Assembly (NCBI GenBank): GCA_963804165.1
Contig: CAWDPO010000041.1
Coordinates: forward strand, 1 to 64,000
Source: an uncultured delta proteobacterium
GTDB taxonomy: Bacteria > Desulfobacterota > Binatia > UBA9968
Direction: 5' to 3'
DNA length: 64,000 bases
Within the stretch, counting starts at the first letter, position 1. The number at the start of each line of letters is the position of its first letter. The notes beneath the pieces were generated by a model. The model did no database searches, was not told where the DNA came from, and saw nothing but the letters and a program-made list of their open reading frames with translations. Positions 1-64,000 of this stretch are shown here, piece after piece. The position numbers were made by a program, and so were the translations under genes.

Positions 1-761
1 CTCCGCCCTGGCCGATGAGACTGGTTCGTCTCAAGGTCGATCTTATCATCGCGGGTGGTCCAAACGATGGCCTGACCGCCAAGAAGGCTACCAAAGCGAT
101 TCCCATCATTTTTACGGATTCCAACACCGATCCGGTTGCGCGCGGCATGGTTGACAGCTTGGCGCGGCCCGGAGCGGGCAACATCACGAGATTTTACTCC
201 ATGGCCGATGTTTTAGCTGGCAAAAGACTGCAGGTACTTAAGGAGGCCATACCAAAACTCACCCGCGTCGCCGTGTTGTGGTACCCAAAGTTTGAGGGGC
301 AGTGAGCCACAGTGGACAGAAAGCCAACTTGTGGCACGGCAACTTGGGCTGCAACTCCACTCCATGGAGATCAACACGAAGACAACTTTGAGAGCGCTTT
401 CAAAGAGGCCGCCAAGAAGGGCAACATTGGTCTCACCGTAACACGGCATCGTCGATCCCAGAGGACCCGAGAATCAAGAACGGATCATCGCGCTAGCGGC
501 TAAGTACCAACTACCCACGATTCACTATCGCGAAGACTTTGTTCAGAACGGCGGCTTGATGTCCTACGGTGCGGACGAGGTTGAGCCCTTCAAGCGCGTG
601 GCGGTGATGGTCGACAAGATTCTCAAAGGCGCCAAACCCGCGGACATTCCGGTCGAGCAATCGAGCAAGTTTGAGTTCGTGATCAATTTGAAGACTCAAA
701 GCGGATTGGGCTAACGATTCCACCGAATGTGCTCGCGAGAGCGGATAAGGTGATTAAGTAA
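1..761 (+). CDS. ABC transporter substrate-binding protein (ABC_sub_bind type), 5'-partial, frameshifted
   Basis: Motifs LVRLKVDLII, DPVARGMVDSLARPG and GGLMSYG..DKILKGAKPADIPVEQ are spread over several frames; ends ADKVIK-TAA at 759-761. Confidence 0.8.
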
Positions 762-778
762 CCACGCAGCGATGCCAG

Positions 779-848
779 GATTGAACTGAATTCTCCATCA
801 ACTCAATCTTCTCAGCAACCAAACTGAAGCGTCGTTCAGTTCAATCTC
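779..848. repeat. ~70 bp palindromic intergenic repeat, copy 1
   Basis: GATTGAACTGAA...TTCAGTTCAATC arms; a similar sequence lies at 5018-5087. Confidence 0.7.
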
Positions 849-1234
849 AAGAAACACATTTCCAAAAAACGATGAAACCAAGTGGCGCCACCGGCAAGCG
901 TGAAAAACCCTCGTTAGCGCTAGCACGTATATTGGTAATACACTGACCAGTGTATTGTGGTTCTGTGAGAGGTGTCGTAATTGACAACTGATTGAAAGAA
1001 CGAGTAAATTCCTTTGGCCGGGATTTTAAATTATCCTATACACTGGTCAGTATACTCGGTAGTTGAACTTAAACCGCTGCGCGGTGGCGGATGCCGTAAG
1101 GCGGTTGTCTTTCTGGTTTCCCCTCCAGGTTCCCTCTTCATTTCGAACCTAGTTTTCATAGCTCGAACTCAGCGTCCATTTTTTATCTCGCGTGATAGCG
1201 TCGCTCCCAAATTTAAATCCAAGGAGGATTTGTT

Positions 1235-2079
1235 ATGGGAGCGTTACGCACAAGGATGATCGAGGAGATGAGGTTGAGAAACTTCTCGCCCCGCACCCAG
1301 CAGTCCTATCTGGCGGCCGTTGATCGGACTGGTCAAGCATTATCGACGCTCGCCGGACCAACTGACACAAGAGGAGATTCGCGCTTATCTTTTGCATCTG
1401 GAAAAGCGCGGTTTGTCGCCCAGTTCGCGCAACGTGGCGATCTCGGGGATGAAGTTCTTTTACCACCAGATGTTGAGCTGGAACGACAAGCAGTTGTTTA
1501 TTCCCGCCGAGAAGGCGCAGTTGGCAACTGCCCGAAGTGTTAGGCCAGAAGAAGGAAGTCGAGCGTTTGCTGTTGGCCTGGGAAAAACAGCGCGACCGTT
1601 GTCTGTTGACGACCGGCTTGAACTACGGGGGGGCCGGGTCAGTGAATTGGTTCGGCTCAAAGTCAGCGCCATCGACAGTGAACGGATGATGGTGCGGGTG
1701 GGAGCAGGGCAAGGGTAGAAAAGACCGCTACACGATCTTATCTGCCCGTTTGCTCACCGAGCTGCGCTCTTATTGGAAAGAGCATCGTTCGCCGATTTAC
1801 CTGTTCCCCAACCGAAAGGGTGGTCCGATATCAATCGACTACGCCCAGCGAATCTACAATCTTGCCAAGTTGAAGGCTGGTATCCAAAAAGGCCACGGTA
1901 TCCATACGCTCAGACACTGTTTTGCCACCCATCTATTGGAAGCCGGGGTGGATCTGAGGACCATTCAGACGCTATTGGGTCATAACTCGATGGCCAGCAC
2001 CGAGCGCTACTTGCAGATTCGCCAGCACAAGATCACTACCACGGCCAATCCTTTGGATCTGCTGAGACTGCCGAACTAA
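1235..2079 (+). CDS. Tyrosine recombinase (N-terminal SAM-like domain + catalytic domain), frameshifted
   Basis: [25 protein letters not shown] start; [19 protein letters not shown] and TERY motifs; colinear with the intact paralogue at 60005-60853. Confidence 0.9.
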
Positions 2080-2094
2080 GAAGGCGGTCTCACG

Positions 2095-3285
2095 GTGCTG
2101 TCTCGCGCTGATGGGCGGGCGGCAGGAGAAAAAAAGGCAAGCCCCGAACTGGCCGATGTCTTTCGTCAGTACGGGGAGCGATATCAACGAACGCATCGAT
2201 TATCGGCTTCCCAGCAGAAAGTGATGCGGGCCGTTTCGGTGTGCCGGACTCCAGAATTGGGCGGGCATCTGGATCGATGCGAGTCTTGCGGTTTTGAGCG
2301 CCCGGCTTATAACTCCTGTCGTAACCGCCACTGTCCCAAGTGCCAAGCCTTGGCTAAGGCTCGGTGGTTGGAGAAGCAAACCTCGGAGCTTTTGCCGGTG
2401 GGGTACTTTCATCTGGTCTTCACCTTACCGCATGAGCTTAACGGTCTGATTCTGACCCATAAAAAGTCTGGTGTTGGCTTTGCTGTTTAAAGCTGTCAGT
2501 AAAACTTTATTGGAGTTTGGCCAGACACGTCTTAAGGGTTCCATCGGTATCACTGCTGTGCTGCACACCTGGGATCAAACCCTTAAAGATCATTTTCATC
2601 TGCACTGTCTGGTACCCGCAGGCGCTCTGTCTTTCGATCACAGCCGCTGGATACCGGCGCGCGAAAACTTTCTGTTTCCGGTTAAGGCCTTAAGCCGGGT
2701 GTTTCGTGGAAAGTTTTTGACTCTGTTCTTGCAGCAGGCCGGTGAGAGAGGAAAACTCCCTGCGGCCGAAAAGGGGGAAACCAAAGCATTGCGCCAAAAC
2801 GAGCTGGATCGTCTACGCGAAAAAGCCTTTCGGCTCGCCACAAAACTGTCCTCGATTACCTCGGCCGCTACACTCATCGTGTGGCTCTGTCCAATGACCG
2901 CATCCTCAGAAGTCGAAAACGCAGAGGTCACCTTGAGCTACCAAAAGATCCAAAAGATGGGAATCAAAAAAAGACCCTCCCTCCTTGATGCCCAGGAATT
3001 TATCCGTCGCTTCCTGCTTCATGTCCTGCCCGAGGGCTTCATGCGCATCCGCCACTTCGGCTTCTTGGCCAACCGATCCAAGAAACAAGCCCTCGCTCAA
3101 TGCCGCAAACTCTTGAAACTTGCTCCCGCTGTGCCTCAAAGCCCCATTCTCTCAGCTAAAAAACTTGCTGCTAAAAATCACCGGCATCGATCTTTCTCGC
3201 TGCCCGTCTTGTCTTGAGGGAACGATGATTGCCGTCGGCGACCTGCCGGCTTCGTTGAGTTTAGCTCGTTGGGGATTCTTCATGA
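2095..3285 (+). CDS. IS91-family (Y2/HUH) transposase, frameshifted
   Basis: Zn-binding CESCG..NSCRNRHCPKCQ, HUH motif DHFHLHC, EFIRRFLLHVLPEGFMRIRHFG. Confidence 0.9.
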
Positions 3286-3533
3286 AAAAGATTCCTTTGT
3301 ATCTCAGCTCGTGTGAATTCCCATCCACCGCCATCGCGCGGGTGTGTCTGGCAGTAGCCAAAACTAACTTTGAAGTCGCATGGCAGTGTCGCAATCGGCG
3401 CAACGCCACCGGCGCCGATCTCAATCCCGCAGTCCTCGGGCCTTTCTTTCGTTAACAGTGCGTCAAGCCCCGCGGCACTGCATCCTGGTTACAATCCCCA
3501 TAGCCGAAGTCTCCACGGCTGCTCCGCGGTTTA

Positions 3534-3628
3534 GTCCAACCTCGTTTTATCCCTTTGGCGTTACTCCGCGCTCTCCACCGAAACTTGACTGCCTCTAACC
3601 TCCAGGGATAAAACGCTATACGTTAGCT
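3534..3628 (+). other. attC-like terminal site of element copy 1
   Basis: GTCCAAC-ct-CGTTTTATCCCT...AGGGATAAAACG-ctatac-GTTAGCT. Confidence 0.65.
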
Positions 3629-3678
3629 GAACAAGGGGGACGAAGCAACCATCCTTATTGCTCTGAAAGGAGAAGCCA

Positions 3679-4848
3679 ATGGCCAATGGCAGAGCATCGA
3701 CCATGATATTGGAAGCCGCTCGCGCGCTCCGGCCGCGGATCCAGGCGGAGCGCGAGCACCTTGAGGCTGGCCGGAGGTTGCCCGAGGAACTCACCCAGGA
3801 ACTGGCCCGTGCGGGGTTCTTCCGCATCTTCTTACCTGCGGCCTATGGCGGCCTCGATCTCACTCCTATGGAGGCGATGGAGGTGTATGAAGAGCTAGCG
3901 CGAGCGGACGCCTCTGTGGCCTGGTGCGTGTGGAACGGGAACGTCCACTGGACCACTGCTCGGCTGTCGAAAGAGGTTGCACAAGAGATCTTTGCGGACC
4001 CGAACATGATCCTCGCCAACAGCACCCGCCCGACGGGACGGGCCACGGTCGTCGATGGTGGCTACCGGGTGAACGGGCGCTGGTCGCTGGTGAGCGGCTG
4101 CCAGATCAGCGCTTGGTTCATCCTCATGTGCATCATTCACGAGGACGGTAAGCCGCGACTTACGCCGTCGGGGGCGCAGGAATTGCGGTTTATGCTCTGC
4201 CCGGCCGCCGATTGCACCATCATCGATACGTGGACGGTCAGCGGACTGCGCGGCACTGGGAGTCACGATGTCGTGGTGGAGGATCGCTTCGTACCGGCCC
4301 GCTATGCGTCGTTCCACACCGACCCAATCGTGTTGACCGAGCCGCGGTACCAGATCCCTCCTCATTCGCGCGCCGGCCCCGGCCTCGGTGTGATCGCGCT
4401 CGGCATTGCGCGGAGTGCGATCGAAACACTACTCGACCTGGCGGCCGAAAAGCGTCATGAACGGACTCGCCAGTCTCTGGGGGAAGATCGGGGCGCGCAA
4501 ACTCGGCTGTCGCAGGCGGAGGCTCTGGTGCGTTCGGCACGGCTCTTTCTCTTCGACGCGGCCAATCGACTGTGGGATGACGTGCTCTCGGGACGAGAAG
4601 CGATAGTCCAGAGTCGGGCACAATTGCGGTTGGCGAGCTGGCATGCGGTAACGAGCGCCGTCCAGGCAGTCGACCTCATTTATCTCACAGGTGGTGCGAC
4701 CTCGCTCTACGCAACCTGCTCGATTGAGCGCGCTTTTCGGGACGTGCATGCCGTCACCCAGCATATAGGCGTCCAGCCCCGCGTCCTGGAGACCGTCGGC
4801 CGGGTGTTGTTCGGACTGGAGCCGGACATCCCGACATTTATGCTGTAA
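3679..4848 (+). CDS. Acyl-CoA dehydrogenase-fold flavin-dependent hydroxylase (cassette gene)
   Basis: RRLPEEL..LARAGFFR, GGYRVNGRWSLVSG, DTWTVSGLRGTGSHD, IERAFRDVHA. Confidence 0.85.
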   Translation: MANGRASTMILEAARALRPRIQAEREHLEAGRRLPEELTQELARAGFFRIFLPAAYGGLDLTPMEAMEVYEELARADASVAWCVWNGNVHWTTARLSKEVAQEIFADPNMILANSTRPTGRATVVDGGYRVNGRWSLVSGCQISAWFILMCIIHEDGKPRLTPSGAQELRFMLCPAADCTIIDTWTVSGLRGTGSHDVVVEDRFVPARYASFHTDPIVLTEPRYQIPPHSRAGPGLGVIALGIARSAIETLLDLAAEKRHERTRQSLGEDRGAQTRLSQAEALVRSARLFLFDAANRLWDDVLSGREAIVQSRAQLRLASWHAVTSAVQAVDLIYLTGGATSLYATCSIERAFRDVHAVTQHIGVQPRVLETVGRVLFGLEPDIPTFML

Positions 4849-4913
4849 TGTCCGGCATGCGCTGTCGCACGATTTGGTTATGCTCCTCTTTGCTCCGCAC
4901 GGACGAGAAGACC

Positions 4914-5013
4914 AGCTAACCAACGCCGTGCACGAGCCCGGCGCCCGCTGGCGGTTCCCGCTGAACGTGAAGGTTACGGTTTGGGTGGCGGCCCGTGACG
5001 GCGAACGTTAGCG
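4914..5013 (+). other. Integron attC site
   Basis: AGCTAAC caa CGCCGT[G]CACG...CGTGACGGCG aac GTTAGCG, with an extrahelical base; CAGCTAAC complements GTTAGCTG at 3622. Confidence 0.8.
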
Positions 5014-5017
5014 CTGT

Positions 5018-5087
5018 GATTGAACTGAATTCTCCATCTAATCAATCTCGCGCTAGATCAAACTGAAGCATCGTTCAGCTCAATCTC
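5018..5087. repeat. ~70 bp palindromic intergenic repeat, copy 2
   Basis: GATTGAACTGAATTCTCCATC...AAACTGAAGC.TCGTTCAG.TCAATCTC, as at 779-848. Confidence 0.7.
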
Positions 5088-5194
5088 AGGGCTAAACTTG
5101 GTCTCCCACTCGATGAACGTCTGTTCGTCATAAATCTCACTTTTCTCTACTACCGCTCATGCCGCCGTGATACATACCGAATGGTGTGTGTGCA

Positions 5195-5831
5195 ATGAAG
5201 AAAGCTCGTGTCTTATCAATCCTGCTATGCGCCATGCTCTTTGCGCTTTGCGGTTCAGTCGAAGCGCAGCAGGCAGGAAAAATCTTTCGCATAGGTTACC
5301 TGGAGAGTGGCACCGCTTCCGGTAGCGCGGTCCTCTTGGAGGCGTTCCGCCACGAGCTGAGTAAGCTCGGCTGGATCGAGGAAAAAAATATAGCTTTCGA
5401 GTACCGGTTTGCGGAGCAAAAGTCTGAGCGCCTACCTGAGCTTGCGGCGGACTTGGTTCGTCTTAAGGTTGATCTGATCGTGGTATCAGGGACGCCATCT
5501 TCGTTAGCGGCGAAGAAAGCGACTACTACCATTCCCATCGTGATGGCGAGTGGCGGAGACCCCGTAGGAGCAGGTCTGGTTGCTAGTCTGGCGCGGCCGG
5601 GAGGCAATGTCACGGGTTTGTCAAGTTTAGGTGAGCTAAATACCAAAAGGCTAGAAATACTGAAGGACGCAGTTCCCAAGCTCGGCCGAGTTGGACTTCT
5701 GCGGCTGTCGGGAGGGGGTATAGCAGACGAGCTCCAATTGAAAGATCTGAGGCCTGCGACTCTGGCACTGAAGCTAAAATTGGAAGAGATCGAAACTCAA
5801 CCCGACGCCAAAGGTTTAGAGAGCGCCTTTC
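5195..5831 (+). pseudogene. ABC substrate-binding protein, 3'-truncated
   Basis: Signal peptide, AQQAGKIFRIGYL and LAADLVRLKVDLIV; homology stops after GLESAF, where it meets the antisense integrase fragment. Confidence 0.8.
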
Positions 5832-6035
5832 ACGTTTTTCGCGAGCCGCTTTTAAGCTCACGTCAGGATAGACACCAAACGAAAGACGGTTTTCCTTGCC
5901 GCCAAAACGATATTTCCAACGCCACCACTTCCCACCGGCAGGATTAACTTCCAGATAAAGTCCTCCGCCGTCGAACAACTTGAAGGGTTTAGTGCGGGGC
6001 TTCGCAGAGCGAATAGCGGTATCTGTTAGCGGCAT
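5832..6035 (-). pseudogene. P4-type integrase, arm-binding N-terminus only
   Basis: MPLTDTAIRSAKPRTKPFKLFDGGGLYLEVNPAGGKWWRWKYRFGGKENRLSFGVYPDVSLKAAREKR; catalytic domain absent; lies just downstream of tRNA-Glu. Confidence 0.85.
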
Positions 6036-6201
6036 GTGGGGGGCAACTCACTTTCTACGCTCCTCTGTTGCCCCCATAGCTGCCCCGCATATTGGGCCGC
6101 TTTAGATGGACGACAGCGGAACATGCCGGACACTATATACTATAAGATTAATAACTTACAGTGGGTGAATGGACTTTATCGGATGGTTCGGGACTTCATT
6201 G

Positions 6202-6276
6202 TGGTGGTCCCAACGGGAATCGAACCCGTGTTCCCGACGTGAGAGGCCGGTGTCCTAACCGCTAGACGATGGGACC
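6202..6276 (-). tRNA. tRNA-Glu (CTC)
   Basis: GGTCCCATCGTCTAGCGGTTAGGACACCGGCCT-CTC-ACGTCGG...GGTTCGATTCCCGTTGGGACCACCA. Confidence 0.95.
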
Positions 6277-6277
6277 T

Positions 6278-6353
6278 TGGCTGAGGAGGAAGGACTCGAA
6301 CCTTCAATCGCCTGATCCAGAGTCAGGTGGCTTACCAATTAGCCGACTCCTCA
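6278..6353 (-). tRNA. tRNA-Gln (CTG)
   Basis: TGAGGAGTCGGCTAATTGGTAAGCCACCTGACT-CTG-GATCAGG...GGTTCGAGTCCTTCCTCCTCAGCCA. Confidence 0.95.
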
Positions 6354-6380
6354 AAGTCGCGAGTGATAAAATTAAAAGAA

Positions 6381-7817
6381 TTAGCTGGGCGAGTCAAGTT
6401 GCTGGATGTATTCCAATGCCTTTCTGCAGCCGGTCGAATCGTGCGCTCTTTGCCGAGTACGGCGATGACATCGTGAATTCCGGGACTCACGGTGGCGCCG
6501 GTTAAAGCGACGCGCACCGGTTGAGCGAGTTTGCCCATCTGTATGCCGTTTTCTTAGAGCGTGGCGTGAAAGCTTGTTCGATAGCCGCCTCGATGAAATC
6601 CTCGAGCGCGGCGAGTTTCTCGATCAAGCTCTCAATCGGCGCGGCGGCGTCTCTTGGTCAAAAACTTCTTCGCCGCCTTTTCGTCGAGAAGCGATTTCAT
6701 CGGACAGATAATAATGCGCCGCATCGACCAATTCGGTTAGCGTTTTTGCGCGTTCTTGCAGCGTCGCGAGCATTTTTTCCAGCCATTTCTTGTCCTGCGG
6801 CACGGGATAACCTTTGGCTTCTGAATATAGGGCACGATCTCATCGGCCAATTGGGCGAGCGGCCGGGATTTTAAATAATGAAAATTGACCCACAAGAAAC
6901 TTTTCCGGATTGAAAACTCCGGCGGATTTGCCGACGTTTTCAAGGGTAAATTTCTCGATCAATTCTTCGCGCGAGAAGATCTCCTGGTCGCCGTAGGACC
7001 AGGCTAGACGAACCAAATAGTTCACCACCGCTTCGGGAAAATATCCCATGTCGCGGTAAGCGGTGACGGAGGTCGCGCCATGGCGTTTGCTCAGCCGCGC
7101 TTTGTCGGTGCCGAGGATGAGCGGCACATGGGCAAACTGCGGCAGCTCATGCCCAAGCGCTTGGTAAAGCTGGATCTGCCGCGGCGTGTTGCTTAAATGG
7201 TCGTCGCCACGAATGATATGAGTAATCTCCATGTCGATATCGTCGACGACGACGCAAAAATTATACGTCGGCGTGCCGTCCGAGCGGGCGATGATGAGAT
7301 CGTCCAATTCGCGATTGTCGAAAACGACATCGCCCTTGATCAAGTCGCGGACTACGGTCGAGCCCTCGGCCGGTGAGCGGAACCGAACGACATAGGATTT
7401 GTCAGCCGGCAGCGACGGGATCACGCCTTCGGGCGGACGACACGTGCCGTCGTAGGCGGGTTTGCGTTTCTCTTTCTGTGCCAACTGTCGCTTGGCATCC
7501 AATTCCGCTGGTGTGCAGGTACAGGGATAGGCTTTGCCCTTTGCTAATAGCTCATGGATCTTGTCTTTATAGAGCGGATAGCGTTCGGTTTGATAGAACG
7601 GACCTTCATCATAATCGAGCTCGAGCCATTTCATGGCGTCCAAAATGGCTTGAATCGCCTCCGGCGTGGATCTCTCGCGATCCGTATCTTCGATGCGCAG
7701 TATAAGTTTGCCGCCGTAATGGCGAGCGAAGAGGTAATTAAACAGTGCCGTGCGCGCGCCGCCGATATGCAGATAGCCGGTCGGGCTTGGCGCGAAACGA
7801 GTGCGGACTTGGGCCAT
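6381..7817 (-). CDS. gltX: Glutamate--tRNA ligase, C-terminal frameshifts
   Basis: [37 protein letters not shown]; [13 protein letters not shown] in another frame. Confidence 0.95.
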
Positions 7818-7915
7818 GCCGTAAGCTAACAGGCAGGCAAAAAGGCGTCAACGGCGCGTTAAAAATCTGTTTTGATTATGGTATTATCCAGTCATTCACT
7901 GAGGAGAATGGGCCG

Positions 7916-9653
7916 TTGGAAACAAAAACAAATGAAGGGGGCAGAGGAGCGACGGCGGGTGCGGCTGATACCGCGCCGTCTCATTTTATTCGAAATATCG
8001 TTGCGGAAGATCTCAAGCACGGCAAAAATCAAGGAAGGGTACACACTCGATTTCCGCCGGAACCGAACGGCTATCTTCATATTGGCCATGCCAAATCGAT
8101 TTGTCTCAACTTTGGATTGGCCGCCGAGTTCGGCGGACTATGCAATCTTCGTTTTGACGATACCAACCCGAGCAAGGAAGACGTCGAATACGTCGATTCG
8201 ATCAAAGAAGACGTTCGCTGGCTCGGTTTTGATTGGGACGATCGGGAATTTTACGCATCAGATTACTTCGAGCAGCTCTACCAATTTGCGATTCAACTTA
8301 TAAAAGCCGGTAAAGCTTTCGTTTGCGATTTGACCGCGGATCAGATGCGCGAATATCGGGGAACGCTGACAGAACCCGGCAAGAACAGCCCCTATCGCGA
8401 TCGCTCAGTGGAAGAAAACCTCGATCTGTTTCAGCGCATGCGCGCGGGCGAATTTGCCGACGGGAGCCGGACGTTACGCGCGAAAATCGACATGGCGTCA
8501 CCGAACATCAATATGCGCGACCCGGTCATGTACCGAGTCTTGCGCGCGACGCATCATCGCACCGGCGACAAATGGTGCATTTATCCGACGTATGATTTCG
8601 CCCATGGTCAGTCGGATTCGATAGAGGGGATCACTCATTCGATCTGCACGTTGGAGTTCGAAGATCACCGTCCGCTCTACGACTGGTTTCTCGATCAGCT
8701 CGGTATTCATCACCCACAACAAATCGAGTTCGCCCGCTTGAACTTTACCCACACGGTCTTGAGCAAGCGCAAACTGCTTCAACTGGTTCAGCAGGGACAT
8801 GTCACGGGTTGGGATGATCCGCGGATGCCAACGTTGGCTGGTTTCCGTCGCCGCGGCTACACCCCGGAAGCGATTCGCAATTTCTGCGAGCGCATCGGTG
8901 TGGCGAAAAGAAATAGTGTCGTGGATATCGCCATGCTCGAGCACTCTCTGCGTGAAGATCTCAACAAGCGGGCGCCGCGAGTCATGGCGGTGCTGCGGCC
9001 GATCAAAGTCGTGCTGGAAAATTATCCCGAGGGGCAGGTTGAGGAATTAGAAGCGGTTAACAATCCCGAAGATCCGAGCAAGGGGACGCGTAAAGTTCCC
9101 TTCTCGCGCGAGCTTTACATCGAGCACGATGATTTCCGTGAAGAGCCGCCAAAAGGTTTTTTCCGCTTGTCTCCCGGCAAGGAAGTTCGCCTGCGCTACG
9201 CGTACATCATCAAATGTATGGAGGTCGTGAAGGACCCGGAAACTGGTGAGATGACAGAATTGCGCTGCACTTATGACCCAGAGACCAAAAGTGGCTCATC
9301 GCAGAGCAAACGCAAAGTTAAATCGACGATTCATTGGGTCTCTGCCGCGACACGCGGTCTACCGGCCGAAGTAAGACTCTACGATCATTTATTTAGAAGA
9401 GAGGACCCGGACGACTTCCCGAAGGAAGCGATTGGTTGGCTAATATCAATTCGAAATCATTGGAAAGTTTGACATCATGTCGGGTCGAGCCTTATCTCGC
9501 GAACGCTAAACCCGGCGAACGATTTCAGTTTGAGCGGCTCGGCTATTTTTGCGTCGATGGCAAGGATTCGTCAGGTGCGAGCCAATCTTCAACCGTTCCG
9601 TTACTTTGCGGGATACGTGGGCGAAAATGGAGAAGGAGCGGAAAAAGAGCTGA
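7916..9653 (+). CDS. glnS: Glutamine--tRNA ligase, C-terminal frameshifts
   Basis: [57 protein letters not shown]. Confidence 0.95.
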
Positions 9654-10780
9654 TATTGTAACTTGCATGCTCAGCCTTGCGCGTACTCAATAATTCTACT
9701 AAACGACTAAATTCGATTTTTGAGTTTCGCGAGCTACCTCCCAAACATTCGTTCTCAAAAAGCGGTTTTGCGTCGATGTAAGACTCGACAATTCTTAAAC
9801 GATGCATCAGCTTGATTATTTGAAAGGCAATATCGAACTGGCCGGGCAAGAAACCGTTATTGGCGGAAAATGGATACTTGTGATGATTGTCGTGCCACTC
9901 AGAAGCGATATAGCCATAAAAATGTTGATTTAACGCTCTGCTCTTGGTGTCGTGTTCCCAACGCAATTTTTTAACTTTGCGAAAATTTCCACCATGACCG
10001 CGCCAATTGAAATCGCGGATTAATGCGGTCGCAAGGAAAATCGACGAATACCATGCAAAAACGTAAGCCTCACCTGCAACCAAAACAATGATACTTGACC
10101 AAAATACTTGCGCAAAAAGCGTCTTGCCCAAGTAATAAGCGACATCTTCGACAGAGCCCGTTCTTTGGTAGCTTGCGTAACTATTGACCTTAAGACCAAT
10201 GTGGTTAACGCTTCGACATATTAATTCATACTGACGCTGGGTCATATTCGGATTCAGTTTCATTGAGGATTCGATGGCGAAGTAACTACCCAACCATCCA
10301 AGATGTGGCCCGTAAGGATCTCCTGGTTTTTCCGCGCATTGGTGATGCACACGATGGGGAATAGCGTAAGTAGATTCTCTGAAGAATAGTGGGCTCGTCC
10401 ATGATAGAATCAATGCGTATTGGCGTCGGCTGAATTTGAAAGCGGCGTGAGAGCAGTAGCGATGAAACCAAATGGTATTGTAAACTGTCCCAATAAATAC
10501 CAAAGCGGCGAGTACAAAAATCAAACTACCTGGTGATAAGTATTTGAAGACGTAATTTGCGAAGATGATCTCCAGTCCCTATGTGGAATATAAGATTTAA
10601 TGCGATAAGCCCCCGATTCATGTCTATTGTAAAATTGATTGAATCAATAAATTCACTGAAGATCTCCTTGAAGGTGGGTCGATGTGGAATTGCTCCGTCG
10701 CGACTGTAGCCAAAAACCGGTTTGGCCATCATGGAAGTGACGGGCGTATCTAACGACAGTCGTACCGTAGCAGCTACCAA
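9601..10780 (-). CDS. Membrane fatty-acid desaturase-like di-iron protein, frameshifted; ends approximate
   Basis: His boxes HRYCSH, HRVHH and WHDNHH plus hydrophobic segments. Confidence 0.8.
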
Positions 10781-10831
10781 CTGCCTATCCCTCGATTCTA
10801 AATCAGAAAGTGTATCGTGCGTGTAAACCGA

Positions 10832-12112
10832 TCAAGTTTTGAAATATCCTGAATTTGTCTTTACCCCGAACGTCTGGGAATGGCAAAGCGTTTGATTTCC
10901 ACCGGTTTCCAGAACGTTATTATTGACCCTCCGGCTTTTGTAAAACACAGCCATGTAGCCCACGTCGACCTTAATTCGGTTCCAGCTGTAGCCCAGTCCG
11001 GCGGTGAGACTGAGATAATCCGCTCCGGGGATCACCGGGCCAAGAGTGCTGGCGGGAATTGGGGTTTCCTCCAGAGCGAAGCCAGCGCGAGCTTCAAGGT
11101 TTTGAGCAAACTTATAGGAAGTCCCGAATCTCAAAGTGCTTGCATCTTTCCAGTCTTGCGGAAGGAAGAACCCTGTGATGGGAAAGCCTCCGAGAAGTCC
11201 CGGCAATGGAACGGGAAAGTTGGCTTTCAAATGTTCAAACTGGCTCCATCGCACGTAGTCGTATTGAAACTCCAGCCCCCAATCATCGTTCACCTGCCAG
11301 TGGACGCCAAAGTTGATCGTCGGTGGAAGTGGAATGTTGATCCCGTTCGCCTTCGTGCGGGTCACGACACCTCCCGCGCCGCTTGCATCCGCAAACACTA
11401 CGTCGGCGGAATCGAAGTTGAGATTGACCTTGCTCTTGTACGAAAGTCCAAAGCGAAGTTGGTCGTTGGGTTTGACCAATAGTCCAAGATTGTAGGCGTA
11501 TCCGTTCGCAGTATCGGTGATTCGAATCTTCCCGTCGCCAAACGGTCCGAAGAAGAGGGCTCTCGATAGCATCGCCGAAGAATGAACGAAGCTCACTCCG
11601 CCGCCGACGGAGAGATAAGGCAAGGGTTCCCACGATACTGATGGCGTGACAAACATCGTCCGAAGCTCGGACCTGATTGCCGCGTAACGCGTGAAGCTGT
11701 CTGGTTGATAACTCGTTGCTAATCCAAACGGCGCGTAACTGCCGATCCCGAGGGTGATCTTTGTGCCTGGGATGTGATAGTTGCCGAAGAAGTTTGGCAA
11801 AAAATCATCGTCGTGAAGATTTTTTGACGTTGCCCCGGAGTTCCTTACACTGCTAATTGTGTTTACGTACGTTAGCCCGGCCATAACTTGGTTGCCGTCG
11901 ACGAAGCTAAGAGCGGCCGGGTTGATGTAAACCGCAGAAGGATCGTCTACGCCCGCGGTGGCTGCTCCACCCATTGACTCCGCTTTCGCCGTTTGCGGAG
12001 GTATGGCGTAGCCTCCCGCGTGGCCAAGCGTTGTGAAGCTACAGATGAAGCAAAACAGGAATGAGGCAACTAAAATCCTGTTGCGCTGACGAACCATAGG
12101 GCCACCTCTCAT
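10832..12112 (-). CDS. FadL/OmpP1-family outer-membrane hydrophobic-compound channel
   Basis: Signal peptide, MGGAATAGVDDPSAVYINPAAL, APFGLATSY, QDWKD. Confidence 0.9.
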   Translation of the reverse strand: MRGGPMVRQRNRILVASFLFCFICSFTTLGHAGGYAIPPQTAKAESMGGAATAGVDDPSAVYINPAALSFVDGNQVMAGLTYVNTISSVRNSGATSKNLHDDDFLPNFFGNYHIPGTKITLGIGSYAPFGLATSYQPDSFTRYAAIRSELRTMFVTPSVSWEPLPYLSVGGGVSFVHSSAMLSRALFFGPFGDGKIRITDTANGYAYNLGLLVKPNDQLRFGLSYKSKVNLNFDSADVVFADASGAGGVVTRTKANGINIPLPPTINFGVHWQVNDDWGLEFQYDYVRWSQFEHLKANFPVPLPGLLGGFPITGFFLPQDWKDASTLRFGTSYKFAQNLEARAGFALEETPIPASTLGPVIPGADYLSLTAGLGYSWNRIKVDVGYMAVFYKSRRVNNNVLETGGNQTLCHSQTFGVKTNSGYFKT

Positions 12113-12197
12113 TTCATTTCATTATACTTGACTGGGAGATGCAAAGTTTATATACACTTGCAAGTTAACGCTAAATACTGCCATATATAGTCAAAAT

Positions 12198-12386
12198 ATG
12201 CAACAAAATTTGCTGACAACGGATCAAGTAGCCCGCTACCTAAAGGTAGATAAATTCACTGTGTATCGACTTGTTGCACAAAAAAAAATCCCGGCGTTTA
12301 AAGTCGGTAATCAGTGGCGGTTCAATAAGAAGATGATTGATGAGTGGTTGATGAAGAACTGCAATTTGCCGGCTGGGCAGACGTAG
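12198..12386 (+). CDS. Excisionase-type helix-turn-helix protein
   Basis: LLTTDQVARYLKVDKFTVYRLVAQKKIPAFKVGNQWRF. Confidence 0.85.
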   Translation: MQQNLLTTDQVARYLKVDKFTVYRLVAQKKIPAFKVGNQWRFNKKMIDEWLMKNCNLPAGQT

Positions 12387-12440
12387 CGGTTTTTGCCAAT
12401 GAAGAACATCTTACGAGAGTGAACTCAAAAATATCTGATA

Positions 12441-13928
12441 ATGAATGAGTGTAGCGAAATGGAAGCACCCGTTCTCAGCACTGAAGCGATCACCCGGATG
12501 ATTGGATGCAAGCCGACGGTGCCCCTTACTCCACAAGAGATGGCATGCTCGCTCAGAGTCGCATTTTATCCGGCTGTTAATACCAACGAAACGTTGGAAA
12601 AGTTTCTAGACACACTTAGGCTTATACTTATACGAGCCGGGGTTAACGTCATTGGCTACGATGAAGCGCTTAATGAAGGCCAAAACGGTTGTATAGGAAA
12701 GGGAATCGTTCTAATCGCTCCAGGAGAGGGCGAGCCGGGAAATCTTGCAATTGATCACGTAGCCAGCCTCACTGAGAACACTGTCGTTGGCGTTTATTGC
12801 GGTGCGATGCCTGGAATGGGACAGAATAGATTCCAAAAACGAGTCGACTCCTTAGTAAGCGCGCTAGTCTGGCACATGGTGCAAGTCATAATTTACGTGG
12901 ACGATGAATCGTGGACAATCTGTACTATGAATGGCGGAATTGATACCTATGCTCTAGAGAAACTGGAGGCCAGAGTCCTTGATTCCTTGGTTCCGAAGCT
13001 CGCGGCTCCAGTGGTACCGCCACAAGCGACTGACTTCGCCATTCGCAAAGACGCGTTCGATCCATCCATACCCGATTATCAGACAAGCGTTCGTGACTTG
13101 GTTGCCGGGTCAGTCATCTGGGGGGAGTCGGGCCTTCTGGCTTCTCAAACGAGGCTTGACGAACTTACTTATCGCAATCTTAAATATAAGCGAATCGCAG
13201 CCGCATATCTTAGCTCTCGAACGGGAATGAGTTACGGGTTTCTTTCCCGCCAGCTTCCACTGACTGTAACGCCCGCTGTCGAGCTAGATTATGCTCACCA
13301 GATGTTGCGACGAATAGACTGGGAGCAAAAAGACTTCATTGAGATTGACGATCAAATGCTCGTAGCTGCAAAATTAGGGCACAAACGATTCGTTTTGAGA
13401 ATCCCGGAAGTAACAGTTCTGTGCACCCGCTCGGGTTGTGATAAAGCGAGACTCAATCTGTCGAAAGACCTTGTGACTCTTACGCTCTCAAAAGGTCGTA
13501 TTATTTTGGGTTTGGCCAAAGGACTTCCGGACGGAAGTGACTGCCAACCATCATTTGACACGTTGATTATTCTTGCGCATGCGGTCGGCAACGCTATTCT
13601 TGCCAGTATCCTGGCTACGATCAAACCAGGTTCGAAGTTTTATTTGGCGCTAACGCACCACGGTCTTGCGATTACTCATTGGCATGGATTCGTAGAGGCT
13701 ACGACGTTGCCGGAGGGTTACTATATGCACGGTAATAGCAATCCTCCAGTATCGTGTTCTACACCCCAAGCTGCGATATTTGGATTGATGGGGAAGCTTG
13801 CGGCTTTGCAACAGAGTATTGCAGACGGAAAGGAATATATGGGCGATGCGCATATTGAGCCAAGCCATGGAACCAATATGTGCGGTGGATCGATAACGGA
13901 CCTGGTTAGATTGGCTACTGGAATATAG
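12441..13928 (+). CDS. Hypothetical protein, possible C-terminal class II aldolase-like domain
   Basis: 495 aa ORF; spacing of TRSGCDK..L..DLV, PSFDT, THWHG and PSHGT resembles class II aldolase motifs (judged by eye). Confidence 0.55.
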   Translation: MNECSEMEAPVLSTEAITRMIGCKPTVPLTPQEMACSLRVAFYPAVNTNETLEKFLDTLRLILIRAGVNVIGYDEALNEGQNGCIGKGIVLIAPGEGEPGNLAIDHVASLTENTVVGVYCGAMPGMGQNRFQKRVDSLVSALVWHMVQVIIYVDDESWTICTMNGGIDTYALEKLEARVLDSLVPKLAAPVVPPQATDFAIRKDAFDPSIPDYQTSVRDLVAGSVIWGESGLLASQTRLDELTYRNLKYKRIAAAYLSSRTGMSYGFLSRQLPLTVTPAVELDYAHQMLRRIDWEQKDFIEIDDQMLVAAKLGHKRFVLRIPEVTVLCTRSGCDKARLNLSKDLVTLTLSKGRIILGLAKGLPDGSDCQPSFDTLIILAHAVGNAILASILATIKPGSKFYLALTHHGLAITHWHGFVEATTLPEGYYMHGNSNPPVSCSTPQAAIFGLMGKLAALQQSIADGKEYMGDAHIEPSHGTNMCGGSITDLVRLATGI

Positions 13929-14095
13929 TCGAATTACGGTTCGGCTAGTTTCTTAAATCAAAGCCAATCGGTTGGGTTGAAATGCGTTGATCTACTAAGA
14001 GGCCCGACGAGCACGTGTGTAAAAGCTTGGAATAGTCAGGGCACTCCGCCGACCTGCAATTTCATCTCGGCAAGCCAACTTCGAGACTAAGTACT

Positions 14096-16264
14096 GTGTA
14101 CTGGTACACAATCAACTACGCTGCGGGCAGCCTCGTTGCATTCCTCGTCGGACTTTTTGTTCTTTGTCGTGGCGAATCGCGGCGTCTGACGAGACGGTCT
14201 TGGTTTGCCCTTTGTGTCGTCGTCAGTCTATGGCATGTCGGCAAGTTTTTAATCGTTACTGCCACGTCAGAGTCGTTTGCCTCCTGGGCGGCCTATCTCA
14301 TCTATATTGCAGCGATTCTCATTCCTCCATCCTACCTCCATTTTATCTTAGGTCTGTTGGGTGAAGAGAGGAGTCACCGAACGGTTCTAAGGGCGAGTTA
14401 TTTACTCGCGGGAGTCGAATACCTCCTTCTGTTCAATGGCGGGTTGATAGCCGGTGTAGCGCATTTAGGTCACATCGGTTTTTATGAAGTTCCCAGCCAG
14501 GCGTATTGGCTGTACGTAATCAACTATACCGTCGTCCCGAGTTTTGCGATTGTTCGACTGGCGGTTGTTTTCGTCCGATCAGAAAGTGCCGTAAAAAAGA
14601 ATCAGCTGAAATACGTCATCTATTCAAGCTTGATAGGATTTATTGCGGGTATCACGTCTTTCCTGCCTATCATTGGGAGTTCAATTCCTCCATTTGGAGC
14701 TCCCGTCGTTTACTTCTATACCGTGCCGATCACGTACGCGGTCGCGCGATACCGCTTGTTGGATATCGATGTTGTCATTAAGAAAAGCGTTATTTACGCA
14801 GTGCTTTTGTTGGGGTTGCTGTTGCCGTGCTACGGGATCGTGATCTTCGGCCAAAAACTGGCGTTTGGCGTCGTCAGCTACGAGTTTTCAATCAGCACCT
14901 TGGTTCTGTTAATTATTGTTGCCTTCTTCTTTCCGAAGTTGCGCTTTCGAACTGAGGAAGCTCTGGAGCGTGTTTTCTTCAAGAAACGCATCGATTACCG
15001 GGACACGCTCCTGCAATCGAGTCGCGACATGGTTTCTATCGTAAGTATTCGGGCGCTGGCCGATAATCTCGTGCGCACGATCGGAAAATCTCTCAGCATC
15101 GAAAAGGTTTCTCTATTACTTAACAACGATGCCAAGGCCAGCTATGGTATCGAGGCCACGGTTGGGCTCGATTTTGATCGTCCTGAAGAGGTTTTTTTAT
15201 CAAGGGGAAGCCCGCTAATTCAACTGTTGCAACGACGCAAAGAGCCAATCGTCAAAGAAGAACTTGAATGGATTCCTGTTGGTCCAGAAACGTCGCAAAC
15301 GATTGAAACAATGGCGAAGCTCGGGGCAGAAATATGTCTGCCGATCCTATCTAAAGACACTCTCATCGGCATTTTGAATCTAGGTCATAAGGAAGATAGA
15401 ACGATCTACTCCAACGAAGACCTGGAGATGCTTTCCACGTTGACAAACCAGGCCTCAATCGCAATCGAGAACGCGCGACTTTACGAGAATCTAAAACAGT
15501 CTCAAGACACACTTCGCCGAGCGGACCGGCTCTCGTCGCTAGGTTTGCTCACAGCTGGCTTGGCCCATGAAATAAGAAATCCTTTGGTCGCGATCCGGAC
15601 CTTCACCCAGCTTCTGCCGGAACGTTATGATGATGCTGAGTTCCGCGAAGGATTTCAGGGACTCGCGCTGAAGGAAGTTGATCGGATTTGTGGGCTAATA
15701 AACGACCTTTTGAGCTTCGCACGCCCATCTAAGCCCAATGTGGCCCCTGAGAGTGTCAATGACGTGGTCGACAATATCGCGCGTATTCTCGAAACGCAGG
15801 CGAAGGAGAAAAACGTGGTCATCGTGCGCGATTTCGGTGATAATCTGCCCAAGGCGTGGATTGACAGAGAGCAGATGAAGCAGGTATTTATGAACCTAAT
15901 TTTAAACGCGATCCAGGCCATGCAGGAGGGTGGATCAATAAGTATTGCGACTCGTGCCATCTCACGAAACGGGACCGAACCCGCTGGTGAGTTCGTGCAA
16001 GTCGAGGTTCGAGACACTGGCATCGGCATTCCAGAAGAAAACGTGCAGCATATTTTTGATCCCTTTTTTACCAGCAAGGATGAGGGGAGCGGACTGGGGT
16101 TGGCGGTGTCGCATCAAATCGTGCAAGAGCACGGCGGTTTCGTCATCGTCGAAAGTACGGTCGGGAAGGGAACCGCGTTCTTCGTCCACGTACCGGTCGG
16201 CAAGCCGTTGCGCCCGGCAGCCAATGGCCGCGCTCAGGTGAATGAAGCGAATCTTAGTCATTGA
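14096..16264 (+). CDS. 7TM-GAF sensor histidine kinase
   Basis: Multi-TM N-terminus, GAF (LSTLTNQASIAIENARLY), H-box LAHEIRNPL, N/G boxes. Confidence 0.92.
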   Translation: MYWYTINYAAGSLVAFLVGLFVLCRGESRRLTRRSWFALCVVVSLWHVGKFLIVTATSESFASWAAYLIYIAAILIPPSYLHFILGLLGEERSHRTVLRASYLLAGVEYLLLFNGGLIAGVAHLGHIGFYEVPSQAYWLYVINYTVVPSFAIVRLAVVFVRSESAVKKNQLKYVIYSSLIGFIAGITSFLPIIGSSIPPFGAPVVYFYTVPITYAVARYRLLDIDVVIKKSVIYAVLLLGLLLPCYGIVIFGQKLAFGVVSYEFSISTLVLLIIVAFFFPKLRFRTEEALERVFFKKRIDYRDTLLQSSRDMVSIVSIRALADNLVRTIGKSLSIEKVSLLLNNDAKASYGIEATVGLDFDRPEEVFLSRGSPLIQLLQRRKEPIVKEELEWIPVGPETSQTIETMAKLGAEICLPILSKDTLIGILNLGHKEDRTIYSNEDLEMLSTLTNQASIAIENARLYENLKQSQDTLRRADRLSSLGLLTAGLAHEIRNPLVAIRTFTQLLPERYDDAEFREGFQGLALKEVDRICGLINDLLSFARPSKPNVAPESVNDVVDNIARILETQAKEKNVVIVRDFGDNLPKAWIDREQMKQVFMNLILNAIQAMQEGGSISIATRAISRNGTEPAGEFVQVEVRDTGIGIPEENVQHIFDPFFTSKDEGSGLGLAVSHQIVQEHGGFVIVESTVGKGTAFFVHVPVGKPLRPAANGRAQVNEANLSH

Positions 16265-18108
16265 TGAATCGGAAGTCGTCCGCGAGACATTGGCTCTCAT
16301 TCTCGGGCGTGAATTTGTGGTATCGAAGCGAACGCTTGGCGGCCAAGGGCTTTCTTTCCCTGATCCGCACGACACGGTCGATTTACTCATCCTCGGTATC
16401 TCTCCGCAGTATGGACTAGAAACTGCGAGCCTGACGCGGTTTGCGGCTCAGTTGCCTTTCGCAGTTCTCTTTTTGGTCGATTCGAAGTCTACGGCGCGCA
16501 CGATTCAACCTGAATCCCAGTTTGACTGTCTAACCAAGCCTTTCAATCCATACGAGCTCCATGACAAAGTCGGACGGCTACTGGCGCGGCGGCCGGCGTT
16601 TCCAAAGGCGCGAGTTATCGCGAGTGAGACGAGGGACATATCGCGCTATTTGGAATTTCCCTATTTGAGCCGTAGCGCGGCGACGTTAGTAAAACGCTTT
16701 GCCCTAGCTCGACTGCCACTGTTGGTCACCGGAGAAATCGGCTGCGGGCAGGACCGAATCGCGTTGGCCATGCAACGACTTCAGAGAACGTCGGATTTTC
16801 TGGTGCCCATCAATGCCGCTGAAGTCAGCGTGGAATATCTGTCGCAGAAAAATTATCACCTGTCGTTCCAGGGCGCGGTGACGGCGGCGCCTACGACATT
16901 GGTCATTGAGAATCTGGACAAGAGTTCACCCTCGGCCCAAGCATTGCTCCTGAGCTTTTTGGAGCAGGCCGAGGAAAAGTCGGACCAAATCCGCTATCTG
17001 GCAACGGCTCAGAGCGATTTATTGGAGAAGGTCTACCGGGGCGAGTTTCTCGAAGCGCTTTATTATAAACTCGCGACGCTCACGTTGAAGCTGCTACCAT
17101 TGCGAGAACGGAGGGACGATATTCCGATTGTAGCCGCTTGGTTCGCCCGCAATTACGCCGAAACGATGGGGTTAAGCGAACCAACTCTTGCCTTGGAGGC
17201 GAGCAGCCGCCTGAGCAATTACCTGTGGTTTGGCAACCTTAGTGAACTAGAAACCGTGATCGCCCGCACGCTGGCATTGCACCGAAAATCGAGGATTGAA
17301 GCGGCTGATCTTGTTTTTGACTTTGGTGAGGATGCCATCCATATCCCCGAGCTCGGTGATTTTAGCGAGTTCGTGCCCGAGGAATCGCGCGCGGATGTCA
17401 AATCGGGGCAGCCGCAACTTCAGCCCTATGGCGGGCAGACGGCCGCGAACGGCGCGGCTAACGGCCAGGTCAAATCAATAGAATTGAACAGGGTCATCCA
17501 TGAGCTTGCCCACGAGCTCAAAAATCCGATGGTCACGATCAAAACCTTCGCGCAGCTGCTCGGTGACCGATATCAGGACGAGAACTTTCGTACCCGTTTC
17601 CGGGAAGTCGTCGGCGGTGACATCGAGCGGATGGACGATCTGTTAGAAGTGCTGCTTGAGTTCGCTGACTTTGCCCAGCCGCGCCGGAGCGATGTTGTCT
17701 TGAGCGAAAAGCTCCGCAGCGTATTGAGCGAAATCGATGGCCAATGCGCCAAGCGGCAGACGCGATTCGAGTGGAAGAACAACGCAGCCGCGCACAACGT
17801 GCGTGCGGATGAATCGCAACTGGTGTATATCCTGAAGCACGTGTTGCTTGCGGTTTTGTCGCAGGCGAGAATGGGCAGCGAAATCGAGATCGACGCGTCG
17901 CGCCAGGGGGCGTTGGCGATCAGCTACCTGCGCGAAGGAGCGCGAGTCACGTCGATCACCCATTATTTGGACGCAAGCTCGCAACCGAACGAAAGCATCC
18001 TTCCTCTGCGCGTCTTGCTCGCCAAGCATCTGTTGGAAAGAAACGGCGGGCAATTCGGCATGGATCAATCCGACGGGGATACCGAAATAGTGAGAATGGA
18101 GTTTCCGA

Positions 18109-18125
<17 letters not shown>
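16242..18125 (+). CDS. Hybrid REC / degenerate sigma54 AAA+ / HisKA / degenerate HATPase protein
   Basis: RILVIDE and LTKPF; GEIGCGQ Walker-A variant; no GAFTGA; LAHELKNPM. Confidence 0.75.
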
Positions 18126-19542
<1,417 letters not shown>

Positions 19543-19632
19543 ACGCACAAATTTGTTTCCACAACTCTCTTCGCTAGCCCTCATTTCGTAGAAATACCTT
19601 TCCAAATCAGCTGTTTGCCACTAATTCTGGGG

Positions 19633-19647
19633 TGGCATATTACTTGC
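19633..19647 (+). promoter_or_regulatory. sigma54 -24/-12 promoter
   Basis: TGGCATATTACTTGC = GG-N10-GC consensus, directly downstream of an NtrC-type activator gene. Confidence 0.75.
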
Positions 19648-19661
19648 TCGATATTTTAGCC

Positions 19662-20783
19662 ATGGACAGCAGCAAACCCAGTATCCTAGTAGTTGACGAC
19701 GAGATGGGTCCACGAGAATCATTGAAGATGATTCTCAACCCCTACTACAATGTACATACTGCGGACCGTGGCGCCCAGGCGGTTGAAATGCTCAAACAGG
19801 TGGCGGTTGATCTCGTTACCGTAGATCTCAAGATGCCCGGCTTCAGCGGCATCAACGTACTGGAGAAAGTCAAACAGCATGATCCCGACATCGAAGCGAT
19901 CATTATCACCGGATACGGGTCGCTGGATACCGCGATCGAAGGGCTTCGGCTCGGTGCCTTCGATTACATTTCAAAACCCTTCGACGTCAATCACATCCTC
20001 TCGCTGGTCCGGCGGGGTTTGGAGCGGCGCACCGCAAAGGCGCGGCTCCGACAAGTCAAATCGGATTTTTTGTCCAACATCTCGCACGAATTGAGAACGC
20101 CGCTTAGCGTCGTCGTCGGATTCGTTTATCTGTTGCTCAACCAGGTGATCGGCAAGCTTTCCGATGAACAGCAAAAGGTTCTCGAAACGGTGTACCGCAA
20201 CTCCGAGGAACTGCTTGAGCTGATCGACAACGTGCTATGGATGACTTCGCTCAACGCGGGAGACGCTAATGCGACCTTGGAAAAATTCGACGCCCGCGAG
20301 GTGGTCAACGAGACGCTCAAACGCCACGAGAAGATGATTCTTGCGAAAGGCCTACAGGTCAACGTTCATGGAACGGATCGTGAGCTCGCGTTAGTCAGCG
20401 ACCGTGCAAAGATCGAACGGGTTTTTCAGAATGTCTTCAACAACGCCGTCAAATTTACTTCCCAAGGCGAGATCAATGTCAAGGTGCAAGCAACGGCCGA
20501 CAAGAGCGGCGTCGAATTCGAAATCATCGACACGGGAGTCGGTATCGAAGAAAGTAAGATTGATTCGATCTTTGAGCCTTTCCACCAGGCCGATACGTCG
20601 GTGCAACGGGCTTATTCAGGCCTCGGTCTCGGTTTGACAGTCGCTCGGCGCATGGCTGAGCTCGTCGGAGGTAAATTGTCCGTGAGCAGCAAGGCCGGGT
20701 CAGGCACCCGCGTCGCGATGACCTTTCCGTCGCAAGCCAATGGCGCTGCGCCTTTGGCGCCGGATCAGCGCAAGTATGGCTGA
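19662..20783 (+). CDS. REC-HisKA-HATPase hybrid kinase
   Basis: ILVVDDE, DLKMPG, ISHELRTPL, DTGVGI, GLGLGL. Confidence 0.92.
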   Translation: MDSSKPSILVVDDEMGPRESLKMILNPYYNVHTADRGAQAVEMLKQVAVDLVTVDLKMPGFSGINVLEKVKQHDPDIEAIIITGYGSLDTAIEGLRLGAFDYISKPFDVNHILSLVRRGLERRTAKARLRQVKSDFLSNISHELRTPLSVVVGFVYLLLNQVIGKLSDEQQKVLETVYRNSEELLELIDNVLWMTSLNAGDANATLEKFDAREVVNETLKRHEKMILAKGLQVNVHGTDRELALVSDRAKIERVFQNVFNNAVKFTSQGEINVKVQATADKSGVEFEIIDTGVGIEESKIDSIFEPFHQADTSVQRAYSGLGLGLTVARRMAELVGGKLSVSSKAGSGTRVAMTFPSQANGAAPLAPDQRKYG

Positions 20784-21623
20784 CGGCCGGTACCTACGGT
20801 GCTGCAACTGCGGCGCAATTCATCACGTTCCTCCTCGTTGATCGATCTCCCATTTTCAAGTTTACAGGTGGCGAAGTAGAGGAATTCTCGCCAAATGATT
20901 GGTAAGATTTCATGTCGTGTCATGCCGGCCATAGGCTCGAACCGCTGTCGTCCACGGGAATCGACTGCTTCCCTGAAGGTTCTGCGTACGATCCGATGAG
21001 CGTCGGTTACATCGAGGTAAACCAACGGCGAGGAACCGCTGCTATTACGTCGAAGTCCAAGCGGGCATTGACCAACCGCTTAGCTACGAGATTATAGACT
21101 GGCAGATTGTTCGAAGTTGTATTGTTCTCGAAGTTCAGGATAGCGCCATCCGTAAAGAGATGAAGTTGCACTTCCCATGGGCTCCCGCCGCCCCAGTAAA
21201 TGATGATCAGATCTCGCGCTCTATTTCTTTGTTCCGCGAATCGGTGCGCGACATCGCCCCGCGCAGTTTGCGCGACCGAGGATTCCTACACGGACGACAA
21301 CGTGAGCTATTGCCCGCTCTCTTCAGATGTCGTTGATGACTTGATGGGACGATGTAGCCGCCATTTTCCTTTAACCGAATTGACCGCCCTACGTCGATTT
21401 ATCGACAGCCATCGCAAAGGTACGACGTGATGTCACTGGTAAAGCGCAACGTCGTCATCATCGCGCAACTTGCTCAGTAAAACTCTGCACGCCCAATTCT
21501 AAGGTTGCTTGTCTTATTTGACGATCTTGACGGCATCGCAGCCGCGAACGGGCCCGCAATCCTACACTAGACTAGATTGAAGCTAATCGCGCTTAGCCCA
21601 GCCCGATACTGCAAAGTCGGACA

Positions 21624-21926
21624 TCAGCGCACGTAAACCTTGCCGTTCATTAGCAAACGCGCAGTGCGCGCTAGTGCTGCTTTAGTGCGCTCCAATTGGC
21701 CGTTTTGCCCTTCGATCTCGACTTGTAGCGTGCCCAGTGGGATGTCCGATTCGAACAGTCGGCGGGTTGCCCGGTTGTGTATGGCTGTAGATTTCATGAA
21801 CGATTGTGCCTTCAGTGCCCGGAACCGTCGGCGCGTCATGGTCAGCGGATCGGCGCCACCGAGCCCATCGATCTGCCGGATATCCGGAGTGCCGAAGGCT
21901 TCGAGAACGACCGCGTCTAGGCGCAT
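21624..21926 (-). pseudogene. PrpF-family isomerase remnant with internal deletion
   Basis: N-terminal motif GTPDIRQIDGLGGADPLT joined to C-terminal motif RTARLLMNGKVYV in only 100 aa. Confidence 0.65.
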
Positions 21927-21934
21927 TTCGCCTA

Positions 21935-22483
21935 TTATTGGATTACGACTTCGTCGGTTTTGTCGATTTCTTTAAGTCTCACCTGGACGTTGCCCGAAGT
22001 GGCTAGATTGATCTTCTTGCCTACGTAGTTCGCCGCGATGGGCAATTCTCGCCCGCCGCGGTCTATCATGACCGCTAGATGGATCATGCGCGGCCGGCCG
22101 AGGTCAATCAGATGATCCACTGCCGCACGCACCGTCCGTCCGGTATTGAGCACGTCGTCAAACAGCACGACGATTTTGTTGGCAATGTCGAAGGGGATGC
22201 GCGTGTGATCGATCGTACCCCCGGGTAACAATGCGTTTAAGTCGTCTCGATAGAGAGTGATATCCATCTCGCCGACGGGAATTTCTTTGCCATGGCGCAT
22301 TTTGATGAAATCGGCGAGCCGTTTCGCGACGTAAGGTCCCCGTGTACGGATGCCGATGAAGACGAGTTGGTCGAGGTTGCCGTAGGCATTCGTCATTTCT
22401 CTGGCAAAACGCTCGAGGATGACTTTGATCTGGGCGGCGTTGAGCAGTCGTTTGCTCGCAGTTTTATAGGTTCTCATTGGCAA
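21935..22483 (-). CDS. pyrR: PyrR pyrimidine attenuation regulator / uracil phosphoribosyltransferase
   Basis: GIRTRG, DITLYRDDL, DDVLNTGRTVRAA, DRGGRELPI. Confidence 0.9.
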   Translation of the reverse strand: MPMRTYKTASKRLLNAAQIKVILERFAREMTNAYGNLDQLVFIGIRTRGPYVAKRLADFIKMRHGKEIPVGEMDITLYRDDLNALLPGGTIDHTRIPFDIANKIVVLFDDVLNTGRTVRAAVDHLIDLGRPRMIHLAVMIDRGGRELPIAANYVGKKINLATSGNVQVRLKEIDKTDEVVIQ

Positions 22484-23762
22484 CTCGTATCATGGTTTCC
22501 ATAAGTAACTGAGTGCCGAGCGCAATGTCGTCAGGATGTGTCCACTCGAGCGGATTATGGCTGATGCCGCGCTGGCTCGGTATGAAAATCATTCCCGCCG
22601 GAGTAATCTTCGCCATCTGCATGGCGTCGTGTCCCGCGCCTGACGGCATAATTTCGTAGTCGATTCTCTTGTCATCGCAGAGCGTACGAGTTACGCGCAA
22701 CAACCGCCTGTCCAGCGGCACCGGATTCTCTGCGCGGATGTTCAGAACTTCAACGACAATGTCGCGCTTGAGCGCGATCTGTTCAGCGCGCTCCTTAACC
22801 AGCTTTGCAACCTTGTCTTTCGCGTGAGCGGACGTGCTGCGGATATCGATCGAAAGCTCGGTTCTTCCCGGCACGGCATTGATCACGCCAGGTTCGATCT
22901 TCATTGCGCCGACCGTGCCAACGACTCGGCCTTTCGCCATAGAGGAAAATTTCCGGCAAACAGTTTCCACATATTCGATCAGCTGCGCCGACGCGACGAG
23001 GGCGTCTTTGCGCATGTCCATCGGCGTGGTGCCGGAGTGATCGGCGCGCCCCTTGAAGATCACTTTGAATCGGCTCGGCGCGGCAATTGAAGTCACGAGT
23101 CCAATTTTCTTCGATTTTGCCTCGAGGATCGGACCCTGCTCGATATGAAGTTCCAAGTAAGCCTTTAGGCTTTTCGGCGGGCGCCGCAGTTGATGAAGAT
23201 TTCGCGGTGAGATGCCCAAGCTGGAAAGCACGTCCGCCAGTTTTGTTCCTTGAGGGTCGACGGCATGGGTCAAATCTTTCGGATGCACTTCGCCGGCGAC
23301 GAGGCTACTACCGAGCGTTGAAAATCCAAAGCGACTCGATTCTTCGCCGACGAAGCAGACGACTTCGAGAGGTGAGCGCACGGATATTTTGTTTTCACTT
23401 ATGGTGCGCAGCGCCTCGAGCGCTCCGATCACCCCGACAGGTCCGTCGTATTTGCCGCCGTGAATCACAGTGTCGAGGTGCGAGCCTGCCAAAACTGCGG
23501 GTGCATTCCGATTACTGCCCTGCAACCGGCCAAAGATGTTGCCTATACCGTCGATATGAATGTCCAATCCGGCCTGGCGCATCAGGTGAATCAGCACCTG
23601 ACGACTTCGCAATTCTTTGATCGAGAAAACCAGGCGCGTCACCGCACCGTGGTCGCCGATGCCTATGCGTCCGATGGCGTTTAGATCGCGCATGATCCGC
23701 CGCTTATTGACGGCCGGAGCGATGGGTGGAATAACGCTCGCGGTGGCTGGAAGTGGTTTCAT
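22464..23762 (-). CDS. M20 Zn hydrolase (allantoate amidohydrolase / N-carbamoyl-amino-acid hydrolase family)
   Basis: GSHLDTV..GGKYDG, EESSRF, ELHIEQGP, SGAGHDA, GISHNP. Confidence 0.92.
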   Translation of the reverse strand: MKPLPATASVIPPIAPAVNKRRIMRDLNAIGRIGIGDHGAVTRLVFSIKELRSRQVLIHLMRQAGLDIHIDGIGNIFGRLQGSNRNAPAVLAGSHLDTVIHGGKYDGPVGVIGALEALRTISENKISVRSPLEVVCFVGEESSRFGFSTLGSSLVAGEVHPKDLTHAVDPQGTKLADVLSSLGISPRNLHQLRRPPKSLKAYLELHIEQGPILEAKSKKIGLVTSIAAPSRFKVIFKGRADHSGTTPMDMRKDALVASAQLIEYVETVCRKFSSMAKGRVVGTVGAMKIEPGVINAVPGRTELSIDIRSTSAHAKDKVAKLVKERAEQIALKRDIVVEVLNIRAENPVPLDRRLLRVTRTLCDDKRIDYEIMPSGAGHDAMQMAKITPAGMIFIPSQRGISHNPLEWTHPDDIALGTQLLMETMIRVANENL

Positions 23763-23884
23763 TTGCCGTCATATTACCAGCTTCCATCGCTACTGAGAAT
23801 CTGATTTCACCGGCGGCTTTATTGGAAACGACAGACCGCTGTGTTATGACCTGCCTATTCCGGCCATCTGAAAGGGTTTCTCCC

Positions 23885-24553
23885 ATGAGCGAAGTTTCGC
23901 AAAAAGTTGCCGAGATGCTGCTGTCGACCGAATCGATCGCCGTCTACAAAGACAAACCGTTCGTGTTCGTCTCCGGCCGGATATCGCCGGTTTATATTGA
24001 CTGTCGAAAGCTTTTGTCGTTCGCGACGGAGCGCGACTACATCGTCACTGCGTTGGCCGAAAAAGCCGAGACGGATATCGGTCTGGAAAGTATCGATGTC
24101 GTCGCCGGCGGTGAGACTGCGGGGATTCCGTACGCGTCTTTTGTGTCGCACGTGATTAAGAAACCGATGATCTATATCCGAAAGCAACCCAAAGGTTACG
24201 GCGGGACCAAGCAGATCGAAGGAATCCTGGAGCCAGGCAAGCGTGTGATGCTGGTGGAAGATCTGATCACGGACGGCTTGAGCAAGCTGCGTTTTAATAT
24301 CGGGATCCGCGGCGCGGGTGCCAAAATGACCAGCTGCCTCTGTGTCTTCGATTACGCCTCGGACCGACTGAATCAGCATGAAGGAAAAATCAATCTTGCA
24401 AAGAACGGTATCGAGCTCCACGTGCTCGCCAATTGGGACGATGTCTTGGATACGGGACTAAGCAAGAGTTATTTCAGCGAAGAGTCGAGCAACCAAATCA
24501 TCGACTTCCTCAAGGATCCCGATAACTGGGGCCGCAAAATGGGATTCGTGTAA
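23885..24553 (+). CDS. pyrE: Orotate phosphoribosyltransferase
   Basis: SGRISPVYIDCRKL, AGGETAGIP, YIRKQPKGYG, VEDLITDG. Confidence 0.85.
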   Translation: MSEVSQKVAEMLLSTESIAVYKDKPFVFVSGRISPVYIDCRKLLSFATERDYIVTALAEKAETDIGLESIDVVAGGETAGIPYASFVSHVIKKPMIYIRKQPKGYGGTKQIEGILEPGKRVMLVEDLITDGLSKLRFNIGIRGAGAKMTSCLCVFDYASDRLNQHEGKINLAKNGIELHVLANWDDVLDTGLSKSYFSEESSNQIIDFLKDPDNWGRKMGFV

Positions 24554-24633
24554 GCGGATTGCGAACGGCGTCGAGTCTTGCATTGCATCCGCAGGGTCAA
24601 ACGGTTCAAGACCTTCAAAGTAGGGGATTGGCT

Positions 24634-26033
24634 CACACTTGTCCAAGATAGTTTTCTGAAAAACCCCCGACCGGAGTAAGATAGTGGGAAGCAAATCTCA
24701 CAGGCGGCGTGTCTGCGCCGCACTTACTCACAAGTCGGAGGTAACGCTATGATAGCCGTAGCGAGTTGTTTTTCGCAATTGTTATCTTTAGTGGATCGGG
24801 GCGCGTTTGGACGAGCAGTGAGGGAACATCAAGCGGAGCGAGGAGCCAAAGGGTTTAGTTGCTGGGAGCAGTTTGTGGCGATGCTGTTTTGTCAGATGGG
24901 CGGAGCCAATTCTTTGCGGGAGATCTGTGGGGGTTTAGCGACGGCGATGGGGAAGCTTGCGCACTTGGGTTTGCGCCAAGCCCCGACTCGCTCGACTCTG
25001 GCTTACGCCAATACTCATCGACCTTGGCAGCTTTATCAGACGGTGTTCGAAGATTTGCTCAAGAGCTGCCAAGTGTTGGCCACCACTAAAAGGCGTCGTT
25101 TCCGCTTCAAACATCCCCTGCGAAGCCTGGACGCTTCGGTCATTGAACTGTGCATTGAGGTATTTGACTGGGCGCGGTTTCAACGGACCAAGGGGGCCAT
25201 CAAATTGCATTTGCAGTTAGACCATCAGGGTTGTTTACCTTGTTGGGCACTGGTCACCGACGGGGACACCAACGATGTACGGATTGCTCAGAGGCTCGAT
25301 TTTGCTCCCGGCACGATTGTGGTGGTAGACCGCGGGTATCTCGACTACGCGCTTTATGAACGCTGGACGACAGCCAAAGTGTACTTTGTGACACGCCCTA
25401 GAACCAACATGATCTACAAGGTGCTCGAGCGGCGCACGGTGCCGACGCGAGGGAATGTAAAGCGTGATGAAACGATTCAGTTGATGAGCGAGCATGCGCG
25501 AGAGCGTTGCCCGAGCCGGTTACGCCAAGTGGTGGTATGGGATAGCGAACACAAAAGGGAGTTGGTCTTTCTCACCAATATTTTTCACCTAGCGGCAAGC
25601 ACCATTGGGGCGATCTATAAAAGATCGCTGGCAGATCGAACTGTTTTTCAAGGCGCTCAAACAAAACTTAAAGATTAAGACCTTTGTGGGAACCAGTGAG
25701 AACGCCGTGAACGTGCAGATTTGGACAGCATTGATCGCCATGTTGTTGCTCAAATACTTGCTGCTCAAGTCCAGTTGGACGTGGAGTCTGTCCAATCTGG
25801 CTGCAATGCTGCGATTTAACTTGTTGAGCTACCGTGACTTATGGGCGTGGCTCGATGCACCGTTTGAAATTCCGATCGTGCTTCCCCAGGGCGAACAGTT
25901 GATGCTCTTAGGATAGAAATGTTGGACAGCAGCGCAAGGACAACCTCAATGCCGACCTAAGGTTTGACCTGTCCTAAATGTCTGATTTTACGAGATGAGG
26001 GTCGACCAACTCAGATTATTTTGGACAGCAGTG
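24634..26033 (+). mobile_element. IS4-family insertion sequence with 9-bp target duplication
   Basis: Imperfect IRs CACACTTGTCCAAGATA / TATTTTGGACAGCAGTG; GGATTGGCT at 24625-24633 and 26034-26042. Confidence 0.92.
24749..25916 (+). CDS. IS4-family DDE transposase, frameshifted
   Basis: LDASVI, VVDRGY, Y..RWQIELFFK. Confidence 0.92.
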
Positions 26034-26106
26034 GGATTGGCTACTTTTCAGTGTCTTTGAAAAGTTGCCTGTCCCGCTTCTCCACTAAATTAAATATGAG
26101 CCCGCT

Positions 26107-27580
26107 GTGAAAGTACTGATTCGGAATCCGATCATCGTCACGATGAATGAAAACGACGACGTCATCGAGAAGGGTGCCATCGCCATTGACGGGAATCGGA
26201 TCAATTACGTCGGCCCCATGGAGTGGACACCGGCGGGTCCGTTCGACCGTACGATTGAAGCCGACCGAATGATCGCCATGCCCGGCATGGTCAACGCCCA
26301 TTGCCACTCCCCTGCGAATCTCGTGCGCGGCATGATGCCGAGCAAGCCGTTGGAAATCTGGCGCGCTTATTATCGAGCGTCTTTGCGCGACATGCGAGAG
26401 GAGGATTTCTACGCCAGCGCGATCTTGGGCGGCATGGAGATGCTCAAGAACGGCGCGACTACGGTGCTTGATCATTTTGCCGGTAACCAGGGCTGCCGCT
26501 TCATGGGCGCGGGCGCGGCGATTCAAGCGATGCGCGATCTCGGGCTGCGTCATATCGCCGCTCTGACGATCACCGACAAGAACTACGAAGACACGATCCC
26601 CCTTGGCAACACCGATTCCAGCCTCAACGACGAGATCAAGCGCATGAGCGCGAACGAATCCAAATCGACCCAGGCCTGGCTCGACGAGTGCGAAGCCTTT
26701 ATCGAGACATTTCACGCGCCGGAGAAGCTGACAACGGCGTGTCCCGGCCCATCGGCGGTGCAGCGTTGCAGTGATGAGTTATTGACGAAGTCCGGCGAGA
26801 TCGCGCGGCGGCGGAAGTTGCCGATGCATATTCATCTCGCCGAAACCAAAGCGCAGGCGGTAATAGGGCAACAAATCTACGGGACCTCACTGCTAAAGCA
26901 CTTGGATTCGATCGGTGTATTGGACGCCAATCTTTCTTTGGCGCATTCGATTTGGATCGAAGACGAGGACGTCGAGCTGTTTGCGCGGCGCGGCGCAACG
27001 CCGGTGCATAATCCGGCGAGCAATCTGCGCATCGGCAGCGGACTCGCGCCCGTCAGAAGATTTCTTGCTGCCGGCGCGCATGTCGGGATTGGGGACCGAC
27101 GGCTCGGCGTCGAATGACGGGCAAAACATGTTCGACGCGATGCGTCTAGCGGCGTTGATCCACAATCAAGCGGGCACGGCCTTCACCGATTGGGTAACTC
27201 CGGCGCAAGCGCTCGCTATGGCCACGCGCAACGGCGCCCGCGCGTTCGGTCTCGACGTCGGCGTGCTTGCGCCCGGCAAGCTGGCCGATATTGTCCTGTT
27301 GCGAAGAGATTCGACGGCCTTCACACCACTCAATGACGTGATCGCTCAATTAGTCTTTTGCGAGAACGGCAGCGATGTCGATCGCGTGATCGTCAACGGC
27401 GAGACCGTTGTCGAAGACGGTCGCTTGACGAAGATCGATGAGAAGGAAGTTTTGAAACTTGCAGAGCAGGCGCGACGCCGGCTCGATCCGTCGATACAGC
27501 GCGAACTAGTGGCGGCGAAGACCATGGAGCCGAGTTTGACCGAGATGTATTTTAGAGTGTTCGAGAAGCGGGATAACTAG
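26107..27580 (+). CDS. Amidohydrolase (MTA/SAH deaminase / AtzA-like family), frameshifted
   Basis: PGMVNAHCH, HIHLAET, AHSIW, HNPASNL, LGTDG. Confidence 0.88.
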
Positions 27581-27622
27581 TCTCCTAGATGTCCCGGTTG
27601 CGGCGAACTTCAGTCGAACTTA

Positions 27623-27892
27623 TTAGAAGCGATCCTCGTCCGGCAACGCGCCGCTCCGGGCGAGCATGTCCTCTCGGCAGAGTTCCGGAGTGTCGTAGCC
27701 GCGCACAGCGAGCTCCCACCGAAGTGAGTCAGATGCGTTGGCGTTCGCGATAAGAACAGTCGCTCGGGTGTCGGGTAATTTGCGCGGCTTGCGCGACTTT
27801 CTGATGGCGTTTCGAAGGACTAGCGCGATCAGTACGAAACCGAAGGACAAAGCCACGATCGTTCCGGCCAGTAAAACCAATTCAAGCATCAA
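27623..27892 (-). CDS. Small membrane-anchored hypothetical protein
   Basis: N-terminal hydrophobic helix followed by a basic stretch. Confidence 0.5.
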   Translation of the reverse strand: MMLELVLLAGTIVALSFGFVLIALVLRNAIRKSRKPRKLPDTRATVLIANANASDSLRWELAVRGYDTPELCREDMLARSGALPDEDRF

Positions 27893-28018
27893 AAACTTCC
27901 TGGGTCGCTTACGGAAGTCTATATCGCGGCGATCGAGCGACAGTCAAGTGCGGGTGGAGATTTTCGCGAGTCGACGTTAGATTGCGACCGCTTGCCTCAG
28001 ATGGCATGCGTGGCGTTT

Positions 28019-29424
28019 TCACTCCAGCACGGGTCTTTGTTCATGCCAGTTAGTCGCCTGCTCGTACGAGTATGCGACGCGCATCACCGTGGACTCTTCG
28101 AACGGCTCAGCGACGATTTGCAATCCTACCGGTAGATTTCCCGGAAGAAAGCCGCAAGGAACGGAAATGGCAGGTAAGCCCGTAAGATTAAACGGGTTGG
28201 TGAAACTCGGACGGAGATTTTGCTCGTTGGGATCCATGGTCGCGAATGCTTCGGGCGGGCGCGGCGCGCTGGGCACCGCGAAAACATCGACGTGGGAAAA
28301 GTTGGCGCGGATTTGTTCGTTCAAGACGGCGCGGGCGCGTTGCGCGCCGATATAGTCCGCCGCGCTCAAGAAAGCGCCTTCGAGCATGCGTCTGCGGACC
28401 GAAGTGCCGAACTTCGTCGGCGTCTCCTGGTACGTTTTCTCGTGATAGGCGTAAGCCTCGCAAACAAGAATGGTTTGGTTGGCTTTCCGTGCGAGAGAAA
28501 AAGGCTTGCCGTCGATGTCGCTGACGATGGCGCCGAGGCTTGTCAGCACGTCAAGAGCTTGGTTGAAGACCGCTTCAGTTTTCGTATCGACTCCGAGGTT
28601 TTCGTCAAACCAGCCGGAACGCGGCACCCCGACGCGTAGCCCTTTGATTCCGTCTCTAAGGCCCGATTGAAAATTGGGCACTGCCACATCGGCCGAGGCC
28701 GGATCTTTCGTGTCATATCCTGCGATCGCCTGGAGCAAGATTGCGCAGTCCGCGACGCTGCGCGCCATCGGGCCGGCGTGATCGAGCGACCAACTCAGCG
28801 GCACAACCCCGTAGCGGCTGACCCGGCCGTAGGTCGGTTTGATGCCGACGATGCCGCAATGAGACGAGGGCGTGCGAATCGATCCTCCCGTATCCGAACC
28901 GAGCGCGCCATAGCATAGCCCCGCGGCGAGCGCGGCGCCCGAGCCGCTGCTCGAGCCTCCCGGAATGTGATCGGTATTCCACGGATTTCTGACAGCGGGA
29001 AACGGCGCGTCAATCGACGGTCCGCCGAAGGCGAACTCGTGCATGCCGAGCTTGCCCGAGCAGGATTGCACCGGCTTCCCGCAGTTTCGTGAACGTTGTG
29101 GCGTCGACGTCAGGGACCCAATTCTCCAAGCACAGCCGAGTGGCAAGTCGTGCGGATGCCTCGAGTCATGTAGAGATCTTTGAGCGCGATGGGAATGCCA
29201 TGGAGCGGCCCGCGATCGGTCCCTGACCGCAACTCTTGCTCGGCTTGGTGTGCTTGTTGGCGGGCGAGATCGGCCGTCAATGTGATGAAGCTATGTAGTT
29301 TGCCGTCGATGACTTTGATACGGTTGAGCAAAGCATCGGTGATCTCAATGGGTGAAATTTCTTTGCGGCGCAGCGCTGCCGCGGTTTCCGCGATCGTCAA
29401 ATAGCAAATTTCGTTCGGTTCCAT
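28019..29424 (-). CDS. Amidase-signature (GatA-like) enzyme, frameshifted
   Basis: GPLHGIPIALKD, PGGSSSGSGAA, GSDTGGSIRTP. Confidence 0.92.
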
Positions 29425-29432
29425 GAGCTGCT

Positions 29433-29630
29433 CTATTTTCGCGTCGAGCTTGCCAGGTCAAACGTCGAAGCGGGTTCATTGCCGGCTGCAACCAGCGCGC
29501 GCAGTTCCGCGGCCTGCTTCTTTGACCGATTGACGCCAGGAAGCAGCCTCTGCAACTCGTCTTCGCTCAGTTTCAAGCCGGCGCGCTCGGCCATCTTACG
29601 CAAGGTGTCGAGGGTTATTTCTTGATCCAT
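29433..29630 (-). CDS. Small GatC/AtzG-like amidase partner
   Basis: 65 aa immediately upstream of the amidase; MAERAGLKLSEDEL..EPASTF. Confidence 0.6.
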   Translation of the reverse strand: MDQEITLDTLRKMAERAGLKLSEDELQRLLPGVNRSKKQAAELRALVAAGNEPASTFDLASSTRK

Positions 29631-29647
29631 AGTTTATCCCGCCAACA

Positions 29648-30682
29648 TTAGTTCTTCGGCACCAAGACATCGCGGATCTTGGCGACGTTCTTGGCATCCA
29701 TCTGAAACAATTTTTTGACGAAGCCGTCGACTTCGGCGCCGTTGAGCGCGTTGATCTCGAGTTTTGATTTTTTCATCTCAGCGAGAAATTCCGCATCTTT
29801 CATCGTGGCGTTAAAAGCGTTGCGGAGCAGATCGACGCGGCCTTTCGGCGTGCCCGGAGGCAGAGCATAGGCGCGCAGAATCGCCGAGGGAGCATGGATG
29901 CCGGACTCGATCAGCAAGCGTGCGTCCGGGGTTTTAGCGAAGTCAATGGCGTTGGGCACTTGGGGAATGTCCTCGGCTTTTTTCTGATTCACCTGGACGA
30001 TGGCCTTGACCATTCCCGACTCAAGCCCGCTTGCCCATGTTGTGCGGATCGACGCCCAGGTCCAGCAGCCGCCGTCGACTTCGCCGCCTTCGGCGGCGAC
30101 GCGAATATTCGATGTCCCTTTGAAACCTTCGATCAATTGAATCGGTAAGTTTAGTGCCGCTTTCAACACCCGCGGGATATCGGAATCGTTGGCGCCGGGC
30201 GCCTCGCCTCCGAGTTTGACCGGTTTCTTGGCAGCGAACCAGTCGTCTAGAGAGTTGATCCCGCTGGCTTTGGTCAGCGCGCAAACGCTCTCGTCCTGGA
30301 CCGGCGCGCCGAGCCATTCAAAGCGGCGCCCGTCGAATTCAATGCCTTTGTCGCCCATGATTTGCTGGAGTATGAGCGAGCCGATGAAATTACCGACAAC
30401 TAATCCATCCGGCTGGGCTTTGAACAGGAAATTCGCGGCGACCCGGCTACCGGCACCGGTCATGTTTTCGACGATGATGGACGGGTTGCCCGAGATGTGT
30501 CGGCTCATGTGCCGGGCGATGACGCGCGCGTAGGCGTCAAAGCCGCCGCCAGCCGCGAAGCCGACGACGAAGCGAATCGTCTTGCCCCGATAAAAATCCT
30601 GGTCAGCCGCCGCAGCATGGACGGTATGAGGTGCGGCCACCAGAAACAATGAAATCAATAGGCCCATCATCTTTGTAATCAT
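29648..30682 (-). CDS. Tripartite tricarboxylate transporter (Bug/TctC) substrate-binding protein
   Basis: FYRGKTIRFVVGFAAGGGFDAYAR, VENMTGAG, PDG. Confidence 0.9.
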   Translation of the reverse strand: MITKMMGLLISLFLVAAPHTVHAAAADQDFYRGKTIRFVVGFAAGGGFDAYARVIARHMSRHISGNPSIIVENMTGAGSRVAANFLFKAQPDGLVVGNFIGSLILQQIMGDKGIEFDGRRFEWLGAPVQDESVCALTKASGINSLDDWFAAKKPVKLGGEAPGANDSDIPRVLKAALNLPIQLIEGFKGTSNIRVAAEGGEVDGGCWTWASIRTTWASGLESGMVKAIVQVNQKKAEDIPQVPNAIDFAKTPDARLLIESGIHAPSAILRAYALPPGTPKGRVDLLRNAFNATMKDAEFLAEMKKSKLEINALNGAEVDGFVKKLFQMDAKNVAKIRDVLVPKN

Positions 30683-30899
30683 GCAGACCTTCTTACTGGA
30701 TTTTCCCTGGTGAAGGCAAGTTATATTGCTCGGTGACGATGACTAGTCACGTCAACTGGACTGGCAAGAAAATCGGCGAAAGTTTCGCAACGCTATTCGG
30801 GTTCAAAACCGCGTGGAAGCTTGAGGCCACCGTGCATACATTCACTGACGCGCAAGCCGTTGCGAATTTGTACCGCTATGCGGAGCGGTGGTTCGTGGG

Positions 30900-31110
30900 G
30901 TCTTACGTGCCCAGCGCAAATTTTCGGTGTGGCCGATCGAGATCGGCGGTTATGGTGATGAAGGCACGCTGGTTGCCATCGATGGCTTGGATGCGGCTTA
31001 GGGCGGCTTCGGTGACTTCGACCGGTGAAAATTCTTTACGACGGAAGCGCGCGGCCACTTCACCCAGCAGTCAAATAAGAAAGTTCGGGCCGATTCCAAG
31101 ACTCAGTACC
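30900..31110 (-). pseudogene. Amidase N-terminal remnant
   Basis: Minus strand gives ELSYLT..EVAARFRRKEFSPVEVTEAALSRIQAID..AFITITADL, resembling the start of the 29424 gene. Confidence 0.6.
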
Positions 31111-31361
31111 TCGAATTTCGGCACGACATGGTGAACATTCCGGCTGGCTCGCGTCACCTAGTTTTAGACCTGTGCCCTCAGACGCGGTACGTATGTTCTC
31201 TGAAGTAAATTTATCTGCCATTAGTTCCCTGCAGAGGTGCATAAAGATGGGCACGCATTGATTTTCCATTCGGTTACGGGCGGCGCGGCTAATCAATGGT
31301 CAATCCGCTGAAGTTAATCGTTGTAACTGTTCGCCTCAGATCCCAAAGTCTTTATGATCAT

Positions 31362-31376
31362 TGGCATAGTTCTCGC
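31362..31376 (+). promoter_or_regulatory. Candidate sigma54 promoter
   Basis: TGGCATAGTTCTCGC (GG-N10-GC), ~65 bp upstream of the next CDS. Confidence 0.5.
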
Positions 31377-31440
31377 TAGCGTCACAGTAGCCTGAATTTC
31401 GTCGATTAATTGGCATTCTAATTACCGATCGGATCAGAGC

Positions 31441-33657
31441 TTGCTAATCGTCTATTCGATAACCTTGTTCATCAACGCCGCCCTTCTGTTCACTATTGAA
31501 CCGATGGTGGCCAAGATGATTCTGCCATTCCTTGGTGGCAGCCCGGCTGTGTGGAACACGAGCTTGGTATTTTATCAGGCCTGTCTCCTGGCAGGATATG
31601 CTTACGCGCACTTCGGGAGTTCTTGGCTCGGTATCCGCCGTCACGCGCTGCTGCATCTCAGTTTGGTAATGGCTGCGTTGCTCCTTTTGCCCATCGTCCT
31701 GCCCGTCGATTGGTTTATGTCACCGTCCAATAATCCGATCAGTCTCGTGCTGGCCGCACTCTCGGTGTCTATTGGGTTTCCATTTTTAGTTCTATCCTCT
31801 GGGGCACCGCTGTTACAACGGTGGTTTGCGCAAAGCGATCACGCCGCCGGCCGCGACCCCTATTTTCTCTACGCGGCGAGTAATGCGGGAAGCATCGCGG
31901 GTCTCCTTGTCTATCCGTTGATCATGGAGCCGAGACTCACGTTAAGACAACAAAACGATCTTTGGTTTTATGGTTATTTGATACTTCTCTTTCTCGTCGC
32001 ATTTTGCGTGCTGTACTTTGTCCGTCCATTTGCAAGATCGAATACCGCGGCAATCGCCGAATCCGTCGATGAACGCCACGCAACGTTGGACTGCGCGGCC
32101 GAAATCTCATTCGGCCGACGTGTGCGCTGGATCTGGTTGTCCTTTGTTCCATCAAGCCTCCTGCTTGGGGTTACGTCTTACATCACGACGGACATTATTT
32201 CAGCGCCGCTCCTTTGGGTCGTGCCTCTCGTGGCATACCTGTTATCGTTCATTATCGCCTTTGGTCGCCCCGCGTGGACGGCAAATTCATTTCTGATTCG
32301 CGGCCAGGCATTTGTGCTGCTCGGCGCAGCGATCACGATCTGGCTATACGCGACAAAACCTGAAGGAGTTATCCTACCTCTTCACCTGATCGCGTTTTTT
32401 ACAACTTCGCTAGTCTGTCACGGTCAACTCGCCAACGACCGACCGAATGCCACACGTTTGACGGATTATTACTTTTGGGTCGCGCTCGGCGGCGCGCTCG
32501 GCGGTGGGTTCAACGCACTCGTCGCGCCGTTTCTATTCAAAGGCGTGATTGAATATCCGCTTGTCATTGTTGCCGCGGCGTTCGCCCGCCCTTACATCGC
32601 CGGAGAACCAGGATCGCAACTGAGCCGCCACTTGGATTGGTTACTTCCTGTGGTCATGGTTTCTCTGGTCTTATTGATCACGCGCGCGTTGAAACATACG
32701 CAGATTTTACCGCCGGGCAACGATCGACTACTGATTGCTGGAGTAGCCGCAACGATCTGTTTTATTTTCGCTTACCGGCCCGTGCGATTTGGTTTGGGTA
32801 TGTCGGCGATCATGCTTGCAATGCTTTGGTATCCGAGTCCATTGGGTCAGAGCTTGTATGTCGACCGGAGTTTTTTCGGTTCTTATCGAGCAACGTTGGA
32901 TACTCCCGGCAAGAAACATCTCCTATTTCACGGAACGACCATTCACGGAGCGCAAAGCGTGAATCCACAAATGCGACTTCAGCCGCTTACGTATTATTAT
33001 CGTACAGGGCCGGCGGGACAAATCCTCGACTACCTTTCCAGGGCCCGAGTCGATGGCAACGTCGCGGTCGTCGGTCTAGGAACCGGCGCGCTTGCTTGTC
33101 ACGGGACTTCAAGTCAGAAGTTTACTTTTCTTGAGATCGATCCCGTCGTCGAAAAAATTGCACGTAATGCAAGACTTTTTACCTATCTTCGTGATTGCCC
33201 GCCGAAGATCGAAGTCGTGATCGGCGATGCGAGAATTTCCTTGTCTAGGTTGCCGAACCATGAGTTCGACCTTTTCGTTCTCGACGCATTTAGTTCCGAT
33301 GTGATTCCGGTCCACTTGTTGACGCGAGAAGCGCTTGAACTCTATCTCTCGAAAACCGCCTATGACGGCATCTTGTTGTTTCATATTTCAAATCGTTACT
33401 TGGACCTGGCGCCGGTGCTCGACAGGCTTGCCAATAGCCTGCGAACGGTCGGTTTGATTCAGAACGATTTCGACATTACTCGCGAGGAAAGTAGTGAAGG
33501 CAAGTCCGCTTCGCGTTGGGTGATGATGGCACGTAGCGAGAGAGTTTTAGGACAATTCCTCCCCGATAAGCGCTGGCGCCGTCTGGAGGGACGACTAGGC
33601 GGAGAATTGTGGACGGACGAATTCTCGGATGTTCTGAGAGTCATTAGCTGGAAGTAG
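31441..33657 (+). CDS. Membrane-fused spermidine-synthase-like SAM-fold protein
   Basis: Many TM helices; HGTTIHGAQ, VVGLGTG, EIDP, GDAR, LDAFSSD. Confidence 0.88.
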   Translation: MLIVYSITLFINAALLFTIEPMVAKMILPFLGGSPAVWNTSLVFYQACLLAGYAYAHFGSSWLGIRRHALLHLSLVMAALLLLPIVLPVDWFMSPSNNPISLVLAALSVSIGFPFLVLSSGAPLLQRWFAQSDHAAGRDPYFLYAASNAGSIAGLLVYPLIMEPRLTLRQQNDLWFYGYLILLFLVAFCVLYFVRPFARSNTAAIAESVDERHATLDCAAEISFGRRVRWIWLSFVPSSLLLGVTSYITTDIISAPLLWVVPLVAYLLSFIIAFGRPAWTANSFLIRGQAFVLLGAAITIWLYATKPEGVILPLHLIAFFTTSLVCHGQLANDRPNATRLTDYYFWVALGGALGGGFNALVAPFLFKGVIEYPLVIVAAAFARPYIAGEPGSQLSRHLDWLLPVVMVSLVLLITRALKHTQILPPGNDRLLIAGVAATICFIFAYRPVRFGLGMSAIMLAMLWYPSPLGQSLYVDRSFFGSYRATLDTPGKKHLLFHGTTIHGAQSVNPQMRLQPLTYYYRTGPAGQILDYLSRARVDGNVAVVGLGTGALACHGTSSQKFTFLEIDPVVEKIARNARLFTYLRDCPPKIEVVIGDARISLSRLPNHEFDLFVLDAFSSDVIPVHLLTREALELYLSKTAYDGILLFHISNRYLDLAPVLDRLANSLRTVGLIQNDFDITREESSEGKSASRWVMMARSERVLGQFLPDKRWRRLEGRLGGELWTDEFSDVLRVISWK

Positions 33658-34053
33658 CCTTCCTAAAAGCGTTTCCGATAGGTGCACGAAAGGCCGTTGG
33701 CGTCGGCGTTGCGATGCTTCAATAAGATCCGCGCGTCGCCCGGAGAGTAGACGCCGATTAAATCAGATCGAGAAACTGCCGTACCGATAATCTGTGCGAT
33801 CCTGTAATCGGTGGGCAGTCGGCGTAACTCAGCCCCGACCACGTCTCGCAACGAGCAATCTTAGACTCCGCCTGACTGATTTCACTGGCCCTCGGACGCC
33901 AAAGCGATGGCGGATTGGTGCTGTGATGGCACTCTTGGCCGTACCCGTACCGAGTTTCCCGTGGCGGGCATGGATAAGTTTCGTTGAAGCTCACCGGCCG
34001 TCTCTTTAGAGAAGCCGGAATACGACAAGTGAGTTCGGATAGCCAAAGGAGAT

Positions 34054-35231
34054 TCAGCGCAAATTTCCTGTGTGGCCCAATGAGTATCTTCCCGGCTGCG
34101 GCCAGACGGTGAGGCCGTGCGGTTCGCTTTTCACTGGAATTTTCTTGACGCTGCCGGAAGTCGTGTCAAAAACGTAAACCTCGTTGTCGTATCGCCCGGA
34201 TAGCCAGAGTTGTTTGCCGTCAATGGTGACATTGCCCATGTCCGGGCTACCGCCGCCAGGTATGGGCCAAGTCGCGGTTACTTTCCGCGTGGCGAAATCA
34301 ATGATGGAAACACTGCCCTTTCCTTTTGGGGGGCCGTAGACGCGGGCGACGCCGCGATTGGCGACATAGAACTTCGTCCCATCGCGGCTAGGGTAAAGAC
34401 CGTGGGTGCCGAGGCCGGTTTTGATATGGCCGATCTCGACGAATTTGTCGCCGTCAATGACAAACACGCCTTCGGCCTTCATATCGGCGACGTAAAATAC
34501 TTTGCCGTCGGGCGAGACGCGCACGTCCTGGGGCATGCCGCCTTTGGAAAGCTTCAAATAGCCAAGCACTTTCTTGGTCGACGAGATCGACTTTGGCGAG
34601 CTGCGCCGCCGTATTCACAGGTAAAAATAGCGTAACGCCCGTCGATGGAAAAATCGGCGTGATTGATGCCCGGGCAGCTTGGCGTGTCGATCGAATATTT
34701 CATCGCCATGGTCTGCGGATCACGAAAATCGAGCCGCTTGCGCGCTTCGGCGACAATGATCGCCGCGCTGCCGTCGGGGGTGAAATACATATTGTAGGGA
34801 TCGTCGACCGGAATATTTTTTCCGGGCTTGCCGGTCAGCGGATCGATCGGCGTGACGCTGCCGTCATGACGACCTTCGGCGTTGTTGTTGACCCAGAGAG
34901 TTTTCAAATCCCACGACGGCACGACGTGCTGCGGATGGATGCCGACTTTGAATTTATCGATGACTTTGAGCGTTACGGGATCGATGACCCAAACATCGTT
35001 GGAGCTGCGATTCGGAACATAAACGCGCGACAGATGGTTGGCGACGACCGGGCTGAGTTTGTCGGAGCGTGTTTCGCTATAGAGATTATTCGGGTCGATC
35101 ACCGGCGGCATGCCGGGGACGGTTTGTATGGCGCGCGCTGCAGGCTCGGCAGCGATTGCGGGCGATGAGGAGACTAAAAACGATATGATAAGGGTTAGGA
35201 GCGCTAAGGCAGAAATTCGACAATCCCGCAT
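34054..35231 (-). CDS. Secreted YncE/YVTN beta-propeller protein, frameshifted
   Basis: Signal peptide; repeats VYVPNR, FTPDG, VSPDGKVFYVAD. Confidence 0.8.
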
Positions 35232-35335
35232 TACTTCGACCTCCAACGAACAAACACCAACCAGCCAAGCTTGTGTTTTGCTCGGCGAGTTGGTGCATGT
35301 TAGACGAAAAATTACGGGAATTCGAGATAATTGAA

Positions 35336-37651
35336 CTAGGCGGCGCTCTTTTTCTTGCTCTTTTGCAGCGCCCAAAAAACGTTTTCGGGCTTGAGCGGCA
35401 GGTCGTAAACGCGCACTCCAATGGCATCGGCGACCGCATTGCCGATGGCAGCGGGTGTCGGCGCGAGTCCGGGTTCGCCGAGACCTTTGGCCCCGTACGG
35501 TCCTTCGGGCTCGGCGCACTCGACGATGATCGGGATCATCTTCGGCACGTCCAATGATGTAACCAGGTGATAATCGAGGAACGAGGGGTTGCGCACCTTG
35601 CCGGTGTTGTCGATGATCATTTCCTCGTGCAGCGCGGAACCGATGCCCATGGCGACGCCACCTTCGATCTGCGCGACGCAATTGAGCGGGTTGATCGCCT
35701 TGCCGACATCATGGGCCGCGGACATGCGTAGCAAGCGTACCCGGCCGCTTTCTTCATCGACCATCACTTCGGCGGCCTGCGTGGCGTACATATAAAACGC
35801 CGAGGCGTGATCGCTGTGGCCGGTCTCCAGATCCAAGTCCTTGCCGATCTCATAGGTGTAGGATGCGTCGCCGCGCACGATGCCATTGATGCCGAGTTTT
35901 CGCTTTACAACTTCGCCGATGGGCAGCGCCTGCTGCGGCTGGTCTTTGAGAAATACTTTACCTTCGGCGTAATCGAGGTCTTGCGCCTTGGCTTCGAGCA
36001 TCGGGCTTGCCGCTTCCATGATCTGCTCGCGCGCATGAATCGCCGCGCGGCGCACGGCGTTGCCCATATGATAGGTGCTGCGGCTCGAGGTGGTGGAAGC
36101 GTCGTAGGGTATGACATCGGTGTCGAGCTGGTGCATGTGGACCTTGTCCATCGGCACCTTGAGCTCTTCTGCAGCGACTTGGGAGAGAATGGTGTTGCAA
36201 CCCTGGCCGATCTCCACGGTTCCGGCGAGCACGGTCACTTCTCCTTGCGCGTTGACGGTGACGCCGGCGTTGGAAGTGGTCGGTGAGCGGGTCGGCTTCT
36301 GGATGCAGGCGAAGCCTTTGCCGATTTTCACTCCCGGCTTGGTTGGCTGCGCCGGCTTGCCCCAGTCGATCGCTTCCGTCGCCTTGACGAGCGTTTCTTT
36401 GAGCCCCACGGCGTGAAGCTGCTCGCCCCAGTAAGAGATATCGCCCTCGACGAAGATATTCTTCATGCGAATGTCGAGCGCATCCATGCCGAGCTTTTTG
36501 GCGATCTCGTCCAACTGCTGTTCGCCGGCCCATGCGCCCTGCGGAATACCGTAGCCGCGATAGGAACCGGCGACGGGTTTGTTGGTGTAAACGGCATAGC
36601 CATCGACTTTGACATGTGGAATGCGATACGGCCCCGGCGCCGGCAGGCTGCCGCGGATGCAAACCGTCGGGCTTTTTTCGGCGTAGGCGCCGGCGCCCCA
36701 GTAAATCGTCATCTCGCGCGCTACCAAGGTGCCGTCTTTTTTCACGCCGGTTTTTGAGTAGACCACCGCCTCGTGGCGGGTCAAGGTTGAGATGAAAGTT
36801 TCCTCGCGGTTGAACTTTACGCGCACGGGCCGGCCGTTGGTATGGAAAGCCAGCGCGACCGCGATCGGTTCGACTTTCAAGCCGCCTTTGGAGCCGAAGC
36901 CGCCGCCCTGCGCCGGATTGATGAAGCGAATCTTATCCTTGGTCATGTTCAAGGCTTCGGTGATCTCATGCAGCGCGCGAAACGGCGCGTCGTTGGCGAC
37001 CCAAAGCGTCAAGCGGCCGCTCTCCTTGTCCCATTGAGCATGGGCCGAGTGCGGTTCCATGGCGGCGTGCTGAATCATCGGCACGAAATATTTTTCTTCG
37101 AGAACGAGGTCGGATTCTTTGAAGCCTTTCGAGACATCGCCGGTACGTAGCTTGAAATGCTCGGCGATGTTGGCGTGCGGTCCCGGCACGATGAAATCGA
37201 CTTTGCGATATTTGGGAAAATCCTCGTGAATCGCGATCGCCCCCGGTTTAGCGGCTTCCTCCGGGTCGGTGTAGACTGGCAGATCTTCGTACTCGACTTC
37301 GATGAGCTTCACCGCTGCTTGCGCGATATCTTCATCTTCCGCCGCTACCGCCGCTACGGGTTCTCCGATATAGCGCACTTTGCCTTGAGCGAGAAAAGGT
37401 TTGTCTTTAATCGATTCGCCGTGCGTCCAAGGCGCGTCTTCGCCGGTCACCACAGCGACGACGCCGGGCAACTGCTTGGCTTTCTCCGTGTTGATTTTTT
37501 TGATCTTGGCATGGGCCTTGGTGCTAAATAGCGTCTTGCCATAGAGCATATTGGGCAACACGAGGTCATAGCCATAGACAATTTGCCCGGTAACTTTCTC
37601 GTTGGCATCGACCCGGGTGACTGGTTTTCCGACGACTGTGAGTTCGGACAT
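35336..37651 (-). CDS. Xanthine dehydrogenase-family molybdopterin-binding subunit
   Basis: GGGFGSKG, SYRGYG, EIGQG, QIEGG, GAKGLGEP. Confidence 0.93.
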   Translation of the reverse strand: MSELTVVGKPVTRVDANEKVTGQIVYGYDLVLPNMLYGKTLFSTKAHAKIKKINTEKAKQLPGVVAVVTGEDAPWTHGESIKDKPFLAQGKVRYIGEPVAAVAAEDEDIAQAAVKLIEVEYEDLPVYTDPEEAAKPGAIAIHEDFPKYRKVDFIVPGPHANIAEHFKLRTGDVSKGFKESDLVLEEKYFVPMIQHAAMEPHSAHAQWDKESGRLTLWVANDAPFRALHEITEALNMTKDKIRFINPAQGGGFGSKGGLKVEPIAVALAFHTNGRPVRVKFNREETFISTLTRHEAVVYSKTGVKKDGTLVAREMTIYWGAGAYAEKSPTVCIRGSLPAPGPYRIPHVKVDGYAVYTNKPVAGSYRGYGIPQGAWAGEQQLDEIAKKLGMDALDIRMKNIFVEGDISYWGEQLHAVGLKETLVKATEAIDWGKPAQPTKPGVKIGKGFACIQKPTRSPTTSNAGVTVNAQGEVTVLAGTVEIGQGCNTILSQVAAEELKVPMDKVHMHQLDTDVIPYDASTTSSRSTYHMGNAVRRAAIHAREQIMEAASPMLEAKAQDLDYAEGKVFLKDQPQQALPIGEVVKRKLGINGIVRGDASYTYEIGKDLDLETGHSDHASAFYMYATQAAEVMVDEESGRVRLLRMSAAHDVGKAINPLNCVAQIEGGVAMGIGSALHEEMIIDNTGKVRNPSFLDYHLVTSLDVPKMIPIIVECAEPEGPYGAKGLGEPGLAPTPAAIGNAVADAIGVRVYDLPLKPENVFWALQKSKKKSAA

Positions 37652-37672
37652 GGTTTTCCTCCTGAGGTAGAT

Positions 37673-37754
37673 CGTTCAAGGTTCAAACGTTCACGTTCAA
37701 ACCGGTAGGAGAAATCGTCGATGAAGCGATTGAACGATTTGAACGCTCTTGAAC
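37673..37754. repeat. Hairpin repeat built from tandem GTTCAA-type units
   Basis: CGTTCAAGGTTCAAACGTTCACGTTCAA...TTGAACGATTTGAACGCTCTTGAAC. Confidence 0.7.
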
Positions 37755-38227
37755 ACGCTCATGTTCAACATCGCCGCCGCATCCTGAACCGCCTGGATGA
37801 TCTTCGCGTAGCCGGTGCAGCGGCAAAGGTTGCCGGATAGGGCGTAGCGAATCTCGTCTTCGCTGGGATTTTGATTTTCATCGAGAAGCGCCTTCGACAT
37901 CATCAACATGCCTGGCGTGCAGTAGCCGCACTGAGCGCCGCCGTCTTGGATGAAAGCTTTTTGAATCGGGTGAAGCTCCGGGCCGATCTTGAGTCCTTCG
38001 ATGGTGACGATATCAGCGCCTTCGAGCTCGCCGGAGAGAACCAAACAGGAATTGACCGGCTTGCCGTTCAGGAAAACCGTGCAAGCGCCGCAATCGCCGG
38101 TGCCGCAGCCTTCCTTCGTCCCGGTGGCACCGATTTCGTCGCGCAACAGATCGAGCAGAAGGCGATGGTTAGGAACTTCACGGCTCACGCGAGTGCCGTT
38201 TAGGGTAAATTGAATCTGCTTCTTCAT
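37697..38227 (-). CDS. XDH-family [2Fe-2S] subunit
   Basis: GCGTGDCGAC, QCGYCTPG, GNLCRCTGY. Confidence 0.95.
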   Translation of the reverse strand: MKKQIQFTLNGTRVSREVPNHRLLLDLLRDEIGATGTKEGCGTGDCGACTVFLNGKPVNSCLVLSGELEGADIVTIEGLKIGPELHPIQKAFIQDGGAQCGYCTPGMLMMSKALLDENQNPSEDEIRYALSGNLCRCTGYAKIIQAVQDAAAMLNMSVFKSVQIVQSLHRRFLLPV

Positions 38228-38244
38228 GGCAACCTCAAATCAAA

Positions 38245-38333
38245 TTGGAGTACTGGAGTGCTGGAGTAATGGAGTGTTGGGTCTGATTCCGGAAACCCAT
38301 TATTCCAATACTCCAATACTCCATCACTCCATT
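38245..38333. repeat. Hairpin repeat built from tandem octamers (TGGAGTRY)
   Basis: TGGAGTAC TGGAGTGC TGGAGTAA TGGAGTGT...ATTCCA ATACTCCA ATACTCCA TCACTCCA. Confidence 0.8.
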
Positions 38334-38335
38334 CT

Positions 38336-39245
38336 TCAATATCTTCGATCGCGCCGGTCGACCCAGGACTTCGCCGGCCCCACGGCGGCGTTGAGAATCG
38401 CGCGCTTGGTCATGACGCCGACCATGGCGCGGCGATAATCCGCCGATGAGCGCACGTCGCTGATCGGTTTACTTTCTCTTGCCGCTTCATCGCCGACCTT
38501 TGCGGCAAGCTCTTCGGTCAAGACTCTGCCTTCGAGCAGCGCCTCGGAGTTTTTCGCTCGGATCGGCGTCGGCGCCACCGCGCCGAGGACAATCCTGACT
38601 CCCTGACATTTCTTGTCGCTCCCGAGGTTGTAAGCGACTGCGACGCCGATGTAGGCGAGGTCCATCATATCGCGCGGCGAGAACTTGATGTATTCGCCAA
38701 CCAATTGCGAGCCGGTCTTGGGAATGATGATTTCAGTCAGGATCTCATCGGCGTTCATGACGTTTTGCCCAGGTCCGCGAAAAAATTCTTCCAGGGCCAC
38801 GGTTCGCTCAGCATCCGCGCTGGCAATCTTTGCCGTCGCGTTCAGCGCGATCAGGCTTGGCGCCGACGTCGGCGGACGGCGTCGCATTGGCCATATTGCC
38901 GCCGATCGTTGCGCGGTTGCGGATCTGAATCGACCCGACTTCGGCGGCGCTTTGAGCGAGAAATGGGTATTTCTTCGTGATCACAGCCGACGTCTCGATT
39001 GCGTACATCGTAGTAAGCGCGCCGATGGTGATTGTGCCGTCGTTGTTCTCGCGGATGCTGTTGAGACCGGGCACACGTTTGAGATCGACGATATATTTCG
39101 GCAGCAGTCCCTTTTCCTTCATGGCGATGACTAGGTCGGTGCCGCCGGCGAGAAATCGGCCGCCGGGGCCGTTCTCTTTGAGTAGCCGGCTCGCTTCCGC
39201 GAGGGTCGCCGGCTGATAAAAATCGAATGGTTCTGTGCGTTTCAT
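38336..39245 (-). CDS. XDH-family FAD-binding subunit, frameshifted
   Basis: LAGGTDL, QIRNRATIGGN, PISDVRSSADYR. Confidence 0.92.
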
Positions 39246-39324
39246 GAAAACACTGCTTCGGAAAGAGAGCGCGGAGGGCTGAGTTTTTCTCAGCCCTCCG
39301 CATTCGTTAACGGTTAGTCTAACG

Positions 39325-40695
39325 TCAGATTAGAGGTTTGAGCGCCTTGCCGATCGCCTTGCCGCAAGGCTCGCCGTCTCTCATCTGCACGTGGCCGCGC
39401 ACCACGGTCAATATTGGCATGCCTTTGACTTTCCAGCCATGCCACGGCGAAGGTTTGTTCTTGCTGTGCAGCTTGTTGACGTCGATGGTGCTTTCCTTGT
39501 CCATGTCGACGACCGTGATGTCGCCGTCGGAGCCCAAACGGATGGCGCCTTTCTTCGGATAGACCTGCCAAACTTTGGCCGGATTCTCGGACGCGACTTT
39601 CACATATTGATTGAGCGTCAATCTGCCTTTGTTCACTTCGGTCAAGATCAGCGGCACGCCAGTCTCGACGCCGCAGAAGCCGGAGATACAATCCCAGATT
39701 GCCGGCTTGGTGAGCTTGCCGTAGAGATCCGAGCCTTTCTCGTCCAAGGTGTGCGGCGAGTGGTCGGTCGCCAGCGTGTCGACGAATCCTTCGCGCAGAC
39801 CTTGCCAGAGCACTTCCGCATGATCTTTGGTGCGCACCGGCGGGTTCATCTTCAAGAGCGAGCCGACGTTGTCCATGTCATTGGGTTCGCGCAGCAAATA
39901 GTGCGGCCCGGTTTCGGCCGTGACTCTCAGACCGCGCGCTTTGGCGTCGCGCACCATATAAGCAGCCTGCTTCGAGCTCATGTGGAAAACATGTAGCTTC
40001 GTGCCAAAAGTCTCGGCAAAGAAGAGCGCGTGGTGCACGGACTCGGCTTCGCAGATATCCGGGCGGGAAGCTTCCCAGTAGCGCGCATCGTTTTTATTTT
40101 CTTGTTTAAGCTTGTTGGTGCAATACGCCATGATCTGGCGATTTTCGGCATGGATCCCCAACGGCAGTTTCGATTGCGCGATGTAATCGAAGGCTTCCAC
40201 GCACATGCCGTCGTCGGGGAAGGGGAGGTTGCCGATGGTTTCTCCGAAGAAAATTTTGTAGCCGATGGCGCCCGCGGCGGCCATAGGAAGAATATCCTTG
40301 GTATTGGTTTGCACGACGACGCCGGTGATGCCGAAGTCGACCAGCGACTTGGCTTCGCCGAGGCCCTTCTTGACCTTTACCTGTTCGGCGTCGGCGGTTG
40401 GCGGCACCGTGTTCGGCATGTCGACGACAGTGGTGATGCCGCCGCAAACCGCCGCCGTTGAGCCGGTAGTGAAATCTTCCTTATGGGTCATGCCCGGCTC
40501 TCTAAAATGGACGTGGCCGTCGAAAAGACCCGGCAAAATATGTTTACCTTTGACGTCGATCTCCTCTTTGCCTTGGGGAAGCGAGTCATCGGCGCCGATG
40601 GCGACGATGACTTCGTTGCTGATCGCCACGCCACCCTTATAAGTTGCATCGGGTGTGACGACCCAGCCGTTCTTGATAACTAAATCTGCTGCCAT
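39325..40695 (-). CDS. Cyclic amidohydrolase (allantoinase / dihydroorotase-like)
   Basis: DGHVHFREPG, GGITTVVDMPN, KMNPPVR, ATDHSPH. Confidence 0.9.
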   Translation of the reverse strand: MAADLVIKNGWVVTPDATYKGGVAISNEVIVAIGADDSLPQGKEEIDVKGKHILPGLFDGHVHFREPGMTHKEDFTTGSTAAVCGGITTVVDMPNTVPPTADAEQVKVKKGLGEAKSLVDFGITGVVVQTNTKDILPMAAAGAIGYKIFFGETIGNLPFPDDGMCVEAFDYIAQSKLPLGIHAENRQIMAYCTNKLKQENKNDARYWEASRPDICEAESVHHALFFAETFGTKLHVFHMSSKQAAYMVRDAKARGLRVTAETGPHYLLREPNDMDNVGSLLKMNPPVRTKDHAEVLWQGLREGFVDTLATDHSPHTLDEKGSDLYGKLTKPAIWDCISGFCGVETGVPLILTEVNKGRLTLNQYVKVASENPAKVWQVYPKKGAIRLGSDGDITVVDMDKESTIDVNKLHSKNKPSPWHGWKVKGMPILTVVRGHVQMRDGEPCGKAIGKALKPLI

Positions 40696-40723
40696 GTTTT
40701 TTGTCCTTTCTCTGTATGATTTT

Positions 40724-41449
40724 TCAATGAGCTTTTGGCATCGTTCTCAGTCCGCGAATCTCTTGGCGTTGTTTGAGATCGGCCATGACGTTTTTCTTGC
40801 CGGCTTGAATGTGGTTGCGAAGGATGGCGACCGCTTCTGCCGGATCGCGCCGTTCCATCGCCTCCAAAAGCAACAAATGCTCCTGATGCGCTGCGGTCCC
40901 GCGGGCGGGATCGTACAATCCGTCGGTTCTGCGCTTCAGCACGATGCGCTCGAACACATGGCTCAATGTGTTTTTCAGAGTTTCATTGCCGGCCAGCTCG
41001 GCGATGGTCAGATGGACGTCCTGATCGTACACCAAGCGCTCGCGGGTAAACCTATTTTGCACGTCGCGGCCGTAGGAATTTATCTTCGCGCGCAAGGCGC
41101 GCGAGAGCGCCGAGTCGGTGAGATTCGCGATGGCTTTCTCCACGGTGAAAGCTTCCAGTGCTTCGCGCAGCTCATAGAGCTCCTCCGCCTCTTGCATTCT
41201 AATTTCTTTGCAGGTAAAACCGCGATTTGGCAGAAAGGAGACGTATCCTTCCTGAACAAGTCTAGTTAAGGCTTCGCGTACCGGAGTCCGGCTTACGCCG
41301 AGACGCTCGCTCAGCTGTTGGTGATGCAGCTTTTGTCCCGGCATGATCTCGTTACATAGAATCAAATTTTTAATTTCGTCGTAAACGCGAGTTGAAAGAT
41401 TTTCAACCACGCGTGGTTTGGTTTTGGATCGTTTGAGCGGATAGGCCAT
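40724..41449 (-). CDS. GntR (FCD) transcriptional regulator
   Basis: LSERLGVSRTPVREAL, LYELREALE, EH. Confidence 0.92.
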   Translation of the reverse strand: MAYPLKRSKTKPRVVENLSTRVYDEIKNLILCNEIMPGQKLHHQQLSERLGVSRTPVREALTRLVQEGYVSFLPNRGFTCKEIRMQEAEELYELREALEAFTVEKAIANLTDSALSRALRAKINSYGRDVQNRFTRERLVYDQDVHLTIAELAGNETLKNTLSHVFERIVLKRRTDGLYDPARGTAAHQEHLLLLEAMERRDPAEAVAILRNHIQAGKKNVMADLKQRQEIRGLRTMPKAH

Positions 41450-41666
41450 GGATGATTTTTTGTATGCAAAAGTTTATGCAACGTTGCGAAACCTATCCGA
41501 TCCAATTGTTGTTGTCAACGAACGTCCAGGTACGCTTGCAAAATCAAATGGAAATGATAAGGAGTCATGCGATTTGAAGGTCGCGCGACGTTGACGCGGT
41601 TGATGCAGAAAAGAATTTTCGCAGAGTAACACCGAAAACCAATTTTACTTTTTCTAAGGAGGCTAT

Positions 41667-42482
41667 GTGGCACAGACCAAGTTACAGGCGGTCGGATTAC
41701 GGCACGAATATTATCAGCCGAGAACGGGCGGCAGGCTGTTGGCTCTGGATAACATCAATTTGCAGGTCGATGACGGCGAGTTCGTTACCATCGTCGGCCC
41801 CAGCGGTTGCGGCAAAACCACCTTCATCAATCTCTGCGACGGCTTGCTCAAGCCGACGGCGGGACACATCGCCATTGACGGTGTGCCCGTGACCGGCCCG
41901 GGCAGCGACCGCGGCATGGTGTTTCAGGATTCCTGCTTGATGCCCTGGCGCACGGTTGCCAAAAACGTAATTTTTGGCCTCGAATGCCAAGGCCGGGATA
42001 ACTCGGACGGCCAGGCGCGCGCTGCAGAATTTATCAAATTGGTCGGTTTGCAGGGGTTTGAAGATCATTACCCGCACGAACTCTCCGGCGGTATGCAACA
42101 GCGGTGCAATCTCGCTCGCGCTCTCACCGTGGATCCCAAGATCTTGATTATGGACGAGCCGTTCGCGGCTCTTGACGCCCAGACACGCGAAATCATGCAG
42201 TCTGAGTTGCTGCGTATTTGGAACCAGGCAAGGAAAACGATACTTTTCATCACTCACCAGATCAATGAAGCGATTTACCTCGCCGATCGGGTGATCGTTT
42301 TCGGCGCGCGTCCCGGCAAAGTAAAAGAGATGATCAAAATCGATCTGCCGCGGCCGCGCGCCCTTTCGATCAAGCGCGATCCGCGATTCTTGCAATACGA
42401 AGACAGACTTTGGAATTTGATCGAAGAAGAAGTCAAAAAGACCATGATCCAAGATCAGGTCGTGCACAACATCAACAACTAA
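41667..42482 (+). CDS. ABC ATPase (nitrate/sulfonate type)
   Basis: GPSGCGKT, LSGGMQQR, DEPFAALDAQTR. Confidence 0.93.
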   Translation: MAQTKLQAVGLRHEYYQPRTGGRLLALDNINLQVDDGEFVTIVGPSGCGKTTFINLCDGLLKPTAGHIAIDGVPVTGPGSDRGMVFQDSCLMPWRTVAKNVIFGLECQGRDNSDGQARAAEFIKLVGLQGFEDHYPHELSGGMQQRCNLARALTVDPKILIMDEPFAALDAQTREIMQSELLRIWNQARKTILFITHQINEAIYLADRVIVFGARPGKVKEMIKIDLPRPRALSIKRDPRFLQYEDRLWNLIEEEVKKTMIQDQVVHNINN

Positions 42483-42505
42483 AGAGTCGCGGACAGGGAT
42501 TGAAT

Positions 42506-44200
42506 ATGGGGAGCCGCTTTAATTCCCAGTCCCTGATTCTTGTAGGTTGCACCCTTTTTGTTCTTTACCTCGCCGGGGTTCCGCTTGTGATGCTGCTCTA
42601 TGGCAGCATCAGGAGCGCTCCCATCGGGGAGCCGGGCGCGACCTACACGATTCAGAACTACGTCAAAGCCTACTTTGATAAAGAATTTTATTTGCTTCTG
42701 CTCAACTCGGTCTATTACGCGCTCGGCACTTGCACGTCTCACCTTTCTGATCGGAACGTTTCTCGCGTGGGTGAGTGAACGGACGAATACCCCGTTCAAG
42801 AAACTGTTCGTCGTCATGTCGTTGATCCCGTTTATTATACCCGGGATCCTGAGCACGATTTCGTGGATACTTCTGCTGAGCCCGAAGATCGGCCTGATCA
42901 ACATCGTTGTCAAAGAAGCCCTGGGTCTGGAGTCGGCGCCGTTCAACGTCTATTCCATGTGGGGCATGATCTGGGCGGAATCGATTCATCTTTATCCCCT
43001 GGTTTTTCTCTTGATGTCCGCGTCGTTTCGCAACATGGATACGTCGCTGGAAGAGGCGGCGCTCACCGCCGGATCGAGCACTGGGCAAACTTTTTGGCGG
43101 GTGACGTTGCCGCTGATGCGCCCGGCCATGTTCAGCGTGCTGTTGATCAATTTCATCCGTGGCATCGAAGCATTCGAGGTGCCGGCGCTGATCGGCGTGC
43201 CGGCTAAAATCTCGGTGTTCACGACCAAAATTTTTCTCGCGATTCATCAGTTTCCTTCAGATTTTGGGCTCGCCGGCGCTTATGCAGTCACGCTGTTGGC
43301 AATCAGTACCACAGGGGTGATCATTTACGGCAAGATCACGCGTCGCGAAGAGCGCTTCGCGACCGTAACCGGCAAAGGTTATCGGCCACGGGTCATCGAT
43401 CTGGGGCCGTGGAGATGGGTCACCTTCGGGATCGCCTCTCTAATATTTTTCTTGGCGGTCATTCTGCCGGTTTTTGTTCTCCTGTGGTCCTCGTTCATAC
43501 CTTATTATGGCGTGCCGTCGTGGGAGCTTGCGGCGAAAATGACGCTGGCGAATTACCAATACATCATTAACTATCCCTTGGCGTTGACTGCATTCAAAAA
43601 TAGCTTCTATCTATCGGTGGGTTCAGCGACGCTGGTGATGCTGCTCACATCGGTCATCGCCTGGATCACTGTAAAGACCAAGCTGCCCGGGCGCGGGTTG
43701 CTCGACACCGTCACTTTTATTCCGATCGCCATGCCGGGAATCGTTCTGGGCGTGAGTTTGATCTGGGTCTACCTTACTTTGCCGATACCCATTTACGGAA
43801 CGATCTGGGTCTTGCTGCTCGCGTACATCACCAAGTTCATGCCGTACGGCATCCGCGCCGCATCGGCGTCAATGATTCAAATCAACAAAGAGTTGGAGGA
43901 GGCGTCATTTACGGCCGGGGGTACTTGGTTCCAGACTTTCAGAAAAGTCGTCTTGCCATTGTTGATGCCCGGCTTCACGGCAGGATGGATTTACATCAGT
44001 ATTATCGCCCTGAGAGAACTGTCGACCTCCATCTTGCTCTATTCTTACAACAGCACGGTTCTCTCAATCATGGCGTTTGACCTCTGGGAAGGCGGCCAGT
44101 ACACCTACGTGTGCGCTCTTGGTGTATGATGGTGCTTTTGCTGGTCACCATGGCGTTTACCGCGCGAAAACTCGGCGCCAAAATCGGTATCGCGGAATAA
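42506..44200 (+). CDS. ABC permease (Fe3+/FbpB type, two repeats), frameshifted
   Basis: Two EAA loops (SLEEAALTAG, ELEEASFTAG) and TM helices. Confidence 0.88.
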
Positions 44201-44267
44201 TCGTTCGACTTGAACCTGGTCCGGTTGTCGGCGCGCGCTCTGCGGCAGCGGGCCATTGGGAGGAGAC

Positions 44268-45416
44268 ATGGCAGAAAAAAGAGACATGGTGCAGATCGAA
44301 TCGCTGGAGAAATACTTTGGCGAGGACAAAGAGCGGGTGCATGTTCTCAAGGGCGTAACGCTGAATATTCCCGAGGGGTCGCTCTACACCTTTCTCGGCC
44401 CCAGCGGATGCGGCAAAACCACGACACTTCGCTGCGTGGCCGGGTTGGAGCGGCCGGATGGAGGCAAAATCAGCATTGCCAGCCAGACGGTGTTCGCTTC
44501 GGGCGAGCGGGTCTACGTGCCGACCAACAAGCGGCCGATCGGCATGGTGTTCCAGTCCTACGCGATCTGGCCGCATATGTCGGTGGCGGAAAACGTCGCC
44601 TATCCGTTGACCATCCAGCGCCGTCCTAAGGATGAGATCAAGCGTCGAGTCAGTGATGTCTTGAAAATCGTCGGGCTCGACGGCTTGGAAGATCGCCCGG
44701 CGCCGAAACTTTCCGGCGGCCAGCAGCAGCGGGTCGCCTTCGCGCGGGCGCTCATCAACGAGCCCAAAGTGATGTTGCTGGATGAGCCGTTAAGCAATCT
44801 TGACGCGAAGTTGCGCGTGCAGATGCGCTCCGAGATCAAAGCGCTGCAGCGCCGAACCAACATCACGACGATTTTCGTCACGCATGATCAGGCCGAAGCC
44901 TTGGCCATCTCCGACCAGATCGCCGTAATGCACGGCGGTGTGCTGCTCGAGGTCGGCGCGCCGCATCAGCTATATTCCCGTCCGACCCGCCGCTTCACCG
45001 CGACATTTTTGGGTCTCACCAATTTGATCGACGGCAAGATCGTCGAGCTCAGCGGCGATCGCCAGCCGGGAAAAATCCAAACCAAAAAAGGTATTCTCTC
45101 TTTCATCCCGGCGCCAGGATTGAAGAAGGACCAAGCGGCGGTGCTATCGATCCGGCCGGAAAACATTCCGCTTTTCAAGGATCGGCCGCAAGGGCTGGAA
45201 AATGTGTTGGAAGGAAAAGTGACCGAAGCGGTATTCATGGGCGACGCTTATCAGTGCAAAGTCGCCGTCGGCGACGATATACTGGCAGTGCACACTCATC
45301 CATTCAACGCCGTGAGTCCCGGCGATAAAGTTTATCTGCAGCTCGATCCGGCAAGCTGTAACGGTCTTCCCGCGGATGATAAGGAAGGTGTTGATGAATC
45401 GATATTAGGGGACTAG
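44268..45416 (+). CDS. ABC ATPase (PotA/FbpC type, TOBE domain)
   Basis: GPSGCGKTT, MVFQSYAIWPHM, LSGGQQQR, DEPLSNLDAKLR. Confidence 0.93.
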   Translation: MAEKRDMVQIESLEKYFGEDKERVHVLKGVTLNIPEGSLYTFLGPSGCGKTTTLRCVAGLERPDGGKISIASQTVFASGERVYVPTNKRPIGMVFQSYAIWPHMSVAENVAYPLTIQRRPKDEIKRRVSDVLKIVGLDGLEDRPAPKLSGGQQQRVAFARALINEPKVMLLDEPLSNLDAKLRVQMRSEIKALQRRTNITTIFVTHDQAEALAISDQIAVMHGGVLLEVGAPHQLYSRPTRRFTATFLGLTNLIDGKIVELSGDRQPGKIQTKKGILSFIPAPGLKKDQAAVLSIRPENIPLFKDRPQGLENVLEGKVTEAVFMGDAYQCKVAVGDDILAVHTHPFNAVSPGDKVYLQLDPASCNGLPADDKEGVDESILGD

Positions 45417-45454
45417 AATCCGCCTAAACCGAGTTTGAAAGGAGACTTATTGAA

Positions 45455-46945
45455 ATGACCGCACTAGAGGCTAGGAAACTAGCCGAAGACGAAATGAGAG
45501 CCGGGAAAACCCCGAAGTACACCGACCTGCGTGACTGGTTGGAGATTGTCGACAGCGTCGGCGAACTGAAAAAGATCGATGGCGCCGATTGGAACCTCGA
45601 AATGGGTACCCTGGCCGAGCTATTATCCCGCGAGACCAAAAGCGGCTCCGTGCCGGCGGTTCTATTCGACAACGTGCCCGGTTATCCAAAGGGTTTCCGC
45701 ACTCTGTTCGCCCAGAACGCTTCGTTCAAACGCATGGCTTTAAATTTGGGCCTGGACATGAACCTTTCCAGTCTCGATCTGGTTCGTGCCTTCCGCCAGA
45801 AGCTCGTCACGCACGAGCCGATTAAGCATAAGGTCGTCACCAAAGGCCCGATTCTTGAGAACGTCGATTCCGGCGACAAGGTCGACCTGCTTAAGTTCCC
45901 AGTTCCTTTCATGCATGAATTGGACGGCGGGCGTTTCATCGGCACGGCTTGCTTGGTGACCACTCGCGACCCGGATGAAGGCTGGGTAAATTTCGGTGCT
46001 TACCGCGGCATGGTCCATGACAAAAATAGCATGGGTCTTTACATCTCGCCCGGAAAGCACGGCAGCATTCAGCGCAACAAATACTTTGAACGCGGGAAGC
46101 CGTGCCCGGTCGTCGTTTCAGTCGGCCAAGACCCGGTGCTGTTCATGGTCTCCGGTAACGAGATCGACTACGGCGTGTCCGAGTTCGATTATGCCGGCGG
46201 TCTCAAGGGCGCGCCCATCGAAGTCATTGAAGGCAAATCCACGGGCCTACCGTTCGCGGCCCAGGCGGAAATCGTTATCGAAGGTTGGATGGACCCGACC
46301 GACAGGAAGACCGAAGGCCCATTCGGCGAGTGGACCGGCTACTATGCCAGCTCCAGCCGCCCGGAACCCGTGATCCGCGTCGAAAACGTTTACTACAGAA
46401 ACGATCCAATTCTTTGCTGCGCTCGTCCGGGCCGTCCGCCGTCGGATTATTCCATCGCCAAATGTATGGTGAAGGCGGCGTTGATTTGGGAGCAGGTTGA
46501 AAAAGCCGGTGTTCCCGATGTGAGAGGTGTGTGGTGTCACGAGGCCGGCGGCGGCCGCCTTTTCAATATTATCTCAATCAAACAGCGCTATCCGGGTCAT
46601 GCACGCCAAGCCATGTTGGTTGCTTCCCAAGTCCATGCTGGCGCGTACCTCGGGCGCTACGTGATCGTCGTCGACGAGGACATCGATCCGACCAACACTT
46701 TCGACGTGATCTGGGCTTTGGCCAGCCGTTCCGATCCGGTCGAGTCCATCGAAATTCTCCGCCGCTGCTGGAGCGGCCCCCTCGATCCGCGCATCCAACC
46801 GGGCAAGAAGGGCTTCAACTCCCGCGCGGTGATCGACGCCTGCCGTCCGTTCGAGTGGATGAAAGACTTCCCGCCCGTGGCCGAGTCTTCGCCTGAGCTG
46901 AAGGAGAAGATTTACAACAAGTGGAAGAAGGTTATCGAAGGATAA
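45455..46945 (+). CDS. UbiD-family prFMN-dependent decarboxylase
   Basis: DLRDWL, DGGRFI, AEIVIEG, EGPFGEWTGYY, IVVDEDID. Confidence 0.93.
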   Translation: MTALEARKLAEDEMRAGKTPKYTDLRDWLEIVDSVGELKKIDGADWNLEMGTLAELLSRETKSGSVPAVLFDNVPGYPKGFRTLFAQNASFKRMALNLGLDMNLSSLDLVRAFRQKLVTHEPIKHKVVTKGPILENVDSGDKVDLLKFPVPFMHELDGGRFIGTACLVTTRDPDEGWVNFGAYRGMVHDKNSMGLYISPGKHGSIQRNKYFERGKPCPVVVSVGQDPVLFMVSGNEIDYGVSEFDYAGGLKGAPIEVIEGKSTGLPFAAQAEIVIEGWMDPTDRKTEGPFGEWTGYYASSSRPEPVIRVENVYYRNDPILCCARPGRPPSDYSIAKCMVKAALIWEQVEKAGVPDVRGVWCHEAGGGRLFNIISIKQRYPGHARQAMLVASQVHAGAYLGRYVIVVDEDIDPTNTFDVIWALASRSDPVESIEILRRCWSGPLDPRIQPGKKGFNSRAVIDACRPFEWMKDFPPVAESSPELKEKIYNKWKKVIEG

Positions 46946-46971
46946 TCAACACTTCGACTGGGATTTTCAAT

Positions 46972-47003
46972 GGGGCGATCGTGATAAACGGTCGCCCCTT
47001 TTT
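46972..47003 (+). terminator. Rho-independent terminator
   Basis: GGGGCGATCG-tgataaa-CGGTCGCCCC-TTTTT after the UbiD-family stop. Confidence 0.8.
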
Positions 47004-47089
47004 CGTGACCCCGATTACTTCGAACCCAATTCATTGACAGCCCTCTCAGCGCGGGACTATAACAAGTTAAGATCCGCGGAGGTGAAGCC

Positions 47090-47856
47090 ATGGGAAAATT
47101 AAGACATATCGCGTTTATTTCGCAGGAGCCAAAAAAGCTCAGCGATTTTTACCAGAAATATTTCGGCTTCGAAGAATGCAAAATTTTTCCCAGCGGCTCA
47201 CGTATGGTGATCGATCCGCTGTTCAATTTGGCTTTCCTGCAACGGGCAGCGGTCGAAGTGGCGACGGCGGGAACGCACCGAGCGGATGGCAGTGAAAATG
47301 AATTGACGATCGGCATCCATCACTATGGTTTTATGGTGGATGATCTCGACCAAGCGGTAGCAAAACTGCCGGCGAATTTAACCCGTGGGACGACACCGCA
47401 GGTTTCCGCCGGTGTCGGCGGTCCCGAAGGTGCACGGCCTGCCGAAGTCCGATTCCTCGATCCTTGGGGAAACAACGTCGATCTTTCGTCTCGCGGATTT
47501 CTCGGCAGAGAAGAAAAGAAACTTCCCGGCGTGCGGATGCTCGCCGTGCAAGTACCCGACTTGGCCGCGGCCTGTGAGTTTTACCAACAGCAGTTCGATT
47601 TACAGATCGTCGGTTGGAGTGATGATGGGACGATTCGTCTTAGCGATGGAACAGTGACACTACTGCTGACCAAGTCACAAGTGCGGCCGAAAGGCGGCGT
47701 CCAGTATTTTGGCATTCAAGTGAGCGATCTACCGGCGTTAAAAGACGCCTGCAGGAAGACGGGGTGGCGGTTTCGGAAGGGCCGAGCGATCAAATTCAAC
47801 TTATTGACCCGGAAGGAAATCGAGTAGTGATTTCCCAGTCCGGCTGGACCAACTAA
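47090..47856 (+). CDS. Two-domain VOC/glyoxalase-family protein, 3' frameshift
   Basis: KLRHIAF, GIHHYGFMVDD, DPWGNNVD, DPEGNRV. Confidence 0.8.
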
Positions 47857-47922
47857 AGTGTTAATGCCGTGAGAACGTCCCGCTTCTCACGCTTGATTCC
47901 TTAAGCGATTATCCGTCGCGAA

Positions 47923-48888
47923 CTAGGGCAGTCGTAGTTCCTTCTGAACTTCCCGGAGAATACTGAAATCGGCGATCTCGCTTAGTGGAATCTCTCGGGT
48001 AATCTTCACATCTTTTTTCGCCTGGTCGATTAGCAAATTCAGGCCGTCGGCGGGAATTCCGCCGTCGTGGCTGATCACTTTCACGGTCGCGTCGTAAGAT
48101 GCGTAAGCGTGTTCCGGTTTGGCTTTTGCCCATGCCATCAAGATTTTCACCGATTCTTCTCTATTTTCACGGATGAAACGGCTCGCCTTGATAAGGGCTC
48201 TGATCATTCTTTTTACTTGATCGCGGTTTTGTTCGATGGACTTGATATTCACACCGACACCCGATAGCGGGTAGTTCACATACTCGTAGGCGCGGGCGAG
48301 GATGTTGTACCCTAATTTTTTACCCTCAAAGTCCAACGGCGGAGAGGTTACTACTGCGTCGGCGAGTTTTTGTTGAAGGGCAGCGAAGCGGGCCGAGTCG
48401 GTTCCCAAAGGTACGAATTGGATTTCCTTTTCTGGATCGATGCCGTTGCGCGCAAGAATTAATCTCGCCAGCACATGGGTCGCATCGCCGAAGCCGGCGA
48501 GACCGACTTTTTTTCCGCTTAGATCCTTGATTGTTTTGATTTCGGGTCGGGCCAGCAACACGTGAGGCGAGCTCGTCATCAGGCCGGCAACCAGCCGTAC
48601 CGGCAGGCCGCGGATGGCGGCTCTAATGACCGTGCCTGTGAGCAGGGTGCCGTCGATATCACCGTTCGACAAGGCGGCGATCGAAGGGGCCGCGCCCATG
48701 ACGACAATTTCCGCGTCGAGTCCTTCGTCTCTAAAAAAGCCTTTGTGCAGCGCGACTCCTGAGGAAAGAAAGATCATGTTGTAGCCGCCGGACACCGAGA
48801 TGCGGATTTTTTCCGCCGCGTGACCAGCGGATGGGATTGCCAGAAAACATATCAGAAGGGCCGTGAGGTACGTCGAATAATTCAGCAT
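47923..48888 (-). CDS. ABC substrate-binding protein (NMT1/THI5 type)
   Basis: Signal peptide, KGFFRDEGLDAEIV, DLSGKKVG. Confidence 0.85.
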   Translation of the reverse strand: MLNYSTYLTALLICFLAIPSAGHAAEKIRISVSGGYNMIFLSSGVALHKGFFRDEGLDAEIVVMGAAPSIAALSNGDIDGTLLTGTVIRAAIRGLPVRLVAGLMTSSPHVLLARPEIKTIKDLSGKKVGLAGFGDATHVLARLILARNGIDPEKEIQFVPLGTDSARFAALQQKLADAVVTSPPLDFEGKKLGYNILARAYEYVNYPLSGVGVNIKSIEQNRDQVKRMIRALIKASRFIRENREESVKILMAWAKAKPEHAYASYDATVKVISHDGGIPADGLNLLIDQAKKDVKITREIPLSEIADFSILREVQKELRLP

Positions 48889-49114
48889 CGGGAATTTCCT
48901 ATTAGCCGTCTCGATGTCCAAGTGTCAATAGCCGCGAGCGAGTCTCTAACGATCACGTACACGAAACACGATCAGGTTTATCGGACTTGACCCATTCCGT
49001 GCGACCGGTGTAGTTGTGGCGAAACAAAGACGGGCGTACGTGATACGCCCCTACGGAAATCCGTGTTTGCCGAATTGTTGGCTGGTAACATTTTGTTTTT
49101 TGAAGGAGGAATGT

Positions 49115-49489
49115 ATGCGCGTGCTCAAAATTAACGAATTAGCGGAAAAGCCGATGGACACCGCCACGCCGATCGCGGGATGGACCGGCGGAGAGGTGAG
49201 CCGGACCCGGCAAGCGATTATCGGCGACGGGCAGTCGGAAAATTTTCGCTGCAACGTGGTGAATTTTCGCGTTGGCGCGACGACGGGCTGGCATGTGCAC
49301 GACTGCGATCAGATTCTCGTCGTTACGGCGGGCAAAGGTTTTGCCGCAACGGAATCCGAGCAGCGGGAGATTACGGTCGGAGATGTCGTGCATATCAAAG
49401 CTGGTGAGCGCCACTGGCATGGCGCATCGGCAGAATCGCCATTGTCACATATCACGGTGACGACGGTCGGAAGCACTTCGAAGCATTAG
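49115..49489 (+). CDS. Cupin-domain protein
   Basis: GWHVHDCDQIL, GDVVHIKAGERHWHG; GGAGG RBS. Confidence 0.88.
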   Translation: MRVLKINELAEKPMDTATPIAGWTGGEVSRTRQAIIGDGQSENFRCNVVNFRVGATTGWHVHDCDQILVVTAGKGFAATESEQREITVGDVVHIKAGERHWHGASAESPLSHITVTTVGSTSKH

Positions 49490-49602
49490 CGCTTGTGTTG
49501 CGATAATCCCCCGGATGGGCTTAGTGTCAGGCCGGTGAAAACCGCCATCCAGAAAAGGCGCATACCATGCGCCCCTACGAAAATGCCCGGACTTTGGGAT
49601 CT

Positions 49603-50346
49603 TTAACGGCCCCCACGTTTCGTCTTGATCTCGTAACCGAACAGATCGCTGCGATAGAAACCGGCCGTGCGCAGAACAAGTTTCTTCTTGTGTAAATAAT
49701 TTCGCTCGACGAACAACACAGGGGAGCCGGTGGGGATTTCCAAGTGGGCCGAAACCTGGTGGTCCGCGAGCTTGGCGCTGACAACCAGCTTGAGGCCAGC
49801 AATCTTGATCCCCAGCCGGTCTTCAATGATGTTCGTGAGCGGCTGTTTCAGCAGCCGGTCTCGCGGGACCTTATCAAGCATGCGGGCGGGGACGTAGGAA
49901 TTCACGAACGCGAGGGGGCGACCGTATGCCATCCTCACCCGCGTGATCTTCGTGATTTTTTCATCCGCATCCAAGTTAAAATCTCGGCGCAGCTCTGGCG
50001 CGGCCGTTTTTGTGTCGATCCGCAGCACTTTGAAGCTCGTACCTTCCGGATTGATGCTCACAAGATTTGCCGCATCGATTTCGAGATTAATCGGCTGCTT
50101 GACCGGTCCGCTCCAGGTGACGAAAGTTCCCTTGGCGCGCTCGCGGCGCACCAAGCCTTCGCGGGTCAAGTCTGCGAGGGCTTGGCGAACCGTGATGACG
50201 CTAACGTCGAGGCGTCGCGCCAGATCCAATTCGCCGGGGAGCTGGAATCCCGTGCGCCATTCGCCCGATAAAATATTGTCGCGGAAAGCGGTCATGACTT
50301 TAAAGTAGAGCGGCACTGGAGAGGGAGAACTGCTAGCGAGGCGCAT
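49603..50346 (-). CDS. GntR/HutC (UTRA) transcriptional regulator
   Basis: PLYFKV, LPGELDLARRLDVSVITVRQAL, KGTFV, UTRA-like C-terminus. Confidence 0.9.
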   Translation of the reverse strand: MRLASSSPSPVPLYFKVMTAFRDNILSGEWRTGFQLPGELDLARRLDVSVITVRQALADLTREGLVRRERAKGTFVTWSGPVKQPINLEIDAANLVSINPEGTSFKVLRIDTKTAAPELRRDFNLDADEKITKITRVRMAYGRPLAFVNSYVPARMLDKVPRDRLLKQPLTNIIEDRLGIKIAGLKLVVSAKLADHQVSAHLEIPTGSPVLFVERNYLHKKKLVLRTAGFYRSDLFGYEIKTKRGGR

Positions 50347-50391
50347 GTCGATTACCTATATGTTTGCAACAGGAGGTCAATTTGCCGGATA

Positions 50392-51069
50392 TTATGGCGA
50401 GTTTTCCTTGGATCGTGCCGCGGCAGGAATTGTTCGTAGCGCTTCCAAGATCTGCTCGTTGGTGGGTCTCTTCTTATAGTCTGTTTCAATAAAGCGCCAA
50501 CGCACGACACCCTGTTTGTCGATGACATAAGTCGCCGGGTGCGGCCAGCCCTTGTTGTTCGGATTTAAGATTCCATACCGGTTGATGACCTTGTGATCTT
50601 TGTCTTCGAGTAGCGGAAAATCGAGATCGCCGGTAAATCTCTCTTTGAGTTTTTGCACGAATTTTTTCGAATCATCGTGACTGTCGACGCTGACCGCGAG
50701 GATTTGAACCTGATTTTTTTCCTCTTTGGTTAGGAGGCCTTTCAGCTCACCGAGCTGTTGTGTGCAGTAGGGTCACCATTGGCCACGATAAAACACCAAT
50801 ACAACATTCATTTTGCGATAGACTTCTGAAAGAGTAATTCTCCGTCCATCCAAGTTTTCAAGCGTAAAGTCCGGCGCGGTATCCCCGACTTTGACTCTCT
50901 CCAGGTCGGTCGGCGGCAGATCCGCGACGTCTTTAGGGCCTAATTGTGCATTAGCCACGGCAACGGCTAGGTAAAGGAAACTGAATGCAATCGTTATTGC
51001 TAAGCGGTTTCGGAAAGTAGAGCTTTCTCTTGGACGCTCGATACGCCAAATGTGTTTTCCCCACGTCAT
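50392..51069 (-). CDS. Predicted selenoprotein: exported peroxiredoxin-like (AhpC/TSA) protein, UxxC, Sec at TGA 50773-50775
   Basis: Two in-frame ORFs join as FYRGQW-U-PYCTQQL; hairpin CAGCUC-GGU-GAGCUG with loop at +22. Confidence 0.88.
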
Positions 51070-51214
51070 GGCAATTGTCTCCTTTCGTCACAAAGTAAAT
51101 CCAGATCATTTACACCGCTCGTTATCCAGCGTTACGTCACGGTCTATGAACGATATTCCGCGACAATAGGTTTCCGGATCGAGCAAATCGTCAAATGAGC
51201 ATCACAGCGCCCGC

Positions 51215-51706
51215 CTATTGTTGTTGCGCCTTTCTCTTTTTGAAGAACTGGATATGACTCAACGCGTCGGCGGCAACGATACGTCCGATGGGGCCGATAC
51301 TGTACGAGGCATCACACACCTTTTTGTCCGAATCCAGGATGAAATTCGTGGCGTGGATGATCTTTCTACGCTCTTCCCAGAAAGCGCCGACCTTGTCGGC
51401 GTCTCTCGGCACTTCAAGTCCATAGGCCACGGGAAAGGTGAGTTGCAACTTGTCGACGGTCTCTTTCGCTTTGTCCAAGGGGTCGACCGAGAGAGCCACC
51501 ACGTCGACATTTTCCTTTTTGAATTCTTCGATGTGGGATTGGTAGTCGGCCAACTGCCGCATGCAGTACGGTCACCAACTGCCGCGATAGAAAATCAGCG
51601 CGGCGTACTCGCCCGTGAGGTCCTGGGGCAGACGAAGTGTTTGACCGGCGGTCGTTTGCACCTGGTACTCCGGGAACGAATAGCCAAAGTTGAGCTGTCG
51701 TGCCAT
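51215..51706 (-). CDS. Predicted selenoprotein: peroxiredoxin-like (AhpC/TSA) protein, UxxC, Sec45 at TGA 51572-51574
   Basis: GGGGAG RBS, ATG at 51706, MARQLNFG..IFYRGSW-U-PYCMRQL in frame; weaker hairpin GG(C)AGUU-GGCC-GACU(A)CC. Confidence 0.85.
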
Positions 51707-51929
51707 ATATTCTCCCCTCAGAATTTAATCATCGAACTTCGAACCCCTGCGCAGTTGCGACGCTACCCACCGAACTTCGCGTTGCTCCAGGCGGTCATCG
51801 ACTTGGGATTTCGCGACGCGCATGTTGACTGCTTATATGATTAATAGTAGGAGGTCAATTGATTTGTGTCGCTGGCGTGCTGTGTAAATTCGCCGCGGCG
51901 CGACAATTTTTATGGGGGAGGTTCTCATT

Positions 51930-52439
51930 ATGGCGGAGCATTCAGCAGGGAAGAGCGGCCAGCCGGGAGGAATGCCCGGCCGTCCGATCGGCACGGTGCG
52001 CGTCGATATCGCGCGCCAGGAGCACAAAACGTTCGAGGCGGTTTTCAAGACCGAGGACAAGTCATTTCAGCTCATGATCGACGAGCCGGAAATTCGCGGC
52101 GGCAAAGGCACGGGCCCGACGCCGCTGGGTTACTTCGTCACCGGCGCGGCTTCCTGCTTGATGATGCAGTACGCCAACGTTTTGAAGGAGAAGCCGATGC
52201 CGGTGGAAAGCATCAAGATGCTGGCGCGGGCGCACAACGACCGCGACGCGCGGGTCTTCACCGATATGATTTACCAGGTCGATCTCACCGGGTCGATCTC
52301 CGAGGCCGATGCGGAAACGCTGGCAAAGGCGGCCAGTGCGCGCTGCTTCGTAGAGAACACTATCGCCAAGGCGCTGCCGATCACGACAGAAGTAAGCGTC
52401 AATGGAAAAAAGGTCGTGTCGTTCACACGAAATAGTTAA
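51930..52439 (+). CDS. OsmC-like protein (Cys form)
   Basis: DEPEIRGGKGTGPTPLGYFVTGAASCL and ARCFVENT; GGAGG RBS. Confidence 0.88.
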   Translation: MAEHSAGKSGQPGGMPGRPIGTVRVDIARQEHKTFEAVFKTEDKSFQLMIDEPEIRGGKGTGPTPLGYFVTGAASCLMMQYANVLKEKPMPVESIKMLARAHNDRDARVFTDMIYQVDLTGSISEADAETLAKAASARCFVENTIAKALPITTEVSVNGKKVVSFTRNS

Positions 52440-52475
52440 ATCGCCCATCCACCGCGGGAAGATTAGGAAATCACG

Positions 52476-52637
52476 ATGATCCACCTTTACTACTGGACTA
52501 CGCCGAACGGACACAAGATCACGATCTTCCTAGAGGAAGCTGGGCTGCCGTATTCGATCAAACCGGTCAATATTTCCGTGGTCGGCATGATACCGCGGTC
52601 GGGTGGGAAACGGTTAATCGACGCCTGCAACCGGTAA
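52476..52637 (+). pseudogene. Truncated YfcG-like glutathione S-transferase N-terminus
   Basis: MIHLYYWTTPNGHKITIFLEEAGLPYSIKPVNI followed by an unrelated tail and a stop after 53 aa. Confidence 0.75.
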
Positions 52638-52651
52638 GAGGAGAGCGGGTT

Positions 52652-53323
52652 ATGCCCTGGATTAAAATAATTGCCGAGCATGAAGCCGAGGGCGAGCTTA
52701 AAGAGGTCTATAGGAAGATCCGCGAGCAGCGTCAGGGTGAGAAGATCAACCAGGATCGCGATGCGTCCGCCGGCGGGCCGCCGGTGAGCCCGCCGATGCT
52801 GCACAGTCTGAATCCCAAAGCGATGTGGCACACCGCCGAGCTGATGTGGGAGATCATGCGCGGGGAGTCGCGGCTGACCACGGCGCAGCGCGAGATGATC
52901 GCCACCGTGACATCGGCGACGCTGCACTGCCGCTTCTGAACCGTCGCCCACGCAGAGTTTCTGCGTCAGGAAGGCGGCGACGATTTATCGGTAGAGCAAG
53001 TCAAAGACGATTGGCGGCAGATGGAGCTGACCGAAGCCGAGTACACAATGTTGGAATTTGCGGAGAAACTAACGCTCACGCCGAGCAACATGCGCGAAGC
53101 GGACGTGCAGAAATTGCGCGACGTCGGCTGGACCGATCGCGACATCCTCGATATCGTCCACGTGTGCGCCTATTTTAACTTTCGTGTGCGAGTCGTCGAC
53201 GGGCTCGGACTGGAAGTTGCCGATTGGCAGATCCAGCGCGCGAGAGCCGGCGCGCAGCGCGCCGCCAAGTTGGCTGAAGAGCGCGGTGTGGCCATGCCAT
53301 CTGATCCTTGGAAGACACGTTGA
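52652..53323 (+). CDS. Predicted selenoprotein: AhpD/CMD-like peroxidase-related protein, CxxU, Sec96 at TGA 52937-52939
   Basis: REMIATVTSATLHCRF-U-TVAHAEFL continues in frame to AEKLTLTP..AYFNFRVR; hairpin ACGCAGA-GUU-UCUGCGU with lower stem CGUCGCC/GGCGACG. Confidence 0.9.
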
Positions 53324-53332
53324 GGAAAAGTA

Positions 53333-53980
53333 ATGAGCTTCATCAAAGTTATTTACGAGTCCGAAGCGACGGGCGAGCTAAAAGAAGTTTACGAGAGAAC
53401 GCTTAGTCGCTTAAGTCCATCCGTGCGCCAGCGACGCGGCGACAAGCTGCCACCGATCGTGAGAATTTTTAGCCTTTGTCCGGCGCTGCTCGAAGCGCGG
53501 GTGGGCTTCGACAAGGGCATTTACCGGCCCGGCCATTCCGGCTTGGGCCGGCGCAAGGAAGAGCTGATCGCGACTCAGGTGGCGGCGCTGAGTGGCTGCC
53601 GGTTTTGAGGCATCGGCCACGGAGAGTTTCTCCGTGTCGACGGCAAGATGGCGGTGGAGGAAGTCGCCAAGGTGATCTCCAACTGGCGTGAGGCCGATCT
53701 GGACGAGCAGGAAAAAGCCATGCTCGCGTTCACCGAAAAGTTTACACTCACGCCGAGTCAAATGACCGACGCCGATCTCGAGAAGCTGCGCCAGGCGGGC
53801 TTCAGCGACGAACAGATTCTTTCCATCGCTTTGGGCGCCGGCTATCGAAACTGGGTGGATCGCATCGCTGATCTGCTCGGCGTCGAGGAAGAAAAGTTCG
53901 ACTTCCCGGAGGAAATTTTGAAAGCCTTCGGCGTCACCCGCGAGCAGCTTGAGACCTCGCTCTACGAGGATAACCGATGA
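53333..53980 (+). CDS. Predicted selenoprotein: AhpD/CMD-like protein, CxxU, Sec92 at TGA 53606-53608
   Basis: ELIATQVAALSGCRF-U-GIGHGEFL in frame; hairpin CACGGAGA-GUU-UCUCCGUG. Confidence 0.9.
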
Positions 53981-54420
53981 GCCGCTTGCAGACCGTCATG
54001 GGAACGAGAATCGCGGATCTGCTTGGCGCGGCGCCGGGCGCGCTCGAAGCGGACAGCGCCATGCGCACTCTGCTCATCGAACATTTGACGCCGCGGCTCT
54101 TCAGTTTGATCGGTATCGTGGTAGCCGGTTGCCTCCGCTGCGAGCGTTTCGCCGACGCGCTGCGCGCCCCACTGGATCAGCCATCGGCCCAACAGGCTGC
54201 CCGTGATTGGCGGGCGCTTGAACTTTCGGCGGCGGAAAAGGCGATACTTGCCTACGCGGAAAAGGGGACTCTCGACGAGGCCTCGGTGCGCTGGCGGGAC
54301 GTAGATCAGCTACGCGCGGCGGGTCTCGACGACAGGGATATTCTCCTGATCGCAACGGCTATCGCTTATCATAATTACTCGATTCGCATGGCAGCGGCTT
54401 TTGACGTCGCGCCGTGCTGA
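53977..54420 (+). CDS. AhpD/CMD-like protein, CxxC form
   Basis: GCLRCER, LSAAEKAILAYAEK, LRAAGLDDRDIL; ATGA overlap with the previous gene. Confidence 0.8.
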   Translation: MSRLQTVMGTRIADLLGAAPGALEADSAMRTLLIEHLTPRLFSLIGIVVAGCLRCERFADALRAPLDQPSAQQAARDWRALELSAAEKAILAYAEKGTLDEASVRWRDVDQLRAAGLDDRDILLIATAIAYHNYSIRMAAAFDVAPC

Positions 54421-54456
54421 GGGTGTCGGCGTACAAAAAACCAGCGCGCGAAAAGA

Positions 54457-55395
54457 ATGTACGTTCTTGAAGTTTGGAAGGATTATGGCATGCGCGGAAT
54501 AACTCCTAGACGAGAGCAAGGGATGGCAGATCCGGTGTTGGCCGAGATGGTTCATGCAACGGGCGCTACGGAGTCCCGCCACTACGCGGCGGTGAAACCG
54601 ACCATTCAGGCCTATCGCGCCAGTTGGGTGAAATTGGCGCCCTATCGAGATGGTCCCGTGAATTCGCAGCGGGTCCAGGTCGACGACCCCGCGGGGATAA
54701 CTGCACAGGTCAAAGCGAAAGCGATGGAGTTGGGCGCGAACCTGATCGGGGTCTGCCGCTTGCAGCCGCATATGATCGATCTCGGCTCGGAGGTATCACA
54801 GGAGTTCGTGATCGCGTGCTGCGTCGCGGAGGATTACGATAAGGTCTTGCGGGGCGCAGATGCGGTGGAAGAAGAGGCGATGCGAACCTATGCGAAGTGC
54901 ACCGAGATCGCCACGGCGCTGGCCGCTTACGTGCGCGAGATGGGCTACCCGGCGATCGCCCACCACAACGGCGCCAGCGAGGTGCAAGCGATACCGATTT
55001 TCTATCAAGTCGGGTTCGGCGAGCTGGGCCGCCACGGCAGTTTGATCAACGAAAAATACGGCGCGAGTTTTCGTCCGGGTTTCGTGACGACGGACCTGCC
55101 GCTGGTGGAAGATCAGCCGCGGGAATTCGGCGTGCAGGACTTCTGCATGAACTGCAACGTCTGCCAGCGCAACTGTCCGGGCGATGCGATACCGCAGGAT
55201 CATGTGGTCACCCACGGCATCAAACGTTGGCTGATCGATCTAGAGAAATGTTATCCCTACTCGCGACTGCGCGAAGAGTACTGTCATCTCTGCGTCGACG
55301 CGTGTCCGTATATCGTGAAGTCTTATCCCGAAACCTATAGAGCGTTCATGAAGGAGCGCAAACAAGTGGGCTACAAGACGCCGAAAACATATTGA
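54457..55395 (+). CDS. Reductive dehalogenase / QueG-like double [4Fe-4S] protein (start may be downstream)
   Basis: GFGELGRHGSLINEKYG..VTTDLPL, FCMNCNVCQRNCP, C-x10-CHLCVDACP; no Tat signal. Confidence 0.8.
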   Translation: MYVLEVWKDYGMRGITPRREQGMADPVLAEMVHATGATESRHYAAVKPTIQAYRASWVKLAPYRDGPVNSQRVQVDDPAGITAQVKAKAMELGANLIGVCRLQPHMIDLGSEVSQEFVIACCVAEDYDKVLRGADAVEEEAMRTYAKCTEIATALAAYVREMGYPAIAHHNGASEVQAIPIFYQVGFGELGRHGSLINEKYGASFRPGFVTTDLPLVEDQPREFGVQDFCMNCNVCQRNCPGDAIPQDHVVTHGIKRWLIDLEKCYPYSRLREEYCHLCVDACPYIVKSYPETYRAFMKERKQVGYKTPKTY

Positions 55396-55673
55396 TGGAA
55401 ACCGACGATCAGGGAGGATTCTCCCGCCAAGGCGCAAAGGCGCCAAGTTCGGAAAGTTTCACAATGGAAAAACTCTACGTTAACGAAATCGGTCCCGATG
55501 GCGCCGTCAGCACCGTAGGCTTGTTTTACTCGCAGGCCGAGGCCGAAAAGATTGTCGGCATGCTGCGCGCCAATCCAGACCGAGCAAGCTATAGGTATGA
55601 AATCGTCGAAGCAGTCAGACATATCTTGTCTGAGAAGCAAGCGCGTCGGGCCGTGGCCGGTCAGAAGGAGTAG
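55392..55673 (+). CDS. Small hypothetical protein (start possibly at the MEKLYV ATG)
   Basis: Fills the gap in the operon and abuts the RBS of the next gene. Confidence 0.5.
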   Translation: MMETDDQGGFSRQGAKAPSSESFTMEKLYVNEIGPDGAVSTVGLFYSQAEAEKIVGMLRANPDRASYRYEIVEAVRHILSEKQARRAVAGQKE

Positions 55674-55675
55674 CC

Positions 55676-56227
55676 ATGCCCTATATTAAAACGGTGCCGC
55701 CGGCCGAGGCTACCGGCAAACTCAAAGAAGTCTATGAGTCGGGCTCCGGCCCATCGGCGGCGCGCGGCAAGGTCTCTATGATCCGCCAGGTGCAAAGCCT
55801 CAATCCCGACAACCTCGCCGCCTGGCGCGCGCTCGACGTATCGATCATGCGCGGCGAATCGCGCATCACGCGCCGCCAACGCGAGATGATCGCGACGGTG
55901 GTGTCGGCGACCAATCACTGCAGCTATTGAATGACCGCGCACGGAGAGGCTCTCCGTACCGAATCGAACGACGATCCTCTGGTCGAAGGGATTAAACAAG
56001 ATTACACACAGTTGAATTTATCCCCGGCAGAGCGGGCCATGTTGGATTACGCGGTCAAATTGACGGTCGCACCGTCGACGGCGAGTGAAACGGATATCCA
56101 TACTCTACGCACCCACGGCTTCGACGACCGCGACATTTTGGATATCGTCTACGTGATCTGCCTTTACAATTTCAACGACCGGATGGCCGATGCCGCCGGC
56201 ATTACCGGGCATGATTTTTTTAGATGA
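55676..56227 (+). CDS. Predicted selenoprotein: AhpD/CMD-like protein, CxxU, Sec85 at TGA 55928-55930
   Basis: REMIATVVSATNHCSY-U-MTAHGEAL; hairpin ACGGAGA-GGC-UCUCCGU. Confidence 0.9.
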
Positions 56228-56274
56228 GATCATTCAATCGTTCGAGTGTAACGCCCAGTTAGATAGGAGGAAGC

Positions 56275-56820
56275 ATGAGCAAACCCTTAGGCAGGATCGA
56301 TCGAGAAGCGTTTCGGCAAGTGCACAAGGAGCAACAAGAACGGGCGAAACAGGGGCCGGAAGGCTATACGACAACGACGCGGGCGGTGATCAGGCTCATA
56401 GAAAACCAATTGAAAGAGGCGCGCATCGGCGAATACACCATTCAATGCGATGAGGCGAAGTCGCGCAAGGGCGGCGGCAAGGCGCCGTCACCGCTGCAAT
56501 ACTTCGTCGCGGCGACCGGCTTTTGAATGTTCAGCCAACTGGCGCGGTACGCGTCACAACTGGACATCGAAATCGAGGACGCCGAGATGGATATCCGAAT
56601 GACCTATGACACGCGAGGGAAATTGCTGCTGGAAGACGTGTCGCCGGGGTGCAATGATCTGACCTACGTTTTCAAGATTAAGAGCCCGGCGCCGTCCGAC
56701 AAGGTGCAAGAGATGCTGCGGCTGATCGAGAAGGGCTGCCACACGATCAATTCATTGAAAAATCCCGTGCCGGTCGCCGGAAAGCTGATTCATAACGGTC
56801 AGGAGATCGCCGCGCTGTGA
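56275..56820 (+). CDS. Predicted selenoprotein: OsmC-like protein, Sec84 at TGA 56524-56526
   Basis: PSPLQYFVAATGF-U-MFSQL aligns with PTPLGYFVTGAAS-C-LMMQ of the Cys paralogue; second Cys in KGCHT; hairpin AUGUUCAG..UGGCGCG-GUA-CGCGUCA..CUGGACAU. Confidence 0.9.
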
Positions 56821-56868
56821 TTCCTACATGTTCAACTTAGCGAAGTCGACGTCAGGAGGCAGAATTTC

Positions 56869-57657
56869 ATGATCGAGCTTTATCACAACGATATGTCGGT
56901 TTGCGCGCAGAAGGTGCGATTCGCCTTGGCGGAAAAGAAGCTTTCCTGGGAGGGGCACCATCTAAATCTTCGCGCCGGCGATCAGCAGAAGCCGGAATAT
57001 TTAAAACTTAATCCCAACGCGGTGGTGCCGACTTTGGTGGACGATGGGAACGTTATTATCGAGTCTACGGTGATCTGCGAATATCTCGACGATACCTATC
57101 CTGAGCCAAAGCTTAAACCCGCCGATGCGCTGGGGCGGGCGCGCATGCGCTTATGGACCAAGCAGCTCGACGAAGGCGTGCACGCGGCAACCAGCGTCGT
57201 CAGCTCGGCCATCGCGTTTCGCTATCAGAAGCTCGCTATCGGCATGGAAGCGCTCGAAGAGTTTCACGAGAAGATGCCCGACCCGGTGAAGCGGGAAAAA
57301 AGCTGGGAGAATGTCACCAAGGGCGTCGAATCGCGTTTCTTTCCCGAGGCGATCAAGCGCTTCGACAGGCTGCTCGCGGACATGGAAGTGTCGTTGACAG
57401 ACTCGCCGTGGCTTGCCGGCCGGGAATTTTCCCTCGCGGATATTGGCTACGCTCCGTACATCACTCGGCTCGATCATCTGCAGTTGCAGTTTCTCTGGGA
57501 CAAGCGGCCCCATATCCCCGATTGGTACGACCGCTTGCGTGAACGCCGTGCTTACAACGAGGCGCTGGAAAAATGGTTCAACGCGAATTACCTGCCGCTA
57601 ATGAAAGAAAAGGGTCTCGAAGTTCGCGACAAAATCAAAGCGATTGTGGCGGGATAA
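56869..57657 (+). CDS. Glutathione S-transferase family protein
   Basis: SVCAQKVR, LNPNAVVPTL, IESTVICEYLD, FSLADI. Confidence 0.92.
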   Translation: MIELYHNDMSVCAQKVRFALAEKKLSWEGHHLNLRAGDQQKPEYLKLNPNAVVPTLVDDGNVIIESTVICEYLDDTYPEPKLKPADALGRARMRLWTKQLDEGVHAATSVVSSAIAFRYQKLAIGMEALEEFHEKMPDPVKREKSWENVTKGVESRFFPEAIKRFDRLLADMEVSLTDSPWLAGREFSLADIGYAPYITRLDHLQLQFLWDKRPHIPDWYDRLRERRAYNEALEKWFNANYLPLMKEKGLEVRDKIKAIVAG

Positions 57658-57914
57658 CTCTGTCTGATTCCCGAGAGGTGAAATACGGAAAGCGCCAATT
57701 TGGACGCTTTGGGCAGAGTTCGTGCGATGGCGCGAGCGCAGTGGATGCTCTAACTCTGTCCTCAACAAACCGCAATACTCTCCATTGCCCACCCTCAGCG
57801 TCCGTTTTGCCAGCGTCATCAACTGCAACACTCGCCACGCCGGTCAGAATCAAATATTTGCGCGGCCTGGTCAAATACGGCGGTTGGTTTCCTGGTGCGG
57901 AAAAGCGAAGCGGC

Positions 57915-57977
57915 GGCTAACGTTTCGTTAACGCGCGCGCCGTTCGCGGCGCGTCGGTGTTGAACGCTGGGTTGGGC
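57915..57977 (-). other. Integron attC site (63 bp)
   Basis: GCCCAAC ccagc GTT[C]AAC..cgcgccg cgaa cggcgcg..GTTAAC gaaac GTTAGCC; canonical box spacing and extrahelical base. Confidence 0.88.
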
Positions 57978-57986
57978 GTCATTGTG

Positions 57987-58439
57987 TCAGCGGGCTACGG
58001 CCGCCTCAGCAATACCTGCCAGCGCCTTGCGTAAGTTCCCGATGACGGCGCACTGCGTAACCCCATGGCGTTGCCCCAGGAATTCGGGATCGTTGTAGCC
58101 GAGCCAAACTTGGGACGATGCGTCCTCCCACACCAGGGCCTTGAGCGGAAGATCGATTCCCACAGTCTGCGCGCACTCCATGAAGGGCGTGCCGCCTTGC
58201 GGGTTGCCAAAGATGATGACCTCGGTTGGCCGCAGAGTCATGCCGACTTTTGCTGCACCCGCCGCGTGATCGATCCGCGCAAACACGTTCAGCCCACGTT
58301 GTTTGACCAGATCCTCGAGCCGGTTCATCGTGTCCTTAGCACTGTGGGGGCTCTTCACGACGAGCAAGCCATCTGCGGCGCTAGCAAGCGAACTGGCGGC
58401 CAAGCAGGCAACGATTGCAAGGGAGCGAAGCGCATTCAC
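57987..58439 (-). CDS. DUF302-family exported protein (cassette gene)
   Basis: AAAGGAG RBS + GTG; VFARIDHAAGA, IFGNPQGGTP, GIDLPLKALVWED. Confidence 0.88.
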   Translation of the reverse strand: MNALRSLAIVACLAASSLASAADGLLVVKSPHSAKDTMNRLEDLVKQRGLNVFARIDHAAGAAKVGMTLRPTEVIIFGNPQGGTPFMECAQTVGIDLPLKALVWEDASSQVWLGYNDPEFLGQRHGVTQCAVIGNLRKALAGIAEAAVAR

Positions 58440-58478
58440 GGGTAAACTCCTTTCGCGTGAGAAGAAGGAGATGAAGAC

Positions 58479-58572
58479 GCCCAACGTATAGCGTTTTATC
58501 CCCTAAAGGTTGGCGGCAATCAAGTTGCTTGATGGCGCTGGAGTATCGCTAAGGGGAAAAAACGTGTTGGAC
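58479..58572 (-). other. attC-like terminal site of element copy 2
   Basis: GTCCAAC-a-CGTTTTTTCCCCT...AGGGGATAAAACG-ctatac-GTTGGGC. Confidence 0.65.
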
Positions 58573-58816
58573 TAAACCGCGGAGCCGCTGAGCAGCTGCG
58601 GCTATGGGGATTGTAACCTGACGCAGTGCGGCTGAGCAGGGCACCGCGTTAGCGATAGTACGGCCAGTGGATGATGGTTGAGATCAGCGCCGGTGGTTTT
58701 TCGCCGATTGCGACACTGCCATGCAACTTCAGAGGCGGTTTTGGGCAGAGCCAAACGCACCCGCGCTAAGTCGGCAGATTGAGAGTCACACCAGCTGAGA
58801 GGCGATGGAGCCTTGC

Positions 58817-59992
58817 TCATGAAGAATCCACACGAGGCGAGATCGAGAACGCCGGTAGGTCGCCGACGACAATCATCCTTCCCTCACCGCAGCACGGGCA
58901 GCGAGAAAGATCGACGCCTGTGATTTTAAGCAGCAGGTCTTTGGCTGAGAGCAAGGGAGGTTGCGGCAAAGCGGGATCGAGATCGAGGAGTTTGCGGCAC
59001 TGAGCGAGCGCTAGTTTTTTGGCGCGGTTAGCCAACAAGCCGAAGTGACGGATGCGCATGAAGCCTTGCGGCAAGACGTGAAGCAAAAAGCGGCGGATAA
59101 ATTCCTGGGCCTCCAGCGTCATGGTCTTTTTGCGATCCCCGTCTCTTCGATCTCGATAACTCAAGGTGACTTCTCCGTCTTGGATCTGGAGAATACGATT
59201 GTTGGACAGCGCCACGCGGTGGGTGTAGCGGCCGAGGTAGTCAAGCACCGTGTGGGGCGAGCCGAAAGGCTTTTTGGTATAGACCCCCCAGTTCTTTTGG
59301 CGTAACTCGTTGATGGCTTCGCTTGGGAAATCGATTTTTCCTCGCACGATGTTGTGTTGTAACAGATCGAGAAACTTTGCTCGGAAAACCAAGCTTAAAG
59401 CTTTAACCGGAAACAGAAAGTTTTTGCGCGCCGAGATCCAGCGATTTTGATCGAAAGACAGAGCACCGGCGGGGACAAGACAGTGCAGATGAAAATGATC
59501 CTTGAGGGTTTGGTCCCAGGTGTGCAGCACGGCAATGATACCGATGGTTCCCTTAAGACGTGTCTGGCCAAACTCCAACAAGGTTTTACTGACAGCTTTA
59601 AACAGAAGACCCAGTACGATCTTCTTGTTGGCAAGGATCAGCCGGTTCAGTTCATGGGGTAAGGTAAAGACCAAATGAAAATATCCCACCGGCAAAAGCT
59701 CAGAGGTTTGCTTCTCCAACCACCGAGCCTTAGCCAAGGCTTGGCACTTGGGACAGTGGCGGTTACGGCAGGAGTTATAAGCCGGACGCTCAAAGCCGCA
59801 AGACTCGCATCGATCCAGATGCCCGCCCAACTCTTGGGTGCGGCAGGCCGAAACGGCCCGCACCACCTTTTGCTCGCAGGCCAATAAACGATGCGTTCGT
59901 TGGTAGCTCTCCCCGTACTGACGAAAAACATCGGCCAGCTCGGGACGCGCCCTTTTTTCTCCTGCCGCCAGCCCAGGGCTGGCCGGCAGCAT
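58817..59992 (-). CDS. IS91-family (Y2/HUH) transposase
   Basis: NSCRNRHCPKCQ, DHFHLHC, YLGRY, RIRHFGLL. Confidence 0.93.
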   Translation of the reverse strand: MLPASPGLAAGEKRARPELADVFRQYGESYQRTHRLLACEQKVVRAVSACRTQELGGHLDRCESCGFERPAYNSCRNRHCPKCQALAKARWLEKQTSELLPVGYFHLVFTLPHELNRLILANKKIVLGLLFKAVSKTLLEFGQTRLKGTIGIIAVLHTWDQTLKDHFHLHCLVPAGALSFDQNRWISARKNFLFPVKALSLVFRAKFLDLLQHNIVRGKIDFPSEAINELRQKNWGVYTKKPFGSPHTVLDYLGRYTHRVALSNNRILQIQDGEVTLSYRDRRDGDRKKTMTLEAQEFIRRFLLHVLPQGFMRIRHFGLLANRAKKLALAQCRKLLDLDPALPQPPLLSAKDLLLKITGVDLSRCPCCGEGRMIVVGDLPAFSISPRVDSS

Positions 59993-60004
59993 GTGGCTAC
60001 CTGG

Positions 60005-60853
60005 CTACAGCGAGTCGTTGCGCGGATCGAGCAAGTCCAACGGACTCGTGGTCGAGCCCAGCTTGGGCTGGCGGATTTGCAGATAGCGCTGGGTACTCTG
60101 AAGCGAGTTATGACCCAACAGCGTCTTAATAGTCACCAGATCCACTCCCGCTTCTAACAGGTGGGTGGCGAAACAGTGACGCAGCGTGTGAATCCCTTTG
60201 CCTTTTTCAATGCCGCTTTTGTGCTTGGCGAGATTGTAGACTTTCTGCGCGGCGGTGATGTGCAGGGGATCATTTCTGGTTTTACCAAAGAAGACCCACA
60301 GCACGGGTTGATAGGCCTGCTTATATTTTCTCAGCTCGCCAAGCAGCCGTTGGGAGAGAATCGTGTAGCGGTCTTTTTTCCCTTTGCCCTGTTCCACTCG
60401 GATCATCATACGCTCGGGATGAATGTCGCTGAGTTTGAGGTGGATTAGCTCAGTGACCCGAAGTCCCGCCGCATAAGCGGTCATCAGTAAACAGCGGTCT
60501 CTGAGCTTGACCGCGGCGCAAAGCAATCGCTCGACTTCCCTGGGGCTCAACACCTCGGGCAACCGCCACGTCCGTTTTCTCGGCGGCAAGAACAGCTGCT
60601 CTTCGTTCCAGCCCAAAACTTGCTGATAGAAAAACCGTAGCCCCGAGATCGCCACGTTCTGGGAATTGGCGGATAAGCCTCGTTTCTGGAGATGCAACAG
60701 ATAGGCGCGGATCTCGTCTTGCGTCAGTTGATCCGGGAATCGATGATAGTACCTGGCCAGCCCCACCATCGCCGCAACGTAGGACTTCTGCGTCCTCGAT
60801 GCGAAATTTCTCAGCTTCATCTCCTCGATCATCTTGTCGCGTAATACTCCCAT
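60005..60853 (-). CDS. Tyrosine recombinase
   Basis: [41 protein letters not shown]. Confidence 0.95.
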   Translation of the reverse strand: MGVLRDKMIEEMKLRNFASRTQKSYVAAMVGLARYYHRFPDQLTQDEIRAYLLHLQKRGLSANSQNVAISGLRFFYQQVLGWNEEQLFLPPRKRTWRLPEVLSPREVERLLCAAVKLRDRCLLMTAYAAGLRVTELIHLKLSDIHPERMMIRVEQGKGKKDRYTILSQRLLGELRKYKQAYQPVLWVFFGKTRNDPLHITAAQKVYNLAKHKSGIEKGKGIHTLRHCFATHLLEAGVDLVTIKTLLGHNSLQSTQRYLQIRQPKLGSTTSPLDLLDPRNDSL

Positions 60854-61323
60854 AAAAAACCCTCCTTGGATTTAAATTTGGGAGCGACGCTATCACGCGA
60901 ACTGAGAAAACCGGGAGTGGAATTGAACTGTGAAACCTAACGCAGATTTCGAAAGCAGTCTAAAGCAGAAAACTCCGCACGGCATCCCCACCCGCGCAGC
61001 GGTTTAGTTCAACTATTAAGTGAGCTGCCGTAGGCCGCGACAATTACTGGTCGGCTTATCCTCGGCGACGGCTTCGACAACAAAAGTCCAAATTGCCTAC
61101 AATATCCATCAGCTACCGAGTCATGTCAACTCAGCGTTTCCGACAAAAGCCGACCGACGCGGCGGGTTATCTCCCTCTCGATCGGCGGCTTATGCCAGCT
61201 AAAGTTCAGGTGCATCCGTCGGTCCCGCTTGCATGTGCCATTGCGCCTGGATCTCGCCTGCACGGTTTCTCTTGCTCCGCGTCCCGTTTCCGCAGTAGAG
61301 ATTAAAGGAGAAGGGGCCGGACT

Positions 61324-62493
61324 ATGAAATTCTCAATCTTCATGATGCCGCTGCATTATCCGACGGAAAATCCGTCGCTGGCGTTCGATCGTGACATCGC
61401 GCTGATCCGCTATGCAGATGAGCTCGGTTTCGATGAGTTCTTTATCGGCGAGCATCACTCCGGCGGGTGGGAAACCATGCCCGTGCCGGAAATGGCGCTA
61501 GCCAAAGCATCCGCGCACGCCCACCGCATTCGTCTCGGCACGTCGGTTATCAGCGTGCCGTTTCATCATCCCTTCCACGTCGCGGAGCGCATGGCTTTTC
61601 TCGATCACCTTACGCGCGGTCGCGCGATCCTGGGCGTGGGGCCTTGTGCGCTGGTGACCGACAAGAATTTGTTCGCTCTTGCCACTGAAAAGCTTTACCC
61701 GATGATGGCTGAGTCGGTGGAGATCATCGTGCGTTTGCTGGAATCACCCGAGCCGATCGATTACGACGGCAAGTTCTGGAAATTTAAACAAATGCGGCTG
61801 CAACTTCGCTCTTATCAGCAGCCGCGCATGCCGCTCGCGATCGCCTCGTCAGGAAATCCGATCAGTCTCGAGCTGGCCGGCAAGCACGGCATGATGTTTC
61901 TGTCGCCGGCAGGGAAAAACAAGCGCAACAATCAAACCAAGGCGGAACAGTGGAATGCCGTCGAAGCGATCGCTGCCAAGCACGGCACACAAACTTCACG
62001 CGATAACTGGCGTATCGCCACCTGCGTTTATCTCGCCGAGAGCCGGGAAGAGGCGTGGCGCGACGTCGAAGCGAGCATCGACCGCGATAAGCACTACTTC
62101 TTTTCAATCGGATTGAAAGCACCCTACGAAGCCTATCCCGGGCAACCTGCGCATGAAATCACGGCCCGCTCAGGCGCCGACCGGCGCGACTGGATCATTG
62201 GCACCCCGGACGATGCGATCGCGCAAATCGAACGCATGCAGGCCGAAACCGGCGGCTTCGGCGGACTCATGGTCACCACGCACGAGTGGGCGAGCACGGA
62301 AAAGCTGCGTCGTTCCTACGAGCTTTTCGCGCGCTACGTCATGCCGCATTTTCGCGGTCACACTCAAGGTTACAGAGACGAATGGCGGCGGATTCAGCAG
62401 GCCGCGGCCAACGGCGGATTCCAATCCGACGCCCCGGCCAACCGAGTAATCTCGTATTGCACGATGCGGCAAAGGCGGAAAGATAACGGATGA
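61324..62493 (+). CDS. Luciferase-like (LLM) flavin-dependent monooxygenase (C-terminus probably frameshifted)
   Basis: ADELGFDEFFIGEHH, RIRLGTSV, LDHLTRGR, IIGTPDD, ELFARYVMP. Confidence 0.9.
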   Translation: MKFSIFMMPLHYPTENPSLAFDRDIALIRYADELGFDEFFIGEHHSGGWETMPVPEMALAKASAHAHRIRLGTSVISVPFHHPFHVAERMAFLDHLTRGRAILGVGPCALVTDKNLFALATEKLYPMMAESVEIIVRLLESPEPIDYDGKFWKFKQMRLQLRSYQQPRMPLAIASSGNPISLELAGKHGMMFLSPAGKNKRNNQTKAEQWNAVEAIAAKHGTQTSRDNWRIATCVYLAESREEAWRDVEASIDRDKHYFFSIGLKAPYEAYPGQPAHEITARSGADRRDWIIGTPDDAIAQIERMQAETGGFGGLMVTTHEWASTEKLRRSYELFARYVMPHFRGHTQGYRDEWRRIQQAAANGGFQSDAPANRVISYCTMRQRRKDNG

Positions 62494-62570
62494 AGGATGA
62501 AGTTGCCGGAGAATACTCCTTGGCCAAGCCCCCCAATGGTTTATCCTTTATCCTTTCACCTTTATCCTTT
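62486..62570. repeat. Hairpin repeat built from tandem heptamers
   Basis: GGATGAAGGATGAAG...TTTATCCTTTATCCTTTCACCTTTATCC. Confidence 0.55.
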
Positions 62571-62576
62571 CCTCGT

Positions 62577-63777
62577 GTGCCGCTCGCAGTTCCATTCTGG
62601 ACACAGGCGACGCATCAAGAAATTTTTCGCGCCATTCGCTCAGGAAACGTCATCGACGGCGCGGCGCTCGGCAAGCTCCGGACGTTGATCGGTAAAACAC
62701 TCAAGGTTGAGAACACCCTGCTTTGTGGCTCCGGCAGCCTGGCTTTGGAACTCGCGTTGCGCGCCTGCGGCGTGCAGCACGGCGACGAAGTCGTGCATGC
62801 CGGATTTTTGTTGCAGCGCGGTTGTGCCGCCGATCCTTGCGGTAGGAGCGACTCCGGTGCTCACCGACGTTGGCGATGAACTCAATCTCACCGTCGAAAC
62901 CATCGAAACCGTGCTCACGAGTAAAACCACCGCGATCATCATGCCGCATCTATTCGGCAATCCCGCGGACATGGGAGAGATCGTCGAATTGGCACAGAGC
63001 AGGAATATTCGCGTCATCGACGACGCAGCGCAAGCGCTCGGCGCGACGATTGACGGCCGACCGGCGGGCAGCTTCGGCGATGCAGGAATTGTGAGTTTTG
63101 GTAATGAAAAGATTTGCTCCGGCATTGGCGGTGGCGCAGTTGTTTCTCGTGACAAAAGAGTTTTGGCGGGAGGGCTGCACTTAAAATTGGCGCCTCCTTC
63201 TTGTTTGCTCCCGCTTCGACGATTGTTATCGACTTTGCTCTGGCATCGCTGGCGGCGTTGGACGGCGCCGCTGCGACAAATTGGCTCGCGCTGGCGCGGC
63301 ACAGATCCCGGAACGGTGCTTGAGCCGTACCGAAGGGAGTCGATGGCGAACCTCAGCGCGGCGGTTGCCGCGACTTTGATGGAGACACTGGGTGAAAACA
63401 TCGCGGCGCGCCGCGCTCGCGTTCAGCGCCTATCAAAGACTGCTCGGCGGCGAGGAGCGGTTAGCAGTCATCGCGCACCGGACCGGCTCGGCGTGTCTGG
63501 CGCAAGTGGTTCGGGTGTCTGCGGAGAAGACGTGGTCGAGGATTTCGCTTCGAGGCGGTCAAATCGCTTGCGCTCGGCGACGCCGGATATGAAGTGCAAG
63601 GCAGCTACGTGCCGATCCATTTACTCGGCAATTTCCGCGGATGTGTCTGGGATCAACTTCCGTATTCGGAGCGAGTTTGGTCGGATTTGGTCGAGCTGCC
63701 TTGCGAGCCTGGCGTGAGTCTCGATGACGTCGAGCAGGATCGCCGCCATCGTCAAAAAGGTTGCCCGTGGATGGTAG
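62577..63777 (+). CDS. DegT/DnrJ/EryC1/StrS PLP aminotransferase, several frameshifts; ends approximate
   Basis: GSGSLALELAL, PHLFGNPAD, IDDAAQALG, SFGNEK. Confidence 0.82.
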
Positions 63778-63815
63778 AGCTATCGGCAATTTTTGAAGAA
63801 ACACGATGCTGGTCT

Positions 63816-63908
63816 AAATCTCCCCTGGCCCCTCTTTTTTCAAAGAGGGGAAATGCTCCTCGCTGGGCAGATTCCCCCTTTGACAAAAGGGGGATCAAGG
63901 GGGATTTT
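63816..63908. repeat. REP-like composite palindrome
   Basis: AAATCTCCCCT..CCCCTCTTT-TT-CAAAGAGGGG..CCCCCTTTGACAAAAGGGGG..GGGGGATTT. Confidence 0.7.
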
Positions 63909-63960
63909 CTTAGCCACACGAAAATACAACTTCACGTAGACCGCGATTGAAAAATTCCAA

Positions 63961-64000
63961 ATGAACGAAATTCATTTTATCGATACGACACTGCGCGACG
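63961..64000 (+). CDS. Start of a pyruvate-carboxyltransferase (HMGL-like) protein, partial
   Basis: MNEIHFIDTTLRD. Confidence 0.6.
   Translation, partial: MNEIHFIDTTLRD

What the first reader, a model, noticed from the sequence alone, without database searches (positions are those of the whole stretch)
50392..56820. Six predicted selenoproteins packed into a 6.4 kb redox cluster
Seen: six genes appear in the ORF track as split or truncated ORFs, each broken by one in-frame TGA (50773, 51572, 52937, 53606, 55928, 56524). Every TGA sits at a redox Cys position: W-U-PYC in two peroxiredoxin-like genes, C-x-x-U-x-x-x-H in three AhpD-like genes, and the first catalytic Cys of an OsmC-like gene. 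Known: UGA plus a downstream hairpin is decoded as selenocysteine by SelB/tRNA-Sec, and Sec forms of these three families have been reported individually. Inference: this is a selenium-based thiol-redox or detoxification system that standard annotation would break into short fragments or pseudogenes. The other lesions in the window are indels, so six TGAs at catalytic sites are unlikely to be sequencing error.
Basis: partly seen in the sequence, partly recalled or inferred. Interest (0 to 1): 0.92.

Follow-up and report, generated by a model that had tools for sequence, protein, structure and literature searches.

The report
Six selenoprotein genes in one cluster
A soil or sediment bacterium of the uncultured group Binatia carries six neighbouring redox-enzyme genes that each use a stop codon to insert selenocysteine; the enzyme families are already known to do this, but six in 6.4 kb is unusually dense.

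Summary
Six genes at 50392-56820 each carry one in-frame TGA at the stated coordinates.

All six belong to families already listed as selenoproteins. Two are Prx-like (UxxC), three AhpD-like (CxxU-x3-H, above the TIGR01926 cut-off), and one OsmC-like (above the NF041052 '(seleno)protein' cut-off).

Every orthologue and paralogue I found keeps the TGA at the same column, in Binatia and Dehalococcoidia assemblies. A hairpin follows each TGA. In the AhpD-like genes it shows compensatory pair changes and suppressed synonymous variation.

The genome has tRNA-Sec, selA, selD (itself with a TGA) and selB. TGA is also its commonest ordinary stop.

One caveat: selB is cut by three frame changes in this assembly. 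The assembly has at least 220 similar breaks, and selB is intact in 24 of 27 relatives with a hit.

The cluster also holds a GntR regulator, Cys paralogues, a small NpRdhA-like Fe-S protein and a GST. It is conserved in the genus. The genome has at least 29 predicted Sec genes.

Verdict: real selenoprotein genes, new members of known families. The cluster equals the largest described selenoprotein operon in gene number. Interest is moderate, and function is inferred only.

The parts
50392..51069 (-). G1: Prx-like (AhpC/TSA fold) selenoprotein gene, 225 aa. It has an N-terminal hydrophobic signal-like segment and the motif W-U-P-Y-C, with Sec codon TGA at 50775-50773. The true stop is TAA.
   Evidence: ORFs, sequence; PF00578, 128.6 bits, residues 61-191 across U99; column alignment; TGA kept in the one orthologue found; stop codon. 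The signal peptide is read from the sequence and was not run through a predictor.
50743..50757 (-). Candidate SECIS hairpin of G1: CAGCUC-GGU-GAGCUG, starting 18 nt after the U of UGA.
   Evidence: It is kept in the orthologue with only a loop change, GGU to GGC. Hairpin score 9.0; 16% of 4000 background TGA sites reach this score.
51215..51706 (-). G2: Prx-like selenoprotein gene, 163 aa, no signal segment, motif W-U-P-Y-C, with Sec codon TGA at 51574-51572. The true stop is TAG.
   Evidence: PF00578, 79.3 bits, residues 8-130 across U45; TGA in 6 distinct orthologue contexts; 66%-identical Sec paralogue on contig C2.
51547..51559 (-). Candidate SECIS core of G2: CGGC-AGUUG-GCCG, starting 15 nt after the U of UGA. 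A competing hairpin, ACUGC-AUGCG-GCAGU, lies at 51553-51567.
   Evidence: The stem sequence is the same in the window and the 6 distinct orthologue contexts, and in the C2 paralogue. No covariation is available, so which hairpin acts is not settled.
52652..53323 (+). G3: AhpD-like (CMD family) selenoprotein gene, 223 aa, motif C-R-F-U-T-V-A-H, with Sec codon TGA at 52937-52939. The true stop is TGA.
   Evidence: PF02627; TIGR01926, 131.5 bits, cut-off 81.8; TGA in 41 distinct orthologue contexts.
52950..52966 (+). SECIS hairpin of G3: ACGCAGA-GUU-UCUGCGU, starting 13 nt after the U of UGA.
   Evidence: covariation; synonymous-site conservation.
53333..53980 (+). G4: AhpD-like selenoprotein gene, 215 aa, motif C-R-F-U-G-I-G-H, with Sec codon TGA at 53606-53608. 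The true stop is TGA, overlapping the next start (ATGA).
   Evidence: TIGR01926, 99.0 bits; 10 distinct orthologue contexts with TGA.
53618..53636 (+). SECIS hairpin of G4: CACGGAGA-GUU-UCUCCGUG.
   Evidence: score 11.5; 4.4% of background sites reach 11.
55676..56227 (+). G5: AhpD-like selenoprotein gene, 183 aa, motif C-S-Y-U-M-T-A-H, with Sec codon TGA at 55928-55930. The true stop is TGA.
   Evidence: TIGR01926, 141.1 bits; U aligns with the second Cys of CxxC in 2pfx, 3c1l and 6k40; 12 distinct contexts.
55941..55957 (+). SECIS hairpin of G5: ACGGAGA-GGC-UCUCCGU.
56275..56820 (+). G6: OsmC-like selenoprotein gene, 181 aa, with U84 (TGA 56524-56526) at the first conserved Cys and C155 at the second. 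The true stop is TGA.
   Evidence: NF041052 'OsmC-related (seleno)protein', 151 bits, cut-off 95; U aligns with Cys of 3cje, and the second Cys also aligns; 9 orthologue contexts plus 1 distant paralogue with TGA.
56540..56556 (+). SECIS hairpin of G6: UGGCGCG-GUA-CGCGUCA, starting 16 nt after the U of UGA.
   Evidence: A distant paralogue (L052, 29% identity) has GUCCCG-GUU-CGGGAC at the same place, which means two stem pairs changed on both sides (read).
51912..52439 (+). OsmC-like gene with Cys (A-S-C-L-M-M) at the column where G6 has U. It is the first gene of the plus-strand gene row.
   Evidence: PF02566, 61.1 bits; NF041052, 90.8 bits, just under the cut-off of 95; no comparable hairpin after its Cys codon, score 6.5.
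53977..54420 (+). Short AhpD-like paralogue with C-L-R-C (Cys form) and no His four residues on.
   Evidence: PF02627, 18.4 bits, below cut-off; TIGR01926, 54.1 bits, below cut-off; hairpin score 7.0; kept in the cluster in relatives.
54490..55395 (+). Fe-S protein of 301 aa related to the cobalamin and 2x[4Fe-4S] core of the catabolic reductive dehalogenase NpRdhA.
   Evidence: 4ras, E 1.9e-51; PceA 4uqu, E 3.5e-22; TIGR02486 RDH, 115 bits, below the cut-off of 160.35; Fer4 families. The start at 54490 is taken from where orthologues begin to align.
55464..55673 (+). Small conserved protein of 69 aa with no known family, always found between the RdhA-like gene and G5.
   Evidence: synteny; no Pfam family; nearest Atlas clusters are 69-aa hypothetical proteins, commonest in Candidatus Binatota, scores 0.95 and 0.94.
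56869..57657 (+). Glutathione S-transferase, last gene of the plus-strand row.
   Evidence: GST_N_3 69.4 bits, GST_C_2 39.6 bits; synteny.
49603..50346 (-). GntR/UTRA-type transcription regulator, downstream of G2 and G1 on the minus strand.
   Evidence: PF00392 58.7 bits, PF07702 78.1 bits; kept next to the cluster in relatives.

Best explanation
The six TGAs are selenocysteine codons. During translation SelB, carrying Sec-tRNA(Sec), binds a short hairpin (bacterial SECIS) that starts 12-18 nt after the U of each UGA and inserts Sec instead of terminating.

The products are six thiol/selenol redox proteins:
- Two thioredoxin-fold 'Prx-like' oxidoreductases with a U-x-x-C pair. G1 probably works outside the cytoplasm and G2 inside.
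- Three AhpD-like proteins with a C-x-x-U-x3-H centre.
- One OsmC-like hydroperoxide reductase, with Sec at the peroxidatic position and Cys155 as its partner.

The genes form two divergent gene rows sharing a 205-bp spacer. On the minus strand: G2, G1, GntR regulator. On the plus strand: OsmC(Cys), G3, G4, AhpD-like(Cys), NpRdhA-like Fe-S protein, 69-aa protein, G5, G6, GST.

What is shown here: the codons, the families, conservation of the TGA, the RNA hairpins and their covariation, the Sec genes in the genome, and conservation of the cluster in the genus.

What is inferred: that Sec is actually inserted in this organism; that the rows are operons under the GntR regulator; and that the cluster reduces peroxides, disulfides or reactive electrophiles.
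For: (1) Reading TGA as U gives one continuous ORF per gene, with a Pfam domain across the U in 6 of 6.

(2) G3, G4 and G5 pass the curated cut-off of TIGR01926, and G6 passes that of NF041052 'OsmC-related (seleno)protein'. A 2026 review lists AhpD-like/TIGR01926 (CxxU), Prx-like thiol:disulfide oxidoreductase/PF00578 (UxxC) and OsmC-like/PF02566 as selenoprotein families (passages).

(3) Solved homologues have Cys at the U column: 2pfx, 3c1l and 6k40 for G5 and 3cje for G6.

(4) The TGA is conserved.
- 13 of 13 G3 orthologues at 58-100% identity across four genera of the order carry exactly one TGA.
- 39 of 39 loci from the GTDB species set have TGA at the column, including Dehalococcoidia and SAR202 records at 73-78% identity.
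- Distinct 51-nt contexts with TGA number G1 1, G2 6, G3 41, G4 10, G5 12 and G6 9, plus extra paralogues.

(5) SECIS. A 7-bp stem follows the UGA in all AhpD-like genes. 97.5% of 476 cells pair. Two pairs change on both sides (C-G/G-C 41:27; A-U/G-C 62:6) and one changes by wobble. 0 of 500 shuffles reach the observed pairing or covariation score, and slid controls give 23-65% pairing. Third-codon-position entropy is 0.00-0.60 bits at the four positions inside the stem, against 0.80-1.68 in the flanks. For example, Leu is CTG in 41 of 41 sequences. Cys paralogues in the cluster lack such hairpins.

(6) Machinery: tRNA-Sec (76 bits, cut-off 47; also found by ARAGORN), selA (610 bits), selB (357 bits) and selD (385 bits, itself with one in-frame TGA).

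(7) TGA is not reassigned. It ends 6 of the 12 cluster genes and 1543 of 3739 ORFs of 300 aa or more. The only tca-anticodon tRNA is tRNA-Sec.

(8) At least 22 further genes elsewhere in the genome show the same pattern in families known for Sec, among them GrdB-like, UGSC, rhodanese, ArsC and an FdhA-like molybdopterin oxidoreductase.
Against: - selB in this assembly is split over three reading frames between about residues 405 and 600, while rpoB and rpoC are unbroken. If real, Sec insertion would be dead in this strain.
- Minimum free energies of the 60 nt after each UGA are not clearly below shuffles (z from -0.07 to -2.04; only G3 has 7 of 200 shuffles as good).
- A hairpin as good as those of G3 and G5 follows 8% of background TGA sites, and one as good as G2's follows 39%. 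The hairpins count only through their conservation.
- The G2 SECIS is not resolved: there are two competing hairpins and no covariation.
- One tblastn piece (L069, 55% identity to G4) placed GAG at the column, although the same locus has a G4-type TGA context. I did not resolve this.
- There is no expression, proteomic or selenium-labelling evidence.
- The function and operon structure are inferred. The promoter/terminator scan found fewer sites than shuffles did.
Confidence: 0.9

Rival explanations
1. These are ancestral selenoprotein genes that are now silent in this strain. On this reading selB has really been inactivated by frameshifts, so the six UGAs terminate translation here and the cluster is at the start of decay.
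For: selB is cut by three frame changes within about 600 nt, while 8 kb of rpoB/rpoC and the roughly 9 kb cluster show none. No second selB was found; the other TIGR00475 hits are ordinary GTPase-like matches below the cut-off.
Against: - At least 220 frameshift-like junctions supported by paralogues are spread over the genome, often several in one gene. This points to assembly indels, and fits 81% estimated completeness for 7.5 Mb in 46 contigs.
- selB lies in one open frame across model positions 2-580 in 24 of 27 relatives with a hit.
- All six genes, and at least 22 other Sec genes, keep open frames and hairpins after the TGA.
- selA, selD and tRNA-Sec are intact.
Confidence: 0.08
2. The TGAs are sequencing errors or inactivating nonsense mutations, and the six genes are pseudogenes or artefacts.
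For: The assembly has many lesions. Under table 11 each gene is split in two.
Against: - The lesions are frame changes, not substitutions.
- The same TGA at the same column recurs in dozens of independent assemblies from two phyla.
- Zero-difference short-read contigs of other runs cover 3 of the 6 codons (pieces 10, 27 and 32).
- Flanking codons vary synonymously while the TGA and the stem do not.
Confidence: 0.01
3. UGA is read as another residue (Trp, Gly or Cys) through a changed genetic code or general read-through, not as selenocysteine.
For: The prfB search gave a best hit below the curated cut-off (288 bits, cut-off 370), so release factor 2 was not positively identified.
Against: - TGA is the commonest stop of long ORFs (41%) and ends 6 of the 12 cluster genes.
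- tRNA-Trp has anticodon cca, and the only tca tRNA is tRNA-Sec.
- The in-frame TGAs fall at Cys-type catalytic columns and are followed by conserved hairpins.
- The prfB hit starts at model position 16 in a 369-aa frame. That would also fit a true prfB with its usual programmed frameshift (recalled, not tested).
Confidence: 0.02

Closest known systems
AhpD-like selenoproteins ('AhpD-like 1/2' of the Global Ocean Sampling selenoproteome; TIGR01926 row of the 2026 review table)
   Same: CMD/AhpD fold, C-x-x-U motif with U in place of the second Cys, and one Sec per protein. G3-G5 score above the TIGR01926 cut-off.
   Different: Here there are three diverged paralogues (37-47% identical) side by side with a Cys paralogue, in Binatia rather than marine plankton. 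No biochemical data exist for either.
Prx-like thiol:disulfide oxidoreductase selenoproteins (PF00578, UxxC)
   Same: AhpC/TSA fold with U-x-x-C. Neighbouring Prx-like and AhpD-like Sec genes were already noted once in metagenome reads and are mentioned in the review.
   Different: They are not the characterised Sec-peroxiredoxin PrxU: NF040737 scores 50.8 and 22.3 bits against a cut-off of 270. The U is at the Thr/Ser column of the Prx motif, not at the peroxidatic Cys.
OsmC-related (seleno)protein, NCBIfam NF041052
   Same: G6 scores 151 bits (cut-off 95). U is at the first catalytic Cys column and Cys at the second.
   Different: None seen at the family level. The review gives the motif as UxxT; here it is U-M-F-S.
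SAO (Sec-assisted organometallic) operon and Tso operon, named in the 2026 review as the largest selenoprotein operons
   Same: Many Sec genes are packed together. The SAO operon is reported with six selenoprotein genes, the same number as here (section 9 read in full).
   Different: The families and the presumed chemistry differ. Here the six genes lie on two strands (4 + 2), so not in a single operon. I did not compare sequences with SAO or Tso proteins.
Mycobacterium tuberculosis AhpC/AhpD and Ohr/OsmC hydroperoxide reductases (recalled from general knowledge, not from a call)
   Same: The same folds and the same catalytic columns (CxxC-x3-H in AhpD; two Cys in OsmC/Ohr). This suggests peroxide or disulfide reduction.
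   Different: Those enzymes use Cys only. Their reductant partners (lipoyl proteins) were not sought here.
NpRdhA, catabolic reductive dehalogenase (PDB 4ras)
   Same: The 301-aa Fe-S protein in the middle of the cluster aligns with residues 345-571 of 4ras at E 1.9e-51.
   Different: It is less than half the length of NpRdhA (704 aa) and below the TIGR02486 cut-off (115 against 160.35 bits). Cobalamin-binding residues and activity were not tested.

Membership tests
Bacterial selenoprotein gene (Sec-UGA) | One in-frame UGA inside an otherwise continuous ORF, with homology on both sides | tested here: met
   6 of 6 genes.
Bacterial selenoprotein gene (Sec-UGA) | Cys (or Sec) at the aligned column in homologues | tested here: met
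   G5 aligns with Cys in 2pfx, 3c1l and 6k40. G6 aligns with Cys in 3cje. For G1, genome paralogues carry C (1), U (1) or T (4), and the solved Bcp 2cx3 has Ser. G2, G3 and G4 were tested only through paralogues and orthologues that carry U.
Bacterial selenoprotein gene (Sec-UGA) | SECIS hairpin shortly downstream of the UGA | tested here: met
   G3-G5: conserved 7-bp stem with compensatory changes. G6: 7-bp stem, with two pairs changed on both sides in a distant paralogue. G1: 6-bp stem kept in 1 orthologue. G2: inconclusive, with two competing short hairpins.
Bacterial selenoprotein gene (Sec-UGA) | selA, selB, selD and tRNA-Sec in the genome | tested here: inconclusive
   tRNA-Sec, selA and selD are above their cut-offs and open. 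selB is above its cut-off but cut by three frame changes in this assembly. It is intact in 24 of 27 relatives with a hit.
Bacterial selenoprotein gene (Sec-UGA) | UGA conserved in orthologues rather than replaced by other stops | tested here: met
   No orthologue of 55% identity or more had another codon at the column, apart from one unresolved tblastn piece in L069.
Bacterial selenoprotein gene (Sec-UGA) | Selenium shown in the protein | not testable with these tools
   Needs 75Se labelling or mass spectrometry.
AhpD-like selenoprotein (TIGR01926, CxxU) | Score above the curated cut-off, and the C-x-x-U-x3-H motif | tested here: met
   131.5, 99.0 and 141.1 bits against 81.8; motifs read.
OsmC-related (seleno)protein (NF041052) | Score above the curated cut-off, with U at the first and Cys at the second catalytic column | tested here: met
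   151 bits against 95; alignment to 3cje.
Prx-like thiol:disulfide oxidoreductase selenoprotein (PF00578, UxxC) | AhpC/TSA domain above cut-off with a U-x-x-C motif | tested here: met
   128.6 and 79.3 bits against 26; W-U-P-Y-C.
Sec-peroxiredoxin PrxU (NF040737) | Score above the curated cut-off, with Sec at the peroxidatic Cys (TxxU) | tested here: not met
   50.8 and 22.3 bits against 270. The U lies three residues before the peroxidatic column.
Reductive dehalogenase (TIGR02486), for the Fe-S protein at 54490-55395 | Score above the curated cut-off | tested here: not met
   115 bits against 160.35. It resembles the NpRdhA core but is not filed as an RDH.

The most novel reading that the evidence does not exclude
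The conserved core of the cluster (NpRdhA-like Fe-S protein, 69-aa protein, AhpD-like Sec protein, OsmC-like Sec protein, GST) may be one pathway. In it, selenol/thiol proteins would feed electrons to a minimal cytoplasmic cobalamin dehalogenase, or clear its reactive products. That would be a first link between selenoproteins and catabolic dehalogenation or electrophile detoxification, in a phylum (Binatota) for which my searches found no selenoprotein work.
Probability: 0.1. Interest if true: 0.7.

Novelty: new member of a known kind. Interest (0 to 1): 0.45.

Why it matters
The finding gives a well-supported, conserved example of six Sec genes packed together. That equals the number reported for the largest described selenoprotein operon.

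It lies in Binatia. Two full-text searches found no selenoprotein study of this group: 'Binatota' with 'selenocysteine' gave 1 paper, seen in the listing only, and 'Binatia' with 'selenoprotein' gave 0.

With at least 29 predicted Sec genes in a genome estimated 81% complete, the organism is selenoprotein-rich. The largest selenoproteomes quoted in print are 57-63 genes.

In practice, table-11 gene callers will split or truncate these genes unless they apply selenoprotein models.

The side-by-side Sec and Cys paralogues, and the three AhpD-like copies with covarying SECIS stems, make a natural test set for SECIS rules and for asking what Sec offers over Cys.

Tried and rejected

- **Expression.** The look-up of sequencing runs listed no RNA holder, and no run held more than 0.12 of the sampled words. 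Expression and the source reads therefore could not be examined.

- **Read laying** on contigs of four runs. Zero-difference pieces cover three of the six TGAs: 52937 (piece 10), 51572 (piece 27) and 56524 (piece 32). Diverged pieces cover the other three. None of the 40 listed 'other letters' falls on a Sec codon, but 578 further rows were not shown, so this is only weak support.

- **Fold energies.** The 60-nt windows are not clearly lower than shuffles, and hairpin presence alone is common. I rejected both as stand-alone evidence and relied on conservation and covariation.

- **Promoter and terminator scan.** It found 2 and 6 sites against shuffle means of 4.4 and 11.4, which says nothing about the operons. 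The repeat search in the 205-bp divergent spacer found only a 12-nt direct pair and an 8-nt inverted pair. No operator is claimed.

- **prfB search** was ambiguous.

- **selB indels.** DNA alignment of selB to a relative was too diverged to place the indels. Protein-level frames were used instead.

- A row filter returned 0 rows through an indexing mistake. It was redone.

- **Genome-wide scan.**
  - From 51,504 TGA sites with open flanks, 2,418 passed a coding filter and 172 had C or U aligned in a paralogue. A stricter best-frame and hairpin filter listed 184.
  - I hand-picked 40 for Pfam. 22 were supported.
  - 5 were ordinary stops: EF-G, and four tctB/tctA junctions.
  - 13 remained unresolved: L098, L099, L102, L103, L104, L106 and L114-L120.
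  - The picking was by eye for redox-like motifs. The count of 29 is therefore a lower bound and not a census.

- **Dehalococcoidia context** of the G3 orthologue (L059) showed no redox cluster, so it gave no functional lead.

- **Not run:** structure prediction, complex prediction, the large protein searches and a phylogeny. The family assignments did not need them.

- **Supplements** of the papers were not opened. BSepDB and the groundwater MAG survey cited in the review may already list these proteins.

Full report
**Observation**

Under table 11, the region 50392-56820 shows six genes, each as two abutting ORFs in one frame separated by a single TGA. Reading TGA as U joins each pair into one ORF of 163-225 aa.

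From the sequence the codons lie at:
- 50775-50773 and 51574-51572 on the minus strand;
- 52937-9, 53606-8, 55928-30 and 56524-6 on the plus strand.

Pfam domains run across the U in all six: AhpC/TSA in G1 and G2, CMD (AhpD fold) in G3, G4 and G5, and OsmC in G6.

**Position of the U**

- G5: the U aligns with the second Cys of the CxxC centre of three solved AhpD-like proteins, 2pfx, 3c1l and 6k40.
- G6: the U aligns with the first conserved Cys of the solved OsmC-like protein 3cje, and Cys155 aligns with the second.
- G1: the U aligns with the Ser of the Bcp motif 'fSpvC', and the Cys three residues later aligns with the peroxidatic Cys.

W-U-P-Y-C is therefore a thioredoxin-type CxxC centre with Sec at the first position, inside a peroxiredoxin fold. 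This matches the 'Prx-like thiol:disulfide oxidoreductase (UxxC)' row of the table in the 2026 review PMC13188914 (passages). It does not match the Sec-peroxiredoxin PrxU, whose NCBIfam model the two proteins fail (50.8 and 22.3 bits, cut-off 270).

G3, G4 and G5 pass TIGR01926, which the review names as the AhpD-like selenoprotein family (CxxU). G6 passes NF041052, 'OsmC-related (seleno)protein'.

**Conservation of the TGA**

- A six-frame search of 40 relatives found G3 orthologues at 58-91% identity in 12 of them, each with exactly one TGA. It also found many paralogues with one TGA.
- A scan of the GTDB species set returned 39 loci. The record titles name Candidatus Binatia (older labels: Deltaproteobacteria, Syntrophobacter) at 83-93% identity, and Dehalococcoidia, SAR202 or Chloroflexota at 73-78%.
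- In all 39 loci the codon at the U column is TGA.
- Across all loci held, the distinct 51-nt contexts with TGA number 1 (G1), 6 (G2), 41 (G3), 10 (G4), 12 (G5) and 9 (G6), plus extra paralogues.
- The only other codons seen at the column came from low-identity alignments to the Cys paralogue and from one unresolved piece in L069.

**SECIS**

Each UGA is followed by a hairpin.

In the three AhpD-like genes it is a 7-bp stem with a 3-nt loop that begins with G. It starts 13 nt after the U of UGA and is built from the codons for H-(A/G)-E-(F/A)-L-R. On 68 distinct sequences:
- 97.5% of 476 cells pair;
- pair 17-27 is C-G in 41 sequences and G-C in 27;
- pair 20-24 is A-U in 62 and G-C in 6;
- pair 18-26 shows G-U in 7;
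- 0 of 500 column shuffles reach the observed pairing or covariation score;
- sliding the partner by 1-3 columns drops pairing to 23-65%.

Among 41 distinct G3-type sequences, third-codon positions inside the stem have 0.00-0.60 bits of entropy, against 0.80-1.68 bits in the flanks. Leu is always CTG, and the first loop base is always G.

G6 has UGGCGCG-GUA-CGCGUCA. A 29%-identical paralogue has GUCCCG-GUU-CGGGAC at the same place.

G1 has CAGCUC-GGU-GAGCUG.

G2 has two competing short hairpins. The one at the G1-like distance (CGGC-AGUUG-GCCG) is kept in the orthologues and in a 66%-identical Sec paralogue on contig C2. I leave G2 open.

The limits of this evidence:
- Fold energies of the 60-nt windows are not clearly below shuffles.
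- Hairpins of this quality follow 8-39% of background TGA sites.

The weight therefore lies on conservation and covariation. The rule of 16-37 nt between the UGA and the apical loop is recalled from the bSECISearch literature and was not tested.

**Machinery and code**

The genome is 7.5 Mb in 46 contigs, estimated 81% complete with 5% contamination. It has:
- tRNA-Sec (ARAGORN, and Rfam at 76 bits);
- a selA-selB-selD row on contig C16;
- selD itself with an in-frame TGA.

TGA is the commonest stop of ORFs of 300 aa or more (1543 of 3739) and the true stop of G3, G4, G5 and G6. A changed code is therefore excluded.

**The selB caveat**

selB is split over three frames between about residues 405 and 600, whereas rpoB and rpoC are intact.

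A genome-wide test found at least 220 frameshift-like junctions where both halves match one paralogue in consecutive order, often several in one gene. selB lies in one frame in 24 of 27 relatives with a hit.

I could not see the reads, because the source run is not indexed.

**Anatomy and context**

Two gene rows diverge from a 205-bp spacer.
- Minus strand: G2, G1, then a GntR/UTRA regulator.
- Plus strand: an OsmC-like Cys paralogue; a 53-aa remnant of a GST N-terminus (weak); G3; G4; a short AhpD-like Cys paralogue; a 301-aa Fe-S protein; a 69-aa protein of no family; G5; G6; and a GST.

The Fe-S protein matches the core of the catabolic reductive dehalogenase NpRdhA (4ras, E 1.9e-51) but is below the RDH model's cut-off.

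The cluster recurs in the genus with varying content. The Fe-S protein, 69-aa protein and G5 (usually with G6) are the most constant part. Three other loci (L053, L072, L048) also carry six Sec genes.

In Dehalococcoidia only the G3 orthologue is present, in an unrelated context. Together with 73-78% identity across phyla, this suggests transfer of the gene with its SECIS.

**Mechanism**

The recoding elements are shown, as set out above. The chemistry is inferred from the families, and the points below are recalled rather than taken from a call.
- AhpD uses CxxC-x3-H to reduce peroxides or to reduce AhpC.
- OsmC and Ohr use a peroxidatic and a resolving Cys.
- CxxC thioredoxin-fold proteins exchange disulfides.

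With Sec at the attacking position, each would form a selenenylsulfide with its partner Cys. G1's signal-like N-terminus suggests one member acts outside the cytoplasm; this is read from the sequence and was not predicted by a tool.

The most likely role is reduction of hydroperoxides, disulfides or reactive electrophiles. A link to the RdhA-like enzyme is possible but untested.

**Known or new**

All three families are listed as selenoproteins. Neighbouring Prx-like and AhpD-like Sec genes have been seen before. The largest described selenoprotein operon, SAO, has six Sec genes.

Full-text searches found no selenoprotein work on Binatota or Binatia. BSepDB's text does not mention them, but the database may hold them.

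Elsewhere in this genome, 22 more TGA genes have a Pfam domain across or abutting the U:
- CMD: 5
- GrdB-like: 4
- UGSC: 3
- rhodanese: 3
- AhpC/TSA fold: 3 (two UxxC and one TxxU)
- OsmC: 1
- ArsC: 1
- Sulf_transp: 1
- molybdopterin oxidoreductase: 1

With selD and the six, that gives at least 29. The largest published counts are 57-63.

**Verdict**

These are genuine selenoprotein genes (confidence 0.9), new members of known families, in an unusually dense and conserved cluster. Interest is moderate at 0.45.

Noticed in passing
G000 contig C16, about 140,939-142,891 (outside the window): selB is split over three reading frames between about residues 405 and 600. All three shifts go in the same direction, so the last domain returns to the first frame. 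selA upstream and selD downstream are open.
   Followed up: partly
whole genome G000: At least 220 frameshift-like junctions where two adjacent ORFs in different frames match consecutive parts of one paralogue, often several in one gene. This suggests an indel-rich assembly, or many pseudogenes.
   Followed up: partly
window 55421-55453: A 33-nt element with a small GGCGC-AAAG-GCCGC-type hairpin lies in the spacer between the RdhA-like gene and the 69-aa gene. It has 7 copies (5 or fewer mismatches) in the genome. In metagenome contigs laid on the window it shows a sharp depth spike with loose ends on both sides, so it looks like a REP-like repeat.
   Followed up: partly
window 54490-55395: A 301-aa protein matching only the cobalamin/Fe-S core of the 704-aa catabolic dehalogenase NpRdhA (E 1.9e-51). 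It sits inside the selenoprotein cluster and is duplicated in tandem in one relative (L041).
   Followed up: partly
loci L057-L068, L071, L073, L074, L079: G3 orthologues at 73-78% protein identity occur in Dehalococcoidia, SAR202 and Chloroflexota MAGs, with the TGA and the same SECIS stem but without the rest of the cluster. This looks like cross-phylum transfer.
   Followed up: partly
G000 contigs C11 (52528-53841, 85343-86683), C45 (202938-204278), C10 (45836-46255): Four GrdB/PrdB-like genes with T-U-G-T/S motifs and GGC-loop hairpins. The C10 copy is only a 140-aa fragment.
   Followed up: partly
G000 contigs C43:35708-36496, C18:12563-13102, C2:206680-207711, C23:126612-127508: Further candidate Sec genes: a YeeE/YedE-type Sulf_transp protein with G-F-U-P-G-T-C (Pfam domain across the U); a DUF411 protein with T-U-D-C-C; a TIR-domain protein with a C-terminal G-U-D-H-C; and an unassigned protein with Y-U-P-F-C. 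All but the first are unconfirmed.
   Followed up: partly
G000 contig C14, 67641-67910 and 73568-73921: Two 91%-identical short CMD-family genes with C-D-P-U and an identical hairpin, about 6 kb apart.
   Followed up: no
window 52476-52637: A 53-aa ORF whose first ~33 residues resemble a GST N-terminus (below Pfam cut-offs). It is probably a gene remnant between the OsmC(Cys) gene and G3, and is absent from the same spacer in relative L034.
   Followed up: partly
relatives G026-G040 (family f3, genus g3): These genomes have selB (7 of 7 searched) but no match to the AhpD-like Sec protein (0 of 11 searched). Sec use is order-wide, while this protein family is not.
   Followed up: no

Follow-up and report, generated by a model that had tools for sequence, protein, structure and literature searches.

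Predicted selenocysteine-insertion hairpins in AhpD-like, OsmC-related and peroxiredoxin genes are probably inherited with their gene families

Introduction

In Escherichia coli, binding of SelB needs particular loop and bulge bases of the selenocysteine-insertion element (SECIS) of fdhF. In the experimentally characterised fdhF element (NC_000913.3), the GGUC loop begins at +19, counted from UGA codon 140, and the composite helix starts just after the UGA. For bacterial SECIS elements (bSECIS) in general, the available part of a review (PMC13188914) gives, for the model behind bSECISearch, a loop of 3-9 nt, a stem of 4-16 bp, a spacing of 16-37 nt and a minimum free energy (MFE) of -7.5 kcal/mol or lower, with a G at loop position 1 or 2, mostly as G[G/U]; it also lists an AhpD-like protein as TIGR01926 with a CxxU motif. 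A 2005 paper on marine metagenomes (PMC1088965), in the part available, reports predicted SECIS elements for AhpD-like, OsmC-like and peroxiredoxin (Prx) selenoproteins.

Here we describe hairpins that follow in-frame UGA codons in a 64-kb stretch of DNA from an uncultured bacterium, hereafter the window. A preliminary description had quoted five of them and proposed a lineage-specific minimal SECIS consensus at a fixed distance from the UGA. Compared with the bSECIS model as given in that part of the review, the window elements have 3-nt loops (GUU, GUU, GGC, GUA and GGU), stems of 6-8 bp, spacings of 17-21 nt and MFEs of -8.3 to -20.7 kcal/mol, at the small and close end of every range. Every feature named in the preliminary description, including the early loop G shortly downstream of the UGA, falls inside this model. 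Their geometry is also close to that of fdhF, and the helices of AhpD1 and the OsmC-related gene are two-tiered as in fdhF. The fdhF loop is, however, a tetraloop and its upper stem is bulged, whereas the window elements have triloops on uninterrupted stems. The selenoprotein families and redox motifs are those in the available part of the metagenome paper (CxxU for AhpD-like proteins), a comparison that covers families and motifs rather than hairpin sequences; the OsmC-like motif there is UxxT, and the OsmC protein in the window has U-M-F-S.

Results

The window contains six candidate Sec codons, in three AhpD-like genes, one OsmC-related gene and two peroxiredoxin genes (Table 1). The AhpD-like proteins match Pfam CMD (8.3e-11, 1.5e-10 and 3.6e-12 for AhpD1, AhpD2 and AhpD3), with the domain of AhpD1 extending across the UGA, and score 131.5, 99.0 and 141.1 bits against TIGR01926 (cutoff 81.8); judging by these profile scores, all three are members of this curated family. 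Their Sec motifs read CRFU, CRFU and CSYU, with xxxH after each, and their orthologues (83-90%, 87-91% and 72-91% identity, respectively) likewise have TGA. The OsmC-related protein scores 151 bits against NF041052, OsmC-related (seleno)protein (cutoff 95), and its U aligns with a Cys (codon at 52155) of the adjoining Cys-type paralogue. The Pfam AhpC-TSA domain of peroxiredoxin 1 (1.6e-37) also extends across the UGA. This gene lies outside 52937..56570, the interval to which the preliminary description was assigned.

Table 1 Features of the window. Loop positions (+) are counted from the UGA.
Feature	Coordinates	Strand	Sec UGA	Details
Peroxiredoxin 1 selenoprotein gene (UxxC)	50392..51069	-	50775-50773	
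Peroxiredoxin 1 SECIS hairpin	50743..50757	-		6-bp stem, GGU loop, loop G 50751
Second peroxiredoxin selenoprotein gene (PrxA)	51215..51706	-	51574-51572	Pfam AhpC-TSA 2.9e-22
Cys-type OsmC paralogue	51912..52439	+		NF041052 90.8 bits, below cutoff 95
AhpD-like selenoprotein gene 1 (AhpD1, CxxU)	52652..53323	+	52937-52939	True stop TGA 53321-53323
AhpD1 SECIS upper hairpin	52950..52966	+		ACGCAGA-GUU-UCUGCGU, 7-bp stem, loop G 52957 = +18
AhpD-like selenoprotein gene 2 (AhpD2)	53333..53980	+	53606-53608	
AhpD2 SECIS upper hairpin	53618..53636	+		CACGGAGA-GUU-UCUCCGUG, 8-bp stem, loop G 53626 = +18
Degenerate Cys-type AhpD paralogue (CLRC), without the conserved His	53977..54420	+		TIGR01926 54.1 bits, below cutoff
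AhpD-like selenoprotein gene 3 (AhpD3)	55676..56227	+	55928-55930	
AhpD3 SECIS hairpin	55941..55957	+		ACGGAGA-GGC-UCUCCGU, 7-bp stem, loop G 55948 = +18
OsmC-related selenoprotein gene	56275..56820	+	56524-56526	Pfam OsmC 3.3e-15
OsmC SECIS	56527..56567	+		8-bp lower stem, +1..+8 with +34..+41
OsmC SECIS upper stem	56540-56556	+		UGGCGCG-GUA-CGCGUCA, 7 bp including one G-U pair, loop G 56547 = +21

All five quoted hairpins are present in the sequence as the preliminary description gave them. The loop G stands at +18 in all three AhpD-like genes, at +21 in the OsmC-related gene, where the upper stem does rest on an 8-bp lower stem, and at +22 in peroxiredoxin 1 (CAGCUC-GGU-GAGCUG), which corresponds to spacings of 17-21 nt. 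The 45 nt after the UGA fold (RNAfold) at -20.7, -19.2 and -12.2 kcal/mol in AhpD1, AhpD2 and AhpD3, at -16.7 kcal/mol in the OsmC-related gene and at -8.3 kcal/mol in peroxiredoxin 1. Against a covariance model of the AhpD elements (CM R1), the three AhpD elements score 39.6, 34.7 and 41.1 bits, with that of AhpD1 among the perfect hairpins. The elements had been called compact, a term that fits only AhpD3. Those of AhpD1, AhpD2 and the OsmC-related gene are longer composite helices: in AhpD1, ~52942-52949 pairs with 52973-52982 as a lower helix, and the AhpD2 hairpin is prolonged in its orthologues into a longer bulged helix.

The hairpins are far from chance occurrences in the window. Both strands of the 64 kb contain 21 perfect hairpins of at least 6 bp with a G-first triloop, and 7 of at least 7 bp; these seven include the three AhpD elements as well as the reverse complement of AhpD3. 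Such a hairpin with its loop G at +16..+24 follows 11 of the 2056 TGA triplets in the window: 5/6 candidate Sec codons and 6/2050 remaining triplets, these six being out of frame or antisense. As the preliminary description had required of its claim, ordinary TGA stops differ, with no such hairpin after any of the 104 at the ends of long open reading frames in the window and 12 close loci. The Cys-type paralogues provide a further comparison within the window: no equivalent hairpin was found in the AhpD paralogue at 53977..54420, whose orthologues in three other loci (L006, L008 and L018) carry TGC and adopt different folds, and no comparable hairpin follows Cys codon 52155 of the OsmC paralogue. 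Folding of the sequence after TGC in the OsmC Cys form gives -6.6 to -10.3 kcal/mol, and no hairpin is conserved there. Taken together, the five hairpins are, by their sequence and position, best read as real selenocysteine-insertion signals of the SECIS type.

The sixth in-frame UGA, that of PrxA, is a candidate Sec codon with no convincing element. No G-first triloop on a 6-8 bp stem was found after 51574, and the triloop design is also lacking in 4/4 PrxA orthologues and in one PrxB-like gene. PrxA instead has two mutually exclusive small hairpins, at 51553-51567 and 51547-51559 (CGGC-AGUUG-GCCG, G at +18), of -5.5 and -6.1 to -7.5 kcal/mol. The segment after the UGA folds at -8.1 kcal/mol, but with the loop too near the UGA, and the geometry-compatible hairpin alone (4-5 bp stem, AGUUG loop, spacing of 16 nt, -6.1 kcal/mol) is marginal under the bSECIS model in the available part of the review, missing its threshold of -7.5 kcal/mol. 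With loops at +18, +21 and +22 according to family, and PrxA not fitting, the distance from the UGA is not fixed. In another locus (L053), a Cys-type peroxiredoxin also forms a small CUGC/GCAG hairpin, encoded by its Y-C...Q codons.

AhpD-like relatives were drawn from 78 genome loci chosen by AhpD homology. At the Sec column of the alignment, 85 forms have TGA and 14 have TGC or TGT, and the TGA forms span Chloroflexota, Gemmatimonadota, Acidobacteriota, Actinomycetota, Bacillus and Halanaerobium. A hairpin of at least 5 bp with its loop starting at +15..+26 is present in 84/85 Sec forms; a G stands at the first or second loop position in 81/85 and at position +18 in 72/85. The same +18 recurs in the three AhpD-like genes of the window because they are paralogues, and the inheritance of the hairpin follows that of the gene across phyla.

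The proposal of a lineage-specific consensus would make the design a property of the organism: a minimal SECIS, its helix of 6-8 bp ending in a G[G/U]N triloop 17-21 nt downstream of the UGA, to which SelB has co-adapted and by which the other selenoprotein genes could be found. We consider this reading unlikely. One feature, the strict G-first triloop at +18, is enriched in the lineage (the window and its 12 closest loci), where it occurs in 28/28 AhpD-like Sec genes, which represent four paralogue clades, as against 16/57 outside; this difference is not obviously explained by inheritance alone and leaves room for some lineage tuning. G-first triloops are likewise seen in one Prx and in the OsmC genes, two distant paralogues among them. 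However, the G at +18 as such is present in 44/57 AhpD-like Sec genes outside the lineage, and the same hairpin, including +18 G-first triloops, is found in Bacillus, Halanaerobium, Calditrichia, Gemmatimonadota, Acidobacteriota and Chloroflexota. In OsmC and Prx, too, the hairpin travels with the family. In 8 OsmC sequences, 98.2% of the hairpin cells are paired, with compensatory changes at 3/7 pairs through the two distant paralogues; the peroxiredoxin 1 hairpin is kept in L008 and also in L034, an Acidobacteria relative (7 bp, GGC loop there), and weakened in L018. These patterns suggest that the OsmC (+21) and peroxiredoxin 1 (+22) hairpins are each their family's own conserved element. 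A scan with CM R1 did not cross families, finding no OsmC or Prx element even at E-values up to 10, and the misses in PrxA and the PrxB-like gene also speak against a design shared across the organism.

The consensus had also been offered as a means of mining the genome. The short pattern recovered 38/43 homology-defined Sec codons in 216 kb, a sensitivity that is circular for AhpD because AhpD homology had been the basis for choosing the loci. It also matched 28 non-Sec TGAs and gave no new gene; with a filter of at least 60 open codons on both sides, no false match was left in the 216 kb.

Covariation among the TGA-containing relatives, on which the preliminary description had made its claim depend, is present. 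In Sec forms of the AhpD-like family, 85.0% of the hairpin cells are paired, compared with 34.6-54.3% for slid partners, and both sides change at 3/7 pairs (31 cells). The pairing score was reached by 0/500 shuffles, a figure that is not a probability because the sequences counted for covariation are related to one another. The compensatory pair quoted for the window (GCAG/CUGC versus GGAG/CUCC) corresponds to alignment columns 17/27, where only the AhpD1-like clade shows the GC-to-CG change, which may have arisen once. The Cys-encoding relatives mostly have no hairpin, as anticipated: 44.2% of cells are paired, 251/500 shuffles score as high, and a G-first triloop occurs in 1/11. Mean local MFE is -8.94 kcal/mol in Sec forms and -4.68 kcal/mol in Cys forms (Mann-Whitney p = 3.8e-5).

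These data bear on a second explanation, which we regard as highly improbable, that the hairpins have no function at the RNA level and are by-products of conserved active-site motifs. The stems are indeed made of codons for conserved residues (H-G-E-x-L-R, R-Y and Q-L-G-E-L), and the L053 peroxiredoxin forms its hairpin with Cys in place of Sec. However, synonymous sites in the AhpD stem are selected for pairing: third positions are biased to the pairing base, with GGR at 57/60 Gly codons (background 0.366) and CGT at 57/70 Arg codons (background 0.159); the third position of Leu follows the Gly/Ala change on the opposite arm (55 G-C, 12 C-G); and a His change from CAC to CAU is matched by a G-to-A change of the partner in 6 sequences. 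This codon bias, the compensatory changes and the absence of the structure from Cys forms largely refute the by-product explanation.

That the TGAs are real stops, the genes split or pseudogenes and the hairpins unrelated stability or termination signals is scarcely credible: Sec machinery is not seen in the window, but in the alignment the TGA falls on the second Cys of CxxC of the 14 Cys-form relatives, it is kept in 82 genes of other genomes and is crossed by single Pfam and NCBIfam domains, the frames downstream stay open for 97-127 codons, and the OsmC-related family is covered in NCBIfam by curated "(seleno)protein" models.

Discussion

We believe the hairpins to be bacterial SECIS elements of the ordinary kind, passed down within each gene family and not the design of one lineage, and put the probability of this reading at roughly 0.85. 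Each element would be an mRNA hairpin within the coding sequence that recruits SelB carrying Sec-tRNA(Sec), and the upstream in-frame UGA would then be read as selenocysteine. The hosts are predicted to be redox enzymes of the thiol-peroxidase type, namely three AhpD-like proteins (CxxU), one OsmC-related protein and two peroxiredoxins. The hairpin of each family appears to be written into conserved codons: H-[G/A]-[E/A]-x-L-R in AhpD, giving ACGGAG...CUCCGU, L-[A/T]-R-Y-A-S in OsmC and Q-L-G-E-L in Prx. What the families have in common would not go beyond the general bSECIS geometry: an initial G[G/U] in a small loop, 17-21 nt after the UGA.

No selA, selB, selD or tRNA-Sec was found within the 64-kb window (its tRNAs are Glu and Gln only; proteins by Pfam maps). 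Decoding of Sec by this organism is therefore inferred, as are the binding of SelB and the actual insertion of Sec.

Beyond family inheritance, there is a small chance that SelB of this lineage has narrowed its requirement to the G[G/U]N triloop on an unbroken helix of 6-8 bp with a spacing of 17-21 nt, and that all four AhpD-like clades, the OsmC clades and one Prx have converged on this minimal form or been held there. If so, the same gene families elsewhere would drift to loops of 4-6 nt. A short descriptor with an open-frame filter would then recover most of a large, redox-heavy selenoproteome, that of a little-studied group; its nearest relatives carry the labels Binatia or "delta proteobacterium".

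Six selenoprotein genes in a redox cluster

Six in-frame TGA codons were found in a dense redox gene cluster, which takes in the interval of the preliminary description and its left flank. The cluster holds six selenoprotein genes in ~6.5 kb, with two Cys paralogues alongside (positions 50392-57654). All three CMD proteins exceed the curated NCBIfam cutoff of TIGR01926 ('peroxidase-related enzyme', 81.8 bits), and the OsmC protein exceeds that of NF041052 ('OsmC-related (seleno)protein', 95 bits). According to passages of a recent review, TIGR01926 proteins with a CxxU motif are the AhpD-like selenoprotein family (PMC13188914).

Genes of the selenoprotein cluster and the support for their assignment
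Gene	Position	Strand	UGA	Domain and family evidence
PrxB, peroxiredoxin	50392-51069	minus	50775	Pfam AhpC/TSA, domain spans TGA read as residue
PrxA, peroxiredoxin	51215-51706	minus	51574	Pfam AhpC/TSA, domain spans TGA read as residue
Cys-type OsmC paralogue	51912-52439			Adjoins the selenoprotein genes
AhpD1, AhpD-like	52652-53323		52937	Pfam CMD, domain spans TGA read as residue; TIGR01926 131.5 bits
AhpD2, AhpD-like	53333-53980		53606	Pfam CMD, domain spans TGA read as residue; TIGR01926 99.0 bits
CMD-like gene, apparently a degenerate Cys paralogue	53977-54420			TIGR01926 54.1 bits, under the cutoff of 81.8
Fe-S protein	54490-55392			Resembles reductive dehalogenase/QueG; TIGR02486 115 bits, under the cutoff of 160
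AhpD3, AhpD-like	55676-56227		55928	Pfam CMD, domain spans TGA read as residue; TIGR01926 141.1 bits
OsmC, OsmC-related	56275-56820		56524	Pfam OsmC, domain spans TGA read as residue; NF041052 151 bits
Glutathione S-transferase	56869-57654			Member of the cluster region

The start of the CMD-like gene overlaps the stop of AhpD2 (ATGA). The gene contains a CLRC motif and is missing the conserved His, and from its sequence it looks like a degenerate Cys paralogue. It is conserved in five loci of related genomes (L006, L008, L010, L018, and L067), and the gene order of the cluster is mostly retained in four of them (L006, L008, L018, and L067).

No Sec machinery was found within the 64-kb window. 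The search for further selenoprotein genes started from 77 other TGA codons with at least 40 open codons upstream and at least 60 downstream. Three of these frames, which run through the true stops at 53321, 54418, and 56818 from one known gene into its neighbor, were left out. Among the 74 frames compared with Pfam, no domain spans the TGA in a Sec-like way, and the only extended matches are a decayed integrase and a frameshifted amidase. Literature searches returned nothing relevant on selenoproteins of Binatia or Binatota, and nothing on operons of three selenoproteins beyond the same review, section 9 of which mentions clustering of Prx-like and AhpD-like selenoprotein genes (PMC13188914).

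Hairpins downstream of the UGA codons

Every hairpin quoted in the preliminary description was found at its reported offset after UGA (+n, in nucleotides downstream of UGA). AhpD1 and AhpD2 have perfect stems of 7 and 8 bp, respectively, with a GUU loop, and AhpD3 has a perfect 7-bp stem with a GGC loop; in each case the loop G falls at +18. The OsmC element is a 7-bp stem including one G-U pair, with a GUA loop and its G at +21, atop an 8-bp lower stem that begins at +1. PrxB, which lies outside the interval originally described, has a 6-bp stem with a GGU loop and the G at +22. The elements had been called compact, which applies to AhpD3 only, as AhpD1, AhpD2, and OsmC form longer two-tier helices; the 45 nt after UGA fold with -20.7, -19.2, and -16.7 kcal/mol, respectively. 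The sixth Sec codon, that of PrxA, is not followed by such a hairpin. No Rfam family matches the SECIS elements at gathering thresholds in the entire window, and a search of positions 50300-57000 at E values up to 10 gave only two chance sRNA matches.

These elements agree with what is known of bacterial SECIS (bSECIS) elements. The bSECIS model, as summarized in parts of the review, has an apical loop of 3-9 nt, an upper stem of 4-16 bp, a spacing of 16-37 nt, a minimum free energy (MFE) of at most -7.5 kcal/mol, and a G in the first two loop positions, mostly as G[G|U] (PMC13188914). Five of the six window elements agree with the model throughout, at the small and close end of each range. 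Their geometry is nearly identical to that of Escherichia coli fdhF, in which UGA is codon 140 and a GGUC loop starts at +19 on a composite helix, according to the genome record. Selenoproteins of the AhpD-like (CxxU), OsmC-like, and Prx types with predicted SECIS elements were already reported in 2005 (PMC1088965). We conclude that the window elements are real, well-supported SECIS elements of a known kind, and we infer that SelB binds them and that Sec is inserted at the UGA codons of the window.

Specificity of the hairpin design

Perfect hairpins with a G-first triloop are rare in the window: both strands together contain 21 with stems of at least 6 bp and 7 with stems of at least 7 bp, and the latter include the three AhpD elements and the reverse complement of that of AhpD3. 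When the design was defined as a stem of at least 6 bp with at most one G-U pair and a G-first triloop at +16 to +24, it was present after 11 of the 2056 TGA triplets of the window in all frames. Five of these are candidate Sec codons; each of the remaining six lies out of frame or antisense to a gene.

Comparison with true TGA stops, which the preliminary description had proposed as a check, supports the design as well. Among ORFs of at least 150 aa in the window and the 12 closest related loci, 105 terminate at a TGA that is followed by enough sequence for the comparison. The design is present at one of these TGAs, which is in fact the Sec codon of AhpD2 in L010; among the ordinary stops the count is 0 of 104. 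A bSECIS test based on geometry alone does not discriminate, because its loose version passed 58 of the 105 long-ORF TGAs, one of them a Sec codon; it was dropped as uninformative.

AhpD-like relatives

A species-representative genome collection was scanned with the three AhpD-like paralogues of the window as queries, which gave 78 loci. The closest loci (72-91% identity, with no 100% match) are from metagenome-assembled genomes labeled Candidatus Binatia, 'uncultured delta proteobacterium', Syntrophobacteraceae, Thermodesulfobacteriota, and Udaeobacter. As these bin labels disagree, the lineage of the window can be named only loosely. In contigs labeled Candidatus Udaeobacter (L001 and L004), AhpD3 is 85-89% identical to that of the window, as close as in those labeled Binatia or 'delta proteobacterium' (L005-L007).

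The three proteins were aligned by tblastn against all loci and the window. The Sec column of the 104 aligned positions contains 85 TGA (three of them from the window), 9 TGC, 5 TGT, and 5 other codons, the last belonging to the degenerate paralogue. When the 45 nt after the Sec codon are stacked, nearly all TGA forms show a hairpin of the ACGG(A/G)G...CUCCGU type from +11, with loops GUU, GGC, GGG, GGA, CGGGU, or CGGGA; the corresponding peptide reads U-x-x-x-H-G-[A/E]-x-L-R. This hairpin was seen in Chloroflexota, Gemmatimonadota, Acidobacteriota, Calditrichia, a Bacillus, and Halanaerobium. Of the 85 Sec forms, 84 contain a hairpin with a stem of 5 bp or more whose loop begins between +15 and +26, 81 have a G within the first two loop positions, and 72 have a G at +18. 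A hairpin of this size and position is present in 5 of the 11 full-length Cys forms, and one has a G-first triloop. Local MFE averages -8.94 kcal/mol in Sec forms and -4.68 kcal/mol in Cys forms (non-independent sequences; Mann-Whitney p = 3.8e-5).

Two subgroups differ in position. In five Actinomycetota-type Sec genes (L057, L063, L065, L069, and L074), the hairpin is displaced by two bases and its loop is GGUCU, similar to the fdhF loop GGUC. These genes encode the peptide H-H-R-R-G-L-R-R-L, and their match regions are near 10250; four are labeled Actinomycetota (Acidimicrobiia/-ales and relatives) and L074 only 'bacterium'. An Acidobacteriota-type subgroup (L020, L034, L038, L054, and L072; peptide H-[G/A]-E-D-L-R-[A/V]-E) folds into another hairpin that lies further downstream of UGA, its loop beginning at +24 or +25. 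The SECIS position has therefore moved within one protein family.

A fourth Sec AhpD-like paralogue, missing from the window and from L008, is located between AhpD3 and the OsmC gene in three related genomes (L003:4194, L018:10933, and L067:10894). It has the motif K-C-S-Y-U, 42-45% identity to AhpD2, and the same GUU triloop at +18.

Covariation and codon choice

The 85 AhpD elements were aligned in 36 gapless columns (81 distinct rows). In the 7-bp helix, 85.0% of cells are paired, compared with 34.6-54.3% for slid partners. Changes on both sides occur at 3 of the 7 pairs in 31 cells (C-G to U-A, G-C to C-G, and A-U to C-G or G-C), consistent with the expectation of covariation among TGA forms. 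The covariation score is 0.219 versus 0.127 for shuffles and was reached by 0 of 500 shuffles. The compensatory pair noticed in the preliminary description is the G-C to C-G change, present as 55 versus 12 sequences; it may be a single event, because it is restricted to the AhpD1-like clade. The C-G to U-A change is spread over several phyla. When the AhpD structure is imposed on the 11 Cys forms, pairing falls to 44.2%, and 251 of 500 shuffles are equally high, so the anticipated difference between Sec and Cys forms was found.

Synonymous sites argue against the hairpin being a mere by-product of protein conservation. In the 5' arm, 57 of 60 Gly codons are GGA or GGG (background 0.366), and in the 3' arm, 57 of 70 Arg codons are CGT (background 0.159). 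The Sec forms retain H-G-[A/E]-x-L-R with synonymous codons biased toward pairing, and the Cys forms have diverged to a different peptide.

Family-specific rather than lineage-specific elements

The hairpins had been proposed as a lineage-specific minimal consensus at a fixed distance from UGA. The distance is indeed fixed within the paralogous AhpD genes, but it differs between families (+18, +21, and +22). The AhpD-like Sec genes of the window and the 12 close loci number 28 and belong to four paralogue clades; every one has a G-first triloop at +18. Outside the lineage, 16 of 57 have this triloop and 44 of 57 have a G at +18, so a lineage-specific consensus is not supported. The closing pair is often missing there, and the loop then becomes CGGGU. 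This alternation is covered by the published bSECIS loop pattern, which includes an optional base pair closing G[G|U]N (PMC13188914). The one lineage signal left is a modest preference for the closed triloop form.

The 85 AhpD elements served to build a covariance model, with which the window was searched without filters at E values up to 10. It scores 34.7-41.1 bits at the three AhpD sites, and the next best score in 64 kb is 11.6 bits; the OsmC, PrxA, and PrxB sites were not reported. A single covariance model shared across families is thus rejected, and the families have a geometry in common rather than a common model.

The other families have their own elements. The OsmC hairpin is conserved in all five orthologues found in the close loci and occurs at the same position in two paralogues of 29-32% identity. 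In these eight sequences, including the window gene, pairing extends to 98.2% of cells, with compensatory changes at 3 of 7 pairs. The PrxB hairpin recurs in L008 and in L034, an Acidobacteria relative (7 bp, GGC loop), and is weakened in L018. PrxA and its three orthologues have only two small, mutually exclusive candidate hairpins. One has its loop at +10 to +14, nearer to UGA than the published model allows; the other is CGGC-AGUUG-GCCG, with the G at +18 and -6.1 to -7.5 kcal/mol.

Genome mining with the design, also suggested in the preliminary description, recovered known genes but no new one. In 215,846 bases of the lineage loci with 6680 TGA triplets, 66 sites matched, including 38 of 43 homology-defined Sec codons; the five missed are all peroxiredoxins. 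None of the remaining 28 matches has 60 open codons on both sides. We note that these figures overstate general mining performance, because the sample was selected by AhpD homology.

Other features of the window

Two inverted copies of a module with a phage-type integrase and an IS91-family (Y2) transposase (1179-3424 and 58678-60909, 73-88% complementary) flank ~55 kb containing the selenoprotein cluster. The ORFs of the right copy are intact; the left copy is fragmented, with an in-frame TGA at 1687 within the integrase. An amidase gene (28022-29457, minus strand) is split across two frames near 29110-29146, with Pfam Amidase positions 1-71 in one frame and 96-444 in another, which points to a frameshift, pseudogene, or assembly error. 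A glutamyl-tRNA synthetase-like ORF (6627-7817, minus strand) has a TGA (6842) directly after the catalytic domain, without an anticodon-binding domain, and 71 further open codons past it; its end at 6842 may reflect a frameshift or truncation. Genes for tRNA-Glu and tRNA-Gln are located just downstream (6202-6353). In a CO/xanthine dehydrogenase-type operon, the ORF of the flavoprotein subunit (38339-39303, minus strand) retains only the last 50 FAD_binding_5 positions, the upstream part being lost or in another frame.

Implications

The window elements leave the picture of bacterial Sec decoding unchanged. Their importance is mostly one of annotation hygiene, since, without translation of UGA as Sec, six genes of the cluster would be annotated as truncated or split. 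The AhpD data are a clear case of RNA structure constraining coding sequence. Family-specific SECIS covariance models are sharp and could flag AhpD-like selenoproteins in metagenome-assembled genomes.

Follow-up and report, generated by a model that had tools for sequence, protein, structure and literature searches.

A single-lobe RdhA-superfamily protein and its 69-aa partner gene in a selenoprotein-rich cluster of a Binatia genome

The gene cluster and its selenocysteine codons

Within the 64,000-nt window of Binatia DNA that we analyzed, positions 52652–57657 carry a run of eight genes in the order AhpD(U)-AhpD(U)-AhpD(CxxC)-[301-aa Fe-S protein]-[69-aa protein]-AhpD(U)-OsmC(U)-GST (Table 1). 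The co-oriented, closely spaced run described in the first-pass annotation was thus recovered in full, with all eight genes on the + strand. From AhpD1 to GST the intergenic gaps are 9, −4, 69, 68, 2, 47 and 48 nt, with the AhpD3 start overlapping the AhpD2(U) stop (ATGA) and AhpD4(U) starting 2 nt after the stop of the small gene. Scanning the + strand of the cluster for terminator-like or promoter-like sites returned none, and from these short gaps and the absence of such internal sites we consider the layout operon-like. All four TIGR01926-type genes of the genome lie inside this cluster, and AhpD3 is kept at 69–79% identity in 11 loci.

Four genes of the run contain an in-frame UGA. In orthologues with at least 60% identity, a stop codon occupies the CxxU position in 11/11 cases for AhpD1, 7/7 for AhpD2, 20/20 for AhpD4 and 10/10 for OsmC(U). 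All orthologues of AhpD1, AhpD2 and AhpD4 retain a 7-bp hairpin at nt 14–30 from the UGA, a similar 7-bp hairpin lies at nt 17–33 in OsmC(U), and the genome encodes selA (610 bits), selB (357 bits) and tRNA-SeC. The Sec reading of all four codons is supported by this combination of conserved UGA, hairpins and decoding genes.

The upstream flank, which had gone unmentioned in the first-pass annotation, contains two Prx(U) genes, a Cys-form OsmC gene and a GST remnant. Homologues of the first Prx(U) gene occur near the Fe-S gene in five loci (L022, L027, L031, L046, L047), those of the second near the cluster in six (L014, L015, L023, L027, L033, L046), and the Cys-form OsmC is also found upstream in three (L014, L023, L046). 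The flanking AhpD(CxxU), OsmC-like and Prx-like genes are ordinary members of known selenoprotein families, listed as such since 2005–2008 (PMC2398784) and covered by NCBIfam models. The unusual part is their clustering, with six Sec genes in 7 kb around an RdhA-like gene.

Table 1. Features of the cluster and its upstream flank (positions in the window)
Feature	Position	Strand	Evidence and remarks
Peroxiredoxin (AhpC/TSA) selenoprotein, WUPYC	50392..50970	-	Pfam AhpC-TSA E 1.1e-37 (TGA=U); 5′ end approximate
Second peroxiredoxin selenoprotein, WUPYC	51215..51706	-	Pfam AhpC-TSA E 2.9e-22
OsmC-like protein, Cys form	51912..52439	+	Pfam OsmC E 1.5e-16; NF041052 90.8 bits, slightly below cut-off 95
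YfcG-type GST N-terminus remnant, 53-aa ORF	52476..52637	+	NF010579, residues 1–36 only, E 1.4e-8
AhpD-like selenoprotein 1, CRFU	52652..53323	+	Sec UGA 52937; TIGR01926 131.5 bits (cut-off 81.8)
AhpD-like selenoprotein 2, CRFU	53333..53980	+	Sec UGA 53606; TIGR01926 99.0 bits (cut-off 81.8)
AhpD3, short AhpD-like, CLRC, 147 aa	53977..54420	+	TIGR01926 54.1 bits, Pfam CMD 18.4 bits, both below cut-off
Fe-S protein, 301 aa, cytoplasmic, single-lobe RdhA superfamily; predicted corrinoid site, two [4Fe-4S]	54490..55395	+	
Spacer with ~30-nt dispersed repeat and short GC hairpin	55396..55463		
Small gene, conserved 69-aa protein, no known family	55464..55673	+	
AhpD-like selenoprotein 4, CSYU	55676..56227	+	Sec UGA 55928; TIGR01926 141.1 bits (cut-off 81.8)
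OsmC-like selenoprotein, GFUMFS	56275..56820	+	Sec UGA 56524; NF041052 OsmC_like_Se 151 bits (cut-off 95)
Glutathione S-transferase, 262 aa	56869..57657	+	Pfam GST_N_3 E 3.3e-19, GST_C_2 E 5.6e-10

Family, fold and residues of the Fe-S protein

Counted from the Met that its homologues use, the Fe-S protein has 301 aa (homologues have 290 or 301); GGAAGGA lies upstream of this ATG at 54490, and an alternative ATG is present at 54457. The translation contains the two ferredoxin Cys motifs and the GxGELGRHGxLI..G...VTTDLPL segment that the first-pass annotation had linked to the cobalamin-dependent RdhA/QueG class, and we concur with that assignment and with a cytoplasmic location. A Tat signal is absent, as there is no twin-arginine motif and hydrophobicity peaks at 1.19 (19-residue window, threshold 1.6); nor is the adjacent 69-aa protein an RdhB-like anchor, having a peak of 0.63 by the same measure and no twin-arginine motif.

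Against the NCBIfam RDH model TIGR02486 the protein scores 115 bits, below the cut-off of 160.35, and its nearest solved relative by sequence is NpRdhA (E 1.9e-51, NpRdhA residues 345–571). Its AF2 model (pLDDT 86.6) fits the same catalytic half of NpRdhA best, with a VIA-align Z of 27.3 and an rmsd of 2.8 Å over 276 residues (chain 285–637), followed by PceA (Z 24–25), QueG (16.8) and MMACHC (8), and Foldseek TMq values are 0.73–0.75 for NpRdhA vs 0.44–0.48 for QueG. The protein is a single-lobe member of the RdhA superfamily, built solely from a nitroreductase-like lobe with a predicted corrinoid site and a ferredoxin lobe for two [4Fe-4S] clusters. Since no sequence motif is diagnostic of corrinoid binding in class III enzymes, as described in passages of PMC4646009, it is the predicted fold that suggests that this particular member would bind a corrinoid.

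The eight cluster Cys are invariant in the alignment, as is Tyr134, which aligns with NpRdhA Y426 (67/67 aligned sequences). Arg195 corresponds to NpRdhA K488 and lines up with an Arg in PceA (8q4h); at least 90% of the sequences retain it. What Y426/K488 and Tyr246-Arg305 do is described in parts of PMC7565698 and PMC4646009. NpRdhA S422, a ligand of the substrate hydroxyl, is replaced by Ala, and R552 falls into an alignment gap, so the comparison with NpRdhA does not point to a halophenol as substrate. With the catabolic, cytosolic enzymes NpRdhA and BhbA the protein shares its cytoplasmic character, the lack of a Tat signal and of RdhB, the two-[4Fe-4S] pattern and a catalytic Tyr with a basic partner residue, but it lacks the N-terminal vestigial cobalamin-like lobe of NpRdhA and the C-terminal reductase of BhbA, departs from NpRdhA at the three positions K488, S422 and R552, and has a dedicated 69-aa neighbor gene. 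The phylogeny suggested by the first-pass annotation sets it apart as well: the family forms its own 21-row clade (SH-aLRT 100, stem 0.73), which excludes the long NpRdhA/BhbA-like forms, those of respiratory size and the two other RDH-like paralogues of the genome. In this 81%-complete assembly cobS was not found and no cobQ scored above cut-off. No cobalamin riboswitch was found, and no ferredoxin, flavodoxin or reductase genes were identified in the cluster.

Several source annotations label homologues ‘epoxyqueuosine reductase’, and in the distant clade described below the gene pair adjoins the housekeeping genes tmk, holB, metG and tatD, though on the opposite strand, so we considered whether the protein might be a diverged form of epoxyqueuosine reductase, or some other class III enzyme that modifies tRNA or a cofactor, rather than a small-molecule reductase. 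It does share with QueG the class III cobalamin/2x[4Fe-4S] architecture and the conserved Tyr. However, it scores 41.1 bits on the QueG model TIGR00276 (cut-off 200), lacks the DUF1730/HEAT parts, has R-T-Y-A-K at the conserved Tyr in place of the QueG DYH motif, whose absence the first-pass annotation had already noted, and possesses the Arg of the RdhA dyad, which QueG does not have (both QueG features as given in parts of PMC4646009). Its fit to QueG structures is the poorer one, and the family is patchy, occurring in 13 of the 201 genomes of our class sample. The first-pass annotation had also raised the case that this is the genome's only QueG, an identification that we rejected, as a true QueG (397 bits) is encoded on contig C46 of the same genome; QueG proteins of 486–496 bits are likewise present in 5/5 complete distant-clade genomes. 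This reading is therefore close to refuted, and we regard it as highly improbable.

A proposed two-gene module and its changing neighbors

To compare neighborhoods we divided loci into close and distant ones, in which the Fe-S protein has at least 76% and below 76% identity, respectively. The gene downstream of the Fe-S gene, recorded merely as a ‘small ORF’ in the first-pass annotation, is a conserved gene and the most constant neighbor of all, present in 55 of 59 loci (34/35 close, 21/24 distant). Its 69-aa product has 443 homologues, with no Pfam domains among the 120 listed, and contains no Cys and no membrane helix; AF2 predicts a strand-strand-helix-strand arrangement with pLDDT >90 over residues 1–50. 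In relatives the gap between the two genes is mostly 7–14 nt (range 7–80), and most of them lack the spacer found here, the repeat of which has nine other copies in the genome (28–35 nt, ~90% identity or more); joints that skip from 55395 to 55464 are seen in contigs of run X20. We read the core of the locus as a two-gene module of Fe-S protein and 69-aa protein, and it is the 69-aa gene, not the selenoproteins, that is the constant companion.

The remaining neighbors follow the tree. An AhpD gene of any kind adjoins the pair in 19/24 close loci vs 0/22 distant loci, which as kin are not independent observations, and on the Fe-S tree this adjacency takes at least five changes, with 0 of 500 shuffles equally clustered. 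AhpD4(U) is present in 20/30 close loci, and OsmC(U) (9/25) and GST (5/22) are minority neighbors even there. Gene orders vary and include AhpD1-3 upstream, AhpD1 alone upstream, inserted LytB-like and OCD-like genes, and tandem Fe-S copies. Five complete distant-clade genomes (5/5) keep the Fe-S/small-gene pair, QueG and selA; searched for AhpD4(U), they gave one weak hit (E 1.9e-4) and none that was strong. The family is missing from two same-genus genomes of 96–98% completeness, and the module is therefore dispensable. The first-pass interpretation is thus partly supported: the arrangement is real and its linkage to AhpD genes recurs in several orders, but it is confined to one Binatia soil lineage, so that coupling to AhpD does not characterize the enzyme family as a whole, and GST and OsmC(U) adjoin the pair in a minority of loci.

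These distributions bear on whether, as originally proposed, the B12/Fe-S reductase, AhpD(U), OsmC(U) and GST form a true coupled pathway, acting sequentially on one substrate class, for example with a reductive step on a halogenated, epoxidised or oxidised S/Se compound that is preceded or followed by reactions of selenols or glutathione. The tight operon-like layout, the confinement of every TIGR01926-type paralogue to the cluster and a linkage that outlasts rearrangement speak for such a pathway, and orthologues with 70% or more identity to AhpD4(U) were seen only beside the Fe-S gene (3/3 genomes in the class sample, and all 20 in loci that had themselves been chosen via the Fe-S gene). 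A GST gene also lies next to the Fe-S gene in L067 and L069, the two distant members from proteobacteria, and MMACHC, the distant fold relative, uses glutathione. Yet no AhpD gene adjoins the pair in the distant loci (0/22), and the complete genomes there retain pair and selA without a strong AhpD4(U) match; OsmC(U) and GST are the exception even among close loci; AhpD(U)-like genes are much commoner than the Fe-S family (47 vs 13 of the 201 genomes); and a thiol/selenol couple would be an unlikely donor to low-potential clusters. We therefore consider a coupled pathway unlikely.

At the other extreme, the neighborhood could be functionally meaningless for the enzyme, the pair having landed in a mobile, rearranging stress/selenoprotein island with linkage kept by descent in a young lineage. 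An IS91-family transposase and an integrase 1.2–3.2 kb downstream of the cluster, the GST remnant on its upstream edge, the dispersed repeat between the two core genes and the absence of the cluster from the two same-genus genomes all fit such a history, as does adjacency that is phylogenetically clustered, as from descent alone, among loci that are kin. Against it, the AhpD genes stay beside the pair across several gene orders, AhpD4(U) follows the small gene almost immediately, and the same AhpD-RdhA pairing occurs in unrelated Sulfurospirillum (PMC4585668, PMC8865925), which together make a purely accidental neighborhood rather improbable.

Known parallels and a proposed role

In Sulfurospirillum, SMUL_1530, an AhpD/CMD-family protein with a CxxCxxxH motif, has its gene immediately before pceA and is expressed along with it; the protein was found in cells grown on PCE and in no others, and a role in protecting or maturing PceA was proposed for it (PMC4585668). 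The gene is conserved at the start of the organohalide-respiration region in all eight Sulfurospirillum genomes that have this region (PMC8865925). The parallel with our locus extends to the superfamily, the Tyr-Arg dyad and the AhpD/CMD-family gene beside the rdhA gene. PceA is nevertheless a Tat-exported, RdhB-anchored respiratory enzyme, in contrast to the cytoplasmic mini-enzyme here, and a single Cys AhpD there contrasts with four AhpD paralogues here, three of them selenoproteins, accompanied by OsmC(U), Prx(U) and GST. The Fe-S protein itself falls into the ‘simplified cytosolic’ category of RdhA-like proteins from a cold-seep survey, short forms without the vestigial lobe in Desulfobacterota and Chloroflexota, none of which, according to the survey's main-text passages, has been biochemically studied (PMC12219181). 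Those proteins average 395 aa and come from marine sediments, and the same passages do not refer to Binatia, to selenoprotein neighbors or to any small gene paired with the enzyme. The first-pass description of the system as ‘undescribed’ accordingly needs tempering, as both the short cytosolic type and the AhpD-pceA pairing are documented.

We favor, with a probability of roughly 60%, a two-gene mini-RdhA module for which the AhpD, OsmC, Prx and GST genes are lineage-specific accessories and not obligate steps of one pathway; the AhpD genes are read as accessories because their adjacency is clade-limited, gene orders vary and the Sulfurospirillum precedent exists. In such a module, a low-potential donor would feed electrons through the two [4Fe-4S] clusters into a base-off corrinoid. 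Its cobalt would then reduce a small cytoplasmic substrate, for which an organohalide or a comparable leaving-group compound is the likeliest candidate, and the invariant Tyr134 would donate the proton with help from Arg195, in the manner of the Tyr-Arg/Lys dyad of RdhA. The 69-aa protein may bind the Fe-S enzyme as a subunit or act as its assembly partner. In the one Binatia soil lineage to which this genome belongs, the module would have come to sit within an island whose AhpD(U), OsmC(U), Prx(U) and GST genes shuffle, and, by analogy, we speculate that these thiol/selenol redox genes may protect or service the oxygen-sensitive enzyme, or may be induced together with it by oxidative or electrophile stress.

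Family assignment of the Fe-S protein

The homologues of the Fe-S protein measure either 290 or 301 aa, which places its start at the Met at 54490. On the reductive dehalogenase (RDH) model TIGR02486 it reached 115 bits (cut-off 160.35), with only profile positions 85–281 of 314 matched, and the other scanned members were also sub-threshold at 96–123 bits (seven relatives with 43–53% identity and three other short representatives). Pfam Fer4_7 matched at E 1.5e-8, the C-terminal ferredoxin lobe carries two [4Fe-4S] Cys motifs, and C219, C222, C225, C229, C254, C265, C268 and C272 are invariant in 67/67 sequences. Among solved structures, NpRdhA, a catabolic dehalogenase, matched best by sequence, at E 1.9e-51 over its residues 345–571. 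When an AF2 model built from 67 sequences (pLDDT 86.6) was compared by VIA, this predicted structure aligned with NpRdhA at Z 27.3 (rmsd 2.8 Å over 276 residues, chain 285–637), with PceA at 24–25, with QueG at 16.8 and with MMACHC at 8, MMACHC and nitroreductases spanning 6–8, and Foldseek gave the same ranking. The nitroreductase-like corrinoid-binding fold is present in the predicted model, and it is from the fold alone that we infer a probable ability to bind a corrinoid. The 301-aa protein lacks the vestigial cobalamin-like lobe that NpRdhA/BhbA-type enzymes carry at the N-terminus and the reductase that some of them add at the C-terminus.

Tyr134 is invariant and aligns with NpRdhA Tyr426, and Arg195, which 90% or more of the sequences retain, aligns with NpRdhA Lys488 and with an Arg of PceA 8q4h; PMC7565698 and PMC4646009 present Tyr426/Lys488 and Tyr246/Arg305 as proposed RdhA proton-donor dyads, and describe the Tyr of QueG as lying within a DYH motif, without such an Arg. 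In the alignment, the equivalents of NpRdhA Ser422 and Arg552 are not retained. Together, the fold, the Cys motifs and the Tyr/Arg dyad agree with the first-pass annotation in placing the protein, as modelled, within the cobalamin-dependent RdhA/QueG class. That annotation had also reported no Tat signal, no RdhB anchor nearby and no obvious QueG DYH motif, and this stands: the sequence around Tyr134 reads R-T-Y-A-K, neither the Tat motif [ST]RRxF[LIV]K nor a membrane helix was found in the protein, its maximal 19-residue hydropathy is 1.19 (0.63 for the 69-aa protein), and the combination that marks respiratory RdhA of the PceA type, a Tat signal with an adjacent rdhB membrane anchor, is absent.

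A bona fide QueG present as the genome's only copy had been named as the outcome that would overturn the proposal, and it fails, as the protein scored 41.1 bits on the QueG model TIGR00276 (cut-off 200) and a true QueG of 397 bits lies on another contig of the genome (C46). With its sub-cut-off score, no DYH motif and a separate true QueG, we rejected QueG as the identity of the protein, and we regard a QueG-like role as very improbable. The genome holds two other RDH-like paralogues with 33–38% identity to the Fe-S protein. A tree of 133 rows, with the genome's own QueG as root, grouped the Fe-S family into a 21-row clade (SH-aLRT 100) on a long stem, apart from the 569–1087-aa NpRdhA/BhbA-like forms, the ~450–490-aa forms and several other short clades, with the deep branching order unsure owing to a quick search and a single long outgroup branch. 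Because of the structure match, the conserved residues, the lack of a Tat signal or membrane helix and the separate clade, we file the protein as a probable RdhA-superfamily member of the ‘simplified cytosolic’ kind, a name that PMC12219181 already applies to short cytosolic RdhA-like proteins, and not of the respiratory, NpRdhA or QueG type. PMC10008544, on T7RdhA, had no bearing on the protein. Our literature search returned no paper in which AhpD/OsmC selenoproteins or Binatia are connected with a short RdhA-like protein, nor any account of the clade, the 69-aa partner or an embedding among Sec-AhpD, OsmC and peroxiredoxin (Prx) genes; the supplementary tables of PMC12219181 might list clade members.

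The 69-aa partner gene

Neighborhoods were compared across 62 public-genome loci whose Fe-S protein is 50% or more identical, counting only loci with enough flank and calling them close at 76% identity or more and distant below that. A 69-aa gene lies at most 400 nt downstream of the Fe-S gene in 34/35 close and 21/24 distant loci; the loci lacking one nearby are L040, L056 (~2 kb downstream there) and two proteobacterial loci. The gap between the two genes is usually 7–14 nt, and the 68 nt found in the window are explained by insertion of a short dispersed repeat: the spacer at 55396–55463 contains a ~30-nt repeat that includes a short GC hairpin, and of this repeat the genome has nine further copies (28–35 nt, ~90% identity or more). 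Most relatives lack the insert, and many unrelated metagenome contigs match 55421–55453 only.

The 69-aa ORF is a genuine gene, whose product has 443 homologues and a conserved core of 48 residues, yields no Pfam or NCBIfam match itself, and shows no Pfam domain in the 120 homologues among the matches listed. The predicted fold is strand-strand-helix-strand, with pLDDT >90 over residues 1–50. Foldseek found no match to this model at E 0.001 or better, the top one being a weak match to the small bridging subunit PaaB (Foldseek E 0.42, TMq 0.48; VIA Z 5.2 over 54 residues), and the ESM Atlas gave unnamed Binatota clusters only. Proteobacterial Fe-S members carry a conserved extra domain of ~110 aa that belongs to no known family and occurs as an N- or C-terminal fusion (P0122, P0124, P0126) or as a separate downstream ORF (L067, 10986–11330). 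Homology between this domain and the 69-aa protein found no support (hhalign probability 0.4%, E 0.15) and was not taken as evidence. A likeness between the two in a short FSRxExE stretch is noted as a lead, and in L067 and L069 a GST adjoins on the opposite strand.

Selenoprotein genes and the reach of their linkage

All eight co-oriented genes of the run read off by the first-pass annotation, AhpD(U)-AhpD(U)-AhpD(CxxC)-Fe-S protein-small ORF-AhpD(U)-OsmC(U)-GST, are present at 52652–57657 (+), separated by 9, −4, 69, 68, 2, 47 and 48 nt and mostly preceded by a purine-rich stretch 5′ of the start. A site scan found no plus-strand terminator-like or promoter-like site within the run, which is weak evidence, and an Rfam scan of 49000–59000, in which nothing reached E 1, revealed no cobalamin riboswitch.

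Features of the cluster and its surroundings
Feature	Position	Strand	Remark
Prx(U)	50392–50970	−	peroxiredoxin selenoprotein, in-frame UGA in WUPYC
Prx(U)	51215–51706	−	peroxiredoxin selenoprotein, in-frame UGA in WUPYC
Cys-type OsmC gene	51912–52439		just upstream of cluster
53-aa ORF, YfcG-type GST	52476–52637		probably a gene remnant at the cluster edge; first 36 residues only of glutathione-dependent disulfide oxidoreductase matched
AhpD1(U)	52652–53323	+	translated with TGA as Sec
AhpD2(U)	53333–53980	+	translated with TGA as Sec
AhpD3(CxxC)	53977–54420	+	short AhpD-like
Fe-S protein	54490–55395	+	RdhA superfamily (probable)
69-aa ORF	55464–55673	+	conserved partner gene
AhpD4(U)	55676–56227	+	translated with TGA as Sec
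OsmC(U)	56275–56820	+	NF041052 match
GST	56869–57657	+	GST_N and GST_C domains
DUF302 gene	57995–58484	−	C-terminal part (136–247 of 270) of NCBIfam CrcB fluoride-channel fusion model
IS91-family (Y2) transposase	58820–59992	−	just downstream of cluster
Tyrosine recombinase (integrase)	60005–60853	−	just downstream of cluster

Six Sec genes fall within ~7 kb, and the Sec reading of the cluster UGAs is sound. On the NCBIfam ‘peroxidase-related’ model TIGR01926 (cut-off 81.8 bits), AhpD1, AhpD2 and AhpD4 scored 131.5, 99.0 and 141.1 bits and AhpD3, the CxxC form, 54.1 bits, under the cut-off; all four TIGR01926-type genes of the genome sit inside the cluster. OsmC(U) scored 151 bits on NF041052 OsmC_like_Se (cut-off 95), with Sec at the active-site position. 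Among orthologues of at least 60% identity, a stop codon occupies the CxxU position in 11/11 for AhpD1, 7/7 for AhpD2, 20/20 for AhpD4 and 10/10 for OsmC. A 7-bp hairpin follows each AhpD UGA at nt 14–30 and the OsmC UGA has one at nt 17–33; across orthologues the pairs vary only between A-U and G-U, except for one A-C mispair in a single AhpD4 sequence, with no double compensatory change. In the genome, the Sec machinery is represented by selA (610 bits), selB (357 bits) and tRNA-SeC, and AhpD1, AhpD2 and AhpD4 each combine the score, the conserved UGA, the hairpin and the Sec machinery by which AhpD-like selenoproteins are recognized. The flanking selenoprotein families have long been known (PMC2398784).

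The annotation's expectation that the linkage would be conserved elsewhere held in part: an AhpD gene flanks the pair on one side or the other in 19/24 close loci and adjoins in 0/22 distant ones. AhpD4(U) follows the pair in 20/30 close loci, OsmC(U) occurs in 9/25 and GST in 5/22, and gene orders vary, with AhpD1-2-3 upstream, AhpD1 alone upstream or tandem Fe-S copies. An obligate multi-step pathway that includes the selenoproteins would suit the compact co-oriented run, would be harder to reconcile with the distant loci, and is in our judgement unlikely. Five of five complete genomes of the distant clade have QueG and selA and, searched with the AhpD4(U) query alone, gave no strong match and one weak one (E 1.9e-4). 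L049, the one distant locus subjected to a Pfam scan, has tmk/holB/metG/tatD on one side of the pair and pilin genes on the other, every one of them on the opposite strand. On a 59-row Fe-S tree, from which five loci with frame breaks or in pieces were excluded, AhpD adjacency needs at least five changes and is strongly clustered. The Fe-S family is present in 13/201 sampled genomes of the class, all within two families of one order, and is missing from two genomes of the same genus; AhpD(U)-like genes are present in 47/201.

Cupin, GntR, Prx(U) and DUF302 genes recur as neighbors in close loci. Homologues of both window peroxiredoxin genes are found near the cluster in related loci, DUF302 genes recur 3′ of AhpD4(U) in L014, L023, L026, L029, L032 and L034, and homologues of the cupin, glyoxalase/VOC and UbiD-family decarboxylase genes that lie, with an NMT1-type binding protein, upstream of the cluster at 45455–49489 turn up again close to the Fe-S gene in several loci (e.g. 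L015, L016, L018, L046). In nine related loci, an IspH/LytB paralogue and ornithine-cyclodeaminase/mu-crystallin-family genes stand directly upstream of the Fe-S gene, both in L016, L020, L026, L027, L029, L033 and L035 and the second only in L034 and L071; the LytB-like paralogue reached 143 bits on TIGR00216, below the cut-off of 188, and used as a query against the window's own genome it had no match at or below E 1e-10.

A conserved pair with a selenoprotein addition

At the core stands the pair of Fe-S protein and 69-aa protein, to which the selenoprotein genes were added in a lineage-specific way. The IS91 transposase and recombinase beside the cluster are consistent with an accessory island, a setting in which mere co-location might be supposed; we consider it quite unlikely, as the addition is probably not accidental given that it survives rearrangement and that an AhpD-family gene lies directly upstream of pceA in Sulfurospirillum. 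The protein from that gene is reported only in PCE-grown cells and has been proposed to protect or mature PceA (PMC4585668), and the gene is kept in all eight organohalide-respiring genomes compared in PMC8865925. Survival through rearrangement and this precedent favor an accessory or protective role, and by analogy we put at roughly 60% the reading in which the selenoproteins would be accessory or protective and the Fe-S protein an RdhA-type enzyme. Counting against this favored reading, besides the sub-threshold profile scores, the cofactor assignment drawn from the fold and the loss of the Ser422 and Arg552 equivalents, are the lack of cobS, and of cobQ above cut-off, in an 81%-complete assembly where absence is not proven, and of any identified electron-donor gene in the cluster.

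For class III cobalamin enzymes, reductive dehalogenation and epoxyqueuosine reduction are the only reactions known to be established. Those who solved the QueG structure anticipated additional families (PMC4646009). The 301-aa protein and its 69-aa partner might form a new class III enzyme whose reaction is not dehalogenation, reducing instead an oxidised, epoxidised or S/Se-bearing metabolite, with Sec-AhpD as dedicated partners or product handlers. We hold this alternative to be distinctly unlikely; if true, soil Binatia would have a repair or detoxification system of their own that depends on both selenium and B12.

On the favored RdhA-type reading, the recurrence of the AhpD-RdhA pairing, with selenium here and cysteine in Sulfurospirillum, points to a putative general accessory function. 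The Fe-S clade is compact at ~300 aa and may express easily, has an obligatory-looking small partner and belongs to a widespread uncultured soil group. Should the enzyme dehalogenate, it would rank as the smallest catalyst of the RdhA type, with interest for bioremediation enzymology; should it not, it would extend B12 chemistry.

Follow-up and report, generated by a model that had tools for sequence, protein, structure and literature searches.

The segment at 57915-58485 (minus strand) of the window, the whole 64-kb stretch of DNA analysed here, is an ordinary promoterless integron gene cassette with one gene, for a DUF302 protein that is apparently exported, and with an attC of its own at the end. 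It abuts a 2.5-kb IS91-family element (copy 2; 58486-61012, minus strand) with genes for a Y2 transposase and a tyrosine recombinase, one of a family that is built like a giant cassette: a TTGAAC start, an attC-like hairpin, then G|TT. We read the locus, with a probability of roughly 0.75, as a decayed, integrase-less integron in which this cassette-like IS91/Int element occupies the crossover between attI and the first cassette. This anatomy can be seen in the window, and the integron context recurs in related loci.

The DUF302 gene cassette and its attC

The first-pass annotation had proposed a minus-strand cassette at 57915-58485 with a 10/10 terminal complement and a 63-bp attC, and its coordinates proved right to the base. 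The cassette holds a single ORF of 150 aa (57987-58439, minus strand) that begins with GTG, has GAAAGGAG just before the start, and stops with TGA at 57989-57987. The product matched PF03625 (Pfam, 2.8e-22), and its N-terminus looks by eye, without a predictor, like a signal peptide. Read on the minus strand, nine bases separate the stop codon from GCCCAAC (57977-57971), the R'' box of an attC (57915-57977, minus strand) that closes with the R' box GTTAGCC at 57921-57915. The 5' boundary, GTTGGGCGTC (58476-58485, minus strand), has its crossover G|TT at 58485/58484, and GACGCCCAAC (57980-57971, same strand) is its exact reverse complement (10/10). The cassette thus opens on G|TT with first bases complementary to its own inverse core; by our arithmetic the 600 nt downstream should contain any given 10-mer about 6e-4 times by chance.

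Folding of the attC bottom strand (the plus strand of the window) paired GGCTAAC with GTTGGGC and CGTTAAC with GTT-G-AACG, leaving one extrahelical G and an asymmetric spacer of 4/5 nt. The R''/R' boxes, the L''/L' stem (CGTT-C-AAC / GTTAACG) and the extrahelical G of an attC are therefore all present, with R' GTTAGCC one position off GTTRRRY. As the fold energy alone was not significant (z -1.24; 21/200 shuffles folded as well), the case for an attC lies in box architecture, not stability. Our first scanner, which relied on R and L boxes, was too noisy and missed the attCs of the related locus L002, and was replaced by a stem-based scan with reading by eye. A stem-plus-R-box scan of both strands of the whole window returned three places only, namely the DUF302 attC, a second attC at 4914-5013 beside another copy of the element (copy 1), and the right end of element copy 2. 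Sites from a looser scan (63345-63427, 36509-36587, 4068-4122 and 57823-57965) lie mostly within coding sequence and were judged false positives. The sole Rfam matches in the window were two tRNAs, with no attC match returned.

The content of the cassette looks foreign, both from its GC content (0.61 vs 0.51-0.58 around it) and from its nearest named homologues. The search returned 7986 DUF302 homologues, the best of them 95% identical and the best 120 listed almost all of 150 aa; among the matches listed, the closest with an organism name belonged to Burkholderiales or Pseudomonadota MAGs (77-81% identity). A GST gene (56869-57657) and a luciferase-like monooxygenase gene (61324-62493) lie on the two sides of the cassette and element. 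Directly after the DUF302 attC stands a 14-of-15-nt match, TTTTCCGCACC(A/G)GG, to a sequence that also occurs beside a group II intron in the related locus L004; it could not be shown to be an intron remnant.

The IS91-family element and its ends

The Y2 (HUH) transposase of copy 2 (58817-59992, minus strand; 391 aa) is intact and has the hallmarks of an IS91 Y2 enzyme, with matches to PF04986 (2.5e-57) and PF14319 (9.1e-32), an N-terminal zinc-binding domain and an NF033538 score of 445.6 bits against a cut-off of 125. The transposase has more than 8000 homologues; the sole organism-named one among the matches listed, and locus L001, are from Candidatus Binatia. The tyrosine recombinase gene (60005-60853, minus strand; 282 aa; PF00589 and PF13495) lies directly upstream of the transposase gene, and a recombinase gene has this position in 66 of the 67 sources with at least 900 nt upstream. 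The product in copy 2 is IntI-like or Xer-like. Like IntI it is a tyrosine recombinase, but it scored 159.1 bits against TIGR02249, below the cut-off of 265, and matched both this model and PDB 2A3V in two stretches. Aligned with the true IntI of locus L073 it has gaps of 31 and 10 aa (about 41 aa) at the IntI-specific helical segment, and it lacks the IntI-specific insertion of the catalytic domain. That insertion is described as needed for DNA recognition in the parts of the literature available to us. The accessible text of a recombinase classification (bioRxiv 10.1101/542381) places IS91-borne recombinases in an 'Integron-like' subgroup with the closest homologues of IntI, and the recombinases of such elements are reported to be its nearest relatives.

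The right end of copy 2 (58486-58572, minus strand) is an attC-like hairpin whose last bases are ...GATAAAACGCTATAC, ending at 58486. It comprises an R''-like GTCCAAC, a stem CGTTTT(T)TCCCC/GGGGATAAAACG and a spacer CTATAC, followed by the flank GTT. Taken over 58479-58572, the site has the boxes of an attC, GTCCAAC ... GTTGGGC, on either side of an imperfect hairpin, and its 3' box contains the G|TT crossover; the fold had a z-score of -3.55, with 0/200 shuffles folding as well. The left end (61007-61012, minus strand) begins TTGAAC, followed by TAAACCGCTGCGCGG, and is complementary to the right-end segment that closes in the R''-like box.

Such ends were also mapped in other members of the family. 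In the 40 sources whose left end (TTGAAC) could be placed, the preceding base was G 27 times, A nine times, T three times and C once, and copies within the same genome diverged exactly at this motif (L015 and L016, L057 and L059, and the two copies of L028). The first ~15 nt of the unit are complementary to a GTYCAAC-plus-extension box at the base of the right-end hairpin. Right-end architecture was recognised in 27 of 60 elements, compared with 25 of 240 control windows and 24 of 300 shuffles, and GTYCAAC forms the R''-like box at 25 of the 29 right ends that were mapped, a few of which are probably false (L064 and L066 look so) because about 10% of controls pass. The stem sequence varies by locus while both arms stay complementary, and the unit ends 6-8 nt past the hairpin, its last base being either the one before the G of G|TT or that G itself. 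Not every flank reads GTT: L059 has GTC, and the tandem junctions of L009 and L057 have A in place of G; tandem copies are joined via a single base. The hairpin of the element cannot be called a canonical attC, for the unpaired spacer measures 0-4 nt next to R'' and 4-9 nt next to R', and the two attCs of the window have the opposite asymmetry. A left-flank hairpin, though striking in L007, L015, L028 and L037, was dropped after comparison with controls, since fold energy was no lower in 36 flanks than in 1057 control windows (Mann-Whitney p = 0.28).

The family shares with IS91/ISCR elements the NF033538 match above cut-off, CTAT(A/C)C near the right end, a short conserved flank and head-to-tail tandems. 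It differs by its IntI-like recombinase gene, its RYYYAAC/GTTRRRY-type right-end hairpin, its recurrent insertion into integron sites and a flank that is GTT, not GAAC or CAAG. Canonical IS91 copies ended in ...CCTATCGAT followed by GAAC (L080), CAAG (L081) or the left end of the next copy (L079), whereas the junctions of the element read ...GCTATAC|GTTG and |GTTA; the arrangement is analogous and the target differs.

Integron context in related loci and a probable remnant in the window

Upstream of copy 2 lies an attI-like leader (61031-61193, minus strand) whose homologue in L002 (4808-4971; 72% identity over 167 nt, blastn E 4e-16) separates an intI remnant from the element; the convincing match to L004 covers the last ~20 nt only. 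As no intI was found anywhere in the 64-kb window and the DUF302 site has one attC, the reading of copy 2 as lying in an integron remnant depends on this leader match of 72% over 167 nt to a single locus. The leader contains one promoter-like site (61129-61101, minus strand; 10/12 match), and the number of sites returned by a promoter scan of the leader region was not above that in shuffles or expected by chance. No direct repeats of at least 10 nt surround the copy-2 composite, and L002 and L004 showed only scattered 10-mers. No allele without the element and no empty site was seen. The DUF302 unit resembles the cassettes of known integrons in its promoterless ORF, its R''/L''/L'/R' boxes, extrahelical G and G|TT boundary, and in a start complementary to the inverse core, but differs in that the site holds one cassette, with no intI in 64 kb and an IS by the leader.

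Copy 1 of the element (1063-3623, plus strand) has both genes broken into short ORFs and is 73-88% identical to copy 2 in matched segments. It is followed by a cassette (3624-5013, plus strand) with an acyl-CoA-dehydrogenase-like / flavin-monooxygenase-like ORF (3679-4848) and a 100-bp attC (4914-5013; AGCTAAC...GTTAGCG), of which CAGCTAAC is an 8/8 complement to the start of its cassette. The junction of element and cassette, CGCTATAC|GTTAGCTG, falls at 3623/3624, and that of copy 2 at 58486/58485, bearing out the earlier observation that the two cassettes are fused to the element at the identical nucleotide. A 69-bp direct repeat (781-849, plus strand; partner 5020-5088) brackets the copy-1 composite, and the copy-1 leader (850-1057) had no homologue in any related locus.

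An element of this family lies beside intI or attI, or within a cassette array, in five related loci (L002, L004, L008, L028 and L073), or 5 of 26 when the count is confined to loci whose left end was mapped and whose upstream sequence reached 1500 nt or more. True IntI genes are present in L008 (1894-2967, minus strand; TIGR02249 449.1 bits) and L073 (2592-3722; 424.7 bits), and L028 has an IntI match at 871-1755 (minus strand; 375.4 bits, model positions 1-266 of 315); all three genes are intact or close to it. L002 and L004 retain 3' remnants of intI, at 4629-4784 (best match to the last 41 positions of TIGR02249) and at 4615-4736 (frameshifted), respectively. In L028, an attI is followed by two head-to-tail copies of the element (...CGCTAAAC-G-TTGAAC...). 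In L008, the left flank is part of an attC (GGTCTAAC ... GGCGATCTAGCGG / CCGCTAATCGCC ... CAGACG|TTGAAC), and the right flank G|TTAGACC is an 8/8 complement to the R'' of that attC. The element here splits a canonical attC exactly at G|TT, and L008 alone, among 21 sources with both ends mapped, had a left-flank box complementary to the right flank. The orientation of the element was that of the cassettes in 7/7 integron-linked cases. At least six independent loci have the element at the exact attI/attC crossover, where it can be the first 'cassette' of an array.

DNA downstream of the right end was examined in detail in nine loci (L001, L002, L004, L008, L015, L016, L028, L033 and L073). An attC-bounded cassette follows the right end only in L002 and probably in L004; L033, L015 and L016 have none, the copies of L008 and L073 lie within arrays and L001 ends too soon. 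One firm attC was counted in L002, because a site at 7858-7947 folds weakly (z -1.4). The L004 array also contains a group II intron reverse transcriptase gene in the opposite orientation.

The first-pass annotation had linked elements and cassettes and taken the elements to carry the cassettes. The link itself replicated outside the window, at L002, L004, L008, L028 and L073. Carriage is not favoured, since G|TT is the universal boundary of cassettes and a shared junction is no sign of it. Integron parts to the left of the element and the split attC of L008 indicate that element and cassette are co-residents of an integron array, in which the element either acts as cassettes do or is directed to the crossover.

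Mechanism, alternatives and implications

In the decayed-integron reading, the integron would have lost intI and kept DUF302 as its sole remaining cassette, with an attI-type leader surviving at about 61013-61193 and the IS91-family element placed, to the base, on the G|TT crossover that separates the leader from the cassette. The element, as a circle, may recombine with attI or attC through its attC-like end, as cassettes do, using its own recombinase and/or a resident IntI. The element would thereby become the first 'cassette' and push DUF302 to second place, from where the gene may be expressed by read-through from the IS. We put this cassette-like recombination of a circle at slightly below even odds as the mechanism, and somewhat lower the alternative of insertion beside GTT by the Y2 transposase, with integron sites preferred.

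Plain IS91-type rolling-circle transposition, in which Y2 would nick the DNA at the side of the right-end hairpin (oriIS) and place the element beside a short GTTR target, is the strongest rival, with perhaps one chance in three. The R' boxes of attI and attC (GTTRRRY) would fit such a target by chance, the likeness to cassettes would be convergent, and the recombinase might serve another role, for instance multimer resolution. The intact, conserved Y2 transposase agrees with this, as do the resemblance of the canonical IS91 ends ...CCTATCGAT to the ...GCTATAC|GTT of the element and the 21 of 26 loci (mapped left end, at least 1500 nt upstream) in which intI was not found. The same junctions could come from Y2 acting alone, because canonical IS91 also forms tandems and has CCTATCGAT ends beside a 4-nt target. 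One-ended rolling-circle transposition that mobilises DNA beside the terminating end is described for IS91/ISCR in the portions of text available to us, and would explain why intI remnants of 0, ~150 and ~120-180 bp accompany the left end in the window, L002 and L004. However, a 4-nt target cannot account for 5 of 26 loci beside intI, and leaves unaccounted for both the exact strike on G|TT of the L008 attC and the fact that the left end and the R''-like box are strongly complementary.

It is improbable that the element is a 'mini-integron' platform, whose right end acts as an attI- or attC-like landing site at which its own recombinase captured both cassettes, so that element and cassettes travel together. 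The cassettes do meet the right end at one and the same base in the two copies of the window, in L002 and in L004; the recombinase falls in the 'Integron-like' subgroup of the accessible classification; the modules occupy non-syntenic places; and the 69-bp direct repeats bracket the copy-1 composite in the manner of a unit inserted whole. Against this, intI, attI or the 5' half of an attC lies to the left of the element in five loci and the L008 attC is split, so the arrays pre-existed the element. The recombinase also lacks the IntI insertion, and among the nine loci no attC-bounded cassette was found at L033, L015 or L016, with L001 ending too soon. That DUF302 and its flanks are ordinary chromosome beside which the element landed, with the 'attC' a chance palindrome or terminator, is very hard to credit: it would suit the attC fold energy (z -1.24 taken alone), the absence of intI from the window and the commonness of DUF302 proteins, but not the 10/10 complement, R/L boxes, extrahelical G and attC 9 nt past the stop, the same architecture at copy 1 with an unrelated gene, or the integron context of related loci.

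The decayed integron with a cassette-like element at its crossover has partial precedents. IS1111-attC elements use a DEDD transposase and group IIC-attC introns a reverse transcriptase. ISShvi3 carries a recombinase gene. An IS91-like element within an array has already been published in this one case, and ISShvi3, from a Shewanella integron, is like our element in being an IS91-family element within an integron; the 2022 survey in question lists IS91-family ISs in the variable regions of three integrons, and its accessible part gives no account of ends, G|TT junction or recombinase. The sites at which integrons recombine are also the homing targets of IS1111-attC elements and group IIC-attC introns (PMC9229058, as far as its text was available), and the element too recurs there; these others interrupt attC, whereas the element lies at the cassette boundary in cassette orientation and has different enzymes. 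Our literature search turned up the ISShvi3 remark and the recombinase classification, and no description of the ends of IS91/Int elements or of their G|TT junction.

A more speculative extension of the decayed-integron reading, to which we give low odds, is that IS91/Int elements are self-mobilising 'cassettes', hybrids of rolling-circle transposon and integron cassette. Y2 would make a single-stranded circle whose joined ends fold into the attC-like hairpin, and the recombinase of the element or a resident IntI would integrate this circle into attI or attC at G|TT. Through one-ended rolling-circle events, modules of leader, IS and cassette could then reach new places in the chromosome, together with intI stubs that differ in length. 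Integrase-less mini-integrons moved by such events would explain the non-syntenic modules of the window, L002 and L004.

In genome annotation, elements of this kind account for lone cassettes that would escape integron finders. Two enzymes and one hairpin make a testable system for the interplay of a single-strand-processing transposon with integrons, and the same system can address whether integrase-less cassette modules move around genomes. Integrons are the main gene-capture system behind multi-resistance; if the hybrid proposal is true, IS91/Int elements would be a living link between HUH transposons and the origin of the integron integrase and its folded attC.

The DUF302 cassette and its counterpart at element copy 1

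Element copy 2 (58486-61012, minus strand), an IS91-family insertion sequence that carries a recombinase gene, ended in ...GGGGATAAAACGCTATAC at 58486 as read from the sequence, and the DUF302 cassette (57915-58485, minus strand) began directly after it with GTTGGGCGTC (58485-58476). The cassette ORF starts with a GTG at 58439, after GAAAGGAG, and stops with a TGA at 57989-57987; it matched PF03625 (2.8e-22), and its product has an N terminus that, judged by eye, resembles a signal peptide. Nine bases after the stop lay GCCCAAC, which, extended by the three preceding bases, is perfectly complementary to the opening 10 nt of the cassette; the 63-bp attC closed with GTTAGCC at 57921-57915, so that the anatomy described in the first-pass annotation was recovered in full. 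In the bottom-strand fold of this attC both boxes were paired, and the inner stem had one extrahelical G and an asymmetric 4/5-nt spacer. Its fold energy was no better than that of shuffled sequences (z -1.24), so the case for an attC is architectural. A stem-plus-box scan of both strands of the whole 64 kb returned three places only: the attCs of the DUF302 and copy-1 cassettes (the latter at 4914-5013) and the right end of element copy 2. The simplest account is that the DUF302 unit is a normal, ordinary cassette. Its GC content was 0.61, against 0.51-0.58 nearby, and the organism-named homologues among the best 120 listed (76-95% identical) were Burkholderiales or Pseudomonadota MAGs; the sole organism-named transposase homologue among the matches listed was Candidatus Binatia, as was L001, one of the related-element loci. 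As signs that the cassette is foreign, composition and homologue taxonomy are no more than suggestive. Just past the attC (57881-57895, minus strand), the window shares a 14-of-15-nt match, TTTTCCGCACC(A/G)GG, with related-element locus L004 (~8155-8170), where it lies at the border of a group II intron whose reverse transcriptase is on the opposite strand (8214-9365); from this likeness, the window copy may be an intron remnant.

Element copy 1 (1063-3623, plus strand), in which both genes are broken into short ORFs, was 73-88% identical to copy 2 in matched segments. As had also been reported, it is fused to an unrelated, acyl-CoA-dehydrogenase-like cassette (CGCTATAC|GTTAGCTG at 3623/3624) with an attC of its own, 100 bp long, whose inverse core (the segment with the R'' box) complements the cassette start at 8/8 positions. 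The claim that both copies meet their cassettes at the same nucleotide is correct, but that nucleotide is the cassette boundary, common to anything inserted by or aimed at the crossover. The leader of the copy-1 composite (850-5019) had no homologue in a blastn comparison with the related loci. A 69-bp direct repeat (781-849 and 5020-5088), present in two copies only within the window, flanks the entire composite of leader, insertion sequence and cassette. Each repeat copy starts with TTGAACTGAA, the same sequence as the L028-type left end of the element, and ends with TTCAGTTCAA, the two forming an inverted pair; GTTAGCGCT was present at both 913 and 5007. The repeat may have arisen as a miniature derivative or served as an attachment site, or it may reflect insertion of the composite as a unit. 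Genes for PF04392 ABC-transporter substrate-binding proteins lie on either side (1-770, apparently frameshifted by eye, and 5186-5947), and two adjacent tRNA genes (6205-6353, minus strand; Rfam, 64 and 63.8 bits) lie ~1.2 kb past the cassette.

Proteins and ends of the element

Copy 2 encodes, on the minus strand, a 282-aa tyrosine recombinase (PF00589, PF13495) and a 391-aa IS91-family Y2 transposase (PF04986, PF14319; NF033538 445.6 bits, cut-off 125). The transposase had >8000 homologues, of which the best 120 were at least 80% identical and mostly on 2-4-kb contigs, and a search of genome contigs with it gave 78 loci at 44-80% identity. Where at least 900 nt of upstream sequence was available (67 sources, not counting window copy 1), a same-strand recombinase gene immediately preceded the transposase in 66, the exception being L003. 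Judged by its sequence, the recombinase is not an integron integrase: unlike IntI, it fell below the TIGR02249 cut-off (159 bits against 265, in a match split into two stretches) and was without the IntI-specific segment, where 31 + 10 residues of true IntI were missing. Its best solved relative was the XerA-type protein 4A8E, with IntI4 (2A3V) second. The available portion of one preprint places IS91-borne recombinases and IntI in one 'Integron-like' subgroup, and describes the former as the closest homologues of IntI that are without the insertion (bioRxiv 10.1101/542381).

In 40 sources the left end could be mapped (TTGAAC(T/G)AAACCGC...), preceded by G in 27, A in nine, T in three and C in one, and copies within the same genome part exactly at TTGAAC (L015/L016, L057/L059 and the two L028 copies). 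The right end comprises a stretch that complements the left end, then a GTYCAAC box, 0-4 nt, a stem, and finally 4-9 nt (in many cases CTATAC-like) before GTT; the stem sequence differs across loci and its arms remain complementary (GTTTTATCC/GGATAAAAC, GATTGTATCC/GGATACAATC, GAACCTATCCGG/CCGGATAGGTTC). This architecture was present in 29 of 80 sources. Of the 60 sources that extend 500 nt or more past the transposase, 27 had it, compared to 25 of 240 control windows and 24 of 300 shuffles; since some of these controls pass, a few of the 29 mapped right ends are probably false, and those of L064 and L066 look so. Hairpin stability exceeded that of shuffles, with z of -3.55 for the window copy and -7.75 for L028. 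Tandem copies were joined by a single base in L028 (...CGCTAAAC-G-TTGAAC...), L009 (at 2781, ...CCTATAC-A-TTGAAC...) and L057 (at 7505, ...TTTTTC-A-TTGAAC...). The joining A in the latter two, together with a GTC flank in place of GTT in L059 (from the genome of L057), means that the crossover rule is not absolute. The element has the geometry of a cassette: it starts with TT..., this start complements the box at the foot of the terminal hairpin, and it ends at the base preceding TT; its right end is not a canonical attC, owing to a long unpaired spacer on the opposite side. In L001 (2631-2676) the final 23 bp of the right end (TTAGGGATAAAACGCTATACGTT) are tandemly duplicated, which looks like an empty mini-unit made at the crossover, and the left flank of L039 (~4780-4818) resembles, by eye, a tRNA T-arm on the opposite strand (GGGGGACTCGAACCCCC).

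Integron parts flanking the element

The left side of the element is as informative as the cassettes on its right. A left end had been mapped, and 1500 nt or more of upstream sequence was present, in 26 loci; in five of these, intI or a remnant of it lay beside the element. In L008, a true intI (449 bits) is followed by units with GTTAGAC starts, and the element has as its left flank a canonical attC (GGTCTAAC ... GGCGATCTAGCGG / CCGCTAATCGCC ... CAGACG|TTGAAC), the fold of which has an extrahelical base; the right flank, G|TTAGACC, is an 8/8 complement of the inverse core of that attC, which is split by the element at the crossover. In L028, a divergent intI (375 bits, matching positions 1-266 of the model) precedes a ~450-bp attI region and, directly after it, two head-to-tail element copies (2199-9119), the second with a nested ISKra4-family insertion (transposase gene 6018-7385). 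L073 has an intI that is full-length (424.7 bits) and oriented like the cassettes, then small ORFs, then the element. L002 and L004 retain an intI 3' end in the same orientation ~200 bp upstream of the left end, the first best matching the last 41 positions of TIGR02249 and the second frameshifted. No intI was found in the 64-kb window, and no site empty of the element was seen. The leader of copy 2 (attI-like DNA, 61031-61193) matched L002 4808-4971, the stretch from the intI stop to the element, with 72% identity across 167 nt (E 4e-16) and a common TTGACA-17-GATATT/GATAGT site; in a site scan, promoter-type sites in the leader were not above chance in number.

On the right-hand side in L002, the element is followed by a 104-aa ORF and a BrnT/BrnA-type toxin-antitoxin pair; a firm attC (8560-8659, z -2.5) ends this stretch, and a weak attC-like site is present at 7858-7947. 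L004 has one ORF, the opposite-strand group II intron reverse transcriptase, more small ORFs and an attC (12855-12955); attC calls beyond the window were made from our own scans and by-eye reading. The element had the orientation of the cassettes in all seven integron-linked cases.

Possible routes of the element to the crossover

We consider it possible, at a little under even odds (roughly 0.45), that a circular form of the element recombines in the manner of a cassette, via its own recombinase and/or a resident IntI. This is favoured by the position of the element, which is the first unit behind a leader or attI in four instances (window copy 2, L002, L004, L028) and lies within arrays in two (L008, L073), by its fixed orientation and by the one-base joins between tandem copies. 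The main rival is insertion next to GTT catalysed by the Y2 transposase, for which canonical IS91 provides a parallel arrangement: its copies on three plasmids end in ...CCTATCGAT followed by GAAC, CAAG or the next copy. As in the window family, IS91 forms tandems (...CCTATCGAT|CGAGTAGGC..., head to tail in L079 on E. coli plasmid NZ_CP027444.1), and the L079 left end resembles its own GAAC/CAAG target just as GTTGAAC resembles the GTT flank. Y2 insertion also suits the 21 of 26 loci in which intI was not found, but a 4-nt target leaves unexplained both the enrichment beside intI and the insertion at an attC crossover. One-ended rolling-circle transposition, which the available text of PMC7923331 describes for IS91/ISCR, could explain the variable-length intI stubs with the left end at non-syntenic sites. 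Capture of cassettes by the element itself, as the first-pass annotation proposed, is disfavoured by the integron parts on its left, by the split attC of L008 and by L033, L015 and L016, where no cassette was seen past the right end.

Textbook attC invaders are IS1111-type elements and group IIC-attC introns, and IS91-family insertion sequences are recorded in three Shewanella integrons, according to the accessible part of PMC9229058. Our literature search returned no description of the element ends or of their junction at G|TT, nor any of the repeated occurrence of such elements next to intI. On the simplest account, the DUF302 cassette would be part of a decayed integron whose surviving piece is the leader, with the element filling the crossover between that leader and the first cassette.
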